Notes: generated by a model not told the origin, from the letters alone. A stretch of 64,000 nt of DNA from an uncultured Gammaproteobacteria bacterium (GCA_964510885.1 CAZEDL010000002.1:64707-128706); one strand, 5' to 3'; shown: positions 1-64,000, numbered from the stretch's first letter. Translations and numbers: made by a program.

Positions 1-422
<422 letters not shown>

Positions 423-444
423 TTAGTTAGGAGTAAGGAAGAGC

Positions 445-3400
445 TTATTCTTGAGCTCCTGGCAGCGACTGTTCCATTCCTGGCTGCTCTTCAAACTTAC
501 GCAGTTTCTCTTCTTCAGCGCGGACCTCTTCGACCGGGCGATATTCGCCGGATTCCGCTCGTTTCAATAAGCCGACATCCAAACACAAGCCCTTAAGTTC
601 ACGCACCAAGACGTTGAACGATTCAGGGATGTTAACGCGGCTAACTTGTTCACCTTTGATAATAGCTTCGTAGGCTTTGCTGCGACCCGGGACGTCATCT
701 GATTTGATCGTAAGCATTTCCTGGAGGGTGTGTGCAGCTCCATATGCCTGGAGGGCCCAGACTTCCATTTCACCAAAACGCTGGCCACCGAACTGGGCTT
801 TACCACCAAGCGGCTGCTGGGTGATGAGACTGTACGGACCAATCGAGCGCTGATGGATTTTGTCTTCGACCATGTGGTTGAGCTTCAACATGTAGTTGTA
901 ACCGATAGTCGTTTTGTGATCGAACGGTTCACCAGTGCGGCCATCGAAGAGCTGTACCTGGCCACTCGTTGGGAAGCCGGCTTTAGCAAGCTCACCTTTA
1001 ATCTGTTCTTCGGTCAATCCATCAAGCACTGGGGTCGCAATCTTATAGCCGAGGGCGTTAGCAGCCAGACCCATATGGGTTTCGAGGAGCTGCCCCAGGT
1101 TCATACGGGATACGACACCAAGCGGGGACAGAATGATATCGACTGGAGTACCATCTTCAAGGAACGGCAGATCTTCGACTGGTACGATGCGGGATACGAC
1201 ACCTTTGTTACCGTGGCGACCGGCCATTTTGTCACCGACTTGGAGCTTGCGGAGGTCCGCAACGGTAACCTGAACGCGCTTGATAACACCTGGTTCAAGT
1301 TTGTCACCATTTTCGGCAGAGAAAATTTGTACACCGATAACTTTTCCATGTTCACCATGTTCGAGATACAAAGAAGAGTCGCGGACATCACGAGCTTTTT
1401 CACCGAAGATGGCGCGCAGGAGGCGCTCTTCTGGGGAGAGTTCGGTTTCACCTTTTGGAGTAATTTTACCAACTAAGATATCACCGGATTTAATTTCAGC
1501 ACCGATGCGGATGATACCTTCGCTGTCGAGGTTTTTTAATTTTTCTTCACTGACGTTCGGAATATCAGCAGTGACGAGTTCTGGGCCAAGTTTGGTTTCA
1601 CAGACATCAACCGTGTAATCCTCAATATGGATGGAGGTGTAGCTGTTGTCTTGGACCAAGCGTTCAGAAATGATAACGGCGTCTTCGTAGTTGAAGCCTT
1701 CCCAGCACATATAGGCCACGAGCATGTTCTGGCCGAGGGCGAGTTCACCTTCGCGGATAGATGGACCGTCGGAGAGCGGTTGACCTTTTTTCACTTGCTG
1801 GCCAAGAGTAACTACCGGGTGCTGGTCAATACAGGTAGAAGCGTTGGAGCGAATAAATTTGTTGAGGCGGTAGGTGTGTTTGTCACCTTTTTTGGTGGTG
1901 AGCACGACATGGCCACCATCAACTTCGGTGATTTCACCATCGGCATCGGCGAGGACCATGTGACCTGAATAGCGGGCAGCTTCGCGTTCGATACCAGTAC
2001 CAACGAGTGGTGGCTCTGGTTTGATACACGGCACGGACTGGCGCTGCATGTTCGTTCCCATGAGGGCGCGGGTAGCGTCATCGTGTTCGAGGAATGGGAT
2101 ACAGGAGGTAGCCACACTCACTACTTGGTTAGAAGCAATGTCGAGGTAATCGAGATCAACCGATGGGGCGACACCTGGCTTGCCATAGACACGGGCTGGC
2201 ACGGTTTCTTCGAGGAAATAGCCTTTGTCGTCAACTTTGGTACTAGCGGTCGACGTAACAACTTTTTCTTCTTTGAATGAGTTTAGGTAGACAATTTCAT
2301 CCGTGACGCGCGGTTTGACCGGAATTTTTTCAAGTTTTGATTTGGCGAGCTTAGCAGCGACATCTTTGGTAATAGCGGTACCATCTTTGACGCCTTCAAC
2401 TTCACCGCGGAGAATTTCGCCTTCGGTGAATTTTGGATCATTACTTACTTCGCGGAGCACTTTGCGGTAGCCAGTTTCGATAAAGCCAAATTCGTTGACA
2501 CGTGCATAGCTAGAGAGGTGGTTAACCAAACCAATGTTCGGTCCTTCTGGAGTAGCAATCGGACAGATGCGGCCGTAGTGGGTGGTGTGCACGTCACGAA
2601 CTTCAAAGCCAGCGCGATCACGGCTAAGACCACCCGGGCCAAGCGCGGACAAGCGGCGTTTGTGTTCGAGTTCGGCCAGCGGATTGGTCTGGTCCATGAA
2701 TTGACTGAGCTGAGAGCTCATGAAGAATTCGCGGATAGCACTTGTGACTGGGCGTGCATTGATAAGCTTGTTCGGAGTGAGCTGCGCGAGCTCGTAGGTG
2801 CTCATGCGATCTTTGATGATGCGTTCCATGCGTGACAAGCCGATGCGGAAACGATTCTGAGCCAGTTCACCAACGGCGCGGATGCGGCGGTTGCCAAGGT
2901 GGTCAACATCATCTGGCTCTTCTTGAGTCACGTTGAGACGAACAACTTCTTTCAAGACCGACAGTAATTTTTCTGGGGACAAAACGCGGAAATCTTTTTT
3001 CTCGTAATCAGCATCGGTCAAACCCTGATCAAACTTGGTGTTGAATTTATAGACACCCACGCGGCCAAGATCATAGCGATCAAAGTTGAAGAACATGGCG
3101 TAAATAAGACTCTTGGCATTGTCGGCAGTAGCGAGGTCACCCGGGCGGATGCGTTTGTAAACTTCGATCAGCCCTTCTTCCATGTTTTTGGCAATATCTT
3201 TTTTCAGGGTAGCTTCAACATAGTCAACACGCGGGTGATTGTTCACGCTCGCAAACAGCTCTTTAATTTGTTCATCAGTTTCATAACCAAAAGCGCGCAG
3301 GAGCGAGGTGGCGGCGACTTTGCGTTTGCGATCTACTTTGATCCACATCACGTTGCTGCTATCGGTTTCGACTTCGATCCAGGCACCACGATTCGGGATG

Positions 3401-3885
3401 ATTTTGGCGCCATAGTAGCGGCGACCACGGACGTTTTCGGCAGTAAAGAAGGCGCCAGCACTGCGAATGAACTGAGATACGACAACGCGCTCAATACCAT
3501 TGATGATGAAGGTGCCGCGAGTCGTCATGAGTGGTACATCGCCAAGGTAAATTTCTTGGGATTTGCTCTGTTTGTCGCGTTTGTTGACGAGGCGAGTGAC
3601 CACGCGCAGCGGAGCTTCGTAGGTGATATTGCGTTCGCGGCAGGTGACTTCGTCGAAGCGAGGTTCGTCGAGGTAATAGTTTTCCATCGACAATTCAAGG
3701 TCGCGGCCGGTGAAATCGGTGATCGGCGAGACTTCTTCAAATAATTCTTTGATGCCCTGTTTCAAAAACCAGTCGTACGAATTCTTCTGCAGCTCGATAA
3801 GATCTGGCAGGGGCTGGCGCGTCGTGAGTGACGACATGAATTTGCGCTCGGGCTCCTTGACCTTTTGATGTTTGAATAACGGCAT
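445..3885 (-). CDS. rpoB: DNA-directed RNA polymerase subunit beta
   Basis: 1146-aa ORF with conserved RpoB blocks (…NSYDWFL…, GRHGNKGVVS, LGGKAQFGGQRFGEMEVWAL) and the canonical rpoB-rpoC order. Confidence 0.97.
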   Translation of the reverse strand: MPLFKHQKVKEPERKFMSSLTTRQPLPDLIELQKNSYDWFLKQGIKELFEEVSPITDFTGRDLELSMENYYLDEPRFDEVTCRERNITYEAPLRVVTRLVNKRDKQSKSQEIYLGDVPLMTTRGTFIINGIERVVVSQFIRSAGAFFTAENVRGRRYYGAKIIPNRGAWIEVETDSSNVMWIKVDRKRKVAATSLLRAFGYETDEQIKELFASVNNHPRVDYVEATLKKDIAKNMEEGLIEVYKRIRPGDLATADNAKSLIYAMFFNFDRYDLGRVGVYKFNTKFDQGLTDADYEKKDFRVLSPEKLLSVLKEVVRLNVTQEEPDDVDHLGNRRIRAVGELAQNRFRIGLSRMERIIKDRMSTYELAQLTPNKLINARPVTSAIREFFMSSQLSQFMDQTNPLAELEHKRRLSALGPGGLSRDRAGFEVRDVHTTHYGRICPIATPEGPNIGLVNHLSSYARVNEFGFIETGYRKVLREVSNDPKFTEGEILRGEVEGVKDGTAITKDVAAKLAKSKLEKIPVKPRVTDEIVYLNSFKEEKVVTSTASTKVDDKGYFLEETVPARVYGKPGVAPSVDLDYLDIASNQVVSVATSCIPFLEHDDATRALMGTNMQRQSVPCIKPEPPLVGTGIEREAARYSGHMVLADADGEITEVDGGHVVLTTKKGDKHTYRLNKFIRSNASTCIDQHPVVTLGQQVKKGQPLSDGPSIREGELALGQNMLVAYMCWEGFNYEDAVIISERLVQDNSYTSIHIEDYTVDVCETKLGPELVTADIPNVSEEKLKNLDSEGIIRIGAEIKSGDILVGKITPKGETELSPEERLLRAIFGEKARDVRDSSLYLEHGEHGKVIGVQIFSAENGDKLEPGVIKRVQVTVADLRKLQVGDKMAGRHGNKGVVSRIVPVEDLPFLEDGTPVDIILSPLGVVSRMNLGQLLETHMGLAANALGYKIATPVLDGLTEEQIKGELAKAGFPTSGQVQLFDGRTGEPFDHKTTIGYNYMLKLNHMVEDKIHQRSIGPYSLITQQPLGGKAQFGGQRFGEMEVWALQAYGAAHTLQEMLTIKSDDVPGRSKAYEAIIKGEQVSRVNIPESFNVLVRELKGLCLDVGLLKRAESGEYRPVEEVRAEEEKLRKFEEQPGMEQSLPGAQE

Positions 3886-4302
3886 AATTTGGCTTAATTA
3901 AGAAGCAAATGTGGTTTTTCTCAAGGGAGAAAAAGGCGTTCGCGGCTTAATTTTTTAACAGCAAAAAATAGGCTTTTAACAAAAAACCTATCAATTTATG
4001 ACCGAAGTAGCCCCAGGGCGATGAACATTATGGATGCACTAATGGATTATCGCACCTTGCAAAAGTTGTCTTTTTGGCTAGAATAAGACATTTATCCGGT
4101 CATCTAGCCGAAGCCAATACAAAGTAGTTCGATTTTACTTTAAAATACGGCCTCTGTCAACAGGAACGGGTGTGGGTAATTTTGTCAATATTTTAAGGTT
4201 TTTTTGTTTTTAATTAGCCAAAAAAGAGTTTTCCAGATTTTTTTTTAAGCAAGTTATCCACATTTTTACAAAAAAATCCCCACTTGAGGAGGATTCTTAA
4301 CT

Positions 4303-4364
4303 CATTCAGACGTCGCCACTATTTTTAATGAGTGTTTAAAGATAGTGGCGGGCGCATCTGAATG
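4303..4364. repeat. ~20-bp near-perfect inverted repeat (cattcagacgtcgccactat / atagtggcgggcgcatctgaatg)
   Basis: Seen directly. It sits between the rpoB upstream region and the stop of the GC-rich lipoprotein gene. No U-tract follows on either strand, so it is not a classic intrinsic terminator. Confidence 0.5.
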
Positions 4365-4414
4365 TGGTGAACAATGAAGATACCGGTGCTTAGCTGGCAG
4401 CCGTCGCTGCAGCC

Positions 4415-5035
4415 CTAGTAGGCTACAGATTTAACGATCCGGCTGTCGCTCAGGGCTAGAACACACCCTGTCGCCTGATCTCGCAGATCCACAGAAGGCA
4501 CCGAGATATAGATGGCAGCGAACGGGAAGTAATTCCCTTTTGCATCCATCCAAATTTGGTGCAAACCCCTCCTCGGATCGACCGGCTGAGGGGTGGTCGC
4601 GCTTAGCGCATAGCTCTTGCCCTGCTGGACGCCGCCGACGATGCCGGCGATCGATACTGGAGGATTCCCTCCCATAATCCGCAGCTCTTTGATGACTGCC
4701 ACCGCGTTGGAACCGCTGACTTCGGCGTCGGTTGGGAAATAGAGCGTAAGCCCGGTGACTTCCCAGGCGGGACAGGCCTCGAAAAGCACTGTGTTGGGGA
4801 GCGCGCGCACCTCCAGCTTGTTTATGGCCTGGAACGTGTCTGTGCTGAGCGCGGAAAGCTGCATGCGGAACTCAGGGCGAAACAGCGCAGGCATACACTG
4901 CGCAGGGAACGAGCAAGCCATGTCGGGTGGCATGGCCATATCCTCCTCTATGCCCATATCGCCAACAGCATTCACACCCCCCTGCTCACAACCAACCAGT
5001 AAAGCGAGAAGGACGAAAGAAAAGTGAGCACGCAT
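4415..5035 (-). CDS. putative lipoprotein, unknown function (GC-rich gene)
   Basis: ORF 4415-5047; the likely true start is the ATG at 5035, preceded by GGAG, giving MRAHFSFVLLALLVGCEQ (signal peptide plus lipobox L-V-G-C). Codon usage is strongly GC-biased compared with the neighbouring rpoB and ftsK. Confidence 0.6.
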   Translation of the reverse strand: MRAHFSFVLLALLVGCEQGGVNAVGDMGIEEDMAMPPDMACSFPAQCMPALFRPEFRMQLSALSTDTFQAINKLEVRALPNTVLFEACPAWEVTGLTLYFPTDAEVSGSNAVAVIKELRIMGGNPPVSIAGIVGGVQQGKSYALSATTPQPVDPRRGLHQIWMDAKGNYFPFAAIYISVPSVDLRDQATGCVLALSDSRIVKSVAY

Positions 5036-5504
5036 CGGACACTCCAACTGTCAGCTTGCCAGGCTGATTATTTAAAAAGAACATGGCGTTCTTTTGGCAA
5101 ACTATATTTTTAGTAAAAACACAGTTTGCCAAAAGACTTAACCTTCGCCGCTTTTTACCACCTAATTTCACAAATGTCAATATGATGAGACTCAAACTTT
5201 CTTGTCCACACTTGACTTAGAATTTTAAAGGACTAAAATTAGACGGTTACATTATTCCACCACTGGGCTGCGGCAGGGTTGATGTCTCAACCGGATCGGA
5301 TTTTTGAAAACACTCTCTCCTCCCACAAAACAACACGCTTGTTTTTGGGCGAAGTTTTTGAGATTTGATTCGTTAGCTAAAACATGCACCTCTGCTCGCA
5401 GCTTAGCTGTGGAATAATACTTTAAAAACTAACCGGACTGGTTGGTTTTTTTGTTTTTTTGTAAAAATTTTTTCCTGCATATATATCCAGTTGCCGGATA
5501 ATCC

Positions 5505-5755
5505 ATCCTGTCATTCTGAGCGGCAGCGAAGAATCCCTTTCGCTCACCACCGTCAAGCTCTGAATTACGAAACTACAAATTTTGTCATTCTGAGTGAAAC
5601 GAAGAATCCCTGTCGGTCGGTATAGTGGCCAATTGGACAGAGATCCTTCACGTTCGTTCAGAGCCTGCCCTGAGGCGTCGCAGCCGAATGGGATGACAGG
5701 TGAATTTCGTAATTCAAAGCGTCAACAGATCCTTCGTTTCACTCAGGATGACAGA
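5505..5755. repeat. nested palindromic MITE/REP-like repeat element (GTCATTCTGAG...GAAGAATCC units)
   Basis: Direct copies at ~5510 and ~5584, with their inverse complements at ~5690-5753 (ggatgacaggtgaatttcgtaattc, ggatccttcgtttcactcaggatgacag). Related units recur at 22.98 kb, 26.59 kb and 48.34 kb. Confidence 0.75.
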
Positions 5756-5850
5756 GTATTTGGAACAAGGTGAATGGTAACAAAATATGTGCTATACTAT
5801 AGCTTCATATCAGCCTTTAAATACTTGGCCTTTTTAAGACAGCACCGCTT

Positions 5851-8223
5851 ATGTCACGTCGACGCGCGCATCAGCCTACATTATGGGAGAGAGTAAATTG
5901 GAACCCAGATATCAATCGCGGATTATTAGCAATTTTGCTGACGGTTACCGCTGGCATATCATTACTCAGTTTTTTTTCGCTGGCGGGAGTGGCAGGACAA
6001 TTTATTGACGCCCTATTGATCTTTATTTTTGGCAAGGTGCGATTTGTATTTCCGATTATCTTGCTGGTCATCGCCTATCTTATGACCAGACAGGCTGATT
6101 ATGATTATCGCCCCACGCACTGGCTTGGGAGCATCTTATTTTTCTTAAGTTTTAACGGCTTGATCCACCTCAGCAATCCAACCTACGAACATATTATTGC
6201 TGGTGACGGTGGCGGCGGACTCATCGGGCTCGCATTAGCCTACCCGCTCGCTACCTATATTGGGTATTGGGGCGGGCTGATTATTTTGATCGGACTCTTA
6301 CTGACAGCGGTGATATTTCTATTCAACACGACGCTGGCGGAACTGATTGATTTACACCGCAAATTATTCTTGGCGCTTGGAGGAGTGGGCAAATATGTAT
6401 TGTCATTTGTCGGCATCTTCAAACGAAGTCCGGTAGAAGGCACAATTGCCGAGGCAACAGAGCCGCACTTCTCGCGCGCACGCCTCGGTGAACATGAGGA
6501 TGATGAGGCTGAAATCGACGAAACGGTGGACGAAGACGGAGGGGATGATGAAGATGAAGAAGAGGATGAGGCGGTAAAAAAACCCCTGCCACGAGTGGTC
6601 AAGCCGACGCCGGTGGTCATGCCGATTGTCAAACCGGTGCATTACAAAGATTTGCCTCCGTTTGACTTATTGAATACTTCAAAAAGCAAACCAACCTCTG
6701 GAGATATCGAAGAGAATGGCACGATCATTGTGGAAACATTTAAAAATTTTGGTATCGATGTGACCATGTCAGAAGTGCGCGTTGGCCCGACGGTAACTCA
6801 ATACTCACTGAGTCCCGCCAAAGGGGTAAAACTCACCCGCATTACAGCGCTGAATAATGATCTGGCTTTGGCGCTGGCGGCGCACCCGATTCGTATCGAG
6901 GCCCCTATCCCAGGCAAATCACTGGTCGGTATTGAAGTACCGAATGAAAAAGTGGCCATGGTGAGCCTGCGCGAATTGTTGGAAAGCCCAGAATTCCAGA
7001 GCCGCAAACATTCTATGCACGTAGCACTTGGCAAGGATGTGTCGGGTAAAGTTTGGCTCGGTGATCTGCCGCGCATGCCACACCTTCTGATCGCTGGGGC
7101 GACGGGGGCTGGTAAAACAGTAGGTATCAACACCATTATTTTAAGTTTGCTGTATCAAAATACTCCGGCCACATTGCGGTTTATCATGGTGGATCCAAAA
7201 CGCGTGGAACTCACCCTCTACAATGGCATCCCCCATTTGTTGACACCGGTAATTACTGACGCCTTGAAAACGGTGAACGCGCTCAAGTGGACTATTCAAG
7301 AAATGGAACGTCGGTTTGACGTACTGGCAGCTGCTGGCAAACGCGATATTTTATCCTATAACTCTTCCGCGGCTGAACCACTCCCCTATTTAGTATTTGT
7401 AATTGACGAGCTTGCAGATCTCATGGCTACGTCGTCGAGTGAGGTGGAAGGCGGCATTATTCGCATTGCGCAAATGGCACGCGCGGTGGGTATTCATTTG
7501 ATCGTGGCCACGCAGCGCCCGAGTGTGGAAGTGATTACTGGTCTTATGAAAGCTAATATTCCGGGGCGCATTGCCTTCTCGGTGGCTTCGGTAATTGATT
7601 CACGAACTATTTTGGACTGCCCGGGCGCTGATCAGCTGGTGGGGCGTGGGGATATGCTGTTTTTGACGGCTGAATTATCGAAGCCGAAACGTATCCAGGG
7701 CGCGTATGTGTCAGAAGAAGAGATGAAGCGCGTGATCGATTATCTGAAAGGTGATGAACCGCCGGTGTACGATGATTCGATTGTGTCTAAAGGCGGCCAG
7801 AGTGGCGGTACGGCCAATATGTTTGGCGGGGCAAGCGATGATCAGGACCCGTTATTTATGGAAGCGAAACAGCTAGTTTTAGAAACCGGGAAAGCCAGCG
7901 CTTCGCTTTTGCAACGACGTATGAAAGTGGGGTATGCCCGCGCCGCTCGCTTGCTTGACGAACTAGAAGAGGCTGGTATAGTAGGTCCGGCCGATGGTGC
8001 GAAACCGCGCGAAGTGTTCACCGAACATTTGGCAAATGCGGCTCCGGAAATGCCAGAAGAAGAACAGACCATGGATCTCGGTGGCACCGTGTTTGATTCG
8101 CCAGTGGCAACAGAAGAGCCGACAGCCGAAGTTTCTGAGCCTACAGACGCACCAACTGAGACAGATCCGAAACCTGCGTCTAAAAAATCAGATGAGGATG
8201 AAGATTTCTTTGTCTCGTTATAG
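5851..8223 (+). CDS. ftsK: DNA translocase FtsK/SpoIIIE
   Basis: N-terminal TM segments, an acidic linker, Walker A GATGAGKT, an FtsK motor and a C-terminal gamma domain (LLQRRMKVGYARAARLLDELEEAGIVGP). Confidence 0.93.
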   Translation: MSRRRAHQPTLWERVNWNPDINRGLLAILLTVTAGISLLSFFSLAGVAGQFIDALLIFIFGKVRFVFPIILLVIAYLMTRQADYDYRPTHWLGSILFFLSFNGLIHLSNPTYEHIIAGDGGGGLIGLALAYPLATYIGYWGGLIILIGLLLTAVIFLFNTTLAELIDLHRKLFLALGGVGKYVLSFVGIFKRSPVEGTIAEATEPHFSRARLGEHEDDEAEIDETVDEDGGDDEDEEEDEAVKKPLPRVVKPTPVVMPIVKPVHYKDLPPFDLLNTSKSKPTSGDIEENGTIIVETFKNFGIDVTMSEVRVGPTVTQYSLSPAKGVKLTRITALNNDLALALAAHPIRIEAPIPGKSLVGIEVPNEKVAMVSLRELLESPEFQSRKHSMHVALGKDVSGKVWLGDLPRMPHLLIAGATGAGKTVGINTIILSLLYQNTPATLRFIMVDPKRVELTLYNGIPHLLTPVITDALKTVNALKWTIQEMERRFDVLAAAGKRDILSYNSSAAEPLPYLVFVIDELADLMATSSSEVEGGIIRIAQMARAVGIHLIVATQRPSVEVITGLMKANIPGRIAFSVASVIDSRTILDCPGADQLVGRGDMLFLTAELSKPKRIQGAYVSEEEMKRVIDYLKGDEPPVYDDSIVSKGGQSGGTANMFGGASDDQDPLFMEAKQLVLETGKASASLLQRRMKVGYARAARLLDELEEAGIVGPADGAKPREVFTEHLANAAPEMPEEEQTMDLGGTVFDSPVATEEPTAEVSEPTDAPTETDPKPASKKSDEDEDFFVSL

Positions 8224-8228
8224 CAGCT

Positions 8229-8924
8229 ATGACTATCTTTTGCTTCAAAACACTCTCTCCCACCAAACGCCTGTCCCAACTGGTGACTGAAGCGCGGATT
8301 GAAAAAAATTTAACCGTGGCCGAACTCTCCACCAGTGCCCGGGTGCCGGAGAAATATGTAACCGCATTGGAGCGCGCAGATTTTTCTAGTTTGCCGCCGG
8401 CCAAAACCTTCCGCTTAGCCTATATAAAGGCTCTGGCCCAAACCCTCGGACTCCCAATTGATCAAACTGTTACACAGTTTATCACCGAAGGCGGCGTAGA
8501 AGAGCTGTCTATGGTGCACCCCCGAACTGAGTTGCCGCGCTTGCCATTCAGCTCGGTCAGTATTTTTATCAGAAATTTGGTAGGAGGTTTGGTGGTTTTA
8601 CTACTTATTGGCTATCTTGGCTGGCAGGTAAAAAGAATTTTGCAGCCGCCGACGCTGACGGTATATTACCCGCTCGAAGGCGCGATCGTGAATGATTTGA
8701 GCACCACCATTGCCGGCCAGACGGAAAACGAATCAAAATTGACTATCAACGGCCAAGATGTCATGCTTAACAACCAAGGGCGGTTTTCCGTGCCGATTGA
8801 TTTGACGGCTGGGCTGAATACAGTGGTAATTGCAGCAGCCCGCAAGCATGGAAAAACCACCCTGATCACTCGGCATTTGATCGCGCGGCCGAAGAATACT
8901 TTGACGTTGAAGAATAATGAGTAA
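8229..8924 (+). CDS. HTH (XRE-like) plus single-TM protein, RodZ-like
   Basis: N-terminal HTH (LTVAELSTSARVPEKYVTALER), then a TM helix (LVVLLLIGYLGW) and an extracytoplasmic C-domain. The architecture resembles RodZ. Confidence 0.5.
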   Translation: MTIFCFKTLSPTKRLSQLVTEARIEKNLTVAELSTSARVPEKYVTALERADFSSLPPAKTFRLAYIKALAQTLGLPIDQTVTQFITEGGVEELSMVHPRTELPRLPFSSVSIFIRNLVGGLVVLLLIGYLGWQVKRILQPPTLTVYYPLEGAIVNDLSTTIAGQTENESKLTINGQDVMLNNQGRFSVPIDLTAGLNTVVIAAARKHGKTTLITRHLIARPKNTLTLKNNE

Positions 8925-8933
8925 AGAATTAGG

Positions 8934-8964
8934 AATTAAGGCACACACCGCTGCTTAATTTTTT
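8934..8964 (+). terminator. possible intrinsic terminator
   Basis: aattaag...cttaatt stem followed by a T-tract; the loop is long, so confidence is modest. Confidence 0.35.
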
Positions 8965-9057
8965 ACTCATTATTCTCAATTCAAAAAAATTCCGCCACAG
9001 CCTGCACCTGTAATCGTTTGATGTCACAATAATCAGTTACTATTAATCACACACCGT

Positions 9058-10140
9058 ATGCCTAAAGCGACGATATCGGAGGAGGTCAAAGAAAAATTGA
9101 AGGCCGCTGAAACAGCGATTGAACAGATCAAGAGCCGATTTGGCGATGGCGCCATTATGAAATTCGGTGAAGCCAAAGCCATGCAGGTGGAAGCAGTCCC
9201 GACCGGATGTTTATCACTCGACATCGCGCTTGGCGTAAAAGGAGTGCCGCGCGGACGCATCATTGAAGTGTACGGCCCGGAAGCATCTGGTAAAACTACA
9301 CTGGCTCAGCACATTGTGTCGGAAGTGCAAAAAATGGGCGGGATCGCCGCCTTTGTGGATGCTGAACATGCACTCGACCCGGACTATGCTAGAAAAATCG
9401 GAGTAAAGGTGGATGAATTATTAATCTCGCAGCCAGACACCGGTGAACAGGCGCTTGAAATCGTAGAAACGCTAGTGCGTTCGAATGCGGTGGATGTGGT
9501 GGTGGTGGACTCGGTGGCCGCGCTCGTACCGAAAGCTGAAATCGAAGGCGAAATGGGTGATTCACATATGGGCCTCCAGGCCCGCCTGATGAGCCAGGCG
9601 CTGCGTAAACTGACTGGTATTGTCAGTAAATCAAAAACCTTAGTTATCTTTATCAACCAAACTCGGCAGAAAATCGGTATCGTGTTTGGCAACCCAGAAA
9701 CGACCACCGGTGGAGTAGCTCTCAAATTTTACTCCTCGGTGCGTATTGAGGTTCGCCGCGCGGCTCAAATTAAACAAGGCGACAAAATTATTGGCAACCG
9801 CGTAAAAGTTAAAATTGTAAAAAATAAAGTAGCCGCACCATTCCGCACCTGCGAATTCGATATCATGTATAACGAAGGTATTTCGGTAGCGGGTGACGTG
9901 CTTGATATCGCCACACTCTACAAAGTTATCGACAAGCGCGGTAATTCATACATCTTCGGCGAAGAAAAATTGGGCGTGGGGCGCGAAAATGCTAAATCTT
10001 TCTTGAAAGAACACCAACCGATTTTGAACAAGATCAAAAAACAAGTGTGGGAAGTGGTGGAACGCGGCGAAGCGCCAGATGAAGAGCCGGGTGAAAAAGG
10101 GAAGGACACGAGCAATGAAGAGGTGACGCCGCAAGAATAG
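9058..10140 (+). CDS. recA: recombinase RecA
   Basis: [13 protein letters not shown] Walker A, L1/L2 loops and overall RecA colinearity. Confidence 0.97.
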
Positions 10141-10160
10141 GAAAAATTAAAAATATTTAA

Positions 10161-10190
10161 AACAACTCCGTAATAACGGAGTTGTTTTTA
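10161..10190 (+). terminator. rho-independent terminator
   Basis: aacaactccgt-aata-acggagttgtt followed by TTT. Confidence 0.7.
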
Positions 10191-10324
10191 TGTATCAATC
10201 TCCCTATCGAACTAAGAGAAATTGATAGATTTAGGTGCTTGAGAATGGACGAATTGTCCGCAACGGCACCCACGTCGCTTTACCTTTAGTGACCATTGCG
10301 ATCACTGCTCATCACGCCGCCCTG

Positions 10325-11882
10325 CTAGGCGACGCGCTTTGCCCGATACTGCTGAAATGCGTCGATGACGCAGCCATTGTACTGGGGGTAGGCCCCGGTG
10401 CAACCGATGAGCTCGATCATCTCTCCCCAGTAAGGGCGCCCTTCGGGCGAGGCCACGATCTCGCCAGACCACCACACGGCCAGGAAGGTCTGGACACGCT
10501 TGCCCGAGCCGTCTGCCGGGCCGTCGTACAGGAGAATGGCCCGATCATCGGTCAACAGGCCGGTCTCTTCGCGCAGCTCACGGGCTGCTGCCTCGAGCGG
10601 GTCCTCATCACTGAGCTCGTGCTTGCCCGCCGGCAGAGCAATACCGCCATCCGCCCGCTCAAACAGGAGGACCTCGTTCGTCGCCTCGTTGTAGACGAGC
10701 ATGCAGGCGGCGAAGACCGGATCAGTGGGTGCCGCCACCGTGAAGTCAGCGTGGAGCTTACGGTAGGGCGGCAAGGGCCCGTGAGAGGTGGTGCCGAAGC
10801 GCAGCTTGTGCTGCGGCAGGAACGCCACCTGGCCGTTCGCGAGCGCGATGGCGTGGAAGAGCTCGTTGGCGGTGTGCCACTCAACGGTGAACAGGTACAC
10901 GCCTGACAGCCACAGCCCCTGCCGCACGAAGTAGGCGTCGACACTACCCTGCAGCGCCTGATGAACATGGACAACGATCTCGTTCGTGGGGCAGTTCTTG
11001 TAGATGAGATCTTCGAGACCGAGGTTCGGCTCGAGCAGGCCATGGGCAGGGTCGGCGAGCAGAAGGGCGGACGGCGGCAGATAGGAAAAGATGCCGCCGT
11101 TGTCCAGGTAGACCTGAAACGTGATGGCTTCGCCCTGATACGACGAGACGCTGAAGGCCATGCCGGGTTCGTACTGGCCCTGGTGAGACGGGTCCATGTC
11201 GTAGAGGTACTCCGCGCGGACCCAGACGCGCAACGGAGTGATGTCCGCGTGGATGAAGCCGCGAACGGGCGGCTGCCCCGGGAGCACGGGCAAGCTCCTC
11301 TCCACGAACACCTGGGTGAAGATGGTGACCTCGTCGAGACTCCAGCAGGGCTGAGCGTCGGGCGGTCCGGGGATCTGATCGCGCTCGCTGCACGGACCGG
11401 ACTGACCGGTGAGCGCGTCGAGGCGAATCTCGTAGAGGTGCTGCTTGGGCATGATGCCGCTGGCCACGAGCCAGTGCAAGTACTCCACGATCACCTTGAT
11501 GCCGCCGGCTTCGAACGGGGTGGGAATGAGCGGGTTGGCGTCGTAGTGCAGCACGATGACCAGGTCGCGCTCCGGGCGGAGCAAGTGAACGAGGTCATGC
11601 GGGTTACGCAGGCCTTCGATCACGCAGCCGCCAGAGCGGACAGGGTAGCGCGCGCGGATGAAGTCGACGCAGGCCGCGGGGTTGTCGGCAAGCTGCGTCT
11701 GGGAGAAGCGGGTGATCGCCTCGACATAGGCCTGGCGACCGTGCTCGGGCCGCGGGCCCTGGTAGCGCTGCCTCACCCACTCTGAGGCGGGGATATGTGT
11801 CAGGCCATGCTCTGCGGCGAGAGCCTTGGCCAGCGTCGTCTTGCCGACCTGACTCCCGCCGATTACGAGGATATTGCGTTGC
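10325..11882 (-). CDS. P-loop kinase (NadR ribosylnicotinamide-kinase/AAA_28-like) - unknown central domain - Nudix hydrolase fusion (GC-rich gene)
   Basis: Likely start is MQRNILVIGGSQVGKTTLAKALAAEHGL...ASEWVRQRY; this mirrors the NadR RNK pattern GGESSGKS...AWEYGREF. The C-terminus carries a Nudix box (GKHELSDEDPLEAAARELREETGL). The ORF-track extension to 12103 is probably read-through of stop-poor GC-rich DNA. Confidence 0.7.
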
Positions 11883-11894
11883 ATGTCTGTCTCC

Positions 11895-12476
11895 TCAGCA
11901 GGGGTTGACCGCGCCCTTGAACTTGTTCTTCTTAGTGCTCCACTGGGCGATGATAGCGAACACCATGTGCTTCTCGGGCACGAAGGTCGCCGAGGTCTTG
12001 CGCACCACGATGCCGAGACCCTCGCGGCGGCTGCCGTCCGGGTACTCGACCATGATGTACTTGACCGAGAACTCATCGCCTGGGAACGCCGACACTTCCA
12101 CATAGCGATCGAAGAACCAGCCGGCCTCAGTCACCGGTTTGCAGTCACCAAAGCTGATGGGGGTTCCCCAGGTGACTCGCGTTTCATGGACGGCCTCGAA
12201 GCCGTACCCGAACTCGAACGCCACTCTCTCATGTAAGTACTGTCCGTCGCAGTCCATGCTGAGACGCAGGTTCTTGCGCAGGGTTCCCGAGGCATGACGC
12301 TCGATGAACTCTCCCCGCGACATGAGCCGCGCCGCAACGCGCCGGGCGAACGACTTGCACTTGCGGACGGCTGGATCCATCGGGCACTTCTGGGTCGCCC
12401 GGCTTTGCCCGATGCGGATAGACGGGGTGACTGGCTGAAGTCCTTTTTGCTCTTTCTTTCTATCTTTGTTCTTCAT
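11895..12476 (-). CDS. hypothetical basic protein, operon partner of the kinase-Nudix gene (GC-rich)
   Basis: 193-aa ORF ending 13 nt upstream of the kinase-Nudix start, with the same skewed GC-rich composition. No recognisable motif. Confidence 0.5.
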   Translation of the reverse strand: MKNKDRKKEQKGLQPVTPSIRIGQSRATQKCPMDPAVRKCKSFARRVAARLMSRGEFIERHASGTLRKNLRLSMDCDGQYLHERVAFEFGYGFEAVHETRVTWGTPISFGDCKPVTEAGWFFDRYVEVSAFPGDEFSVKYIMVEYPDGSRREGLGIVVRKTSATFVPEKHMVFAIIAQWSTKKNKFKGAVNPC

Positions 12477-12750
12477 GGCGTCTGTCCTCCTGACAGCTTG
12501 ATGGTTTGGACCAATGTAAATAGCTGGCTTTCAAAAAAATCGTTCGATATACAAAATAATCGAACAGTTGATTGTAGCAAAATCAGTAAATTTTGTCTAG
12601 AATGAATCTCGTGATGAATATACTTGACTACTACTCAAAGAATTACTATGGTATACTAGTTTTTCTAATGATCATTCCTCAAAATCGTATTTGAAATATT
12701 TTTAAACTATTTTAGGTAATACCAACGTTAGCTATTTTAATTTTTTCTCT

Positions 12751-13512
12751 ATGGATATGGGAAACAATGGTGCAACCAACTCTGGAGGAATGCTTCAGGG
12801 ATTATCCCCCAAAGCTTCCTTATTGCTTGGTTTTTTGGCAGCGTTCAGCTTACTGTCGCTCGCGGCCAATATTATTCTCGTCAATCTATTATTAGGCGAC
12901 GGCTCCAGCTATGGCACTCTGCCAGTGGCCGTGGCTCCGGCGCCGAATCCCACACAGCCAACAGCGCCGAGTGACGACACTCCTCCGCCGGTACAAACGT
13001 TTACCGTTACCAAGCAAGACCATGTTAAAGGCCCGGCCAATGCTAAAGTTACCCTGATTGAGTATTCAGATTTCCAGTGCCCCTTCTGTGGCCGTTTCCT
13101 TCCGACTGTACAACAGATTATAAAGGAATATGGCAATAAAGTCCGTTTCGTTTATCGCCATTTCCCCCTGAACAGCATTCATCCGATGGCGCAAAAGGCT
13201 GCTGAAGCCTCGGAATGTGCCAGCGAACAAGGCAAATTCTGGGAGTTTCATGATTTAGCTTTTGCCAACCAAGCCTCTTTATCCCTTGAAAATCTAAAGG
13301 TTTGGGCGACACAACTTGGGCTTAATGCCGGAAAATTCAACACCTGTTTGGATTCTGGAAAATATGCCACCCGGGTTCAGGCTGACCTGACGGAAGGTGA
13401 GCAGAAAGGGGTGTCTGGAACTCCGGCCACCTTTGTAAACGGGCAACTTGTCAGCGGCGCGCTGCCGTTTGAAGCGATGAAACAGATTATCGATCAGGAA
13501 TTGGCCAAATAA
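12751..13512 (+). CDS. DsbA-family thiol:disulfide oxidoreductase (membrane-anchored)
   Basis: N-terminal TM segment and a thioredoxin fold with YSDFQCPFCGRF. Confidence 0.85.
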   Translation: MDMGNNGATNSGGMLQGLSPKASLLLGFLAAFSLLSLAANIILVNLLLGDGSSYGTLPVAVAPAPNPTQPTAPSDDTPPPVQTFTVTKQDHVKGPANAKVTLIEYSDFQCPFCGRFLPTVQQIIKEYGNKVRFVYRHFPLNSIHPMAQKAAEASECASEQGKFWEFHDLAFANQASLSLENLKVWATQLGLNAGKFNTCLDSGKYATRVQADLTEGEQKGVSGTPATFVNGQLVSGALPFEAMKQIIDQELAK

Positions 13513-13523
13513 ATTAATTTCAA

Positions 13524-13555
13524 AACAATCCCGCTAATCCGGGATTGTTTTTTAT
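13524..13555 (+). terminator. rho-independent terminator
   Basis: aacaatcccg-ctaat-cgggattgtt followed by TTTTTT. Confidence 0.7.
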
Positions 13556-13565
13556 TTAGAGAGTA

Positions 13566-13593
13566 TTGAAATTTTTTGCTAACTACGTATAAT
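13566..13593 (+). promoter_or_regulatory. sigma-70-like promoter (TTGAAA-16-TATAAT)
   Basis: ttgaaa at 13566-71 and tataat at 13588-93. It lies inside the ORF-track N-terminal extension of the next gene, so the real start is probably the ATG at 13621. Confidence 0.5.
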
Positions 13594-13620
13594 AGATTAA
13601 TCAATTCTTACATTACCTCT

Positions 13621-14343
13621 ATGACTAACGAAGAAAAAAAAACTGCCCAGCAAGCTGCCGAGAGAAACGCCAAAACCAAGCGACTGTTACAACGCCTAAT
13701 GTTATGGATTGGGGTACTTGGCATAATAGGATTGGCTATTTATGGCTTGATGCGTCTTGGTGCCAATACTCGGAGCGGCTCTACGCTGCAACCTGGCCAG
13801 AGCATCCCGGCAATTGACGCCAAAGACTCTACGCGCGGCAGCAGTATTGCCAAACTTAGCCTCGTTGAGTACTCAGATTTCCAGTGTCCGGCCTGTGCCA
13901 GCTATGAGCCGCTGCTGCAAGAGGTGCAAAAACAATATGCTGGCAGCGTATTATTCGCGTATCGCCACTTCCCTCTGCCACAGCATCAAAATGCGCTGAT
14001 TGCGGCGACGGCGACCGAAGCAGCCGGCAAACAAGGAAAATTCTGGGAGATGCACGATCTGCTATTTGCACGGCAAGGTGACTGGGCTAACGTGTCAAAA
14101 TCTCGGATTCAGGAGGTCTTTGTGTCTTACGCTAGCCAGATTGCGTTAAACGCTGAGCAATTTAAAAAAGATTTGGCTGATCCCGCCACCGCGACTAAAG
14201 TCACGTCTGATCAGACCATTGGCGCTGCCGCCGGTATCGACAGCACCCCCACCTTTTTCTTGAACGGCAAACTAATCACTCCGAATCCAGCTAATCTTGA
14301 AGAGTTCAAAGAGTTGATTGAGGCGGCGTTAAAAAACAATTAG
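13621..14343 (+). CDS. DsbA-family thiol:disulfide oxidoreductase (second copy)
   Basis: TM anchor and YSDFQCPACASY. The start is revised from 13576 because of the promoter placement. Confidence 0.8.
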   Translation: MTNEEKKTAQQAAERNAKTKRLLQRLMLWIGVLGIIGLAIYGLMRLGANTRSGSTLQPGQSIPAIDAKDSTRGSSIAKLSLVEYSDFQCPACASYEPLLQEVQKQYAGSVLFAYRHFPLPQHQNALIAATATEAAGKQGKFWEMHDLLFARQGDWANVSKSRIQEVFVSYASQIALNAEQFKKDLADPATATKVTSDQTIGAAAGIDSTPTFFLNGKLITPNPANLEEFKELIEAALKNN

Positions 14344-14347
14344 TTAT

Positions 14348-14812
14348 ATGGCTGCCAAACGTCTCCACACCTTGATTGTGTACGGTTTTATCCTGGTTAG
14401 CTTCCTAGGGTTTCTTGACGCAGGATTTTTGACCGTAGAACATTTCCGCGGCGCGGTGCCGCCGTGTAATATCACCCACGGCTGTGAAGCAGTAACGACC
14501 AGTGTGTATTCGCAGATTCTCGGCATACCAGTGGCTCTGCTTGGGGCGTTATATTATCTGACGATGTTTTTGGGCACGATCTTGTATCTTGATACGAAAC
14601 GAGAACTAATCCTTAAACTGCTAGCGTACTTTACCATTACCGGGCTATTGTTTTCACTGTGGTTTACGTTTGTGCAAGCGGTTCTCCTAAAAGCATTTTG
14701 TCAGTATTGCCTCCTGTCGGCAACGACTTCAACATCTTTATTTATTATCGGGATGACCTATCTTAAAAAGAAGCCTTCACCGCTGCCTGCGGCTGAGATA
14801 CCGGTCGAATAA
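14348..14812 (+). CDS. vitamin K epoxide reductase (VKOR) family protein, DsbB functional analogue
   Basis: Four TM segments, a loop Cys pair (PPCNITHGC) and a CQYC active site. Confidence 0.8.
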   Translation: MAAKRLHTLIVYGFILVSFLGFLDAGFLTVEHFRGAVPPCNITHGCEAVTTSVYSQILGIPVALLGALYYLTMFLGTILYLDTKRELILKLLAYFTITGLLFSLWFTFVQAVLLKAFCQYCLLSATTSTSLFIIGMTYLKKKPSPLPAAEIPVE

Positions 14813-14832
14813 AATTGTCCAAATGTTAATTA

Positions 14833-14870
14833 AAAATCCCGATCTGTCAGCTGACTAATCGGGATTTTTG
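14833..14870 (+). terminator. rho-independent terminator
   Basis: aaaatcccgat...atcgggatttt hairpin with an inner gtcagctgac palindrome, followed by a T-tract. Confidence 0.7.
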
Positions 14871-15099
14871 TTACAAGTGGACCTAGAACCGCAGAATTCG
14901 GACTAGGCCGAGCCCTATCGAACTCACTTTAATAAGTAATACTTCTATATTGGATTATTAACGAATTGAGAGCGTCTTTACAGTCATACATCTGGAATTC
15001 ACGCTGATAGCCAGGATCAGTGGAAAGAATTGCTTGTTAGGCCTGTTTTTGTTAAATTTTTATTGCCTTTCACGGTATTACTTGTTAGTATAGAAGCCT

Positions 15100-15951
15100 A
15101 TGCAAACTACGTTACTATCTATTCAACGCAACGAATTAACCGAGCATTTGATCTATAAAAAAATAGCTCCGGTGGTAAAAAATTCTCGCGATCGAGCGAT
15201 TATTGAACGAATGGCCAAACAAGAGTGGAGCCATTATGAATTGTGGAAAGATGTTACCAAACAGACCGTGACGCCTAATTACTGGCGAGTCTGGTTTTAT
15301 TATGGTGTGACGCGCATTTTAGGTCTTAGTTTTGGGCTTAAATTAATGGAAAAAGGTGAGAAATTAGCTGGTGAGTTGTACGAGGATATACAGGCTGATT
15401 ATCCGCAGGTGGCGGCGATGCTAAAAGAAGAGCAGGAGCATGAAGCGGCCATTCTGAACATGATTGATCATCAGTCGCTCGCCAATGTGAGCGCCGTGAT
15501 TCTGGGTCTCAACGACGCGATTGTAGAAATCTCCGGTGCACTGGCCGGCTTGACGTTAGCTTTGTCCGAAACTCGGTTGATTGCCGGGGTGACACTTGTC
15601 ACTGGGATTGCCGGCTCACTGTCGATGGGGATTTCTTCATACTTATCAGCCAGCGCGGAAAAAGACCGGCAAAAGAAAGCGGTGCTGTTTGGCGCAACCA
15701 CCGGAATTTCCTACTTTATTACCGTTATTTTATTAGTTATCCCCTACTTTTTGTTATCCCGGGCCTTATATGCCTTGCCGATCAGTTTGTTGACCAGCAT
15801 TTGTATCATCTGGTTGTTTAACTTTTATACTTCGGTATCAATGCACCAGCCATTTGGCAAACGATTTCGGCTTATGCTGGTACTGAGCCTCGGGGCGGCG
15901 GCATTCAACATTGGCATTGGCTTTTTAATTCATCGGTATTTTGGAGTGTAA
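15100..15951 (+). CDS. erythrin/ferritin-like domain fused to a VIT1/CCC1 membrane iron transporter (MbfA-like)
   Basis: An N-terminal four-helix ferritin-like region (E..H motifs, EQEHEAAI) and a C-terminal multi-TM VIT1-like domain. Confidence 0.65.
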   Translation: MQTTLLSIQRNELTEHLIYKKIAPVVKNSRDRAIIERMAKQEWSHYELWKDVTKQTVTPNYWRVWFYYGVTRILGLSFGLKLMEKGEKLAGELYEDIQADYPQVAAMLKEEQEHEAAILNMIDHQSLANVSAVILGLNDAIVEISGALAGLTLALSETRLIAGVTLVTGIAGSLSMGISSYLSASAEKDRQKKAVLFGATTGISYFITVILLVIPYFLLSRALYALPISLLTSICIIWLFNFYTSVSMHQPFGKRFRLMLVLSLGAAAFNIGIGFLIHRYFGV

Positions 15952-16038
15952 CGAGACAATTGACAATACCCATTTTTGCTTTTTATACTTTAATTATACC
16001 CGCATCCAGGGACTGATTTATTTAATGTAATTACTCAT

Positions 16039-16629
16039 ATGCCAGAATTTACTACCAGCAACAAACACCCGGTGATTGGTCAGACAATTGCAGACCTTAG
16101 CATGGATGTGTACCACGAAAATGCGATCAAAACAGTCAAATTGGCTGATTATTCTGGCAAATGGGTGGTGCTATTTTTCTATCCGGCAGATTTTACCTTT
16201 GTGTGTCCGACCGAACTTGAAGACATGGCTGATCATTATGAAGAATTAAAAAAGATGAATGTAGAAGTGATCAGTGTCAGCACTGATACGGCGTTTGTTC
16301 ATAAAGCCTGGCATGATAATTCGCCGTCGATCAAAAAAATTATGTTCCCCATGGCCGCTGACCCGACCGGCAAGATCTGCCGAGAATTTGGAGTGTATAT
16401 TGATGGCGAGGGCCTGGCGCTGCGCGGCACGTTTATTATCAATCCGGAAGGAGTATTAAAGGCGTATGAAGTGAATGACAACAGTATTGGCCGCAACGCG
16501 GAGGAATTAGTGCGTAAATTACAGGCGGCGCAATATGTAGCTGAGCATGGGGGCGAAGTGTGCCCTGCCAAGTGGAAACCAGGGAACAAGACGTTGAAGC
16601 CGGGATTAGATTTAGTGGGGAAAATCTAA
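16039..16629 (+). CDS. 2-Cys peroxiredoxin (AhpC/Prx1 family)
   Basis: FTFVCPTELE peroxidatic Cys motif and a C-terminal resolving Cys (GEVCPAKW). Confidence 0.9.
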   Translation: MPEFTTSNKHPVIGQTIADLSMDVYHENAIKTVKLADYSGKWVVLFFYPADFTFVCPTELEDMADHYEELKKMNVEVISVSTDTAFVHKAWHDNSPSIKKIMFPMAADPTGKICREFGVYIDGEGLALRGTFIINPEGVLKAYEVNDNSIGRNAEELVRKLQAAQYVAEHGGEVCPAKWKPGNKTLKPGLDLVGKI

Positions 16630-16653
16630 TTATTCTTAAAATTAAAAAGCTCT

Positions 16654-17169
16654 ATGTCATTAGATGATAATAATGCGTTGGGAATGGAATTTGCAGTTCT
16701 AAGAACTAGTCGAGACCGTTTAGAAAAAAACAATACTGAAGCAGATAGGGCTTTACTTAAAAATATTTTTTTTAAGCCTGAGGGAAGCCAATTTTCGATT
16801 GATGGAGAATTTAAAAAAGATGTGTCCGCTGCCGGAGGAAATTTTAATGCGGCCTCAAATAAACTTAACCGATTAGTACAGTTGGCCTGGAAGGAAAAAG
16901 CGGGGCCAGAGGGAAGATTTGAATTCCGAAGCGATGGTTTTAGAACCGAGGATACGGAAGGATATATAAACGCTCAAAATGATGTGATTGATGATTTGTT
17001 GGAATTTGGTGGTAGCGATTTTCAAGTACTTCTTAATTCATATCTAGGCCAAGGGAATCAACAGACAGACAAAAGATTGCGTGCGGGAGACAAATTAAAG
17101 GACACTGCTTATGAAATATGTAAAGTAGTCGATGATTTCTTTCAGTCAAGAAATCGTGCATTTAAATAA
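16654..17169 (+). CDS. hypothetical protein
   Basis: 171-aa ORF with AT-rich codon usage and no motif recognised. It sits between the peroxiredoxin and SOD genes. Confidence 0.45.
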   Translation: MSLDDNNALGMEFAVLRTSRDRLEKNNTEADRALLKNIFFKPEGSQFSIDGEFKKDVSAAGGNFNAASNKLNRLVQLAWKEKAGPEGRFEFRSDGFRTEDTEGYINAQNDVIDDLLEFGGSDFQVLLNSYLGQGNQQTDKRLRAGDKLKDTAYEICKVVDDFFQSRNRAFK

Positions 17170-17233
17170 AAATTCTTGAACTTATATCTTACCCGCCCTT
17201 ACCGCGCCTATTACTCGAACTAATATTGCCATT

Positions 17234-17836
17234 ATGTACCAAGCACAAAACTACGACCATCTCATCGGAACACCTGGTTTCAGTGAGAAACTACTCACAA
17301 CACATTTTACGTTGTACCAAGGCTACGTCGCTAACACGACCAAAGTAGCCGACCAATTACGTACCCTACTCGATAGTGATGCAGCCAGCACCCCGGAATA
17401 TGCTGAGCTTACCCGCCGTTTCGGCTGGGAATTCAATGGCATGCGGCTGCACGAATATTATTTTGACAATATGCTGAACGGCGGAGCGCAGCTCGCCAGC
17501 GGTTCACCACTTCACACGGCGCTGACCCACCAGTTTGCCACCTTTGAAAATTGGCAAAAGGATTTTGTAGCTACCGGCGCGATGCGCGGGATTGGCTGGG
17601 CGATTTTGTATTATGACCCTCAGGGCGACCGGTATTTCAATTGCTGGGTGAACGAACATGACACTGGGCATTTGGCCGGCTGCGTGCCACTCCTCGTGAT
17701 GGATGTATTCGAACATGCGTTTATCATCGATTATGGCACGAAGCGCGCTGACTATATTCAAGCATTTTTGAAAGCAGTGGACTGGAACAAAGTAGCGGCG
17801 CGGCGCGACATATTACAATTATCACAAACCAAATAA
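17234..17836 (+). CDS. Fe/Mn superoxide dismutase
   Basis: C-terminal DVFEHAF(I)IDY metal-ligand motif (D-x-W/F-E-H-A-Y-Y) and conserved N-terminal histidines. Confidence 0.8.
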   Translation: MYQAQNYDHLIGTPGFSEKLLTTHFTLYQGYVANTTKVADQLRTLLDSDAASTPEYAELTRRFGWEFNGMRLHEYYFDNMLNGGAQLASGSPLHTALTHQFATFENWQKDFVATGAMRGIGWAILYYDPQGDRYFNCWVNEHDTGHLAGCVPLLVMDVFEHAFIIDYGTKRADYIQAFLKAVDWNKVAARRDILQLSQTK

Positions 17837-17842
17837 CTGCTG

Positions 17843-17867
17843 GCCCCGCACGTGCGGGGCTTCTTTT
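17843..17867 (+). terminator. rho-independent terminator
   Basis: gccccgcac/gtgcggggc stem followed by ttctttt. Confidence 0.75.
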
Positions 17868-17875
17868 AACCGCTT

Positions 17876-18961
17876 ATGTACCAAGAAATCATTAGGCCAC
17901 TGTTATTCAAATTATATAGCGACCCTGAAGATGCCCACCACCGCGTGGTGTCGCTTCTTAAAAAAGCTGGCCAGATACCGGGCGTGCTTAATCTGGTTCG
18001 GAGCCAGTATCAAGTAGCCCACACATGCTTGGACCAAACCGTGTTTGGCCTCAGATTTCCCTCTGTGCTTGGGCTCGCGGCTGGCTTTGACAAGCACGGT
18101 GAGGCGCTGCCGGCACTGGCGGCGCTTGGTTTTTCACACCTTGAAATCGGCACTATCACGGCCCATGCTCAGCCTGGTAATCCGCGCCAACGGATGTTTC
18201 GCCTGCCGGCTGATCAGGGCCTTATTAATCGGATGGGATTTAATAACGGCGGGGCTGACGCGCTCGCAGATACGTTAAGACATACGCCGAAATTATCAGT
18301 GCCGATCGGGATCAGCCTTGGTAAATCAAAAATAACCCCGCTCGAAACTGCGGCTGAAGATTATGTAACTAGTTTCAAAAAATTATATTCTCTCGGGGAT
18401 TATTTTGCGATCAATGTCAGCTCTCCCAATACTCCGGGCTTACGTGCACTGCAAAATAAAAGCGCGCTCGAAGACATAGTAGGAGCACTGCAGGCGGAAA
18501 ACAAGCGGTTATCCAAGGGATCATTGAAGCCGCTACTCGTAAAAATCGCTCCGGACCTAGAATTATCGGCAATCGATGAAGTACTCGGTGTTTGCCAGGC
18601 GTTCAACCTCAGCGGCATTATTGCCACTAATACCACGATCAGCCGCGATAATTTAAAAACCAACATTAACGAGGCAGGCGGCCTCAGCGGCGCGCCGGTT
18701 CGCGAGCGGGCGCTCGGGATTGTGCGCCATATCCATGCCAGTGCGCCTACTCTACCAATTATTGGTGTTGGCGGTATATTCACGGCCGATCATGCCTATC
18801 AATTTATTCGAGCCGGAGCATCACTGGTGCAGGCATATACCGGTTTTATTTATCAGGGGCCGGGCTTTGCACATCAGGTACACCAGGGACTCGCTAAACT
18901 CTTGGCACGCGACGGATTCAGTTCAATCCGGCAGGCAATTGGAGTCGATAGTACACCATAA
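17876..18961 (+). CDS. pyrD: dihydroorotate dehydrogenase (quinone), class 2
   Basis: N-terminal membrane-association helix with GFDKHGE, NVSSPNTPGLR and IIGVGGI motifs. Confidence 0.9.
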   Translation: MYQEIIRPLLFKLYSDPEDAHHRVVSLLKKAGQIPGVLNLVRSQYQVAHTCLDQTVFGLRFPSVLGLAAGFDKHGEALPALAALGFSHLEIGTITAHAQPGNPRQRMFRLPADQGLINRMGFNNGGADALADTLRHTPKLSVPIGISLGKSKITPLETAAEDYVTSFKKLYSLGDYFAINVSSPNTPGLRALQNKSALEDIVGALQAENKRLSKGSLKPLLVKIAPDLELSAIDEVLGVCQAFNLSGIIATNTTISRDNLKTNINEAGGLSGAPVRERALGIVRHIHASAPTLPIIGVGGIFTADHAYQFIRAGASLVQAYTGFIYQGPGFAHQVHQGLAKLLARDGFSSIRQAIGVDSTP

Positions 18962-18963
18962 TT

Positions 18964-18994
18964 AAAAATCTCCGGTAGCAACCGGAGATTTTTT
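18964..18994. terminator. bidirectional intrinsic terminator
   Basis: aaatctccggt-agca-accggagattt with T/A tracts on both sides, between the convergent pyrD and ABC exporter genes. Confidence 0.75.
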
Positions 18995-20747
18995 AGAGGC
19001 GTTGTTTTTGCCAGAGCTCAAAGAAGCGGCCATGACTCTTAGACAACTCGGCAAAACTTCCTGATTCGATCAGACGACCATTCTCAAGCAGCAAGATACG
19101 ATCCATCTCCTGAATAGTTGTGAGCCGATGAGCAATAACTACAGCCGTAACTTGCTGAAAAAATTGGTGCAGTGAATCTTTGATTTTATCTTCTGACTCA
19201 AGGTCGAGATGCGACGTGGCTTCATCTAAAAATAAAATATCTGGTTGTTTGTGAATCGCCCTGGCAATACCGACGCGTTGTTTTTCACCGCCCGATAATT
19301 TAATGCCTTTTTCGCCGATAATGGTATCGATCCCGGACGGCAATTTGGACAGAAAGTCCGTTACATGGGCCACAGAGAGCGAAGTGGTCAGGCGGGAATC
19401 GTCAGCCCCGGCAGCTCCGAGGGTGATATTCTCGCGCAGAGAGAGGTTAAATACTTCGGTATCTTGGAGCACGACTGAAACGTGCTTGGTGTAAGAACTT
19501 TTTTTGATATTCCGAATAGAGACACCATCAAATAAGATATCACCGGTAAAACTTTCATATTCTTTCAAGAGGAGCTTGAAGAGTGTGGATTTGCCGGCGC
19601 CAGAGAGCCCCACGAGGCCAAGGCGCTCACCGCGGTGAATATCAAAGGTGACATTCTGCAGTACTGCCGTATCGCCATAGGCAAAGGACACATTGCGTAG
19701 CGAGATCGTGCGCCAGTCTGACGGGAAGTCCTGCTTGCCGGCATCGTTATCAATGCCGGGCTCGGCGGCAAACGTATCTGATAACCGGGCCAAATGATAG
19801 CGTGCAATGGTAATTTCTTGAGAAATACTCGACAACTCCTCCACCGAAGTCCGCAGCGTGGTGAAATAAAAATTAAATAACACTAAAAAACCAACTTCAT
19901 ACTGACCCTTGGTAATACCGATTACAATAACTACCACGGCCAGCACGCGAAAAATAACGGCCCAGTAACTTTGAATGGCAGTTTTGGAGCGAAACCGGCG
20001 AATGCGGCGCCGAATCGCGGCATACAAAATCTTGGTTTCCCGGATCAAGCGCTCTTCAAGGCCCGAGAACAAGCCCATGGCCTTCACCGTCCGAATATTA
20101 TTCAAAATTTCAAATGATAACCCACTGATATCTTCCTCATGCTGACTCACTATGCGCGCGGCGGCCGAAGCCCGGGCCGAGAGTGGAATCACGACGCACA
20201 AATAGGTAATTAAAAATAACAGCATGATCAGTGCAATCAAGCGATCCGTGAAGGCTAAAATGATAATCATGCCGCTAAAATTGATGATAATTTCAACGAC
20301 GTTATCGATCCAGATTTTTAAGAGTCGCTGCGTCCCTTCGCCGCCGCTGTCGATACGTTTCAGTTTGTTGCCGGTATTCTCTTGTTCGTGCCAATCAAGG
20401 TCAAGCAGGTTAAGATGCGATAGGCCGCGGAGCAAAATATCGATTTTGGCTCGTTCGGCTACGGTATAGCAGAGATATTTTGCGCTCTGGCGGGCAGTGA
20501 CGACATAAATATACGACAGCGACCAGCCGGCCAGAATATACCAAAAAGAATCGATCGGTTGGCCCGGCGTGTAGGTGGTAAAATAATCGATCATCCGGGC
20601 TAACAGCTGAACCGTGTACAGGTAGAGCGCATCAGCACTGACGCGAGCCAGGGTGGCGATAATAAAACGGCTCCGATACGGGGTAACGGAGCGGTAGAGG
20701 TCGGCTAGGAGTGATCGGTATGAATAGGTCTTAAAAACTTTTTTCAT
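18993..20747 (-). CDS. ABC exporter, fused permease/ATPase (MsbA/MdlB-like)
   Basis: Six TM N-domain, Walker A GLSGAGKST, signature LSGGEKQR and Walker B ILFLDEATS. Confidence 0.9.
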   Translation of the reverse strand: MKKVFKTYSYRSLLADLYRSVTPYRSRFIIATLARVSADALYLYTVQLLARMIDYFTTYTPGQPIDSFWYILAGWSLSYIYVVTARQSAKYLCYTVAERAKIDILLRGLSHLNLLDLDWHEQENTGNKLKRIDSGGEGTQRLLKIWIDNVVEIIINFSGMIIILAFTDRLIALIMLLFLITYLCVVIPLSARASAAARIVSQHEEDISGLSFEILNNIRTVKAMGLFSGLEERLIRETKILYAAIRRRIRRFRSKTAIQSYWAVIFRVLAVVVIVIGITKGQYEVGFLVLFNFYFTTLRTSVEELSSISQEITIARYHLARLSDTFAAEPGIDNDAGKQDFPSDWRTISLRNVSFAYGDTAVLQNVTFDIHRGERLGLVGLSGAGKSTLFKLLLKEYESFTGDILFDGVSIRNIKKSSYTKHVSVVLQDTEVFNLSLRENITLGAAGADDSRLTTSLSVAHVTDFLSKLPSGIDTIIGEKGIKLSGGEKQRVGIARAIHKQPDILFLDEATSHLDLESEDKIKDSLHQFFQQVTAVVIAHRLTTIQEMDRILLLENGRLIESGSFAELSKSHGRFFELWQKQRL

Positions 20748-20796
20748 AGGAGCTATACCATACCGCCCGGAGGCCTAGCTGGTCAACTGTGCTAGA

Positions 20797-21321
20797 TTAT
20801 TTTTTGCCACGCGCAACAGCGGCAAGAATAGCGGCGGAGTGAGCGGTAAACAACTGCAGTTTTGGCTCGGCTAATAAGGGTGAAGCATCTGCGAACGGAA
20901 TAGTGATTTCGATGGCGGGCTGATCCTTAACCGTGGCTGCTGTGATGCGTTCAGGGAGGGTGGTGAAGACTAAATACCCCGGATCAAGCAAGAATCCGCC
21001 CATCAGATCGCTCGGACTTAATTTTGGCCCTGGTATCGCATAATTTATCACGGCACGCAGGGGATATTTTTTCTTATTACTAACTAGCCACGGCTTTAAA
21101 GAGAGAATGATCCGCTGATTTGTTACCACTACATACACGCTGCGAAACCAAGTTTTGATACGCTCGGTGCCACGGAATAATTCTTCAAGCCGTACTCCTT
21201 CTTCTTCATACAGCACTACTTCGCCTGGTATCGGAGATAATTTGCCGTAGGTAGCATGTCTAAGCAAGTAGACAATCCCGGCCACGAGGATTAAAAAAAT
21301 AACTAGGATCGCTATGTTCAT
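20797..21321 (-). CDS. membrane protein with bacterial PH-like (bPH) domain
   Basis: N-terminal TM helix and a ...VVTNQRIIL... bPH-like core. The start codon overlaps the upstream stop (ATGA). Confidence 0.55.
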   Translation of the reverse strand: MNIAILVIFLILVAGIVYLLRHATYGKLSPIPGEVVLYEEEGVRLEELFRGTERIKTWFRSVYVVVTNQRIILSLKPWLVSNKKKYPLRAVINYAIPGPKLSPSDLMGGFLLDPGYLVFTTLPERITAATVKDQPAIEITIPFADASPLLAEPKLQLFTAHSAAILAAVARGKK

Positions 21322-21653
21322 ACAATAGAGGTCTTAGACAACGATTTAAGTGATGGTTTAGAGCTAGCGTCGTAGGGGCGTGAAGATTTTTCAGCCAGGA
21401 TAAAGCCAGCATCAGCCAAACTTTTGGCCAATCGTTCATAGCGGCTTAGCTTGGGGTGGGAGTCGCGTTGCACACTCTCGGCTAAACGCTCAAAATCTCC
21501 GACTGAAATCAAGACTGCTTTCGGTTCACCGTGCTCGGTGAGTGTGATCGCCTTGCCGGAAGCTGCCACCGCATCGGTGAGGCTAAATAGCTGGGTGCGG
21601 GCAGCAGTGAGCGAGATCGCGGTTGGCACTCGGCGAGAAATTTTTTTCTTCAT
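21318..21653 (-). CDS. Phd/YefM-family antitoxin-like protein
   Basis: ISLTAARTQLFSLTDAVAASGKAITLTEHGEPKAVLISVGDFERL matches the Phd/YefM fold pattern, with an extended C-terminal tail. Confidence 0.65.
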   Translation of the reverse strand: MKKKISRRVPTAISLTAARTQLFSLTDAVAASGKAITLTEHGEPKAVLISVGDFERLAESVQRDSHPKLSRYERLAKSLADAGFILAEKSSRPYDASSKPSLKSLSKTSIV

Positions 21654-21659
21654 AGCGTG

Positions 21660-22175
21660 CTAATTAATAATTCCTTTTAAGAGCCCAAACGGCAATTCGA
21701 TAGCACTGGCCGGATCGCTGGCCCGCGCAACCAGGACCCGTTTCGTGCCAACGGCGCATAAGGCCCATTCTGCGCCGAGCACTCGGGCTTTGTGGAGTGC
21801 ACGGACAAATGATTCGTGGTGTTGGCGATTATTAATCGAGGCGCGATTACATTCGAGCACTAATAGCGGCTCTGTTTTGCCAGCATCACGATAGACCACT
21901 ATCGGAGCTTTTTTACGATTATTGCGCGGCAATGATACATTGATCGCAACCCGAGACAGCGGAATATCGAATACTTCGACGAGGGCCAGCACGCTCGCTG
22001 CCCGCATCTGTTCGTAGGGTTCCTGCCCAGAATAGTCGGGCGCTACTTGGGTCTGGTAATTTACGCGTGGTTGTTCGTAGAGCATCCAGCTCTGAATACA
22101 GGTCGGCCCTGACCACATAGCACTTGAGACCAGAAACCCAGGAAATATACTGACCGGGATAGCATAAGCAGACAT
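21660..22175 (-). CDS. stand-alone PD-(D/E)xK nuclease-like protein (HsdR-N / Mrr-cat-like)
   Basis: APIVVYRDAGKTEPLLVLECNRA resembles the D...(D/E)xK core of the type I R-subunit N-terminal domain. Confidence 0.5.
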   Translation of the reverse strand: MSAYAIPVSIFPGFLVSSAMWSGPTCIQSWMLYEQPRVNYQTQVAPDYSGQEPYEQMRAASVLALVEVFDIPLSRVAINVSLPRNNRKKAPIVVYRDAGKTEPLLVLECNRASINNRQHHESFVRALHKARVLGAEWALCAVGTKRVLVARASDPASAIELPFGLLKGIIN

Positions 22176-22185
22176 ATGTTTTAAT

Positions 22186-22854
22186 TTAAGAAATAATCCC
22201 TTTATCTTTTAGGCTAATATAGCCACGCGCTCCTACAATCACATGGTCAAGGAGAGTAATGCCAAGTATCTGGCCTGCTTCGGCCAGCCGTTTGGTTAGT
22301 ATAATGTCGTTTTCTGAGGGGGTGGGGTCTCCGGAGGGATGATTATGGGCGATGATGATCTCGGCGGCCACCTGGCGCACGGCCGGCTCGAAAATTTCAC
22401 GCGGGTGGATCAGACTGGCATTCAAAATCCCGATCGCCACCACCTCGCGCTTAATAATTTGATGTACCGTATCAAGATAAAACACCAGGCAATGTTCTTT
22501 TTTAAGGGGAATAATGTCTTTTAGCTCTGCAAATACTTCGGCCGGAGACAATAATAGCGCCGCTTGTTTTTGATGCAGGGCGCGGCGGCCGAGCTCGAGT
22601 GCAGCTACGATTTCGAGGGCTTTTACTGTGCCAACGCCAAGCGTCTGACTCAAATCAGACACCGAGGCGGTGGCTAACCCCTTGATTCCAAACCGCCGCA
22701 ATAGATTCCGCCCGACTTCCACAGCGTTCAGCCCGGCAGTGCCGGTGCGCAGCAGAATGGCTAATAATTCCGATGTAGATAATTTATTTGGCCCATAGGC
22801 CAACAATTTTTCGCGCGGGCGATCTACCCGCGGCACCTCCTTAATTGTGGGCAT
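22186..22854 (-). CDS. radC: RadC-like JAB/MPN domain protein
   Basis: HhH N-terminal region and the HNHPSGDPTPSENDIILTKRL JAMM motif. Confidence 0.9.
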   Translation of the reverse strand: MPTIKEVPRVDRPREKLLAYGPNKLSTSELLAILLRTGTAGLNAVEVGRNLLRRFGIKGLATASVSDLSQTLGVGTVKALEIVAALELGRRALHQKQAALLLSPAEVFAELKDIIPLKKEHCLVFYLDTVHQIIKREVVAIGILNASLIHPREIFEPAVRQVAAEIIIAHNHPSGDPTPSENDIILTKRLAEAGQILGITLLDHVIVGARGYISLKDKGIIS

Positions 22855-22983
22855 GCTGAAATTTTTATGTTATTAAAAGAAGAGTTAGTGGGGCTCGATA
22901 TGAGTTTTGATATGTACATTATAGTGTACATATCTATTTTTTGTCAAAAGTGCTTATTTATAGAGTTTTGCGAACACCACTCT

Positions 22984-23164
22984 TGTCATTACCGCGCAGG
23001 CGGGAATCCATACACCAACTGTCATCCTGAGCGTTAGCGAAGGATCCCTTAACGCTAACTCCATACCCACTTTTGACTTTAAGGGATTCTTCGTTTCACT
23101 CAGAATGACAAATTGGTTATAAGTGCGATGCGTGACTGGATTCCCGCCTGCGCGGGAATGACAG
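22984..23164. repeat. nested palindromic MITE/REP-like element
   Basis: Outer inverted repeat tgtcattaccgcgcaggcgggaatcca / tggattcccgcctgcgcgggaatgaca; inner gtcatcctgagcgttagcgaaggatccc / gggattcttcgtttcactcagaatgac. Confidence 0.8.
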
Positions 23165-23239
23165 TATAGGATAACTCGCACTTATCACAACTTGCTCCAG
23201 AAGTAATCACCTGTTACGATATACCTTCTTATCAACCCC

Positions 23240-25081
23240 ATGCCTACTGCGCTCGAAATTCTTCAACACACGTTTGGGTATAGCGAATTCCGCTCTCCTC
23301 AAGCCGATATTATTGCCGCTGTGGCAGCCGGCCACGATACCTTTGTGCTGATGCCGACTGGTGGGGGCAAATCGCTCTGTTACCAAGTGCCAGCACTGAT
23401 GCTCCCGGGCCTGACGGTCGTTATCTCTCCACTGATTGCTTTGATGAAAGACCAGGTAGATGCCTTGCGCCTCAATGGGATTAAAGCAGCCTATCTTAAT
23501 TCTTCACTAGATCCAGTCGAGCGCGACCGCATAATGGGCGCACTTAGCCGACGAGAGCTTAGTTTATTATATATTTCACCCGAGCGGCTGTTTGCAAACG
23601 AGCAACAATTTTTAGGGTGGTTAAAAAAATTGCCGATTGCCTTATTTGCTATTGACGAAGCCCATTGTATTTCACAATGGGGACATGATTTTCGTCCGGA
23701 GTATCGGCTATTATCGCATCTTAAAACTGAATTCCCAACGGTGCCGACGATTGCGCTCACCGCCACTGCGGACCAATTGACCCAGGCCGATATTATTAAA
23801 AAACTAGCACTCCGTGAGCCAAAAATTTTTAAATCGAGCTTCAATCGAGCCAACATTCACTATACGATTGAACCCAAAAAAGGAATGTACTCTCGATTAA
23901 TTGAATATCTGATCGAACATCGTGATGATTCAGGGATTATTTATACTTTGTCACGTAGTTCGGCGGAGAGCCTGGCCGCTGATTTGCGGAGCGAAGGGTT
24001 TGCGGCTGCGCCGTATCATGCAGGCCTTGATAGCATCGTGCGCGAACGACACCAGGATCGATTTTTAAAAGATGATATTAAGATTATTGTAGCTACGATT
24101 GCGTTTGGCATGGGGATTAATAAGTCAAATGTGCGATTCGTGATTCATGCTGATTTACCCAAAAATATCGAGAGCTATTACCAGGAAACTGGCCGGGCTG
24201 GGCGTGACGGACTTAAAAGTGATGCCCTCTTGTTTTATAGCGGCGGCGATGTGTTGAAGCTCCGGCGGTTTGCGCAGGTGGAAAATAACCCGGAACAAAC
24301 CCGGATCATGCTGCATAAATTGCAGCAAATGGCCGATCTGTGCGAAGCGCACAGCTGCCGACGTAAACGACTGCTCGAATATTTTGGCGAGGCGTTTGCG
24401 GCCTCGGCTTGCGATAGCTGTGATGCGTGTTTGACGGATTATGAACATTTTGACGGCACAATCATCGCTCAAAAGGCCTTATCGGCCGCGCTCAGACTGA
24501 ACGGCTCGCACGGCCTTACATATCTCGTAGAATTTTTGCGCGGGTCTAAGTCTGGCAAAATAAAAGATGAGCACAAAGCCCTTAAAACATATGGTGTCGG
24601 AGCGGAATTTTCTAAAGTGCAGTGGTTTTCGTATATTAAAGATCTAATGGCCGCTGGGTTTCTGAGGCAAAACGGGGCTGAGTACCCGGTGATCCAGGTG
24701 ACACAAAAAAGTGTACCGGTGTTGAAGGGGCTAGAACGAGTAGATTTGGTGCGGACGCGAGTGACGCGCGCGGCCGAGACGGTGGAATTACCACATGAAG
24801 CACCTCTTCTCACCACGCTCAAAACGGTGCGAACGAGCCTCGCGGCAGCGGAAAATGTTCCGGCGTATCTTGTCTTTTCGGATGCGACGCTGCTTGAAAT
24901 GGCTACCTATCTCCCCCAGAGTCTTGATGACATGCATAAGATTTCGGGTTTTGGCGAGGTCAAGCTGGCGCGCTATGGCGCAGCCTTCCTGGAACCAATT
25001 ACAACTTATTGTGCAGAGCAACAACTACAGACGCGCATGTCTCAAAAAATCCCTAAACGGCGACGGAGCCGAGCTGCATAA
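23240..25081 (+). CDS. recQ: ATP-dependent DNA helicase RecQ
   Basis: Motifs I through VI (PTGGGKSLCYQ, DEAHCISQWGHDFRPEY), a Zn-binding Cys cluster and a C-terminal HRDC-like region. Confidence 0.95.
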   Translation: MPTALEILQHTFGYSEFRSPQADIIAAVAAGHDTFVLMPTGGGKSLCYQVPALMLPGLTVVISPLIALMKDQVDALRLNGIKAAYLNSSLDPVERDRIMGALSRRELSLLYISPERLFANEQQFLGWLKKLPIALFAIDEAHCISQWGHDFRPEYRLLSHLKTEFPTVPTIALTATADQLTQADIIKKLALREPKIFKSSFNRANIHYTIEPKKGMYSRLIEYLIEHRDDSGIIYTLSRSSAESLAADLRSEGFAAAPYHAGLDSIVRERHQDRFLKDDIKIIVATIAFGMGINKSNVRFVIHADLPKNIESYYQETGRAGRDGLKSDALLFYSGGDVLKLRRFAQVENNPEQTRIMLHKLQQMADLCEAHSCRRKRLLEYFGEAFAASACDSCDACLTDYEHFDGTIIAQKALSAALRLNGSHGLTYLVEFLRGSKSGKIKDEHKALKTYGVGAEFSKVQWFSYIKDLMAAGFLRQNGAEYPVIQVTQKSVPVLKGLERVDLVRTRVTRAAETVELPHEAPLLTTLKTVRTSLAAAENVPAYLVFSDATLLEMATYLPQSLDDMHKISGFGEVKLARYGAAFLEPITTYCAEQQLQTRMSQKIPKRRRSRAA

Positions 25082-25179
25082 TCACGTGCTTCTCTAGGTT
25101 AGAATTTGCTATACTGACCGTGTAATGGAAACGTAGCGGGCACGTCGTCTATAATTAGACATACTCTCTCTAAAACTTT

Positions 25180-26007
25180 ATGAAGAATAATACTGGTCCT
25201 GTTATCACTTCGATTGGCATGGCTTTCCTTACGCTCACTATCGCTACCGGTTTTATGTTGCGCGGACATGTGCTGCATGAATCAGATGAAGCCTACCCAA
25301 CTGAACCGATTATCCTGCCACTAACCGATGACGCGGCTCTTGCCAACGACCGCACCGGTGCAACCCAGGCACCGCCGGCCAAAAAATCAGTGGACCAGGT
25401 AGCCACTCCTACATCACCAACCAAACTGATTTTGGAACCAGTGGCTTTCATTTCGCAAGCTCCACGCGGCCAATGGGATAATCAGGATTTTCAGGATGGC
25501 TGCGAAGAAGCGTCGATCCTCATGGCGATGAACTGGGCCACAGGAGCTACCCTTAATATGCGCGATGCTACCACTGATATACAGCGACTGATTGATTGGC
25601 AGCATGCTTCCCCTGGCGGCTACCACCATGATATTTCTGTTCATGATACAGCCCAATTAATCCGCGATTACTACCATTATGAGCCAGTCACGATCCGAGA
25701 AGAGGTTACGGCCCAAACGCTGATCGATATTTTGGGTGATGGCAGCGTGATCATTGCACCGGTTAATGGACAGCTGCTTGATAATCCCTATTTCACTGCT
25801 CCGGGACCGGAATACCACATGCTGGTAGTGATTGGGTATGATCCGGTAAAAAAAGAATTTATCACTAATGACCCAGGCACCCGGCGCGGCAAACAATTTC
25901 GCTATAAAGAAGCGCAATTCATGACGGCCCTGCGCGATTATCCGAGCGGACACCATGAACCGATCACTGAACATAATAAACGCATTATTATAGTGAATAA
26001 GCGGTAG
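25180..26007 (+). CDS. secreted peptidase C39-like domain protein
   Basis: N-terminal TM/signal region and QWDNQDFQDGCEEASILMAMNW, the catalytic-Cys region of the Peptidase_C39_2 pattern. Confidence 0.5.
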   Translation: MKNNTGPVITSIGMAFLTLTIATGFMLRGHVLHESDEAYPTEPIILPLTDDAALANDRTGATQAPPAKKSVDQVATPTSPTKLILEPVAFISQAPRGQWDNQDFQDGCEEASILMAMNWATGATLNMRDATTDIQRLIDWQHASPGGYHHDISVHDTAQLIRDYYHYEPVTIREEVTAQTLIDILGDGSVIIAPVNGQLLDNPYFTAPGPEYHMLVVIGYDPVKKEFITNDPGTRRGKQFRYKEAQFMTALRDYPSGHHEPITEHNKRIIIVNKR

Positions 26008-26586
26008 TCTTTGAAAAATCACTGGCGTAAATCGGTGTTTTTTAATAAATACCCCCGGGTCCGAACCCCGAGATATCGGGTGGTCTGTCTAGGGCAATAT
26101 ACTAAACAAGGTAAATCGTCCATTATAAATCTGTTTTTAACCGGGCGTACCTTGATTGGAGATATAATTTTTGATCATGGCCTCGTTACCGTATTGACCT
26201 ACGTGTTGACATAGCACCTACTTGTCCAAAGGTTGCTGCCTCATAGTATATTCTTAATTTTGGAATACGCCTTAAGTAGGGCCTTAGTGGTGACACTTTT
26301 GATGGTTTTGACCAGATCGCTGACTGATATATTCGGGATACCTTGAACCAAGCAATAGACATGATTATCATTAGATCCAATTTCAAGAAAATTCATTTGA
26401 TAGCAGGCACCAATTTCTAAACAGGTTTTTGAACCTTTGCTCTACATATTACATTCCCGCCCCGTGGCAGCGAGAAACCACTGCGGTTTCTCGTGTTCTT
26501 TCCTCATGAATATTCCAGCGCAGAGCTTTGAGGAATAGAAGATTACCGGTCTTAACTGCCTGGGCTTGATGAAGTAGTACAGCCGA

Positions 26587-26676
26587 TTGTCGTCCTGAGC
26601 CTAGTGAAGGCCCCCTTGAAGCCAACTATGCAGAAAGTAGGCGTTGAAGGACTCTTCGCTGCACCCAGAATGACAA
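26587..26676. repeat. palindromic MITE/REP-like unit
   Basis: ttgtcgtcctgagcctagtgaagg ... cttcgctgcacccagaatgacaa inverted pair, the same family as the 5.5 kb and 23.0 kb elements. Confidence 0.65.
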
Positions 26677-26766
26677 TCATGCACCAAGCTCTAAAAGCCT
26701 AGTAATATTGACAACGAATCTCAAACAGACCACCACACTTGGTGTACTACTTTTAACGAAAGCTCT

Positions 26767-29532
26767 ATGCATTATCGTTTTATTTCTTGTGTCCTGCTAT
26801 TATTTACGATTATTTTTATTACCGTCGAGCCACGGGCGACTGCTGCCACTGAGCCCTCGCCTCCTTCTCACCCCAGAATTTTATTGACGACTGACACGAT
26901 GGCCACGCTCAGGAAAAAGATGGCGGCAAAAGACTTGGCTTGGCTGGCCTTACAATCGCAATGCAACTCGGTTGCAGGGAAAGGCGTCGAATATCCGGAT
27001 GGCGAAGATTATAGCAATACAACGCTTGGCGAAGGCTACCAAGGTGAAAATTATTTTGACCCTCTTCTTAACCTTGGGCTCTGTTACCAATTAGTGAAAA
27101 CTACTGATCCCGCGGCGGCCAGTCGCTACGCGAAACGCGGTGTTGAACTACTTGCTAAGATATCTATTCCAAAAGGAAAAACTCATTACCAAGACCCACT
27201 GCGTGACAGTGGCTATGGGATTCGTTTTTTCGGGGTGGGTATGGCTATTGGCTATGATTGGCTGTATGAAGCACTGACACCGGGCGAGCGGACACAAGTA
27301 TATACTTCCTTAAATCATTGGATCGCGGACTTTGAGCGCGCTGGTTTTGGCCGTCAGCATCCCCAAGGGAATTATTTTGCGGGTTACTATGCAGCTAAAG
27401 CGTTAGCCGCCATTGCGACTGCTGGTGATAATCCTACCGCCTCTACACTCTGGGATTCATGGCTTACTACCCAGCATTATGGTTTTGTAGTGCCATATTA
27501 TACCAAGTGGCTGAAGGGTGGGGGTTGGCCGGAGGGGTGGAATTATGGGCCGCTGGGGACTATCAATATGCTGTGGCCAACCATTGGCGCCTTGACCGGT
27601 AAGAATCTGAACCTGATAACTTCTACAGATAAACCGTTTTCTTTCTTAGAAGATCAGGCAGCTTACTTACTGTATTTTCTCTGGCCAAACCAGCGAACAA
27701 TGGATGATCGGGGCGCTCTCTATGCCGGCGATAATCCGGCGGGAGCTAATGTAAAAGTATATACATTTTTAGCCGGGACCCTCAGCCAATTTAATCGCTC
27801 GGACGCAGCCTGGTTTCAGCGACTGAGCCGCGAAGTGCGGGCTAGTAATAGCGCATCTGCAAACCCAGCGTGGGAAGAATTATTATTTTGGGACTCAGAG
27901 AGTCCGGAAGTGGATTACACTACCAAGCCCTTATCGTATGTCGCAACCGGGCTAAATCAGGTAGCGGTGCGCTCGTCATGGAGTTCGGACGCGGTATGGG
28001 CCTCGTTTAGCTCGGGACCGTATATTAATTATCCTGGTTCTGGTGAACAATCTTTTGATCAAGGGGGATTAGCGATCGTAAAAGGTGGTACGCCATTTTT
28101 AGTCAATCCAGCTGGGGCACTATTACGTAATAAAATTCCAGGCAAAGCCGATAAAAATTTTGGCAATGAATTATATGCCGATGCGTACGATACCCGGCCA
28201 CGCACTTTGAACAATGTTTTTTACCCAGGTAAAGGCCAGCTAGCCAACTCTCCGAGCCTATCTTCACCACCTGAAGCGCCACGCACGCGCCTGACGGATT
28301 TTGAAGAAGCGGGAACATATGTCGCCTGGAAAGGAACTGAGCTGGCCGATATGTACCCTGCTAAGACAGCAACGACATGGGATCGTGAAGTAGTCTACCT
28401 GCGGCCAGGTATATTTATTGTTCATGACCAGACAACCATTCCGAACCCAGCAGTTGACCAATATCAAGGCTTTCATCTCACCTATACTCCCGAAGAAATT
28501 GCGGCTCCCGATACGAATAGCCATCGTTTCGCCGTGACTCAAAATGGACAACGTCTTGGTACGGTGACTACGCTTTGGCCAGTGAAAAATAAAACCACGC
28601 TGCGCAATGTTTTTAATAGTAATAAAGTGTACCGGTTGGAAGTACGGCCAAATGAACCCCAAGGAAGTGTGGATTGGTTAACGGTATTTGATGTCACCAC
28701 TACCGACGGACAGACCAACACTCTTAAACGACTGATCCCACTCAGGGGTGCAGGTCAGGGGGTACTGGCTACGGTAACTGGCCGGGCAGCGGCCGTATTG
28801 TTTGTCACTCATCCAACAGAGTTGGTATCGTATACAGTACCTGCGGAGACGACCGAGCACATTGTGACGCAACTTATTCCTGGTAATCGGTATGATATTT
28901 CCACTAAAAAAGTTGGTACGGCTTATGAAATTACGATTGCTCCTGGCACTATGGTAGTGGCCAGCGCCGCGGGCCGACTTCATTTTACAGCTAGTGCTGA
29001 CGGGGTAACGCTGAATCCTGCCTCATCTCCTATCCATCCCACTACCCTACCTCCTAATAATCCGACTACTCCGAGTACTCCTCGAACCACGAAAACTGTG
29101 TATCAATTAAAAAATAATGTGCGTGGCGTTACTTTTTTGACTAGTTCCGAAACAGAAAAAAACCGCCTGTTAGGCAGTCCGCGCATCTGGTCGCTTACTG
29201 ATGAAACGTTTCAGGTCAGTACTGGCAATTGTGAGACTAACAATGAGCTACCGGTGTACCGATTTTCTCGGGCTGATGGCGGTGATTATATGTACACTAA
29301 AAATGTGACTGAAATTGCACTACTAAGCCGGTGGCGTGGCTGGAAAAATAATGGTTCGGTGTTTTGTGCCACCACGACCCGCTCCGATAATAATCTGCCA
29401 GTGTATCGTTTTTATGATCTTAGCCGTAACATTCATGAATTTACGGCCGACCCCGCGATCTATTCCGTTCGGCGCGCGACTCCTGGTCGTTATCGTTATG
29501 AAGGAGTAGCATTTTATGGATTCCCTCGGTAG
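26767..29532 (+). CDS. large secreted protein; possible polysaccharide-lyase (heparinase II/III-like) N-region with C-terminal PVYRF...HxFT repeats
   Basis: Signal peptide, a 921-aa body and two C-terminal LPVYRF... repeat units. The enzyme family assignment is tentative. Confidence 0.4.
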   Translation: MHYRFISCVLLLFTIIFITVEPRATAATEPSPPSHPRILLTTDTMATLRKKMAAKDLAWLALQSQCNSVAGKGVEYPDGEDYSNTTLGEGYQGENYFDPLLNLGLCYQLVKTTDPAAASRYAKRGVELLAKISIPKGKTHYQDPLRDSGYGIRFFGVGMAIGYDWLYEALTPGERTQVYTSLNHWIADFERAGFGRQHPQGNYFAGYYAAKALAAIATAGDNPTASTLWDSWLTTQHYGFVVPYYTKWLKGGGWPEGWNYGPLGTINMLWPTIGALTGKNLNLITSTDKPFSFLEDQAAYLLYFLWPNQRTMDDRGALYAGDNPAGANVKVYTFLAGTLSQFNRSDAAWFQRLSREVRASNSASANPAWEELLFWDSESPEVDYTTKPLSYVATGLNQVAVRSSWSSDAVWASFSSGPYINYPGSGEQSFDQGGLAIVKGGTPFLVNPAGALLRNKIPGKADKNFGNELYADAYDTRPRTLNNVFYPGKGQLANSPSLSSPPEAPRTRLTDFEEAGTYVAWKGTELADMYPAKTATTWDREVVYLRPGIFIVHDQTTIPNPAVDQYQGFHLTYTPEEIAAPDTNSHRFAVTQNGQRLGTVTTLWPVKNKTTLRNVFNSNKVYRLEVRPNEPQGSVDWLTVFDVTTTDGQTNTLKRLIPLRGAGQGVLATVTGRAAAVLFVTHPTELVSYTVPAETTEHIVTQLIPGNRYDISTKKVGTAYEITIAPGTMVVASAAGRLHFTASADGVTLNPASSPIHPTTLPPNNPTTPSTPRTTKTVYQLKNNVRGVTFLTSSETEKNRLLGSPRIWSLTDETFQVSTGNCETNNELPVYRFSRADGGDYMYTKNVTEIALLSRWRGWKNNGSVFCATTTRSDNNLPVYRFYDLSRNIHEFTADPAIYSVRRATPGRYRYEGVAFYGFPR

Positions 29533-29799
29533 TTAATCTTTCCATTTCCACCAGTCTAATAATTCTGGATTATGCGTAGTATGCGAGGCATAATATACAG
29601 CACAATGAAAAACGTATAACAGACACCGATCCTGTACAACGCCAGCTAATCGGTTGGAATGTTGATATAATTTTTCCGGATCTTTACCTCTTAAACCTGC
29701 TACGGAACGAATGCCAATACTATATAGATCGTTGGCGATACTCTTCCCCACACCGGGAATAATTTTCAGTTCTTTAAGACAGGTATTTTTATCTTTCAT
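29533..29799 (-). CDS. helix-hairpin-helix small protein (Cdd1 'pathogenicity locus'-like)
   Basis: KELKIIPGVGKSIANDLYSIGIRSVAGL HhH motif. Start chosen at MKDKNTCL; the ORF track's extension to 29901 would overlap ogt. Confidence 0.5.
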   Translation of the reverse strand: MKDKNTCLKELKIIPGVGKSIANDLYSIGIRSVAGLRGKDPEKLYQHSNRLAGVVQDRCLLYVFHCAVYYASHTTHNPELLDWWKWKD

Positions 29800-29878
29800 A
29801 CTTAATGAACGGTAAAATACGTGATAGTTTCTTCCAAACGAGCCAGCACGTGACGGTTGAAAGGCGACAACTTCTTTA

Positions 29879-30214
29879 CTAAGAGGAGGCGCTTGCCTCA
29901 CTATGCACCCCTTCCCATCCGATCAAGGCTCGTTTGCGGCTACTCCCCCATCGATATTGTCCAATTAGGCCCGTACTTTTAATCACGCGGTGACAGGGTA
30001 TAAGCACTGCCACTGGATTGTCCCCAATCGCGGTTCCAACCGCGCGTTGTGCTGCTGGTCGACTGACCGCGCCGGCTACCCGGGCGTAGGAACACAGCTG
30101 CCCTTCCGGAATAGTGAGCAGTGCTTCCCAGACTTTTAGTTGAAACGAGGTTCCTTTCAGGTGAAGTCTTATTTTATCTGTAGGAGCCAATTGAGTAGTT
30201 AAAAATTTTTGCAC
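29879..30214 (-). CDS. ogt: methylated-DNA-protein-cysteine methyltransferase, C-terminal catalytic domain
   Basis: PCHRVI active site with FQLKVWEAL...IPEG. A short out-of-frame ORF at 30244-30342 (MNHYTTVAKALEFIASESKRQPSFEYSGHKPI) looks like the missing N-terminal portion and may be frameshifted. Confidence 0.8.
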   Translation of the reverse strand: MQKFLTTQLAPTDKIRLHLKGTSFQLKVWEALLTIPEGQLCSYARVAGAVSRPAAQRAVGTAIGDNPVAVLIPCHRVIKSTGLIGQYRWGSSRKRALIGWEGVHSEASASS

Positions 30215-30461
30215 TTGCTGGTGACTATCCGTAATTCCAGCTACTAAATTGGCTTGTGGCCAGAGTACTCGAAGCTGGGCTGCCGCTTGGATTCACTGGC
30301 AATAAACTCGAGGGCTTTAGCGACGGTAGTATAGTGATTCATAGTGAATAGTTTAAGCCCCCTACTCTTTACTAATCGCATTCAACTGGAAAACCGAATC
30401 TTACTGATTTTTTAATCAGACTGTCTAGCCTACTTAAAAAAAATAAAATTTATAACTCCGA

Positions 30462-30890
30462 CTATTTTTTTCTACTATCTTTAGCCTGTGCTACCAAACT
30501 ACCAAGAGCTAACTGATCAGTATCGTGGGCTACATATCCTTGATATATTTTATCAAGTAATTCGGCGGCCAACCATCGGTCACCCAGATTACTGTCGGGG
30601 GCAGCTGAGGGTAGCGGCCCATCTCCGTGTATTAACCGCATGCTATTGGCATAATGCAACTCTGCTTTTATGGTTGCTATCCGGCCCGAGAGTAAATCTG
30701 GCATAGTTACTTCAAGCAGATTTAATGCATTAGTCAAGAATTGAAATAATTCTTGATCGCTATAACCAGTCTTATAATCTCTTTGCTGACGCATTACAGT
30801 ATATATTTTTTTTAAGACTGCTTCTGATATTTCTCCGGTTGGCTCTCCTATACCCTTGAATTCACCACTTTTCATATTACACTTTGGCAA
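30462..30890 (-). CDS. hypothetical protein
   Basis: 142-aa ORF in an AT-rich stretch with no motif recognised. Confidence 0.45.
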   Translation of the reverse strand: MPKCNMKSGEFKGIGEPTGEISEAVLKKIYTVMRQQRDYKTGYSDQELFQFLTNALNLLEVTMPDLLSGRIATIKAELHYANSMRLIHGDGPLPSAAPDSNLGDRWLAAELLDKIYQGYVAHDTDQLALGSLVAQAKDSRKK

Positions 30891-31187
30891 CTAATTATTT
30901 TGTTAATTAACTTTTACCACTTTACCATAGATTTTATGACTTGGTCTAGCCAGCAAATTATTAAAACAGATTATAATTTTACAGTTAAAAAGGAGAATCA
31001 ATATTTTATTTGATACTTATCAATTCGGTTAATGGTGTAGAATACAAAAACAACCTTCGGCAGAAAGTTGTTTTTGGGAGATGCGGACTTATGCTAAGGT
31101 TATTGTTAAGATGTAGTCCGCCGCACATCCCTTCTTAGCTATTTGATTCGGCCCTGTAACCTGTAAAGTCTAAAGGCAGAACGAGGG

Positions 31188-31805
31188 TTAGACCAAGTCA
31201 GGCGCCGCCTCTCTAAGAGCAGTTTGCATCTCGGCAACTAGCCTAGCTCTTAAGCGGCTGACCCATGACTTGCTTAGCCCTAACACCATCGCAGCCTGCG
31301 TACTATCTTTCCCTTCCATAAATAATAGTGCATAGAGCCGGGGAAGGGGAGGCTCGAGCTTAGCCACCGCCACCTGAATTATCTGGAGTAGTTCTTGCTG
31401 CCCTGCGGACACTTCAGGGCTAGCCGTATATGGATCAGGTACATGAGCCGCTTGTTCGAACGGAACTCGAACCGGCTTCTGGTCGGGTCTCAGGCCTTGA
31501 TTCACCAGGGCCCGCTCGCCTCGGGATAGGGTGTCATACTGGCGGAGGTCATCGAGTATCTCACCCGTAACCCGATAATAGGCATACGTATTAAACTTGT
31601 TTCCTCTTTCAGGATCGAATCGTTGACCCGCCTGAATTAAGCCCAGCAAACCATCCTGGATCAGGTCATCCCTCTCAACAGAGAGGGGGAATTGTCTGAT
31701 ATTGGCATTGACGATGACACGCAACATCCTTAACGCTTCTTCCCATTCTCTTTCGTCTACATTACCAGGTGGCGTAAGCCTTCTCAGGTCAATTTTTTTC
31801 TTCAT
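31188..31805 (-). CDS. sigma-70 family factor (group 3 / FliA-SigF-like), GC-rich gene
   Basis: Region 2 (DLIQDGLLGLIQAGQRFDPERGNKFNTYAYYRV) and region 4 HTH (LSKSWVSRL). The ATG at 31805 is preceded by GAGGGG; a GTG start at 31841 is an alternative. Confidence 0.75.
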   Translation of the reverse strand: MKKKIDLRRLTPPGNVDEREWEEALRMLRVIVNANIRQFPLSVERDDLIQDGLLGLIQAGQRFDPERGNKFNTYAYYRVTGEILDDLRQYDTLSRGERALVNQGLRPDQKPVRVPFEQAAHVPDPYTASPEVSAGQQELLQIIQVAVAKLEPPLPRLYALLFMEGKDSTQAAMVLGLSKSWVSRLRARLVAEMQTALREAAPDLV

Positions 31806-31961
31806 GTTCCCCTCACGACTTTCGTTAAAGAGCTCTTCCACTCATGATAAAGCACTTATCCTAACTATCAAAAAATTAACCTTATGTCCAGTCTAATTCA
31901 TTTTTGTTAAAAATTATTTATTCATATATCTCAAGCCGAGATCTACGGCGACATTTATTTG

Positions 31962-32414
31962 ATGAGTATCGACGCCTCCACCGTGCGGTGGCGACTGGAC
32001 CCTGGTGGCCATTTCCCGATCGGCGGGACCTGCACCTGGATGCTGAGCGGCGTGAAGCGGTCGGGCGGGAGGGTGCTTGACCCGATCGTGCTGACCTTCA
32101 CGGTACGTGGATTCACCCCGCAAGAGCTGTGCCTTGAGGTCCCGCTTGGCGTGCTCAAGCTGCCTGACGGGAAGACCCCAGGCCAGTTCCACTGCCTGAA
32201 CTACACCCTGCCCGTGACGAGATGTATCTGCTCGAGACCCGGGTGGTCGGCACCATCTGCTACGTCATCGCGACGCTGCCCAGCGCGACTGATCCCGAGT
32301 TCCGATATGCGGTCAACCAGACCATCTCGAACGAGTGGAGGGGCTGGGGGTACTTCTATCAGATATCCCTCCAAGCGTCAGATGAGGACAAGTGGAGGTC
32401 AGAGGCCGGCGTGA
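31962..32414 (+). CDS. hypothetical small protein divergent from the sigma factor (possibly frameshifted; alternate frame continues to 32428)
   Basis: GC-rich ORF MSIDASTVRW...; the last ~50 codons look like out-of-frame Gly/Arg-rich read-through. A second frame (32222-32428) gives a more protein-like C-terminus (...RYAVNQTISNEWRGWGYFYQ...). Confidence 0.35.
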   Translation: MSIDASTVRWRLDPGGHFPIGGTCTWMLSGVKRSGGRVLDPIVLTFTVRGFTPQELCLEVPLGVLKLPDGKTPGQFHCLNYTLPVTRCICSRPGWSAPSATSSRRCPARLIPSSDMRSTRPSRTSGGAGGTSIRYPSKRQMRTSGGQRPA

Positions 32415-32509
32415 CCGAGTGCCACTGACGTAGCCATCCCTCCAGCCAGGTCCCTCCCTTTTTACTACTCTCGTCTATCCGATTTAATTTTTCGACAGGC
32501 GCCATGAAC

Positions 32510-32575
32510 AAAAAATCGGCCCTCTCATCCCCCTGCTTCTAAATTTTAGAAGCAGGGGTAGGAGCCGATTTTTTG
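32510..32575. terminator. large bidirectional hairpin terminator
   Basis: aaaaaatcggc...cccctgcttctaaattttagaagcagggg...gccgatttttt, between convergent genes. Confidence 0.65.
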
Positions 32576-32707
32576 TTTTATAATTTTTACTCACGGTTTA
32601 TGCCTGCAAATATTTTTTTTTAAAACGAGCAGCTCGGCATAGCCGTTTACCGGAATGGTGCTGCTAATAGATCCTCAAATAATTTATTTTCCGCCCCATT
32701 CGCCGAC

Positions 32708-33082
32708 CTATTCTTCACCCACTGGTTTTTCAGTTTCGCTGACTCGTTTTTCTAGCCGAATCCCCAGTGGCCGGGGACAGATCACTGCACAACGATTCTG
32801 CAAACAGAGCGATGTATATGGACAGCTGGAGCGGATAAGATAGTTTGTGGGTGTAGTGCAGTCACTATGTTGTACACAGGTGGCAGTAGTAACTTCAGCA
32901 ACGTCATACTCATCGCGCGAATAGCCGATGGGCACAGCGGGCGGCTCTTCGTTATTCGCTCGGTAGACTGGGGCGTGATCTGTTTGGCTGGGGCTAACAG
33001 CTTTTTCCGGCAGCACTTTATATCCTACCCCGACTGATACCATTAGGATAGCGGCAATGAGAAAATATTTTTTATATGTCAT
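32708..33082 (-). CDS. small Cys-rich secreted protein
   Basis: N-terminal TM/signal region and 7 Cys in the last 45 residues. Confidence 0.5.
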   Translation of the reverse strand: MTYKKYFLIAAILMVSVGVGYKVLPEKAVSPSQTDHAPVYRANNEEPPAVPIGYSRDEYDVAEVTTATCVQHSDCTTPTNYLIRSSCPYTSLCLQNRCAVICPRPLGIRLEKRVSETEKPVGEE

Positions 33083-33131
33083 AGCAAAAATTAGTTTCTT
33101 TTTACCTTGTAACGAGCCCCGTTAGCCCCGC

Positions 33132-33878
33132 TTAGATAGCCAAAAACCAGAAGAATGGTTTTACTATGGAGGCGAATAACCGAAACACATAGAGTACGAA
33201 TGGTTTCGAGTTGTTGGATAGGCTGGGAAACTTTGGAACCCCGTTGTCACCAGGTGAATCTGGCGTGACAGAAGATATAGCAACTGTTGCTGGTAAAAAC
33301 TTCTGGGAAGGATTCGGCTGCGGCGCGACCAGCTGTGCCAAGGCATGGTAAGACACGGAGCCAGAATTTATAAACTTGAGCCCGGTCAAGAATTTTGGTA
33401 AAGGACTATTCGTTACCGGCACGCGCAGCGAGGGACTACTGCGGCCTTCGGGAGCAGCAGTATACGATGGTAGCGGAAAATAACCGCCGGCTTCGCCCAG
33501 AACAGACGACGTTGATGCTGCCTGACCGACGGTGGGGTCGCCCGGGCAATAAAACTTGCCAGCGGTGGTAGACATGGTACACCCCGAGAGGCTTGATCCG
33601 TTGCTAAAATTCTGTCCGCCACCAGACCCTCCGGTTGTTTGACTTAACGGTAAAAAAATTATAGCGGCGGCGGTTCCAGCACTTGTATAGCCGTTTCCAG
33701 ATACAATCTGAGCCGATGGGTTGCCACCGGCTTCAGCACTGAAACCATTGCCGGACACCACGCCGCCTACTGCATTCACCTGCCCGTCGATAGTATAGCC
33801 ACCGCCAGTCTGTGCAGCCAAAACAGTAGCCGGAAACATGGCGAGAGTGAAAGCAAAAATAAAGAAAAACTTAGTCAC
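33132..33878 (-). CDS. secreted Gly/Ser-rich protein
   Basis: Signal peptide MTKFFFIFAFTLAMFPATVLAAQ followed by a low-complexity G/S/T-rich body. Confidence 0.5.
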   Translation of the reverse strand: MTKFFFIFAFTLAMFPATVLAAQTGGGYTIDGQVNAVGGVVSGNGFSAEAGGNPSAQIVSGNGYTSAGTAAAIIFLPLSQTTGGSGGGQNFSNGSSLSGCTMSTTAGKFYCPGDPTVGQAASTSSVLGEAGGYFPLPSYTAAPEGRSSPSLRVPVTNSPLPKFLTGLKFINSGSVSYHALAQLVAPQPNPSQKFLPATVAISSVTPDSPGDNGVPKFPSLSNNSKPFVLYVFRLFASIVKPFFWFLAI

Positions 33879-33879
33879 A

Positions 33880-34281
33880 TTATTTTTTTAGAGGCAATAC
33901 ACCGGAATTCAGCTCAAACGGACCCGAATTAACAATGATGTGTCGAGAGGAACTATAGATAACGGCTTTTTTGGCAATCGGAAAGATGATCAATATATCG
34001 CCAGTCTTGGCTCCGCGGTAGAATGACTGCTCATGCGTGAGGGTAGCGGCGTCAGAAATAGTAGCAATAATCGGGCGCTCGTTTGGAATGAGCATTAAGC
34101 GGCCCACTGCTTCGATCACTCGGGCCCGATCATCAGAACCAAAATTTGTCGCTGTACTTACGCGCGTGAAATGCATGGCACCAAGCAGCAATAACACAAC
34201 AAGCAAAATTCCGGCGCCGATTGAAATAGGGCTCAGGTGAAATTTTAATCGAGTGATGGCGCTAGCTAAGCGGTGCGACAT
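33880..34281 (-). CDS. single-TM hypothetical protein
   Basis: 133-aa ORF with an N-terminal TM helix, tightly spaced with its neighbours. Confidence 0.45.
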   Translation of the reverse strand: MSHRLASAITRLKFHLSPISIGAGILLVVLLLLGAMHFTRVSTATNFGSDDRARVIEAVGRLMLIPNERPIIATISDAATLTHEQSFYRGAKTGDILIIFPIAKKAVIYSSSRHIIVNSGPFELNSGVLPLKK

Positions 34282-34284
34282 ACA

Positions 34285-34764
34285 TTATCGTTTGGTAGCA
34301 GTTGGGGTGACAGCGGGCAGGCGCACCCGGGGTTTAACAGGCGCAGTTACCGGTGCTGGCGCTGGAACTTTTGGTTCGTCACGATTCACTGCCGCTACTG
34401 CCATAATTTTTTTAGTGCGCGGCCGATAGAGAATAGCTTGAGTTTCAAAAATTATTATATAATCGCCGGCTGCAGCTTTGGCAAAAAATAGCTGGTCTTT
34501 TGGCAGTTTTTCAACTTCAGATACCACGGCAATCTGCGGAACGCCGGCCGGCAATTCTATAATTTTTCCTACATCATGGAGCACCTTGGCAGTTACTTCT
34601 TCGGCTAATTTTTCTTGATAGGCCGGATTTTTAAACTGGTACAGCCGATAGCTTGAGTAAACGGCGATTGTGGTAACTGCAGCCCCGCCTATAATTAAAG
34701 CGGTCACCAGAATAGTTTGCCACTTTTTTTTAGGCTGAAGTGGAGCCAGGTTTGCTTCCTCCAT
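34285..34764 (-). CDS. single-TM hypothetical protein with Pro/Ala-rich tail
   Basis: N-terminal TM helix and a C-terminal PAPAPVTAPVKP tail. Confidence 0.45.
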   Translation of the reverse strand: MEEANLAPLQPKKKWQTILVTALIIGGAAVTTIAVYSSYRLYQFKNPAYQEKLAEEVTAKVLHDVGKIIELPAGVPQIAVVSEVEKLPKDQLFFAKAAAGDYIIIFETQAILYRPRTKKIMAVAAVNRDEPKVPAPAPVTAPVKPRVRLPAVTPTATKR

Positions 34765-34791
34765 AAGATACGAGTTAGCTAGAGTCTATGA

Positions 34792-37700
34792 CTAAGGTGT
34801 AGACGTGACAACCAGTTCTTCTAACGGCTGAGACGTTAGTTCGAGAGGGGCAGGTTCGTCGGTCTCTTTTTCCGGAGATGACTCCCCTGTTAATGGAGCT
34901 GGTTCAATGAGTGGTGGTGTGAGTGGCGTGGCTGGAACAGCAGCAGGATCTACTATTGCCGCCGGTGGAACCAAACGATTCGATTCTGCCTGAAGTAACT
35001 GCTCTAATTTGTCACCAGTAATACAGACTTCACCGCCAGCTGATTTTTTGAGGCACAACTGATCAGCATGAATTTTTTTGGCAAACAGCTCCGTGAAGTA
35101 TCCCCGCACGGCCGAGATCCGAGCCGCTACGAAATCAGTGAGGACTTTGTGGCCAGCGCTCATTTTTTTACTGATAATTACAATTGGGTCGCTCGCTACT
35201 TCAGACTGAATAGTGGAGATGAGGCTCGCGATACCAGTGTCGGAAGTCGGCGTAATATCCCCGAGCAGTACTTGCTGGTCTTGAATAGATTGCACAAGGA
35301 GCGGGGTGAGGCGACCATAATCAACTGCCCACGGATCAGTTTCAGCATCTACGCCGCCCACCGAAACGACTTGCGGAAAAATATCATACAATTCTTGGGC
35401 AATAAAGCCTTGCTGCACTTTACCAGGGGCGGAAATAAAATTAAAATCACGGACTTTTATTTTAAGTAACGTGTCGAGCCCGTGCGCGGTGGCGGTTACA
35501 TTTTCCTTGCGCCTGGCATCTGAAGTGGTAGGGCACGTAACACCCCCGGCATTGTCGCCTTGACACTGCCCAAGCAGCGTGCCGTCACCATCGATAAAAC
35601 GAATAAAATGATTGGTCGTATTAGGATTAGCGTTTGGCCCAAGCTGGATACCAATCCCATCGGCATCGACCGTATTATTGGTATTGCGAAAAGTAAAACC
35701 GGTAGAGGCAATGCCAGTGGTGAAATTCTGAATACCGGTGCCGGCGTTAAAATTGAGGGCTGTGGCACCAGTCGTGTTACCAATAGTGACGGTATTAGCA
35801 ACACTGCCGGTACCGATGTTAATGATTTTACTACCAGTGCCACCAGTTCCGAAATTGAGTGTTTGCGCACCGGTGCCGGTGCCAATGCTGATTGCGCCGG
35901 TTTGGGCGCCGGTGCCACCGATATTAATGACACCGGTAGTCATGGAGTTGCCGATCAAAATAGAACCGGCGTTTTGAGTATTACCAAGACCAACAGAGTT
36001 GGCCGCAGTACCGCCAATGGTAATAGTTTGCACTGCGGCTGATGTACCGATATTTATGGCCCGGGACACGGCATTGGTGCCAATATTGATTGCACCGGTT
36101 CCCGCGATTAAACTAAGCGAGGTGGCCCCGGTACCATTACCGATGGTGATAGTTTTTGCACTGAAAGCTGTACCAATATTGAGCGCACCAGTCGTACCAC
36201 TATCGAGAGACAGGGTGGTGGCATTGCCAGAGCGCAGTGTGAGCGCACCACCACCGGTAATAGTAGCATTGGCGGCGCCGAACCCAATCGTGGTGGCAGC
36301 CCCACCAATATTAAGAGTGGTGGCAGCCGTATTAAAAAGCGCAGCCGTGTTGTTAGTAGTGCTCAGCGTGCCGCCATTGAGGCTCAGAGCGCCAGATATC
36401 GTAATATTGCTACCATTATTTTGCAGCGCTGCAGAACGCACCCAATCGGTGCCATCGAAATACATCGTATCATTCGCAACTTCTCCACTCAAAGAAATTT
36501 TGGCACCACTGATTGCATTATTGATGATATCTGTGCCGGCAATCGTATCGGTTAGATTTAGTTTACTATAGGCGATATCTGCACCATCAGCAATGTCATC
36601 ATTAACGATACTGTTGTTAACAATTTTACTCGAATCAACGGAATCGGTAGCTAATTTGGCGAGCGTGACATTAGCATTAAGAATTTTACTAGTGGTCACA
36701 GCATCATTAGCAAGCTTGGCAGTGGTGACAGCCAGGTCATTTAGTTTTTCTGTTACAACGGCGAGATCGGCTAGCTTGCCCGCAGTCACTCCAAGGTCAG
36801 CCAATTTCGCTGTGGTAATGGCTGCGTCCAAAACTTTTACGGTCGTAACTGCATCAGCGGCCAGCTTACCCGCGGTCACCGCTAGATCATTAATTTTGGC
36901 AGTCGTGACAGTTAAATCAGCGAGTTTGGCTGTTTCGACTGCGCCATCGGCCAATTTGGCAGCGGTAACGGCAGCCGCTTGTAGCTTGGCGGTTGAAACA
37001 CTGACATTAGCCAGCTTGCTCGTATCTACCGAGGCATTTACCAGCTTACTCGTGTCTACAGAATCTGTGGCCAGCTTATCAAGCGTTACCGCAAGGTCGG
37101 CCAGCTTGCCAGTCGTGACTGCAAGATCATTAATTTTGGCGGTGGTAATAGCATTATTTATCAGCTGATTAGTTGCCACCGTATTAGCTGCTATTTTGAG
37201 GGTCGTAACTGCACCATCGGCTAATTTGCTTTCAGTAATGGCTGCATCTTGGAGATTGCTGGTGTCGATTGACTGCGCGGTAAGTGTAGCTAGCCCCCCG
37301 GCGGTAACCGTGAGATCACCGGATACTGTTTGTCCGGTGGGAACATTACTCCCATTCCCAATAAAAATTTGCCCAGTTGGGAGAGTGGCCGCTTGTTTAT
37401 TGTTGAAGGCAGTCCAGTCAGCGGCCGAGAGAAAACCATCGGTCGTGGCTCCGGCTTCGGCCAATCCTAATACTCCGGATGCGCTGTCGTAAGAGAGTGG
37501 TGCACCAGATACCGAGAGGGCGCTACGGGCGCGGGCCGTCGAAAAATATTGGTTAACTGCACCTTCGGTAAGATCATCGGTAGTTTTAGTAGCAAGGCGG
37601 GCATCAAAACGAGCTGTGGTGTAATACAGATTATTACCTCCTTCCGACAAATCATCGGTTGTTTTGGTAGCAAAATCGGCAGCAAAGAGGCTGCTGGCAT

Positions 37701-38442
37701 AATATTTATTAGATGTACCTTCGGCTAAATCATTGCTGGTTTTAGCGTTAAAACGAGTGTCGAATAAGCTATCAAACAAAGCCATCACCCGGGCATCAGC
37801 CCGCGTGTCGGTAAAGTAGCGATTCGTAGCCCCTTCGCTCACCTGATCGGTGGTGTAATCGCCGCTCGTCGCTACCACAGCTCCAGTGCGGGTATTAAAT
37901 GAAGTCACGCCAGTCGGGGGTCCAGCTTGGAGTCCTTGCCAAGCAGCGCCGTCATACACATAAATAGTGTTGTCGTCGGTATCAAAATATAATTCTCCTG
38001 GGGTGGCCGTGGTTGGCGGAGCGGACTGAGCCACGAGGCCGTAGGATGTGTGGGCATAGGCCACCGCATTAATTGCGGTGCGCGGCGACATTTCACCGGT
38101 ACCAAGGGTAGTAATCTCTAAACTTAAAAAATACTGCCTATCAAATGGTAAGGCAGCAATTGATGTATAGGTTCCGCCGAGATGGGTGCCCGTGCCGATG
38201 GCAACTGAAAAATAGCCATTTGAGAGGCTGGTGCCCGGATGAGTTTCATCAAGTAGCAGTGTACCCCCGGCGGCGGCGTCGTAGATACGGGTACGAATAA
38301 TATGCGAACCAGACTGAGGAGATCCCGCAGAATTAGTCACGTAGCCATCGTAACCAATAGTTTGTGGAGCGGCCAATGCTAAGGCTGGCGCCAAAATGGT
38401 TGCTCCTACAAATATACTGAGTAAGAATCGTGAAAAAGCCAT
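34792..38442 (-). CDS. giant secreted repeat protein with C-terminal tail-fibre intramolecular chaperone (peptidase S74) domain
   Basis: Signal peptide and about 25 tandem 11-residue repeats (…AVTTAKLADLAVT…). The S74 signature is SDARRKENV...GFIAQELYDIFPQVV, followed by a further ~200 aa. Confidence 0.8.
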   Translation of the reverse strand: MAFSRFLLSIFVGATILAPALALAAPQTIGYDGYVTNSAGSPQSGSHIIRTRIYDAAAGGTLLLDETHPGTSLSNGYFSVAIGTGTHLGGTYTSIAALPFDRQYFLSLEITTLGTGEMSPRTAINAVAYAHTSYGLVAQSAPPTTATPGELYFDTDDNTIYVYDGAAWQGLQAGPPTGVTSFNTRTGAVVATSGDYTTDQVSEGATNRYFTDTRADARVMALFDSLFDTRFNAKTSNDLAEGTSNKYYASSLFAADFATKTTDDLSEGGNNLYYTTARFDARLATKTTDDLTEGAVNQYFSTARARSALSVSGAPLSYDSASGVLGLAEAGATTDGFLSAADWTAFNNKQAATLPTGQIFIGNGSNVPTGQTVSGDLTVTAGGLATLTAQSIDTSNLQDAAITESKLADGAVTTLKIAANTVATNQLINNAITTAKINDLAVTTGKLADLAVTLDKLATDSVDTSKLVNASVDTSKLANVSVSTAKLQAAAVTAAKLADGAVETAKLADLTVTTAKINDLAVTAGKLAADAVTTVKVLDAAITTAKLADLGVTAGKLADLAVVTEKLNDLAVTTAKLANDAVTTSKILNANVTLAKLATDSVDSSKIVNNSIVNDDIADGADIAYSKLNLTDTIAGTDIINNAISGAKISLSGEVANDTMYFDGTDWVRSAALQNNGSNITISGALSLNGGTLSTTNNTAALFNTAATTLNIGGAATTIGFGAANATITGGGALTLRSGNATTLSLDSGTTGALNIGTAFSAKTITIGNGTGATSLSLIAGTGAINIGTNAVSRAINIGTSAAVQTITIGGTAANSVGLGNTQNAGSILIGNSMTTGVINIGGTGAQTGAISIGTGTGAQTLNFGTGGTGSKIINIGTGSVANTVTIGNTTGATALNFNAGTGIQNFTTGIASTGFTFRNTNNTVDADGIGIQLGPNANPNTTNHFIRFIDGDGTLLGQCQGDNAGGVTCPTTSDARRKENVTATAHGLDTLLKIKVRDFNFISAPGKVQQGFIAQELYDIFPQVVSVGGVDAETDPWAVDYGRLTPLLVQSIQDQQVLLGDITPTSDTGIASLISTIQSEVASDPIVIISKKMSAGHKVLTDFVAARISAVRGYFTELFAKKIHADQLCLKKSAGGEVCITGDKLEQLLQAESNRLVPPAAIVDPAAVPATPLTPPLIEPAPLTGESSPEKETDEPAPLELTSQPLEELVVTSTP

Positions 38443-38820
38443 GTTTACAAATCAAAGGGTGATAATCTTAAAGAATGGCTAACTTTAGTACAAAATTGGC
38501 AATATGTCAAACCTAATACACGTGGTATAGCAAAATTTTGGCTATATGTAAAGGAAAAAGATATTTAGCACCTCCTTCTTTTCTCGTTCGACTTTCTTTA
38601 TCCATAATAGAAATACTCCCTGATTGGGGAGTATTTCTAGTTAGAGCGGGTGAGGGGAACCCTTTCAGGGAATCGAACTCGCTTCGCTCCCATGGGAACC
38701 TTCGGGTTCCCATGCACCTTCCTCAACATGAGAAAACTCTCGTTTTCTCCCTTTCCAGGTTCGGCTCCTTCATCCAAACTACAAATACAAACCTCCCTTT
38801 TTGAGGGAGGTTTGTATTTG

Positions 38821-38892
38821 AGCGGGTGAGGGGAGTCGAACCCCTGTCACCAGTTTGGAAAACTGGGATAATAGCCGTTATATGACACCCGC
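38821..38892 (-). tRNA. tRNA-Gly (anticodon UCC)
   Basis: Reverse complement GCGGGTG...CCAGT-TTTCCAA-ACTGG...AGGGG-TTCGACT-CCCCT-CACCCGC-T with a cloverleaf, U73 discriminator and no encoded CCA. The D-stem is imperfect. Confidence 0.6.
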
Positions 38893-39035
38893 AGTGAGTG
38901 ACTAAAATTTACTTTTGTCCGAACGAGGAGGGTCATATACCTTACAGTATATGACACCCACAAGCAAAGACTGCTTTCAATCAATTGTGTTAGACAGTAT
39001 AATAAACCTGGCTAAAAAGTCAATAACCTTTCTCT

Positions 39036-39365
39036 ATGGATTTCTTTTCTGATTTTTTTTACCTTCACCCTGTCATTATTTCCTACCTGGGGCTTATAAA
39101 CCTGATTGCCTTCTTTATTTACGGCTTGGATAAAGTATATGCAAGAGCCAATGCCTGGCGTGTGCGAGAACGCACGCTGCTGCTGTTAGCACTCTGCGGC
39201 GGGAGTTTGGGGGCGATTTTGGGAATCCAGTTATTTCGACATAAGACTCGAAAAAATATTTTTTTACTTTATTTTAGCGTTATTTTAATAGCGCAGTTAG
39301 GATTACTTCTGTATTTTTACAGCGAGGTATTGGCATTTAATGGCCAAATCGCCAGTGGGTTGTAA
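39036..39365 (+). CDS. DUF1294-like small membrane protein
   Basis: Three TM helices and a YGLDK...A..AWRV.E..LL motif. Confidence 0.55.
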   Translation: MDFFSDFFYLHPVIISYLGLINLIAFFIYGLDKVYARANAWRVRERTLLLLALCGGSLGAILGIQLFRHKTRKNIFLLYFSVILIAQLGLLLYFYSEVLAFNGQIASGL

Positions 39366-39709
39366 TATATTTTCGCCAAGTTGTATCAATACTTTTGTTT
39401 TGGTACAGTAAATTCCCATACCGAACCTCGTGGTGCCAACCGGAGGCAACTTCGGGCACGAGACAAAACTCCGCTGGCTTTCGGTACCAGCAGAGGGAGG
39501 GTAATCATGAGCAAGCTAAAGCTGTGCCGCGAGACACTTCGCTGTCTTTCGGCCCCGGAACCTTCGGCAGCCGCTCTCACAACGACTACCGAATTTTTCG
39601 ATTAAAATAACTCGGGTGCGGTGTGAACAATGTAATGGTGCTACCTTTTTACACCTCACCCCTTCATTTTTTATAAATAAAAGCCTAATTTTATCGAAAG
39701 AAACCATGA

Positions 39710-39738
39710 TTGACAACAATAAGCTACCATGATATATT
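39710..39738 (+). promoter_or_regulatory. near-consensus sigma-70 promoter TTGACA-17-TATATT
   Basis: ttgaca 39710-15 and tatatt 39733-38, flanked by a direct repeat ACCATGAT at 39703 and 39727. Confidence 0.5.
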
Positions 39739-39791
39739 CGTGCCGAAATTGACTGGCTCCCTGGCCAGTCCGTTAACATAATTTTACCCAC

Positions 39792-39962
39792 TATGGCAAT
39801 GGATTTTGATGACGCCTGGCCGCAGGGCACTGGCACGAGTGACGACAATGACGAAGACGACATGAATGGAATGTCTGAAATGGACGAGGATGAAGATGAT
39901 ACTGATGGAGCGAATGATGATGACAGCGATGACGCTGATGGCGAAGATGACGACATGATGTA
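39792..39962 (+). CDS. 56-aa hyper-acidic small protein
   Basis: MAMDFDDAWPQGTGTSDDNDEDDMNGMSEMDEDEDDTDGANDDDSDDADGEDDDMM with its own promoter and terminator; it falls below the ORF-track size cutoff. Confidence 0.5.
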
Positions 39963-39980
39963 ATTAGCGGAAAAATAAAA

Positions 39981-40006
39981 ACTCCAGCACTAGTGGCTGG
40001 AGTTTT
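39981..40006. terminator. bidirectional intrinsic terminator
   Basis: ctccagc-cactagtg-gctggag followed by TTTTT (and an A-tract on the other strand), serving the acidic gene and efp. Confidence 0.75.
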
Positions 40007-40026
40007 TATTTGTTTTATTGTGAATG

Positions 40027-40587
40027 TTAGGCGCGGGTGGAGTATTCGCCAGTTTCGGTATTCACCAAAATCTCTTCGCCTTCTTTGATAAAAATCGGCG
40101 CCTGGATCTTGAGACCATTATCAAGGCCAATTTCCTTGGTCACATTACCGGCAGCACTATCACCCTTCACAGCCGGTGGGGCTTCCACCACTTTATACTG
40201 GATCTTTTTAGGAAGCTGGATGCTGACGGGACGTTCTTCATAGAGACCGATTACCACATCAAGGCCTTCCTTGAGATATTTAGAATCATCGCCTACCAGT
40301 TCGCCATTCATTTCGATCTGCTCGTAGTTATTCATGTTCATGAAGGCAAAGTTGTCACCGGTTTTGTATAGATATTGCATGGTCTGGAATTGGACACTGA
40401 CAATATCAACCGATTCACTGGTTTTATAGGTAATTTCGATTACCTTGCCGTTGCCGAGGTTTTTCATGCGGGTGCGCACGAAGGCAGCGCCCTTGCCCGG
40501 GTTAACGTGCTGGAATTCGACCACAACATACAAATCGTTCTGGTGGCGAATCACGACTCCTTTTCTGACGTCAGAGGTTGAGGCCAT
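40027..40587 (-). CDS. efp: elongation factor P
   Basis: 186 aa with a VNPGKGAAFVRTRMKN loop carrying a conserved Lys at the EF-P modification position. Confidence 0.95.
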   Translation of the reverse strand: MASTSDVRKGVVIRHQNDLYVVVEFQHVNPGKGAAFVRTRMKNLGNGKVIEITYKTSESVDIVSVQFQTMQYLYKTGDNFAFMNMNNYEQIEMNGELVGDDSKYLKEGLDVVIGLYEERPVSIQLPKKIQYKVVEAPPAVKGDSAAGNVTKEIGLDNGLKIQAPIFIKEGEEILVNTETGEYSTRA

Positions 40588-40621
40588 ATATTAACATTAA
40601 ACTAAAATAAGCTTATATGAG

Positions 40622-41668
40622 TTAGACTGGCTGGTTCGGGAGCTGGTCTTGTACGGTCTGAAAGACTACCTGCTCTAAATCCCGAGCGCCGGTACACAAG
40701 AGTACCATACGATCTACGCCTAAAGCAATACCCCCGGCCGGGCCAGCGATATGCGGCAAAGCAGCTATAAACTCTGGGTCTACGGGCCAGGTGGGTTTAC
40801 CGAGGCTCTGGCGGCGAGCTTTATCAGCTTCAAGGCGCGCTTTTTGCTCCGCAGCATCAGTTAACTCACCAAAACCGTTGGCGATTTCGAGGCCAGCGAC
40901 ATACAATTCGGCGCGCTCGGCATAGCGCGGGTCGTGGTCGCAGACGCGTGACAACGAACAGAGGCGATGCGGATAGTCATAGACAAATAGCGGGCGCTCG
41001 CGACCAAGGTGCGGCTCGATATGATTGAGGAATAGTTTGAAAAAAACATCTTCATACTCATCGACGGCCTCGGGTGCATATCCTTTGGTGCTCGCCAATT
41101 GCTTTAAGGCATCAGTTTCAAGATAGTCATCGAGGTTGACACTCAGATATTCTTGCCACAACTGTTTCATGGTTTTGCGCTCAAAACCGACATTAGCCGA
41201 GACTACTGTTTTGCCATACACCAGGTTTGCGCACTCGAGGCGAGCAGTGACATATTTAAACAGCGCTTCGGTGTCATCCATAATTTCGCTCAGCGTGCCT
41301 GGGGCGCGGTACCACTCAATCATAGTGAACTCAGTGTTGTGCGTGCCATCCCCAAAGGCTTCGCCATTCCTAAAACATTTGGCAATTTGGAATAGGCGAG
41401 GGAAGCCAGCGGCTAGGAGTTTTTTCATCGCAAATTCGGGCGAGGTTTGGAGGCGAAAATTGACCATCTTTCCCACCGGATCGCGAAACGCAACGTCTAC
41501 CGGATCAAGATAGGGCTCTTGGCCGGGTAACGCAAGCGCGATTGGCGTATCAGCCTCAAGAAAATTCTGCGACCAAAAAAATTCACGAATCAGACGGGTA
41601 ATGGTGAGGCGCTTTTGATAGATGTCTTTGAGACGTGGATTGTCTGCGAGCTCTTTCCAGACGGTCAT
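40622..41668 (-). CDS. epmA: EF-P lysine ligase (EpmA/PoxA, LysRS class II catalytic-domain paralogue)
   Basis: 348-aa class II aaRS core (motifs 1-3: ...FRNGEAFGDGTHNTEFTMIEWY..., ...GIALGVDRMV...) with no anticodon-binding domain, adjacent to efp. Confidence 0.8.
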   Translation of the reverse strand: MTVWKELADNPRLKDIYQKRLTITRLIREFFWSQNFLEADTPIALALPGQEPYLDPVDVAFRDPVGKMVNFRLQTSPEFAMKKLLAAGFPRLFQIAKCFRNGEAFGDGTHNTEFTMIEWYRAPGTLSEIMDDTEALFKYVTARLECANLVYGKTVVSANVGFERKTMKQLWQEYLSVNLDDYLETDALKQLASTKGYAPEAVDEYEDVFFKLFLNHIEPHLGRERPLFVYDYPHRLCSLSRVCDHDPRYAERAELYVAGLEIANGFGELTDAAEQKARLEADKARRQSLGKPTWPVDPEFIAALPHIAGPAGGIALGVDRMVLLCTGARDLEQVVFQTVQDQLPNQPV

Positions 41669-41766
41669 AGATCTACATGTACAAATCTTATGGCGGTGTC
41701 ATTCCTGCGCAAACGGGTAACAAACAAATATCCCGACTGAGCGGGATATTTGAGGTGTTAGAAGTC

Positions 41767-42003
41767 TTATTTGGCAGTGTAGCTCATAAGAGCGCCTTGG
41801 CGCGCACGCTTGATGGCGTTCGCGACTTTGCGCTGATGCTTGGCACAGAGGCCAGAGCGGCGGCGCGGAGCGATCTTCATGTATGAAGATACGAAGCGGC
41901 GCAGCGTGCCAATGTCTTTATAATCGACCACTAATTTGTTGTTGGTGCAGTAGTGACAGCCTTTCAAATTGGTTTCGATTTTGGATGGCGTAGTCTGATT
42001 CAT
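41767..42003 (-). CDS. rpsR: 30S ribosomal protein S18
   Basis: [15 protein letters not shown]...[22 protein letters not shown]. Confidence 0.93.
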
Positions 42004-42029
42004 AGTTAACTAATAAATAAAGCGTTGGG

Positions 42030-42485
42030 TTAAAAGGGAATATCTTCGACTTTGATCTCTTCTTCCATTACTTCTTGCGGAGCATCGGCCTGATAGGTGG
42101 GCTCGCCACTCTGCACTGGAGCTGGACCGGAAAAACCACCCTCTGAGCTGCCGGCGCTGCGGCTGCCAAGCATAATCATGTTGTCAGCCACCACTTCGGT
42201 GCGGTAGCGCTTGACCCCATCTTGGCCAGTCCAATCGCGAGTCTGGAGGCGGCCTTCGATATAGACCTGACCACCTTTTCTCAGATATTGATTGGCGATT
42301 TCACCGAGCTTGCCCCACATCACGATGTTGTGGAATTCGCTCTGTTTTTGCTTCTGCCCCTGTGCATCAGTCCAGGTACGGCCGGTGGCGATACTGAAGC
42401 TGGCGACCGATTTGCCGCCGGGAGTGTTGCGCAGTTCCGGGTCGCGGGTCAGGCGGCCGATCAGCATGACTTTGTTGAGATCCAT
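42030..42485 (-). CDS. ssb: single-stranded DNA-binding protein
   Basis: OB-fold (NKVMLIGRLTRDPELR) and an acidic C-terminal tail ending in DIPF. Confidence 0.95.
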   Translation of the reverse strand: MDLNKVMLIGRLTRDPELRNTPGGKSVASFSIATGRTWTDAQGQKQKQSEFHNIVMWGKLGEIANQYLRKGGQVYIEGRLQTRDWTGQDGVKRYRTEVVADNMIMLGSRSAGSSEGGFSGPAPVQSGEPTYQADAPQEVMEEEIKVEDIPF

Positions 42486-42607
42486 ATAATTTGAAGCGTT
42501 AAATTGTTAAATGTTTCCGCCAGAGGCGGACCCGCTGTGGGAAAATTGTTTATTATTGGTACGGTACCAACAGTTTAACAATTTAGCAATGTAACAATGG
42601 TGTACAG

Positions 42608-43165
42608 TTACACTCCAGGAATGATGTTGTCGCCGCTCAAAATTTCGTCTAATTTTTTGGTGATCTCTTCCATTGCCATCGGATCAGGCTTAACTTTGGA
42701 GAATGGAACTGATGCGGCTGGAGCCGTAGCTTTTTTGGCTGGGGCTGCAGTTTCGGCCGTAGCTTCTGCCACTACTGGCATATCCATGGCCAGTTTGTCG
42801 GACATAGCTTTGTCAGCTGCCGGTTCACGATTCATCATCGTAGCCTCGGCACTGTAAGCCATTTTTTGCGTTGGGGTGAGGGCAATATTGAAATTGGTCA
42901 CCATGGTGCGCAGCACATCGCGTAAAAGCGACAGCTTGGTCTCGAGGGCCTTGAGCGGTTCGGACTCGGCCGTAAAGACTACCGTGTAGAAATAGCCGTA
43001 GCGAATCTGTTTGATAGGGTACGCCAGGCGGTTTTTGCCAATCGTAGTAAGTTCTACCTCTTTACCATGATCTTTTACCATCGCCACGATCTCGGTGGCG
43101 CGGGTTTCGGCCTGTTTTTCATCAAGGGTTCCCGGTAAAATTAACAATAACTCGTATTTTTTCAT
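42608..43165 (-). CDS. rpsF: 30S ribosomal protein S6 (with C-terminal extension)
   Basis: MKKYELLLILPGTLDEKQAE...NRLAYPIKQ; canonical rpsF-ssb-rpsR order. Confidence 0.9.
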   Translation of the reverse strand: MKKYELLLILPGTLDEKQAETRATEIVAMVKDHGKEVELTTIGKNRLAYPIKQIRYGYFYTVVFTAESEPLKALETKLSLLRDVLRTMVTNFNIALTPTQKMAYSAEATMMNREPAADKAMSDKLAMDMPVVAEATAETAAPAKKATAPAASVPFSKVKPDPMAMEEITKKLDEILSGDNIIPGV

Positions 43166-43476
43166 ACCAGACTATGACGTTAATTAACTAAAGCGTTGTA
43201 CCTACCATGCCGGAGCTAGCGGCTGATAGGCAGAAAGGCAGTAATAAGTAGCAGAATACTAGCTAATTCTGGCAGAAAAGTCAACTACTCTCTCTGGTGA
43301 CAGAGATGTGGTATACTGTTTTCGAACTAGAGATACATTCTTTCATAGATCTCCTACTCCCAAAGCTCTGGCTGTAGTTGCAGATGGCACAAGTACCGCT
43401 TCTACAACTACATCCCAGTGAGTTGATTTTTTAGACCGGCCACGGTAGAGTGGGGCCAGCGTGACTTGTATAGCCT

Positions 43477-44670
43477 ATGATGCGATATTGGTTTTTATTG
43501 GGCCGAGAACCGTTATTATCGGCCGCCGAATTGGTGGCTGTTTTTAAATTACATGATTACGAATTAAACGGGCCATTTTTGATGGCGGAATTACCAGCCG
43601 CCTTAACATCCCCGGGGGCAGCTATGGCGCGCCTTGGCGGCACTATTAAACTAGCCTCAGAAATTGGAACTGGTCTTTCCGAAGGAGAGCTACTCGACTG
43701 CCTAGTTACAGAGCTAGATGCCGTAGATGGAAAAATTCATTTTGGGATTAGCATATATTCAAAGGAGCAAGGAGCAAAGAGCAAGGAGCAATTGAATGAT
43801 GTGGTGTATCGGTGGGGAAAAGAGCTTAAAACCCGCTTAAAAGAAACAGGGAGGTCGGTGCGTCATGTGTTTAATCGAGAAGCAATTTTGTCTTCTGTAT
43901 CCGTGGCAAAAAATGGCCTCACTAATCGCGGGGCTGAATTTTTGGTGCGTGAAAGCGGTGGGAAGTATACCGTCGCTCGGACACTGGCGGTGCAACCGTT
44001 CGAGGCCTTTGGGGCACGAGATTTTGGGCGCCCTGGGCGCGATGATGTGAGCGGCATGTTGCCACCTAAGCTGGCGCTGATGATGATTAATCTGGCGGGG
44101 ATGCCCGAGAGTGCTCATCTACTTGATCCATTTTGCGGATCGGGCACGATTCTTACCGAAGCGCTACTACTTGGATATACAAAATTGACTGGCAGCGACC
44201 TGTCGGAGCGCGCTATTGCCGACACGCGGCAGAATATTGCTTGGACGATAGAACAAGCACGCTTAGCACTTACCGCTGACGATGTTCGACTGGAAACAAC
44301 ATCTGTTCTCGAGCTAAGCACGATTATGGTACCGAATTCGATCGAGGCGATTGTAACCGAGCCGTATTTAGGGAAGCCGTTGAAAGGGAATGAGCCGCGT
44401 GAATTGCTCGAGGCCCAAATTCAGGAACTGAAAATGTTATATTTAAAAGCCTTTGTTCAGTTTAAAGAAATTTTACAGCCGGGTGGAAAAATTGTTTTCT
44501 TACTACCGCGTTTTAAATTCCGAAATGAGTGGTTGCGGATAGATTGCCGGGCAGAAATTGAAGCGCTGGGTTTTTCTGTGGTTACATTACTTGATACCCA
44601 TGATTACTTACTCTATGCCCGGCCCGATCAACGCGTGGGGCGTGAAGTATGGTGTTTTACCAAAAAGTAA
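43477..44670 (+). CDS. THUMP-domain class I SAM-dependent RNA methyltransferase (RlmL/Trm14-like, probable m2G)
   Basis: PPKLALMMINLAGM...DPFCGSGTILTEA motif I plus an NPPY-like region; a THUMP-like domain precedes the methyltransferase domain. Confidence 0.65.
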   Translation: MMRYWFLLGREPLLSAAELVAVFKLHDYELNGPFLMAELPAALTSPGAAMARLGGTIKLASEIGTGLSEGELLDCLVTELDAVDGKIHFGISIYSKEQGAKSKEQLNDVVYRWGKELKTRLKETGRSVRHVFNREAILSSVSVAKNGLTNRGAEFLVRESGGKYTVARTLAVQPFEAFGARDFGRPGRDDVSGMLPPKLALMMINLAGMPESAHLLDPFCGSGTILTEALLLGYTKLTGSDLSERAIADTRQNIAWTIEQARLALTADDVRLETTSVLELSTIMVPNSIEAIVTEPYLGKPLKGNEPRELLEAQIQELKMLYLKAFVQFKEILQPGGKIVFLLPRFKFRNEWLRIDCRAEIEALGFSVVTLLDTHDYLLYARPDQRVGREVWCFTKK

Positions 44671-44741
44671 CTTGAAATGCGAACGCCCCCGGAAGACAGA
44701 TGTCTCCCGGGGGCGGTGTTGGCATGTTAGGCATCAGCCTA

Positions 44742-45152
44742 CTAATCAGCGCCGGCGATTTGGCTGAGACGCTCTGCGTGGAGCGCCTCGGCGACTGCGC
44801 GGGTGAGCCAGAGCTGCATCCCGGGGAAGTCGCGCGCATTGAACCTTGCGGCCCAACTCGCGCTGCCCATCACGGTGTGCGCCTGCGCACCACTGTACAC
44901 GGTCACTTGCTCCACCACCTGGTCCTTGCGGACCATACGGAGGATCACCGCGCCGTCCATGTTTTCGTCAAGGACGAACTCGATGTTATCGTTTTCTGGG
45001 TCAGGCTCGGGCTTTACCTCGGTCTCTGGGGGCCAGCCCTCCCTGGGGGTTGCGGAACTCATCCAGGTCTCCTCCAACCTGGCGGCCTGCTGGGGTGTCA
45101 GATACCCCTTCTGGAAACTTTTCGCAATGTTCAGAATCTCGACGTGGATCAT
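44742..45152 (-). CDS. hypothetical protein (GC-rich gene)
   Basis: 136-aa ORF with an acidic middle region (PEPDPENDNIEFVLDENMDGAV); composition is strongly GC-rich compared with the flanks. Confidence 0.45.
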   Translation of the reverse strand: MIHVEILNIAKSFQKGYLTPQQAARLEETWMSSATPREGWPPETEVKPEPDPENDNIEFVLDENMDGAVILRMVRKDQVVEQVTVYSGAQAHTVMGSASWAARFNARDFPGMQLWLTRAVAEALHAERLSQIAGAD

Positions 45153-45373
45153 CTTCTACCTCTACGCTTTAGCGCTGTTGTTTCGGAACATCTTTCCACC
45201 ACCAACAATAGGTGATGGCCAAAACCAACGAAACAACATTTTTACATGCCGTTTAGTCACTGGTTCTGTGCCAAAATTTGGCTAAAACACTAGACTAAAC
45301 ATATAATAATAGCATAAAAAATGGATTTTGTCAAGAGTAATGAAATCACTTTTTAGCGCCCGTTACTAATCGT

Positions 45374-47140
45374 ATGGCCACTCTGCTCGAAATCAAACAC
45401 CTCTCTAAATCTCATTTTCGCCAGCCCTTATTTACCGATGCCTCGGTAACAATCACAGAACGGCAAAAAATTGGGGTCATTGGCCGCAACGGCGCTGGCA
45501 AAACAACCCTATTTCGCATCATTATGGGCGAAGATCAGCCCGATAGTGGTGAAGTGCACATCCATGATCGGGCGCGGCTTGGCTATTTAGAACAACACGA
45601 CACGCCTGATCGCACTATCAGCGTCATCGCCCATTTAGAAGCCGTATCCGGCAAACCACGCTGGGAATGTGCCAAAATGGGGGCGAAATTCGACCTCAAC
45701 GCGGAGCAGTTAGAGTTACCCCTTGGCGCGTTATCGGGCGGATACCAGATGCGCGTAAAATTGGCGACCTTGCTCCTCGGTGAGCCAAATATTTTTTTAC
45801 TTGATGAACCAACCAACTATCTTGATATCCATACACAGCTACTTCTGGAAGAGGCGCTGCGCGCCTACAACGGCGCTTTTCTGATTATTTCGCATGATCG
45901 GGAATTTTTGAATCGCACCTGCACCGAGACACTCGAAGTGGAACACGGCCAGTTGAGGCTCTACCCCGGAACGATAACTGCTTATTTTGAACACAAGCGC
46001 GCTGAGCTGCACATGAAAGAGCGCTATAATGAAAAAATTGAGAAGCAGCAGGCGCATTTGCAAAAATTTGTTGACCGGTTTCGGTACAAGGCCAGCAAGG
46101 CCAGCCAAGCACAATCAAAATTAAAGGCACTCGAAAAATTAAAAACGGTGGAAATTGATGACCCGCTGGCGCGCGTGCGGATTTTTATTCCACCGGTCGA
46201 AGTGCGCAAGGGAGTGGCATTTTCGTGTCACCAACTAGCCATCGGATATGGAGAAAAAATTGTGGCGAGTGAGATTCGGTTTGATGTTGATCGCGGAGCA
46301 AAGGTGGTGATCGTGGGTGATAATGGGCATGGAAAAACGACATTTTTAAAAACCCTGGTCGGAGAACTGAATCCGCTCGCCGGGACATTTTATTGGGGGC
46401 ATGGCGCAGATATTGCCTACTATGCGCAACATATTCCAAGCCAGATGCCGCTTAATCTGAGCGCTTGGGAGTATTTAGAGCGGCAGGCTGGCCTCACGCT
46501 GCCTAAACAAGTGGTGCTGCATATGGCTGGAAATTTTTTGTTTGACCAGGTGGCGCTTGATAAAAAGATCGATATTTTGAGCGGCGGCGAACGAGCGCGG
46601 CTGTGTTTGGCCGGACTATTGTTGGCAGGCAAGAACACCCTGGTGCTCGATGAACCAACGAATCATTTGGATTTTGAAACCGTAGAAGCGCTTGGGCGAG
46701 CGCTAGCGGAGTGGCCCGGAACGGTATTTTTTATTAGCCATAACCGTACGTTTGTAGCCGGACTCGCGACGGTAGTAGTGGAAGCACACCACGGCCATAT
46801 TATTCGACATGCTGATTCGTATGAGTATTACCTACAGAATCTGGCTAGCCGGCTGCCACAAATAACTCCCACTGCAATGGTGGAGGACACTGTTGCAGCA
46901 GCTAAAAAATCCCTAGAGAACTCTCGAGAACACGAACGCGCGCTCAAGAAAAAATTACATGGGATTGAGGAAGATATTGCCGAATTAGTGACAGAGCGCA
47001 ACCGCTTGTTGGGGCGCCAGGCCAGGCGACCGGAAAAATTTTCAAGCGAAGAATATACGGAGCTTGGCAGTATTATGCGCCGGATCGAATTAGCTGAAGC
47101 TGAATGGCTAGCCGCGGCAGAAGCTTTGAAAACCATTTAA
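45374..47140 (+). CDS. ABC-F family ATPase (tandem ABC domains, C-terminal coiled coil)
   Basis: Two Walker A motifs (GRNGAGKTT, GDNGHGKTT), two signature motifs (LSGGYQMR, LSGGERAR), an inter-domain linker and no TM domain. Confidence 0.9.
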   Translation: MATLLEIKHLSKSHFRQPLFTDASVTITERQKIGVIGRNGAGKTTLFRIIMGEDQPDSGEVHIHDRARLGYLEQHDTPDRTISVIAHLEAVSGKPRWECAKMGAKFDLNAEQLELPLGALSGGYQMRVKLATLLLGEPNIFLLDEPTNYLDIHTQLLLEEALRAYNGAFLIISHDREFLNRTCTETLEVEHGQLRLYPGTITAYFEHKRAELHMKERYNEKIEKQQAHLQKFVDRFRYKASKASQAQSKLKALEKLKTVEIDDPLARVRIFIPPVEVRKGVAFSCHQLAIGYGEKIVASEIRFDVDRGAKVVIVGDNGHGKTTFLKTLVGELNPLAGTFYWGHGADIAYYAQHIPSQMPLNLSAWEYLERQAGLTLPKQVVLHMAGNFLFDQVALDKKIDILSGGERARLCLAGLLLAGKNTLVLDEPTNHLDFETVEALGRALAEWPGTVFFISHNRTFVAGLATVVVEAHHGHIIRHADSYEYYLQNLASRLPQITPTAMVEDTVAAAKKSLENSREHERALKKKLHGIEEDIAELVTERNRLLGRQARRPEKFSSEEYTELGSIMRRIELAEAEWLAAAEALKTI

Positions 47141-47172
47141 AACCTCCCAGCTGTGAAGTGTTACCAAATATG

Positions 47173-48255
47173 TTAGGCGTTAATATGGAAGTAGACAGTA
47201 TCACCATCTTGCACCACATAGTCTTTGCCTTCGAGGCGAAGTTTGCCACTGTCACGCAATTTTCCCCACCCACCGAGCGCTACAAAATCCGACCAGCCGA
47301 TCACATCGGCTTTGATAAAGCCTTTAATAAAATCGGTGTGGATGACTCCCGCAGCGTCCGGAGCTTTGGTGTTCTTCTGCACTGTCCAGGCGCGGGTTTC
47401 GGGTTCGCCGGAGGTAAAATAGGTAATCAAATTTAAGAGCTGATACCCCGCGGTAATCAGTTTATCTAATCCGCTCTTGGTGACGCCGGCGGCGCTTAAA
47501 AATTCTTTGGCTTCAGAGAGCGGTAAATCTGCCACTTCAGCTTCGAGCCTGGCACACAGCGCCACATGCGGCACCCCCGCTTCAATGACTGGATGTTTGG
47601 CTAGCGAGGCGTCGTCCACTTCATCCATATTCACCACGTACAGTAGCGGCTTCATGGTGAGGAGTTGAAGTTCTGTTACAAATGGTAATTCATCTGCCGT
47701 AAATTCAAGTTGGCGCACTGGGAGAGAATCTTGCAGCTGAGCATTTAACTTCTCTAATACAGCGAGCTGGCTGGCCACTTCTTTGGCACCAGCCCCTTTG
47801 GCAGATTTTTTTACTGTATCAAGGCGCTTCGATACGGTTTGGAGGTCTGCCAAGGCTAATTCCGTATTGATAATAGCTGCATCATCTTTTGGATCTACGC
47901 GATTATGCACGTGGGTAATATTGTGATCGGTAAAACCGCGCACCACCTGGGCAATGGCATCTACCTCGCGAATGTGCGATAAAAATTTGTTGCCAAGGCC
48001 TTCGCCGGTCGAGGCGCCTTTGACCAGGCCAGCAATATCAACAAATTCGATAGTGGTTGGAATAATCTTTTTAGATTGTGACGTAGCAGACAATTGCTGC
48101 AACCGTTCGTCGGGAACTTCGACTACGCCTACATTCGGATCAATGGTGCAGAATGGATAATTTTGGACGTTAGCCTGTTTGGTGCGGGTTAGAGCATTGA
48201 ACAACGTTGATTTGCCGACATTCGGCAGGCCGACGATACCGATGGAAAAAGACAT
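47173..48255 (-). CDS. ychF: ribosome-binding ATPase YchF
   Basis: G1 GLPNVGKST, an Obg-type G domain and a C-terminal TGS domain. Confidence 0.93.
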
Positions 48256-48334
48256 ATATTCATGAAAGCATTAAAGCATAAAAACATTAAAACAGTGATT
48301 AAGACCAAGAACTCATTCTACAATCAATCAGTGC

Positions 48335-48420
48335 CATTCCTGACCAGGATCAGGAATCCACAATTCACTCCGAAAAGTAATGGATTCCCGCTGCTGCGCG
48401 GGAATGACAAGGTTGAAATG
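48335..48420. repeat. palindromic MITE/REP-like units
   Basis: cattcctgaccaggatcaggaatcc hairpin plus ggattcccgctgctgcgcgggaatgaca (the GTCATTCCCGCG...GGGAATCC type also seen at 23.0 kb). Confidence 0.65.
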
Positions 48421-48653
48421 ACCTCTAACACTTGTTAGGCATCTCACTGTTTTTATGTTTTAATGTTCTCGTGTTTTAATGTGGATGATTCTATAGCAAA
48501 CCGACTGTCTTGACAAGATGAGCCTGAATGCTTATAATTTGGTGGTTAATTGCAGTATTTTGGGCCTTTAGCTCATGCTTCAGCCAGAGGCTGATCCGCC
48601 TGTGGCGGAGGCTAGAGACGAATTTAATTTACTAGTGCCCACCGTACACTTTA

Positions 48654-48730
48654 GGGCCTTTAGCTCAGCTGGCTAGAGCGCTTCCATGGCATGGAAGAGG
48701 TCATGGGTTCAAATCCCATAAGGTCCACCA
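48654..48730 (+). tRNA. tRNA-Ala (anticodon GGC), CCA encoded
   Basis: GGGCCTT acceptor with a G3:U70 wobble, anticodon loop AUGGCAU, T-loop GGTTCAAATCC and A73-CCA. Confidence 0.85.
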
Positions 48731-48734
48731 ACTC

Positions 48735-48771
48735 AAAAACCATTCTCAAACGTGTAGAGAATGGTTTTTTT
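48735..48771 (+). terminator. rho-independent terminator
   Basis: ccattctc-aaacgtgt-gagaatgg followed by TTTTTTT. Confidence 0.75.
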
Positions 48772-48851
48772 ATTCAGTGTGCCAGAGATGTTGGCGGCAG
48801 AGATATGCGCAGTAGGCTTTGTTGCAGCCACAGAGAACCTTTCACAACCCA

Positions 48852-49595
48852 CTATTTTCGCTTTGCCACCACCAGCCAATCAAAAGCCACATCGGCGGTT
48901 CCCTCTGTTACTTCTTTAACTTTAAAACCGTGGATACTTTTGCTTATGATATATAGACCCTGGGGATTAGATGTATTTTGAGTAAGGCTAATTTTTAACG
49001 GAGCATTGGGATCTATGATTTCGCTTGTGGCTTTGGTGAAGGCGACTGTGGCACTACCGTTGACCAGGTTGGCAGAACCGGAAAAAATAAACTCACTCAG
49101 TGGTGATTGAGTGACAAACGTCTCTTTAGATTCCACAGCTGCGGCGGATTGATGATTAACATAGCCGTGCGCATCAATCGACCACCTGTTGTCTATGTTA
49201 CTATTGGCCTGGCTATCGCCATTAGGCATTTGCTGATTAACTACCAGACGGCTATTAGAGACCCTCACCGCAAGCGATTCGCCCGCATCGAAGGCTACGG
49301 TTCGGGCACTGAATTCTTTGAGAGTTCTTGGCTTATTATATATCGGTTTAGCAGATATAGTTGTTGCCTTTTTTTCAGCTTCGTTTGGTGTTCCATTGCG
49401 CATCCATCGTGTCGTAAAATTTTTAACTATGCTATCAAACCTAACGTGTGGGGCTAGATATTTACCAATAATACCAGCTATTAATAAACAAGCACCAAGG
49501 CACATTACGAAGCCTTGTATCCCTTGTTTTGATTTTTTCTTATGCATACGTGATAACCGAACTCTATTTTTTATCGCTCTCCTGGTTAGCATCAA
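48852..49595 (-). CDS. hypothetical membrane-anchored/secreted protein
   Basis: 247 aa with an N-terminal TM segment and no recognised motif. Confidence 0.45.
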   Translation of the reverse strand: MMLTRRAIKNRVRLSRMHKKKSKQGIQGFVMCLGACLLIAGIIGKYLAPHVRFDSIVKNFTTRWMRNGTPNEAEKKATTISAKPIYNKPRTLKEFSARTVAFDAGESLAVRVSNSRLVVNQQMPNGDSQANSNIDNRWSIDAHGYVNHQSAAAVESKETFVTQSPLSEFIFSGSANLVNGSATVAFTKATSEIIDPNAPLKISLTQNTSNPQGLYIISKSIHGFKVKEVTEGTADVAFDWLVVAKRK

Positions 49596-52530
49596 TCCCT
49601 GTAACCGGGGTTGACTCAGTTTTTTTAACTAATCCGACATTATCGCGAATCGTATCAATTTCCTTGCCGCTCAGATTGATTTCAGCACCTTTGTTTGACT
49701 GATATTCCTTGTGCTCATAGGTAACATAAAACCGATTATCCCCTGCTAAAAAGTAATACCGGCCTTTGGCATCAGTAATCTGAGTAGATATAAGCTTATT
49801 GAATTGAGCGCTAAATAAACGGGCCACAGCTCGGCCAATGGGCTTTTTATTGCTGGCATCATAGACAATTCCCCAACTTTTTGGCCTGGGCGGCATGGCT
49901 AAACGACGGAACACAACGGTGATAATAATGTGGCCGGCAAGCAACGCACCGACATACCATTTGGGCGAAATGTAAAAGGAGACAGCTGTAGCCACCAGAC
50001 CAACCAACGATACGACACCTTGGATGCGACGACCAATTTTTTCGAGAGCCAGCCGCCGCGGCAGCTTAATTTCACCAGCCGGATCGAGTGGAATATTAGC
50101 TGTAATGGCTGGATATCTTTCATTTACTTGTAATAATTCACCATGATACACATCGGCCCGGCGCCCATCGGCTGTGAAGTTTTTAAGCAAACTTGAAGGA
50201 AAGCTCATTTTATCTTTCACTACTTCAAGACGGTAGCTACCGGGATTGGCGGTAAAATAATAACGACCGTTTTTATCGGTAACGCGAGACTGTATCACTT
50301 TACCGGTCGCACGATCTACCAACCGAACAATTGCCAAATCGATCGGTAATTTAGTCAATGCATTATAAACCTGGCCCCACCCCTCGCGCTTACGCTTACC
50401 GATCAAGAGCACTGGCTGCAAGAACAGCAGTTTAAGAAGCGGCAACAAATCACCCCAGGGGATAAAAGCGACGGACGAGGCGGTAGCCGCAGTGACTGCG
50501 GTTGGCGCCACTACGGTGCTGGCCGCTTGTTCGATTTGCGGGTCATTCGATAAATTTTGTAATAATTTTATAGTTGCCTGTGTTTGATCTGAAAAATTTT
50601 TAATGACATTTTTAAGATTTTCCGGCAGCGTCTTATCAAAATCGATTACGTCGCGCAATTTGCGTGGACGAGCTACCAGCTGGATCGATTCGTTAAATAC
50701 ATTATCGTTAGCAGACACGAGCCGGCTTGAAAAATCTAGATACCCCGGAGCTGAAAATTTGGCATAATACTTTCCTTCTGGAAGCACCCAGCCATACCGA
50801 CCCTCTGACGCTGTGACAATAGTGGTTTTTTGGGCGTATTCACTAAGCGGAATCGGAGCATTATTTTGACCGAATAGATTTACCGAAACTCCGGCTAGTG
50901 CATCGCCAGTAGCGGCATCACTAACCCGGCCCCACGGACGACTACTCAAGGCAAGCGGAATTGATTCTAGCTCAGAATTACCATAATCAACAATTATAAA
51001 AGCTTGGTAAGTTCCTACCGGCGGAAACACCAGGTCGGTACTATACTGGTGCCGCGCTTCATCAAAACGAAACTGGTAGGTGCCATAATTAGAAACTGCC
51101 AAGGTAATTTCGGCTGGTTTTCTTGTCATTGCTTCACGCGAAATGACTATCGAAAAATTATAGCCAGAGAGATTAGCAATCGTAAGACCATTCAACGCAA
51201 GCGACACCGTCCGATCAGCCGCTAAAAACCTAAATCGTTCAAGCTCAATTTTGGGTTCACCAAATACAATTGTGCTAGTTACTTCGCTAAGCGGAATCGT
51301 GCTTGTACCACTTGGTCGTACAGGATTATCTGGTTCCGGCCCAGGATTCTTCGGCAGGCAGGCGCTCGAAAGTTTACACACATCATCTGCACAATCGGTA
51401 GCTGCATTTGAGTCGTCATCGCGACCATTGTCGCAGATCTCTTCTCCCGGAGGAGGCGCAATTTCGACGCTCGAAAACGTGCCAGCACTAACATTGCCTG
51501 AGGTGTCAACGGAAAAAGCGGTGTAAAAATATTTGATATTTGGCTCTACATCAGAATCGACGAACTGTTCATCTGTGCCAGTGTACACCAGGCTGCCTTC
51601 GTTCATTCCTGCGGCCGGAGCCCCGATTGTTTTGATAATGCGGACTTCTTTAAAATCAGCCGCTGCAACAGCTGTTGGATTTTTCCAACTGACAATAATT
51701 GATGTGCCGAGTGCTACCGCTTTCAAGCTAGATACATCTGGAGGCGGAAGTTTTTCTTTGTCTGTCGTGAATGTAGAATCCGACGTGGCCTGGCTAACCC
51801 CGCTTTCATCGGTAGCAATAATGCGAAAATGGTAAACGGTATTAGGTGTTAGGTCAGATAAAAATTGCTCATGACTTAACGAACGAACAGCGGTGACAAC
51901 GCTTGTGCCGTAACTGCTGGTGAGACCGTACTGGATTTCACTGCTGGTAAGTTTGTCGGTATTCCAGACAATCGTGGCTGCTTTGGCGCTTGGGTTTACT
52001 GACACGAGAGTAATAATCGGCGGGGACACTGCTGTGTCAGCAGCGGTGGTGAACATGCCGGTTTGAATTGTAGTTTGATTAGCTGTATCTGTGACACTAA
52101 TTTTAAAATAGTACAAAGTGTTGGTGGCGAGCCCCGAAAGCGCTACCTGATATGATCCTGTGACGGGAGCGCCAGAGCCGTACATGGTGGTGAGGCCGTA
52201 CTCAAATCTATTCGCCGATAAACCATTATCGTCGCTAGCACTCCACACTACGGTGGCGGTCGTCTCGGTTACTACCTTGTTCACTCCGGTAATGGTAGGC
52301 GGTGTGTCAACCGGCGGGGGCGGGGGTGTTACATTTCGACCCGATGACCCGCTACCCCCATCATCGGAATTATTATTACTGTTATTGTTTGAAGACGGAA
52401 CAGTCATTTGAACATTGATGGTTCCGGAACCGGTAGCGGCCAAAGCATAATTTGAAGTCTCAGCCACCACAAAAAAAATCCCGTTCAAAAGGACAAACGA
52501 TACTAGCAATGCAATCCATGACTGCTTCAT
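49564..52530 (-). CDS. giant surface protein with FN3-like and carboxypeptidase-regulatory-like (CarbopepD_reg) domains and C-terminal TM segments
   Basis: Signal peptide, an Asn-rich linker and FN3-like repeats (...TLYYFKISVTD...). CarbopepD-like units: TDKNGRYYFTANPGSYRLEV and TDAKGRYYF. Confidence 0.6.
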   Translation of the reverse strand: MKQSWIALLVSFVLLNGIFFVVAETSNYALAATGSGTINVQMTVPSSNNNSNNNSDDGGSGSSGRNVTPPPPPVDTPPTITGVNKVVTETTATVVWSASDDNGLSANRFEYGLTTMYGSGAPVTGSYQVALSGLATNTLYYFKISVTDTANQTTIQTGMFTTAADTAVSPPIITLVSVNPSAKAATIVWNTDKLTSSEIQYGLTSSYGTSVVTAVRSLSHEQFLSDLTPNTVYHFRIIATDESGVSQATSDSTFTTDKEKLPPPDVSSLKAVALGTSIIVSWKNPTAVAAADFKEVRIIKTIGAPAAGMNEGSLVYTGTDEQFVDSDVEPNIKYFYTAFSVDTSGNVSAGTFSSVEIAPPPGEEICDNGRDDDSNAATDCADDVCKLSSACLPKNPGPEPDNPVRPSGTSTIPLSEVTSTIVFGEPKIELERFRFLAADRTVSLALNGLTIANLSGYNFSIVISREAMTRKPAEITLAVSNYGTYQFRFDEARHQYSTDLVFPPVGTYQAFIIVDYGNSELESIPLALSSRPWGRVSDAATGDALAGVSVNLFGQNNAPIPLSEYAQKTTIVTASEGRYGWVLPEGKYYAKFSAPGYLDFSSRLVSANDNVFNESIQLVARPRKLRDVIDFDKTLPENLKNVIKNFSDQTQATIKLLQNLSNDPQIEQAASTVVAPTAVTAATASSVAFIPWGDLLPLLKLLFLQPVLLIGKRKREGWGQVYNALTKLPIDLAIVRLVDRATGKVIQSRVTDKNGRYYFTANPGSYRLEVVKDKMSFPSSLLKNFTADGRRADVYHGELLQVNERYPAITANIPLDPAGEIKLPRRLALEKIGRRIQGVVSLVGLVATAVSFYISPKWYVGALLAGHIIITVVFRRLAMPPRPKSWGIVYDASNKKPIGRAVARLFSAQFNKLISTQITDAKGRYYFLAGDNRFYVTYEHKEYQSNKGAEINLSGKEIDTIRDNVGLVKKTESTPVTGIDANQESDKK

Positions 52531-52611
52531 ACGAGTGGTAATTCGGGCACCTGTGAATATACTGGGTGCCTCTTGCCAAATACAGGCCTGAGGCTGCTAG
52601 GCAGGGATTCG

Positions 52612-53592
52612 TTACGCTGAAGTGACTAAACGGCGAAGACCGACTCCAAGAAGCGCTATAAGTACTAGCGCTCCTACCCCGACACCGATTGACCAGGGCG
52701 GCAGATACCAAATTCGGAATTCGGCCGCGGCGGTCTGACCGCTTTTTCCATAAGTTATGGAGGCCGTCATATCATAGGGACCAGGCCAGCGCATCACAGA
52801 GCGAAAATTATTTATCGTATCGGTAGGCAGCAGAGGAGACGCTGCGATAGCCGGCGGTTGTTCGGTCGGCAAAAAACTGGCCCACGCTGAGGGCGCAGCT
52901 GCTGTATACTCGAGCCGACGGGTAGAGCCGGCCAGCAACTGATTACCTGGGTTGATTGGAACTGACAGCTTCTCCCTGGTCAAAGGCGCAGAGATACTGA
53001 GCGAGCCGGCCAACGCCACCTCGATATTTCCTTTATTTTCGAGTGTTAAAGGGAAATCAAATAACGGCGCAGTAATAATTAACTCACTGTGCTGATCGAA
53101 AGTAGCGCGCACGTCTTCGCGGGCCGTACCGGCCACCTGAATCGACACCAGTGTAGCTAGGCGAGCGCTGAGACTATTGGATTCGGGAGTGCCAACGGAA
53201 ATACCTTCCACCACTAACGCAACATAATGTGAACCGGGCGCGGCAGCCGGCGGAATTTGAAGCGTGTACGACAAAGTGGCACTTTGCGCAGGAGACAGGG
53301 TCGAAACTGTTTTATCGGGGATTACCCATGATATAGCAGGATCGGCGGTTTCCCCAAAAACTGGTCGGCCCGCACTGTCTTGGGAGAGACCGCTTACCAA
53401 GGCTCTGACTTGTACCGTCTTAGCCTCAGTATTAATAACTTTTACCGTTAATGACTGGGTGGTCCCCGGATCAACGGTTATTACGTAGCGAGTGGGGGTG
53501 ATAGAAAAAGCGTGGGCACTAAGTCCAGCCGACAGACTGCCGATAATAGTAAGGAGTGTTAAAAACCCGATAGTGATACGTGGATGAATCAT
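52612..53592 (-). CDS. cell-surface protein, DUF916-like N-domain with C-terminal TM anchor
   Basis: Signal peptide and FSITPTRYVITVDPGTTQSLTVKVINTEAKTVQV (DUF916-like beta-sandwich pattern), with a C-terminal TM helix plus RR. Confidence 0.45.
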   Translation of the reverse strand: MIHPRITIGFLTLLTIIGSLSAGLSAHAFSITPTRYVITVDPGTTQSLTVKVINTEAKTVQVRALVSGLSQDSAGRPVFGETADPAISWVIPDKTVSTLSPAQSATLSYTLQIPPAAAPGSHYVALVVEGISVGTPESNSLSARLATLVSIQVAGTAREDVRATFDQHSELIITAPLFDFPLTLENKGNIEVALAGSLSISAPLTREKLSVPINPGNQLLAGSTRRLEYTAAAPSAWASFLPTEQPPAIAASPLLPTDTINNFRSVMRWPGPYDMTASITYGKSGQTAAAEFRIWYLPPWSIGVGVGALVLIALLGVGLRRLVTSA

Positions 53593-53598
53593 AACGCA

Positions 53599-54228
53599 TT
53601 AAAAATTGGTCGCGGCGGTGAGTGCGATTGACTGATTATAACTTGCAGCCGAGGCTCCCGGCCCGACTGACGCTTTGAAAGCCAATGTAATCGGTTCGTT
53701 TGTCACTGGAACGGTGGCAGAGGCTAAATTTAAACCAGAGACAACAGCCACATCGCCGGTCGTGAGGCTGTATTGGTTACTGACAGATAGGCCATATTCA
53801 GCCACACCGGCAGTCACCATACCATCAGCTACTGCGGCCGGACTCGTACCTGACACACCGCCAATTGAAAGCGTGAAACCGGTTGACTGATCAGTAGTCA
53901 CCGTAGCTATAACCGAGCCGGTTTTTACTGATGCGCTGCTGAGCGTACCTAAACTTACAATGTCACTACTAAGAATGAGACTAATCAAGCCTGCATCATT
54001 AGACACAAATCCACCCTGTACTTCGTACGTTGTACTTGACACAATACCGGCTGATAAATTTGATATCGCATCGCTTAGGGAATAACTCGTGCTAGTACTA
54101 ACCCCACCGCCAACACCAATATAATCAGAGCTGATTTCATAATGCGCCGACGACATGCTGGCTACAGCCACCGCCCCCACCCACAGACTCCCTATAACCA
54201 TACTTACGACGAGCATCCAATTTCGCAT
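53599..54228 (-). CDS. secreted Ser/Thr/Gly-rich surface protein
   Basis: Signal peptide and a low-complexity STG-rich body; co-oriented with the DUF916-like gene. Confidence 0.45.
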   Translation of the reverse strand: MRNWMLVVSMVIGSLWVGAVAVASMSSAHYEISSDYIGVGGGVSTSTSYSLSDAISNLSAGIVSSTTYEVQGGFVSNDAGLISLILSSDIVSLGTLSSASVKTGSVIATVTTDQSTGFTLSIGGVSGTSPAAVADGMVTAGVAEYGLSVSNQYSLTTGDVAVVSGLNLASATVPVTNEPITLAFKASVGPGASAASYNQSIALTAATNF

Positions 54229-54248
54229 AACATCTATAATTAATAGGA

Positions 54249-56558
54249 TTATTTCAGTTTTTTAATTTTTTCAAGCACCTCTTGATTATTCGGATTCAGT
54301 TCACTGACTTTGGTATAGTAGCTGAGCGCTTCGGCGCGCTTGCCGATTGTCTCATTCCACAGGCCAAGGCTATACAGAGTATTTGAATGATTGGAATCAA
54401 GCGTTAAAGCGCTCTGCCATAAAGCGGCGGCGGCGCTTCGATCAGAGCCTTGGTTGCGATTAAATAACAACCGGCCGTATTGGAATAACACTTCTTGGTT
54501 GTTGCGGCCGAGTGGCGCCATGGTTTCATACACACTAATCGCCTTATCCATATTCCCCTGCTGCTCATAGGCATTAGCAAGCCCATAATACGCAGCCAGG
54601 TAATCATTTTTTAAAAAAATTGCTGATTCATAATTTTTTACCGCCTCACTCCAGCGACCAGCCGCTGCATAATTGCTACCAAGGCGCCAAGCGAGCAGCG
54701 GATTGGAGGGCTCGAGATGCACCGCTTCTTTAAGAGAACGGATGGCCCAGTCGCGCGCCCCTGGAATAATGATGGCTGCCTGCTCGTACATGGTTGCTAA
54801 ATTTTCCCATACCGCCACCGAGCGCGGCGCGATTTCGGTAGCACGGTTTGCTTGATTCACAGCCAGCCCCACGAGGCGCCCTACTTGCTCGCTATTGGCA
54901 CCCTGTGATTGACTAATTTTCAGCGCTTGAAGCAAATACACCTGCGCTATCGCTGCATAATACTTTTCGTTCCGCGATTGTAATTGAATGGCCTGTGTCA
55001 AATCGGATTCGGCTTTAACATAATCTGACTGAGTGCGGGCTCTGGCATACAACCGATCGGCTATATAAAAACGACACCAGGCAATTTCTCCAAATATTAC
55101 AGCCCCAAAAATTACCGCTAGCACGAAAGAAAAAGCTACTTGGCGCTCGGGAGCACCTACTACACGCAGCGATTTTAATTTAATCAGTCGGTCGTTACTC
55201 AGCGACAAGCCTACCATTAAAAGCCCAAGCAGTAAAAACCACAACCACCACATTACCTGTCCAAAAAATAACCAGCCCATACTCACCGTCAGTACCAGCC
55301 AGCCGCCACCTACCAGTAACACTCCCCACTCTTGCGCAATTTTTTGTTGCCTAAGCGTCGCGGCAACACTCTCTATACTGCGATGTGCCCGCACCCTAGC
55401 AGCTGCTGCCAACAATTGAGCTGCCGTTACGATTACAACCACTAGCCATGACAACGCAACTATCACCCCGCCCTCACTTAGCAGTGCCAATACCGTGCTA
55501 AATGGGTTATTGAAGCGCAGACTCACCGCCACCGGATCAGTATTTACTGCTAAACTTTTAAAGGCTAAGAAATTAATTCCGAACGTCCCTGGACCTGTAC
55601 CGATCAATATATTTTTAATACTGCCCGACCACGCCCCCATGGTCACCGACCACGATTCACGCGCATTAAGCGACACTTCAACCGGTAACACTGTTTGAAA
55701 AACTCGCGGCGTGTCGAATAAAATAAAAATTATGGTAAATATAAATAGTGCGAGCACCCCTGACAACGCAACCAAATTTGTTTCATGTATAACGCGGACC
55801 GCGAGCAAAAGCAGTACAAAAAGGGCTACCGCACACACAATCCAAATAATCTTAAAACTAATTAGCGCCAGGGCCATAATAGCCAGCAGGGCGACGGCCG
55901 CATACCCTATCTTTTTGGGCAACGAAACGGTCTTTTGCACCAGCTGACCAAGCGAAAGAAATCCAATCAACACTGTAAACAATCCAAAGGTGCCGTTTAC
56001 TTCTGCAACGGTATTTGAGAGCGGTACCCCAAATACTACAGAGATGACATCAATATGCAGCACTGTTTTCAGTACAAATACTGCAATTGTGCCACCACCA
56101 GCCACTATTAACGCATCAAGTACTAGCTGCCAACGACGCCATGATGTAACTGTATTAGTCAGCAAGATATACCACAAGCACAGCCCCACAGCCGTCAGCC
56201 AGTACAGGGAAAAAATTTCGCTGCTACCAATAAAACTAGTTATATGGGTCACCGAGAACAGTGCTGACGCGAGCACGCTGATTACCAAAATTACTATTGG
56301 CATATCCAACACCGACATGCGATATTCTACCGTCCGCAGGATCAACGTTTTTAACAGTTTAAATAGCACCGCCATCCCTAAAAGAGCCATTAGTAGATAA
56401 TACTTAGCTCCAGTTACCGCCTGTACCAGCGCCCCATCCACCCACCACGGCATTGCCATCACTGCACCCACAATCACACCAAACGACAGCCAGTCAATTA
56501 TTTTTAAAAGCAGCCCGCGCATGCGAGACATATAATAATGAATAGGGTAAAGATGCAA
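54249..56558 (-). CDS. O-antigen ligase (Wzy_C)-like polytopic membrane protein with C-terminal TPR repeats
   Basis: More than 10 TM helices followed by about 6 TPR units (…AWRLGSNYAAAGRWSEAVKNYESAI…, …YYGLANAYEQQGNMDKAISVYE…). Confidence 0.6.
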   Translation of the reverse strand: MHLYPIHYYMSRMRGLLLKIIDWLSFGVIVGAVMAMPWWVDGALVQAVTGAKYYLLMALLGMAVLFKLLKTLILRTVEYRMSVLDMPIVILVISVLASALFSVTHITSFIGSSEIFSLYWLTAVGLCLWYILLTNTVTSWRRWQLVLDALIVAGGGTIAVFVLKTVLHIDVISVVFGVPLSNTVAEVNGTFGLFTVLIGFLSLGQLVQKTVSLPKKIGYAAVALLAIMALALISFKIIWIVCAVALFVLLLLAVRVIHETNLVALSGVLALFIFTIIFILFDTPRVFQTVLPVEVSLNARESWSVTMGAWSGSIKNILIGTGPGTFGINFLAFKSLAVNTDPVAVSLRFNNPFSTVLALLSEGGVIVALSWLVVVIVTAAQLLAAAARVRAHRSIESVAATLRQQKIAQEWGVLLVGGGWLVLTVSMGWLFFGQVMWWLWFLLLGLLMVGLSLSNDRLIKLKSLRVVGAPERQVAFSFVLAVIFGAVIFGEIAWCRFYIADRLYARARTQSDYVKAESDLTQAIQLQSRNEKYYAAIAQVYLLQALKISQSQGANSEQVGRLVGLAVNQANRATEIAPRSVAVWENLATMYEQAAIIIPGARDWAIRSLKEAVHLEPSNPLLAWRLGSNYAAAGRWSEAVKNYESAIFLKNDYLAAYYGLANAYEQQGNMDKAISVYETMAPLGRNNQEVLFQYGRLLFNRNQGSDRSAAAALWQSALTLDSNHSNTLYSLGLWNETIGKRAEALSYYTKVSELNPNNQEVLEKIKKLK

Positions 56559-56775
56559 AAAGATATTAGGAGTATACCATAAAAAAAAGAAACAATCATA
56601 TATTTGGCTGGTGGAAAACAGCAGGCGCCCTGTTCGCGGCGCCAGTTGTTCTAGCCAAACTATACCCCCTCAGCGAATCGTATGCATCTGACTCGCAATT
56701 GGAGACCCGGCTGTTGTTTGAACTCAGCCCGCCGGGTAGAGAGGCTGAATTTTTTCCGAGACTTCTGCTTAACCG

Positions 56776-57357
56776 TTAGGAGTTGAGGTCGAAGCATTCA
56801 AACGGAGCAACTGTAAACTTCGCTTCCGCATTATGCTCGTGCTTCTCCCCCATGCCCACAATAACCCAGAGCTTTTCCTGCCAAACTACCACCATCCCTA
56901 CTTCTAGATTGTCCTGTTCCAGGATCTCCCACACATCATAGGCGGCTTCCAAATACTTAGGCAGGAGGACGGCTTTCCTATCTCCATATCCATCCACTGA
57001 TCCCAAGTAGAAGACGGGGATACCCGGTTTCTCGGCCGCTCCGATATTTGCTTGAGCGAGTTGACCAATGCTCTTTGCTCGCTTAGCCTCTTCGGCTGCC
57101 AGCCCGCGAAGCGTAGAGAGCGGCGTGATGACTTGCTGAGACGCTGGTCCCCAGAAGAAATACTCCGATAATTCCCCAGCGATCCGCTTGCCGATCGAGT
57201 TCGAGACATCCAGCGCGGCGAGAGCTGCTCGGAGTTGGGCATCCTGGATCTTGGCGATTGCCGACCAGTTCTTGTTGAAACGGGGTTTTTCTGTACCGCT
57301 CAATTTATGCTCCTGCGTGGGTTGATCCGAAATACCAGAAACCTGACGAAGCTTCAT
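56776..57357 (-). CDS. hypothetical protein
   Basis: 193-aa ORF with no recognised motif. Confidence 0.45.
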   Translation of the reverse strand: MKLRQVSGISDQPTQEHKLSGTEKPRFNKNWSAIAKIQDAQLRAALAALDVSNSIGKRIAGELSEYFFWGPASQQVITPLSTLRGLAAEEAKRAKSIGQLAQANIGAAEKPGIPVFYLGSVDGYGDRKAVLLPKYLEAAYDVWEILEQDNLEVGMVVVWQEKLWVIVGMGEKHEHNAEAKFTVAPFECFDLNS

Positions 57358-57613
57358 TGTGTACTCCTCGGGTGTCTGTCACCCTGGATACAGTAAAGTA
57401 TTCATATAAAAATTTTCCTTACTTAATCCAAGGTGACAATTTTTAAAGAGCTAGCTCAAAATTGTTTTTCGGTTTTCAATCTTGAACAGGCCATTATATC
57501 TAAAAAAACGCAAAATGTCAATAATATTTATACTATTTTAGATACTTTTTCTATTTTTTGTTGATTTTAAAATAGAAATATGATATATAATATTTTGACA
57601 CATATAAGGCACC

Positions 57614-57649
57614 GACAAACATTTATCAAATATTGCACAAATATTTGTC
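57614..57649. promoter_or_regulatory. inverted repeat GACAAACATTT-N14-AAATATTTGTC, candidate operator upstream of the TrmB-like regulator
   Basis: A 10/11 match inverted repeat in the extremely AT-rich 5' region of the 57694 gene. Confidence 0.4.
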
Positions 57650-57693
57650 TAATATTTTCAATATTGGCTTAAGATTTTCTCACCGCAAAAGAC

Positions 57694-58422
57694 ATGTCTG
57701 AACTTCATGATCAACTAAAACTAATCGGCTTGAACCATTCCGAAATAACGGTCTATTTATACTTGCTCGAAAACGGAGTCTCGACTCCCCCAATTGTTTC
57801 ACGTGGAACAAAAATTGCCCGAACCAATTGTTATAATATTTTACAATCGCTCAAGGACAAAGATTTAATTGAAGAGCATGTTGTCAAAAACAAAAAGACA
57901 TACCTCGCGAGTGATCCAGAATCGTTACTGAGGTCATGGGAGAAAAAAAGAGATACCATCAGCCAGATTATCCCTGATTTACGCGGGCTATATACCACTC
58001 AAAAAAATAAACCAAAGATTCGTTTTTATGAAGGTGCTGATCAGATAAAAGAAATTTATCACGAATCTCTGAACGCGCAAGAAATAATCGCCTTAGGTTC
58101 AACCAGTAAAATCGAGCAATTACTACCTGGATTCTTTGACAACTACTTTAATCAAGTTAAGGAGCGTGGAATTATTTTTTATGACCTGCTCACGAGCGAT
58201 TCCAAAAAAATTGCCGAGGATGACAAAAACCTATTACGAGGATTGTATAATTTTAAAATTTTACCCGCTGAATTTAAAGATTCACCAACTGACATACTAA
58301 TTTGGGATAACTCAATCGGTTTATTGACTTTAGAAGAACCAGTATTTGCCACCGTATTAACAAACCGACATCTAGCAAATACGTTCAAAATGATTTTTAT
58401 GCTAATTAGAAATCGTATTTGA
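57694..58422 (+). CDS. TrmB-family transcriptional regulator
   Basis: N-terminal wHTH (IGLNHSEITVYLYLLENGVSTPPIVSRGTKIARTNCYNILQSLKDKDLIEE) plus a TrmB C-terminal effector domain. Confidence 0.65.
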   Translation: MSELHDQLKLIGLNHSEITVYLYLLENGVSTPPIVSRGTKIARTNCYNILQSLKDKDLIEEHVVKNKKTYLASDPESLLRSWEKKRDTISQIIPDLRGLYTTQKNKPKIRFYEGADQIKEIYHESLNAQEIIALGSTSKIEQLLPGFFDNYFNQVKERGIIFYDLLTSDSKKIAEDDKNLLRGLYNFKILPAEFKDSPTDILIWDNSIGLLTLEEPVFATVLTNRHLANTFKMIFMLIRNRI

Positions 58423-58546
58423 ATGTTTCACGTGGAACATAGGCAGAACATGGGGATAAAATGGAGTTTGTTATAAAATTTCGCTAAATTTAGCATCTCA
58501 GGCTTATTTTCTCTAATTTTAGAGCAATTTTGCGTTTATATAAAAA

Positions 58547-58570
58547 ATTGTATACAATATTGTATACAAT
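58547..58570. promoter_or_regulatory. tandem duplicated palindrome ATTGTATACAAT x2, candidate regulator binding site
   Basis: Two abutting copies of a 12-bp perfect palindrome in the AT-rich region upstream of the GC-rich 58771 ORF. Confidence 0.4.
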
Positions 58571-58770
58571 TTATTAACTATTTGGCTTAGTTATTAACAA
58601 AGTTATCCACATTTTATCCTATAAAAGTACACACTACTCAATACTTTTATTAACACTCTTCGATTACAAAATAGATCTAAAAGGATACAGGTACCGACTC
58701 AACTCACTTTTTAAGTCACGTAAGTGCGGGCACAGCCGGGCGTCAGCTACTGGTATATAAGGAGGCCCCC

Positions 58771-59082
58771 ATGACGTTGTCTGTGCAAATCACCCTCAGT
58801 GTGCCTGAACGCCCGTTAATGATCGGGAAAGAAGGGCGGCTGGCCTTCGATTTCCTCGACAATTGCCTGCGGGCAACCACACCTCTTGCCGTGCTCGACA
58901 GCGGAGATATCGGGGCCTTCCGGACCCTGGCCGATAAGTGCGATGCCGCGATCACCGTGATCGAGACGGCAGAGCAGGGTACCTTCGCCCTGACTGTTGA
59001 AGTCGCGGTAAGCCCAGTAGGGCAGATGCGGCTGAGCGAGCCAAGCCGGGAAAGCGATGAATATGGCCCACAGATGTGGTGA
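58771..59082 (+). CDS. hypothetical protein (GC-rich gene)
   Basis: 103-aa ORF with a strong SD (AAGGAGG-N6-ATG) and a sharp GC-content step-up compared with the upstream AT-rich DNA. Confidence 0.5.
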   Translation: MTLSVQITLSVPERPLMIGKEGRLAFDFLDNCLRATTPLAVLDSGDIGAFRTLADKCDAAITVIETAEQGTFALTVEVAVSPVGQMRLSEPSRESDEYGPQMW

Positions 59083-59265
59083 GTCGTTCATTTTGTCTGG
59101 TTTGACACTGGTTGCCTCGCCCTTGGCGACACAATCGGTTGGCCGGGCTGACTCAGGAGCAGTGAGAACGAGTGAGGAGCTCGTTCCACTGCTCCCACTC
59201 GTAGTTAGTCTTTTTAATTAAGAAGATTGACTAAGCGTGCCCCGAACCGAACTCGATCATTTTCT

Positions 59266-60096
59266 TTATTGAGCACGCGTGGCTTCGTAAGCACCCAAAA
59301 ATTCATCAAATGCCCGCATGAGCGTACGCAGTGATTCGGGAATGGGCAGCAGCGTCTGGTCAATTTTTTTAATAGGAATAATTTTGGAACTGGTGCTGGT
59401 GATGAAGGCGCCGTCATATGACGCCACCGCGCCTAACGTGATCTCGGCAGGAAGCAGTGTGAACCCAAGCGTAACGGCCACCTGGAGCACATGCCGGCGA
59501 GTCACGCCATCAAGAATTTTTTCAGTCGGCGCTTCATATATGGTTTGGCCTTTTAGGGCAAAAAAATTGGTGCGCGTACCTTCGGTAATGATGCCGCTTA
59601 TATCAATAAGCAGAGCATCATAGGCAGACTGTTCGCGGGCCGAGCGATAGGCCAAATAGCTCCCCAGCATATTGAGCGTCTTGGCCTTAGGCAACAAGCG
59701 TTCATAGGGCACGGTGATAAGCTCGGCACCACTCCGATATAATTTTTTATCAGGAAAGAGTGGGGCGAGAGGAATAATAAACAACAGTGCATCCGCTGCT
59801 AATTTACCACCTATCAAGAGAATTTTTAAATTGCAGGCTGGTTCAGTAATGGTAGCCATCAGATCTGCCAGATACTGAGAAACGAGGGCGGCGGTGAGCG
59901 AATGTTCGATCCCGACAATGGTGGCCGAAGTGAACAAACGTTCAATATGTTCATCTTTAAAAAAAATTACGCCATGTTTGGTACGCAAAGTTTCGTAGAC
60001 GCCGAAGCCATACTGGTATTCAATATTAGCGACGGGAATCTGAGCATCGGCGAGCGGAACCAATTGGCCGTTTTTGGAACAATAGGAAAATAGCAT
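59266..60096 (-). CDS. class IV (fold-type IV PLP) aminotransferase, D-amino-acid/branched-chain aminotransferase-like
   Basis: The N-terminus aligns to the D-amino-acid aminotransferase pattern (…NIEYQYGFGVYETLRTKHGVIFFKDEHIERLFTSA…). Start chosen at MLFSYCS (60096); the ORF-track start 60156 is also possible. Confidence 0.7.
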   Translation of the reverse strand: MLFSYCSKNGQLVPLADAQIPVANIEYQYGFGVYETLRTKHGVIFFKDEHIERLFTSATIVGIEHSLTAALVSQYLADLMATITEPACNLKILLIGGKLAADALLFIIPLAPLFPDKKLYRSGAELITVPYERLLPKAKTLNMLGSYLAYRSAREQSAYDALLIDISGIITEGTRTNFFALKGQTIYEAPTEKILDGVTRRHVLQVAVTLGFTLLPAEITLGAVASYDGAFITSTSSKIIPIKKIDQTLLPIPESLRTLMRAFDEFLGAYEATRAQ

Positions 60097-60259
60097 AGTG
60101 AAGGAAGGGTAACAGAGAAGCGGGGAATGGGCAATAAAATTATTTATTGACGCCATTTTCTAAAAAATGACACTCTGGAAAAAAACTGCTAGACTTAAAA
60201 TAGTGGCACTCACAACTTGTGCGTAAATTTAGATACTTTTATTAAGACATTTTATTGAT

Positions 60260-63200
60260 ATGAGAGGCAGACGTGCGTACGACAGCGAAGCGTTGCTTAT
60301 ACCCGAACAACAAGAAACACGCTTCGAGCAAGCGCGCCAAAAGCTGGCCGATTTTTTAGCGACCCCGTACCAAACGTACATTGAAAACTCACAGGCACAA
60401 GGAAAATTTTCTGATTTTTCTATTAACGAAGCGCGCTTTGACGATTGGACCGAAGAGGCTGATCTATACCATCAAGTGGGAGAAACATTACAAGGCATTC
60501 GGAATGAATTGAGGCAACACTTACAAGAAATAGTAGCCGAAGCTAGACAGGCAAGGAAGTTACCAGAGGCTATCGATCACATTAAAAATTTATTGCTTGA
60601 AGACCATTTGGACGAACAGAGCATGCCAGCTATTTTTAAAGTCGGGAAACCGTTTCCAGGAACAGACATCGTTGCAGTCTATGAAGAGTACCTACATACC
60701 GAAACTGATAACGAGCAAACATTTCGCTCTTATTATTATGAAGATATTGTTGAGACACTGGGGACATGCGGATCAGAAGCTCAACCGACCATTGTTGAGT
60801 GCTTAGCAGACATAGATACTATCCGATTTTTAAACAAACAAATCTACAAGCTGGGAAAAAATATTAGTCCCGAAGAATTTAATGCCAAATATGAGGCCTG
60901 GGTAAGCGAAAATAATGTGTACGAATCTGATGAGGGCGGACATTGGGGAGAAGGGATAATGCTCGATGATTTGAATCGGGGTGGCTTGACCAGCTATTTT
61001 TTAATGGAAGATAAACATTATAAGGATACGGCTTTCGGAAAAGCAGTCTTGTCCGGACTTGTCGCCCTAAGCGCTAGTAACGCTGGAGTTCACGATAAAG
61101 TTCGGGCCTATGCGCTTAATAAAATCCTAACCACTCCCGAGGCTTCTGCAGATTTGTACCCGCCTATTAACAACCTGCTGAACCAAGCCCCTGCGGCGGC
61201 TGGCAAGGAGCTGATGGAAAAAATTCAAACGACCGAAGACCGGCTGACAAAAGTACTAGCCACCCGGCTTTTATATCGCTTAGAGCTAGGAAAGATCGGC
61301 ATGTCAGAGCGCGGAGTAAATTATTTGGGAAAAACATTTGACCTCGGGGAATATAATCGCCCGGAATACTCCGCTCATCGCGCTACAGGCGATGGCCAGG
61401 TGGCAGTATTTGACAACCAACAGCACGCGATTGGTTTTTTTCAATTGCGCGACTTAGATTCTCCCGAGATTGTTTTGCAAGCACGGCTACTTGATTTTAC
61501 CCATGCGACCCTGTTTCATACGAACCCCAATGAAACCGAGGCTGAGCGGACAGAGCGCGAGCAGATTCTACAAGAATTCAAAGCCAATTATTTTAAAACC
61601 TATCTCACTGATTTCGGACAAGAAACTGGTGTCATGTTCAACAATCTGAGCTTCCGGGAGCAAGGTTGGTTTTTGTGGTATATGCAACACGCTCCAAGCG
61701 AGGATCGAGCACGGGCTATAACGTTTATAAAAACGTACCACGAACCGGGCTTTAGATTGTTTGTCGCTCTTGAAACAGATAAAGCGGCTGGCAGCAAACT
61801 TCTTGATCTAGCTGATCGCCTGACTCCCCAAGAAATGACTGGGCTAATTGAAGACTACCAGCGGGTCGCTGGTCGAGTCGAATTAATAGCGGCCGAAGTG
61901 AGCGCAGACTTCGAACCAGAAGACCTACACAATGAAGTGCTGATTCAGGGGCTCCTGGTGCGCGCCAAAGATCTACTCGCTACCACTCACCGCCGTATCA
62001 CTGACGGAGAAACACCTGCTGTCGTGCTGCATGATATTCATACAGAATTCCGAGCTGAATCCAGTCGCCAGAGCGCTCTGTCTGGCTTATTCCGTAACAC
62101 CGCCGAGCTGGTCGGTGCACATGAGGCGGGCAGTATCGACCTGGCACGCTATGCTCGCGAACAAGATATTCTGGCCAGTGAAATGAAAAAACAAGATGGC
62201 CTGGGACTGTTTCTTCGTGCGCTTGGATCACGCGGCGTACTTAGACCTATACCGGAAATTCATTGGCGCGTGGATCGAAATTCAGAAGAATACAAACGCC
62301 GTTTGGGCGTAGATGTCATGGGGCTACTCAAAGCTCTTGGAGAGCCGGGCAAAAAAAAGTTACTCCTAGAGTTTGGCCCGGGGAGCGGTAAAAGTCGAGC
62401 AGAGCGAGCACAGGCTGGGCTTGGAAATCAGTATACAGATATTATCATGGCCGATAGCATATACTATCCGGTGAACACATTGATTGAAAAATTATTTGAT
62501 TGGGAAAAATTGGAAGCAGCGAGCGGTGGCACATTATCTGCAGAAGAGCGGTCCGTTCTCTCTGACGCGATCTATAAAATACTCATGATAGCAGATGGTC
62601 AAACCGCCGAGGATAAATTTGAATACAGCGCCGAACGGTTGCAACAATTAACGCGAGACCCCAACGCTCTCAAAGAATTACTCCCACAGGCCGCAGCCCG
62701 ACTGAAAAATATTTCTCTAGTACCCGATACGATCAGCTCTCGCGATAGCGCCGGGCACGTGATTTACCCATATAAAATTAATCTCACTGTCGCCGGTGGG
62801 CGCTCCGCAGCATTTGAAGCGGCCAAACAAACGCTGGCCCATACTCCGGCTAGGTTTCTACGCCAAGATATTGCCGAACGCGATCTCTATCATGAAATTC
62901 CAGCTTTTCCAGCCGGAGTAGTAGTCAGTGACTTTTCTAATATCAACCAATTACGAGATAGCAGCATTGATGTGGCCATGGGCGTGCGTTCGACCGTCTA
63001 CAAACGCGATACAGAATACGAGTCTTTTATGGCGACCATGGCTGACAAGCTAAGCTCGAGCGGTATCTATATCGACGACAATGTTCGTGACAATGATGGG
63101 TGGCGCTCGCGTATGGCCGAATTGGCTCGAGTAGCCAAAACACTGCGTGAACGGCGAGGACCAGTAGGCTCAGAAGTACGCCTGCAATTGGCGCTCGGCC

Positions 63201-63451
63201 CGGGACTGCCTAGTGAAGATGCGGACAAAGGCGTCGTCCCACTCGCGATAGTGATGAGCAGGGGCGAAGCATCGGCAGGAATCGTTAGTCAATTTGTAGA
63301 ACCCGGATATCGACTGATTAGTTTTGACAACTACCTGGCCGAACTGCGCCAGGCGGGCAGCGAGCGTCTACGCCAACTCGATCCAACCGGTCAATTATTA
63401 AAGACAGTAGAGGAACCTGAGCCATCTGAAGCAACCACTGCGGCACCCTGA
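60260..63451 (+). CDS. 1063-aa hypothetical protein with a possible class I SAM-methyltransferase-like motif
   Basis: Long, mostly alpha-helical ORF; LLLEFGPGSGKS resembles a Rossmann methyltransferase motif I. Otherwise unrecognised. Confidence 0.5.
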   Translation: MRGRRAYDSEALLIPEQQETRFEQARQKLADFLATPYQTYIENSQAQGKFSDFSINEARFDDWTEEADLYHQVGETLQGIRNELRQHLQEIVAEARQARKLPEAIDHIKNLLLEDHLDEQSMPAIFKVGKPFPGTDIVAVYEEYLHTETDNEQTFRSYYYEDIVETLGTCGSEAQPTIVECLADIDTIRFLNKQIYKLGKNISPEEFNAKYEAWVSENNVYESDEGGHWGEGIMLDDLNRGGLTSYFLMEDKHYKDTAFGKAVLSGLVALSASNAGVHDKVRAYALNKILTTPEASADLYPPINNLLNQAPAAAGKELMEKIQTTEDRLTKVLATRLLYRLELGKIGMSERGVNYLGKTFDLGEYNRPEYSAHRATGDGQVAVFDNQQHAIGFFQLRDLDSPEIVLQARLLDFTHATLFHTNPNETEAERTEREQILQEFKANYFKTYLTDFGQETGVMFNNLSFREQGWFLWYMQHAPSEDRARAITFIKTYHEPGFRLFVALETDKAAGSKLLDLADRLTPQEMTGLIEDYQRVAGRVELIAAEVSADFEPEDLHNEVLIQGLLVRAKDLLATTHRRITDGETPAVVLHDIHTEFRAESSRQSALSGLFRNTAELVGAHEAGSIDLARYAREQDILASEMKKQDGLGLFLRALGSRGVLRPIPEIHWRVDRNSEEYKRRLGVDVMGLLKALGEPGKKKLLLEFGPGSGKSRAERAQAGLGNQYTDIIMADSIYYPVNTLIEKLFDWEKLEAASGGTLSAEERSVLSDAIYKILMIADGQTAEDKFEYSAERLQQLTRDPNALKELLPQAAARLKNISLVPDTISSRDSAGHVIYPYKINLTVAGGRSAAFEAAKQTLAHTPARFLRQDIAERDLYHEIPAFPAGVVVSDFSNINQLRDSSIDVAMGVRSTVYKRDTEYESFMATMADKLSSSGIYIDDNVRDNDGWRSRMAELARVAKTLRERRGPVGSEVRLQLALGPGLPSEDADKGVVPLAIVMSRGEASAGIVSQFVEPGYRLISFDNYLAELRQAGSERLRQLDPTGQLLKTVEEPEPSEATTAAP

Positions 63452-64000
63452 GGGGCGCGTTTGGCAGCATGATCCCAGAAAAATTTGAATAGCAGCTTAA
63501 AGTTGCTGGCAATCTGGGGATGATGCAGGCGCACGGCCATAGCTTGCTCAGCTTCAAGCGTGGTTAACAACACTTCGTCACCTGCAATTTTAACATCCAT
63601 ACTGAACGGAAATTCAGCAACCGGAATGGTTCGGGTTTCGCGCAGCTCTTTGGCATCAGTTATATTAATGGCGTTCGTACTCGGGGCGACCACACGGTTA
63701 AATATTTTTTTGTGTACGCGTTTTTTAATAAACTTGGGAAAGTATTCCGGAATAAACGCAGCCATCTCTCCTTTGTCTTCGATACTGTCGATGGGCTGAT
63801 TCAGAGCCAATAATTCTTCATAGGCACGAATAACACCTTCTTTGCCTTCATAAAAACTAATACCTGGTTTACTGTGGGCGACATTGTAGGCTGAAATTAG
63901 CTCGGGAAGCATTACCCCGAGTGTTTTTTTAGTTTGTTCAATCGCTTGTGATTGCTGCTCTAAGACTGTCTGCAAACGCGTGGGGTGGACAACTCGGTAG
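63391..64000 (-). CDS. TrmB-family regulator paralogue (3' part; 5' end beyond window)
   Basis: KPGISFYEGKEGVIRAYEELL aligns with KPKIRFYEGADQIKEIYHESL of the 57694 gene. The frame stays open to the window edge, and the gene overlaps the convergent 1063-aa ORF by ~60 nt. Confidence 0.55.
   Translation of the reverse strand, partial: YRVVHPTRLQTVLEQQSQAIEQTKKTLGVMLPELISAYNVAHSKPGISFYEGKEGVIRAYEELLALNQPIDSIEDKGEMAAFIPEYFPKFIKKRVHKKIFNRVVAPSTNAINITDAKELRETRTIPVAEFPFSMDVKIAGDEVLLTTLEAEQAMAVRLHHPQIASNFKLLFKFFWDHAAKRAPQGAAVVASDGSGSSTVFNN

Follow-up and report, generated by a model that had tools for sequence, protein, structure and literature searches.

The window, the whole 64,000-nucleotide stretch of DNA that was analysed, is judged from its sequence to be chromosomal DNA of a CPR bacterium, Candidatus Magasanikbacteria. 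Its RpoB shares 85% identity with proteins from named Candidatus Magasanikbacteria, and rpoB is accompanied in the window by ftsK, recA, recQ, and the gene for EF-P. Magasanikbacteria are uncultured, and that they live as episymbionts is an assumption based on what is generally known about the CPR. On the minus strand lies the gene for a 1216-aa fibre protein, a real open reading frame (ORF) that had been called at these coordinates by the first-pass annotation, together with a string of small genes. The features of the locus, in the order in which they are read, are the following:

38482..38510 (-), promoter-like site TTGACA-17-TAAAGT, 40 bp upstream of the start codon (consensus scan only)
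34792..38442 (-), fibre gene, 1216 aa (ORF list; stop codon included in the end coordinate)
38371..38442 (-), Sec-type signal peptide, aa 1-24, made up of MAFSR, a hydrophobic core, and ALA|A (inspection; homologues align from just past aa 24)
37903..38370 (-), N-terminal beta-rich domain (N-domain), aa 25-180 (NF053851 match; AF2 model)
37258..37902 (-), shaft region, aa 181-395, with ~26-aa repeats (TTDDLxEGxxNxYYTxxR) and a GFLSAADWTAFNNKQ motif (autocorrelation lag 26)
36478..37257 (-), ~25 tandem decapeptide repeats, aa 396-655, consensus LADLAVTTAK, 30-bp period (TRF, autocorrelation, PHROG)
35524..36477 (-), Gly/Thr/Ala-rich region, aa 656-973, extending to the predicted cleavage site (composition; NIGT/TITIG motifs)
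35257..35523 (-), Peptidase_S74 intramolecular chaperone/protease core, aa 974-1062 (Pfam PF13884, profile, Foldseek)
35521-35523 (-), predicted catalytic Ser974 (S-D-x-x-x-K motif)
35506-35508 (-), predicted catalytic Lys979 (S-D-x-x-x-K motif)
34975..35256 (-), C-terminal module (Cmod), aa ~1063-1156, ~94 aa (homologue alignment; AF2 model)
34795..34974 (-), Pro/Glu/Thr-rich low-complexity tail, 60 aa, aa 1157-1216 (composition)
34285..34764 (-), partner A, 159 aa, an N-in single-pass membrane protein with an ~85-aa extracytoplasmic domain
33880..34281 (-), partner B, 133 aa, a paralogue of A (sequence comparison)
33132..33878 (-), partner C, 248 aa, with a signal peptide, three 'SG(N/G)GY' units, and a hydrophobic C-terminus
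32708..33082 (-), fourth small gene, 124 aa, TM and Cys-rich (ORF list; same tight gene string)
32630..32645 (-), terminator-like hairpin past the last gene of the string (consensus scan only)

The gaps along the series fibre-A-B-C-fourth gene measure 27, 3, 1, and 49 bp, and this tight spacing, framed by a promoter-like site before the string and a terminator-like site after it, marks the fibre and small genes as an operon. A, B, and C are conserved partners of the fibre rather than incidental genes, a point missed in the earlier description of the neighbours as small secreted or membrane proteins. The order fibre-A-B-C is collinear in two related loci (L029 and L031). In L029, L031, and L033, the gene that immediately follows the related fibre shares 43-49% identity with A, which has no match in Pfam, NCBIfam, or PDB. 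B is 29% identical to A (E 1e-9) and 49% and 41% identical to its counterparts in L029 and L031, respectively. Among metagenome loci, 33 of 55 Cmod genes are immediately followed by a gene of the AB family; a detectable AB gene is absent downstream of the other 22, so the coupling of Cmod to AB is not universal. Viewed from the AB side, all 43 AB ORFs in the fetched loci (43/43) lie downstream of a Cmod gene, nearly all of them directly. The N-terminal ~70 aa of C are conserved and collinear in L029 and L031. A C-like gene adjoins every close N-domain fibre locus (8/8) and is found beside none of the 5'-complete Cmod genes that have no N-domain (0/17). The envelope anchors of these C-like proteins vary, comprising a TM segment with a basic tail, a PG-binding-like domain, or a dockerin-like domain. 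The fourth small gene has no tblastn match in any fetched locus and is not conserved in related loci.

The N-terminus of the fibre resembles a Sec signal peptide, in agreement with the first-pass description of a secreted protein. By inspection only, it contains an n-region with Arg5, a hydrophobic core, and ALA|A at aa 22-25, which places the cut at MAFSRFLLSIFVGATILAPALALA|AP; the AF2 model has a helix at aa 2-16, within the predicted signal peptide. The N-domain that follows consists of a beta-sandwich (aa ~29-124) and a small Mtd_N-like beta motif (aa 137-171, PGELYFDTDDNTIYVYDGAAWQ). Its AF2 model is beta-rich (pLDDT 87), and no structural homologue was found in the PDB with this model. 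Comparison with the NCBIfam model NF053851 (Bdello_MAT_N) gave an E-value of 1.7e-10 and 41 bits, which does not reach the 60-bit cut-off, over model positions 5-81 of 162 only; NF053851 is also matched by all 29 aligned N-domain homologues (29/29). The domain is common to 8,688 representative proteins, nearly always at the N-terminus, and its family profile picks up the N-termini of fibre ORFs from Bacteriovorax, Bdellovibrionales, and Pseudobdellovibrionaceae. A 2022-aa Bacteriovorax fibre (L010) is collinear with the protein described here, running from the N-domain through DWTAFNNKQ and NLYFT motifs to a C-terminal S74 domain, and itself has no match to NF053851. At the level of sequence, the sub-threshold match suggests that the fibre N-domain is a distant homologue of the N-domain of the Bdellovibrio MAT (mosaic adhesive trimer) fibres.

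Two parts of the protein between the N-domain and the S74 domain were missed on first reading, namely 3-4 copies of the ~26-aa repeat TTDDLxEGxxNxYYT at aa ~191-310 and the region at aa 656-973 with its 'NIGT..TITIG' motifs. The motifs of aa 181-395 are shared with the Bacteriovorax fibre in L010 and occur in multiple copies in Paceibacterota and Bacteroidota proteins. The tandem array between these parts had been assigned a period of 11 aa (33 bp), which needs correction to 10 aa (30 bp) on the basis of protein and DNA autocorrelation (protein 0.39 at lag 10; DNA 0.47 at lag 30 vs 0.31 at lag 33) and TRF on the fibre gene (period 30). The copy number of ~25 stands, but the units are diverged and not near-perfect as had been stated, with a mean pairwise identity of 36% in protein and 46% in DNA. 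Because the units are diverged and no exact DNA repeat in the gene runs longer than 17 bp, collapse or expansion of the array by assembly error is unlikely. The decapeptide region matches PHROG tail-fibre families (phrog_28766, 2.7e-39; phrog_892, 4e-31) as well as 217 phage records, including T7-like cyanophage tail fibres and Gordonia phages, all at 36-49% identity and in this region only. Pfam PF25296 (Decapeptide repeat region) scores 11.3 bits here, under its gathering threshold of 45, and is carried by some homologues (P0008). The Gly/Thr/Ala-rich region is homologous to the equivalent regions of two relatives, P0241 and P0023, and is presumed to form a beta-helical distal part. A motif preceding the predicted cleavage site, F-x-x-x-G-x-x-x-G, aligns with other S74 proteins.

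The S74 domain named in the first-pass annotation is borne out by a Pfam match to Peptidase_S74 (PF13884, aa 974-1026) that scores 39.6 bits against a gathering score of 22, by profile matches to solved chaperones, and by a fold match to the MyRF ICA. The domain starts with the Ser/Lys motif S974-D-A-R-R-K979; SDxRxK is kept in 11 of 12 S74-bearing homologues. The C-terminal profile matches the S74-type chaperones of the T5 L-shaped fibre (8HQZ), of tail fibres (6F45 and 8JOV), of MyRF (7DC3), and of GA-1 (3GUD), and the S974-K979 motif aligns to SDRRIK and SDERLK of solved fibres. The top three Foldseek matches are MyRF ICA chains of 7DC3 (probability 1.0, E 1.5e-3, TM 0.52-0.55), a modest match because the C-terminal model is a monomer with an overall pLDDT of 70; the S74 part of this model has a pLDDT of 82-88. 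Self-cleavage is predicted between T973 and S974.

What had been described as a ~200-aa extension after the S74 domain is a composite of the helical end of that domain (to ~aa 1062), Cmod, and the tail. In the AF2 model, Cmod is laid out as helices (pLDDT 54-63) followed by a Cys1130-Cys1140 beta-hairpin and a final helix (both 88-91). It has no Pfam family, C1130 and C1140 are invariant across its homologues, and comparable low-complexity tails follow the module in these proteins. Another 18 proteins of the set examined, some with S74 and some without, carry Cmod at their very C-terminus, and it was found in 56 metagenome loci and 0 viral contigs. Three relatives (P0241, P0242, and P0023) share both ends with the fibre and differ in their middles and tips; they carry Cmod and no S74, so Cmod would stay attached in these proteins, which fits an anchor as well as an assembly role. 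The N-domains of P0241 and P0242 are 56-58% identical to that of the fibre, and relatives sharing the N-domain bear other tips. The family is thus a mosaic in which the ends are common and the middle and tip are exchanged. The exact fibre protein occurs once in a collection of 5.8 billion proteins, and the databases contain no full-length orthologue. The C-terminus, modelled by AF2 as helical with a hairpin and a low-complexity tail, was also compared with two known classes of surface protein. A PEP-CTERM exosortase substrate was rejected, as the terminal ...LEELVVTSTP comes without a TM helix or basic tail, and so was a trimeric autotransporter adhesin, for which the YadA-type barrel anchor has no Pfam match at E <= 1. 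An exosortase gene was seen only beside the L031 relative.

Compared with the S74 subgroup of the MAT fibres of Bdellovibrio bacteriovorus (e.g. Bd3182; Caulton et al. 2024, PMC10769870), the fibre is alike in its signal peptide directly before a conserved beta-rich domain that may be a distant counterpart of the MAT N-domain, its length of ~1000 aa or longer built from phage-fibre modules, its C-terminal S74 chaperone/protease with SDxxxK, and the mosaic exchange of middle and tip between relatives. The MAT N-domain, of ~130 aa, was reported as beta-rich and without a PDB homologue (PMC10769870), and the N-domain described here is alike in the latter respect too. The Bdellovibrio producer lives on other bacteria, as is assumed of the CPR producer. 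The differences are that the N-domain here is only distantly related (41 bits vs the 60-bit cut-off, in the first half of the model), and that the producer is a CPR bacterium, a group that is not among the producers of the MAT-like proteins in Supplementary Table S3 (PMC10769870). Furthermore, the S74 domain is not terminal, being followed by Cmod and the acidic tail, and the gene shares an operon with the A/B membrane proteins and an SGNGY-repeat protein, whereas the flanks fetched around Bdellovibrionota loci (up to 10 kb) showed no A/B/C-type partners. With the K1F endosialidase, T5 pb1 (8HQZ/4UW8), and the GA-1 neck appendage (3GUD), the fibre shares an S74 domain with a Ser/Lys dyad ending a beta-structured fibre, trimeric in those proteins and probably so here; the profile E-values run from 1.5e-9 to 3e-5. 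Unlike phage fibres and tailspikes, it is not a virion part, as judged by its Sec signal peptide and cellular context, and it carries an extra 154 aa past the chaperone core, whereas ordinary S74 proteins end ~15 aa past the equivalent of aa 1062. T7-like cyanophage tail fibres (S-TIP37, S-CBP4, and P-GSP1) and Gordonia phage minor tail proteins have the decapeptide shaft (aa ~390-650; 36-49% identity) in common with it and no other module; the ends differ. The MyRF ICA (7DC3), the best C-terminal structural match (probability 1.0, TM 0.55 on target), is likewise followed by further sequence and not by the protein end. MyRF is a eukaryotic transcription factor with a transmembrane segment as its C-terminal remainder, whereas in the CPR fibre this remainder is a soluble module, and the membrane protein is encoded by a separate, genetically linked gene.

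We consider it probable that the protein is exported by Sec, matured by its S74 domain, and assembled into a MAT-like trimeric surface fibre served by dedicated partner proteins. Its likely role in host attachment is suggested by analogy with the experimentally studied Bdellovibrio MAT fibres, homotrimers on the cell surface with which prey is handled (PMC10769870). The signal peptide would lead into a beta-rich N-domain, presumed to be cell-proximal, then into a shaft of tail-fibre modules (26-aa repeats, ~25 decapeptide repeats, and the Gly/Thr/Ala-rich distal part), and finally into the S74 chaperone. This domain may align three chains in register, starting from the C-terminus, before cutting itself off at T973/S974 via the Ser974/Lys979 dyad. 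Cleavage would free a 243-aa C-terminal fragment (chaperone, Cmod, and acidic tail) and expose the distal end of a ~950-aa mature fibre (aa 25-973), which could then bind a surface component of the host cell. The genetic coupling of Cmod with A/B suggests a role for A and B in capturing or docking Cmod at the membrane as the fibre is assembled, and the coupling of C with the N-domain points to C as an anchor or adaptor for the fibre base. The fibre is a concrete candidate for how such tiny, probably host-dependent bacteria attach to their hosts.

The decapeptide and S74 modules are of a kind usual in phage tail fibres, and a tRNA-Gly lies 378 bp upstream of the fibre gene, with 14 nt from its 3' end recurring 176 bp downstream of it, as could be expected of a phage tail-fibre gene left behind, with no cellular role, by integration of a prophage or tailocin at this tRNA. 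However, the tRNA-end repeat fails to bracket the cassette, the composition of the locus is uniform with no GC anomaly, and the fibre-A-B-C cassette occurs in differing chromosomal contexts in other genomes. Scanned with Pfam and PHROG, the flanking proteins gave matches to housekeeping functions, a sigma factor, and a methyltransferase, and to nothing else; phage structural, integrase, and lysis genes were not found in the flanks, in line with the first-pass statement that no phage genes flank the fibre. The Sec signal peptide also argues against a remnant, since virion fibres are without one, and pattern-limited searches of IMG/VR viral contigs gave 0 confirmed matches each for the N-domain and Cmod, leaving the decapeptide region as the only fibre region that matches phage records. 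Together with the CPR chromosome and the MAT-related N-domain, these findings uphold the earlier view of a cellular rather than a phage protein, and we regard a remnant as highly improbable. Endosialidases are the proteins on which S74 chaperones were originally described, and enzymatic tailspikes commonly carry them, which lends some credit to a secreted tailspike-like polysaccharide depolymerase in place of an adhesin, its beta-helical region degrading host or environmental glycans after S74-assisted trimerisation. The neighbouring gene at 26767-29532 encodes a secreted protein with DUF5648, and a similarity of Bd3182 to the P22 tailspike has been remarked (PMC10769870). Such an enzyme is nonetheless quite unlikely given that no glycosidase or lyase family matches across the fibre at E <= 1, that the Gly/Thr/Ala-rich region is without an obvious catalytic motif, and that a long repeat shaft and conserved N-domain suit a fibre.

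The polarity of the fibre could also be the reverse of that proposed above, with Cmod on A/B as a permanent cell-proximal anchor, the N-domain distal, and S74 cleavage shedding the fibre. The S74/ICA domain of MyRF separates the trimer from a membrane-tethered C-terminal part in just this manner, and 7DC3 is the structural match of the fibre; moreover, Cmod is tightly linked to a membrane protein and is also carried by proteins without S74. We find this arrangement unlikely, because the variable tip-like domains (LamG-like, LVIVD propeller, and beta-helix) adjoin Cmod and not the N-domain, so that variable binding domains would be set against the membrane, and because the invariant N-domain of MAT fibres is taken as cell-proximal.

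Returning to a MAT-like attachment fibre with a cell-proximal N-domain, we tentatively put forward a further proposal for the partner proteins, one that is possible if somewhat doubtful. CPR bacteria may have a dedicated, previously undescribed two-ended docking arrangement for phage-derived trimeric fibres, in which A/B would recognise Cmod and C would hold the N-domain. A/B would bring three chains together where they leave Sec, so that S74 can drive their trimerisation, and autoproteolysis would then free the fibre, mechanistically like MyRF. The interchangeable anchors of C (TM, PG-binding, and dockerin-like) would fit one fibre base to different envelopes. If this holds, it would also make C a candidate for the element on the cell surface to which MAT N-domains attach.

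The fibre gene (window 34792–38442, minus strand) encodes 1216 aa, a call of the first-pass annotation that the ORF list bears out. Its product starts with a signal-peptide-like segment and an N-terminal domain (N-domain, aa 25–180), followed by three to four copies of a ~26-aa unit (TTDDLxEGxxNxYYT, aa ~191–310), ~25 decapeptide units with the consensus L-A-D-L-A-V-T-T-A-K (aa 396–655, set in rows of ten) and a Gly/Thr/Ala-rich stretch (aa 656–973). The period of the central repeats, previously given as 11 residues or ~33 bp, was measured as 10 aa and 30 bp: protein autocorrelation over aa 401–660 peaks at 0.36–0.39 at lags 10, 20, 30, and 40, that of the gene's DNA reaches 0.47 at lag 30 versus 0.31 (background) at lag 33, and TRF returns a period of 30. 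The earlier count of ~25 repeats stands, whereas their description as near-perfect does not, the mean identity among units being 36% in protein and 46% in DNA. Because the units have diverged and the longest exact DNA repeat within the gene is 17 bp, the array is unlikely to be an assembly artefact.

In a collection of 5.8 billion proteins, the exact fibre protein occurs once and has no full-length orthologue; other matches span 8–46% of the query, chiefly the decapeptide region, and include proteins labelled phage minor structural or tail spike as well as CPR proteins. Matches to phage records (217 of 50,697, among them T7-like cyanophage tail fibres and Gordonia phage tail proteins) fall only at aa ~390–650, with 36–49% identity, and PHROG tail-fibre families match the decapeptide region too. 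These sequence matches argue that the shaft is a genuine phage tail-fibre module, in agreement with the original proposal of a fibre built on a phage tail-fibre scaffold.

Beyond the shaft, the Pfam family Peptidase_S74, an intramolecular chaperone (S74), matches aa 974–1026 with 39.6 bits against a gathering score of 22. The domain begins S974-D-A-R-R-K979, the SDxxxK spacing of the catalytic dyad, and the motif is kept in 11 of the 12 S74-bearing sequences in an alignment of homologues' C-terminal regions. The C-terminal-alignment profile matches solved chaperone-bearing proteins (6F45, 4.5e-11; 8JOV, 1.3e-10; the T5 L-shaped fibre 8HQZ, 1.5e-9; MyRF 7DC3, 8e-8; the GA-1 appendage 3GUD, 3e-5), and the Ser/Lys motif is aligned in all of them. 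An AF2 model of aa 939–1160 has pLDDT 82–88 across the S74 core, and its sole meaningful structural matches are MyRF ICA chains (probability 1.0, TM 0.52–0.55 on target). The first-pass annotation had called an S74 domain with an autoproteolytic Ser, suggested a Peptidase_S74 profile search as a check and named the lack of either feature as counter-evidence; given the match and the aligned catalytic Ser, both features are present. Searches of PDB with single sequences from the N-terminal and C-terminal ends of the fibre yielded no useful match: those to a K-channel and to orf16 were set aside as chance or weak, and the orf16 entry (9EG4, a Legionella phage LME-1 capsid entry) is uninformative.

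At E <= 1e-3, 8,688 representative proteins have the N-domain (545 at <= 1e-10), nearly always at their N-terminus; their lengths range from 170 to 3287 aa. Among curated families, its one match is NCBIfam NF053851 (Bdello_MAT_N, 'mosaic adhesive trimer family chimeric fiber protein'), which is also matched by 29 of 29 members of the N-domain alignment. The fibre scores 29.6 bits whole and 41 bits as isolated N-domain, both below the 60-bit cut-off, and covers only model positions 5–81 of 162. With the N-domain profile, fibre-like ORFs are picked up at their N-termini in Bacteriovorax (4.8e-6), Bdellovibrionales (1e-4), and Pseudobdellovibrionaceae (3e-4); its matches are stronger in Elusimicrobia, Bacteroidota, Fibrobacterales, Roizmanbacteria, and Moraniibacteriota than in these Bdellovibrionota ORFs. 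The Bacteriovorax protein (2022 aa) is collinear with the window fibre, sharing the N-domain, DWTAFNNKQ and NLYFT motifs, and a C-terminal S74 domain. An AF2 model of aa 1–180 (pLDDT 87) shows a beta-sandwich and a small beta motif bearing a weak Mtd_N match, and has no significant PDB structural neighbour.

Mosaic adhesive trimer (MAT) fibres of Bdellovibrio, whose N-domain is likewise without a significant PDB neighbour, are displayed on the predator surface and are defined by carrying a signal peptide and a ~130-aa N-domain that is conserved and beta-rich, by forming a trimeric fibre, and by a variable end, which is S74 with SDxxxK in 13 of 21 strain HD100 members and another tip otherwise (Caulton et al., PMC10769870). 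MAT-like proteins in Supplementary Table S3 of that study come from Oligoflexia, PVC, Micavibrio, Bradymonadales, Myxococcales, the FCB group, and Omnitrophica, and CPR is absent from them. By analogy, the window protein probably works like a MAT/S74 fibre; because its score lies below the cut-off, strict Bdello_MAT_N membership is not established. The motif bearing the weak Mtd_N match, PGxLYFxTxxxxLYVYxGxxW, closes the N-domain (window 37930–38030, aa ~137–171) and occurs as 5–19 tandem copies in other large proteins (P0247–P0257). The match prompted us to consider a target of a diversity-generating retroelement (DGR), a candidate rejected on finding no C-type lectin tip and no reverse transcriptase among the window ORFs scanned.

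In the hit set, ordinary S74 proteins stop ~15 residues past the equivalent of aa 1062, and the fibre has 154 more. This stretch had been described as part of a single ~200-aa extension; it is better described as a distinct C-terminal module (Cmod, aa ~1063–1156; ..LISTIQSE..DFVAARISAVRGYFTELFAKKIHADQLCLKK..GGEVCITGDKLEQLL) followed by a Pro/Glu/Thr-rich tail. Cmod was delimited by local phmmer comparison of six fibre segments with 391 stored homologues and was further traced by a metagenome pattern scan with the Cmod alignment; a word-index homologue search with Cmod alone gave zero matches. It lies at the extreme C-terminus of 18 other stored proteins, always followed by a Pro/Glu/Thr-rich tail. 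S74 immediately precedes it in 8 of the 18 at the phmmer threshold, a divergent S74 is visible by eye in three more (P0295, P0315, P0046), and another penultimate domain or a LamG-like tip is found in P0241, P0242, P0023, P0261, P0276, and P0279. Residues C1130 and C1140 are invariant in the homologue alignments, and the model places them in a confident Cys-Cys beta-hairpin between helices and a final helix (pLDDT 88–91). Cmod has no match in Pfam, NCBIfam, or PDB.

Two side observations touch on this region. Adjacent DsbA-like thioredoxin genes lie at window 12751–13512 and 13576–14343 (plus strand); extracytoplasmic disulfide formation would fit both the Cys pair of Cmod and a Cys-rich small protein encoded at 32708–33082. 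P0241, P0261, P0276, P0279, and P0023, which have no S74, carry at its position a conserved domain (..LGVISTRPGILLGG....VAFSGRVPV.VS.ENG.V..GD.LT.SS.PGYAMK..) with no Pfam match, possibly a further kind of C-terminal maturation domain.

Compared at both ends, the fibre is closest to P0023 (N-domain 1e-53, Cmod 2e-31) and to P0241 (N-domain 56% identical). On the contig of each, three small genes come after the fibre gene and are collinear and homologous with those of the window:

34285–34764, partner A, 43–49% identity to the relatives' counterparts
33880–34281, partner B, 41–49% identity to the relatives' counterparts
33132–33878, partner C, 38–42% identity to the relatives' counterparts across the N-terminal ~70 aa

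A and B are paralogous; each has one TM helix (N-in, single-pass) and, outside, a domain of ~85 aa. In addition to a signal peptide, C-like proteins carry three SG(N/G)GY units. Neither the A/B nor the C family has a significant sequence match in Pfam, NCBIfam, PHROG, or PDB. Gaps within the window string are 27, 3, 1, and 49 bp, with a promoter-like site 40 bp ahead of the fibre start and a terminator-like hairpin after the fourth small gene (32708–33082), which is not conserved in related loci.

The metagenome scan with the Cmod alignment yielded 56 loci; the same kind of scan of viral contigs yielded none. By local HMM annotation, of the 55 Cmod genes with at least 500 bp of contig left, 33 have an AB-family gene immediately downstream, and each of the 43 AB ORFs in the fetched loci (~0.5 Mb) has a Cmod gene upstream of it, in nearly every case immediately so (at L089 a gap of ~1.1 kb intervenes). 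The majority of Cmod proteins at these loci lack a MAT-like N-domain, which makes Cmod–AB a linkage in its own right. The C-like gene adjoins eight of eight close N-domain fibre genes (window, L029, L031–L035, L086), including that of L035 despite the lack of Cmod and of an AB gene there, and was found beside none of the 17 5'-complete Cmod genes without that N-domain. The envelope anchors at the C-termini of C-like proteins differ: some are a TM helix with a basic tail, others PG-binding-like segments or dockerin-like repeats.

Many Cmod proteins without the N-domain begin with a signal peptide and a conserved 'ATIYQPGETLEPDCAPGSANCGV' motif (L040, L045, L050, L056, L083, L085, and others), apparently a second kind of N-terminal module in the Cmod system. 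At some loci without an AB gene, the Cmod gene is directly followed by a gene for a secreted protein with repeated 'GWINF/GWISF', which may be an alternative partner:

L030 3518–4633, GWINF/GWISF protein with a weak PG_binding_1 match
L059 2199–3245, GWINF/GWISF protein
L072 8526–9224, GWINF/GWISF protein

Beside the closest relative's cassette (L031 6330–7936) are an exosortase (EpsH) and a 215-aa protein with a PEP-CTERM-like end (VPEF, TM, RMKK). An exosortase link to the fibre was dropped; the pair was seen only at L031, and both proteins are absent from the window.

We propose, from the analogy to phage CIMCD proteins and Bd3182, that trimerisation would start at the C-terminus, nucleated by the S74 domain, which would then cleave before S974, giving a mature fibre of ~950 aa (aa 25–973) and a free 243-aa fragment. 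Cmod would be recognised at the membrane by the A and B ectodomains, which may gather three newly exported C-termini, and the N-domain would be held by the SGNGY adaptor C; these partner roles are suggested by the gene linkages, which may point to the anchor of MAT fibres. In a reversed polarity, which is also conceivable, Cmod would anchor the protein permanently and cleavage would release the fibre, as in MyRF. This would fit less well, because variable tip-like domains adjoin Cmod. The locus encodes a candidate fibre homologous in plan to Bdellovibrio prey-recognition fibres, with swappable phage-derived modules and predicted self-cleaving maturation.

The window RpoB shares 85% identity with proteins bearing the name Candidatus Magasanikbacteria (best match 94%), and the window carries rpoB, ftsK, recA, recQ, EF-P, an epmA-like gene, and S6-SSB-S18; this gene content and identity argue that the locus is on a CPR chromosome. 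GC is even across the fibre gene. Pfam and PHROG scans of the flanking proteins found no phage structural genes, as first noted, and the cellular-fibre reading is supported by this, by the CPR chromosome, and by the signal peptide and MAT-related N-domain. None of the six fibre segments has a paralogue elsewhere in the window, and none is shared with its three other large, probably exported or surface proteins:

26767–29532, plus strand, 921 aa, C-terminal DUF5648
49564–52530, minus strand, 988 aa, CarboxypepD_reg, SdrD-B and Fn3-like repeats
60260–63451, plus strand, 1063 aa, no Pfam match

CPR cells are monoderm-like episymbionts. To our knowledge, little beyond type IV pili has been described for host recognition and attachment in CPR/Patescibacteria, and the locus is a concrete, sequence-defined candidate for both, host binding by the fibre being predicted. 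The N-domain occurs in 8,688 representative proteins, and its profile finds it in many phyla; bacteria that live on other cells may therefore use MAT-like fibres as a common tool. None of the literature searched connects CPR with S74 or MAT fibres. The fibre is likened to the known MAT/S74 kind; what is new, and not described within that literature, is the CPR lineage, the extra C-terminal module, and the conserved partner genes.

Upstream of the fibre gene, at a distance of 378 bp, is a tRNA-Gly(tcc) gene (38820–38892, minus strand) whose 3'-terminal 14 nt (CCCCTCACCCGCTC) recur exactly at 38644–38657, 176 bp downstream of the tRNA. A T-loop-like GAGTTCGATTCCC precedes this second copy, and a stem-loop follows each of the two. 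The repeat may be a piece of a tRNA or the trace of an old integration. As an island border it was rejected: the window holds only two copies, 176 bp apart, and no third, so the repeat does not bracket the cassette. A compositional anomaly lies at 10001–12000, where GC rises to 0.61 versus ~0.48 elsewhere; the stretch holds a 592-aa ORF (10325–12103, minus strand), whose only match is a C-terminal NUDIX, and several long overlapping ORFs on both strands.
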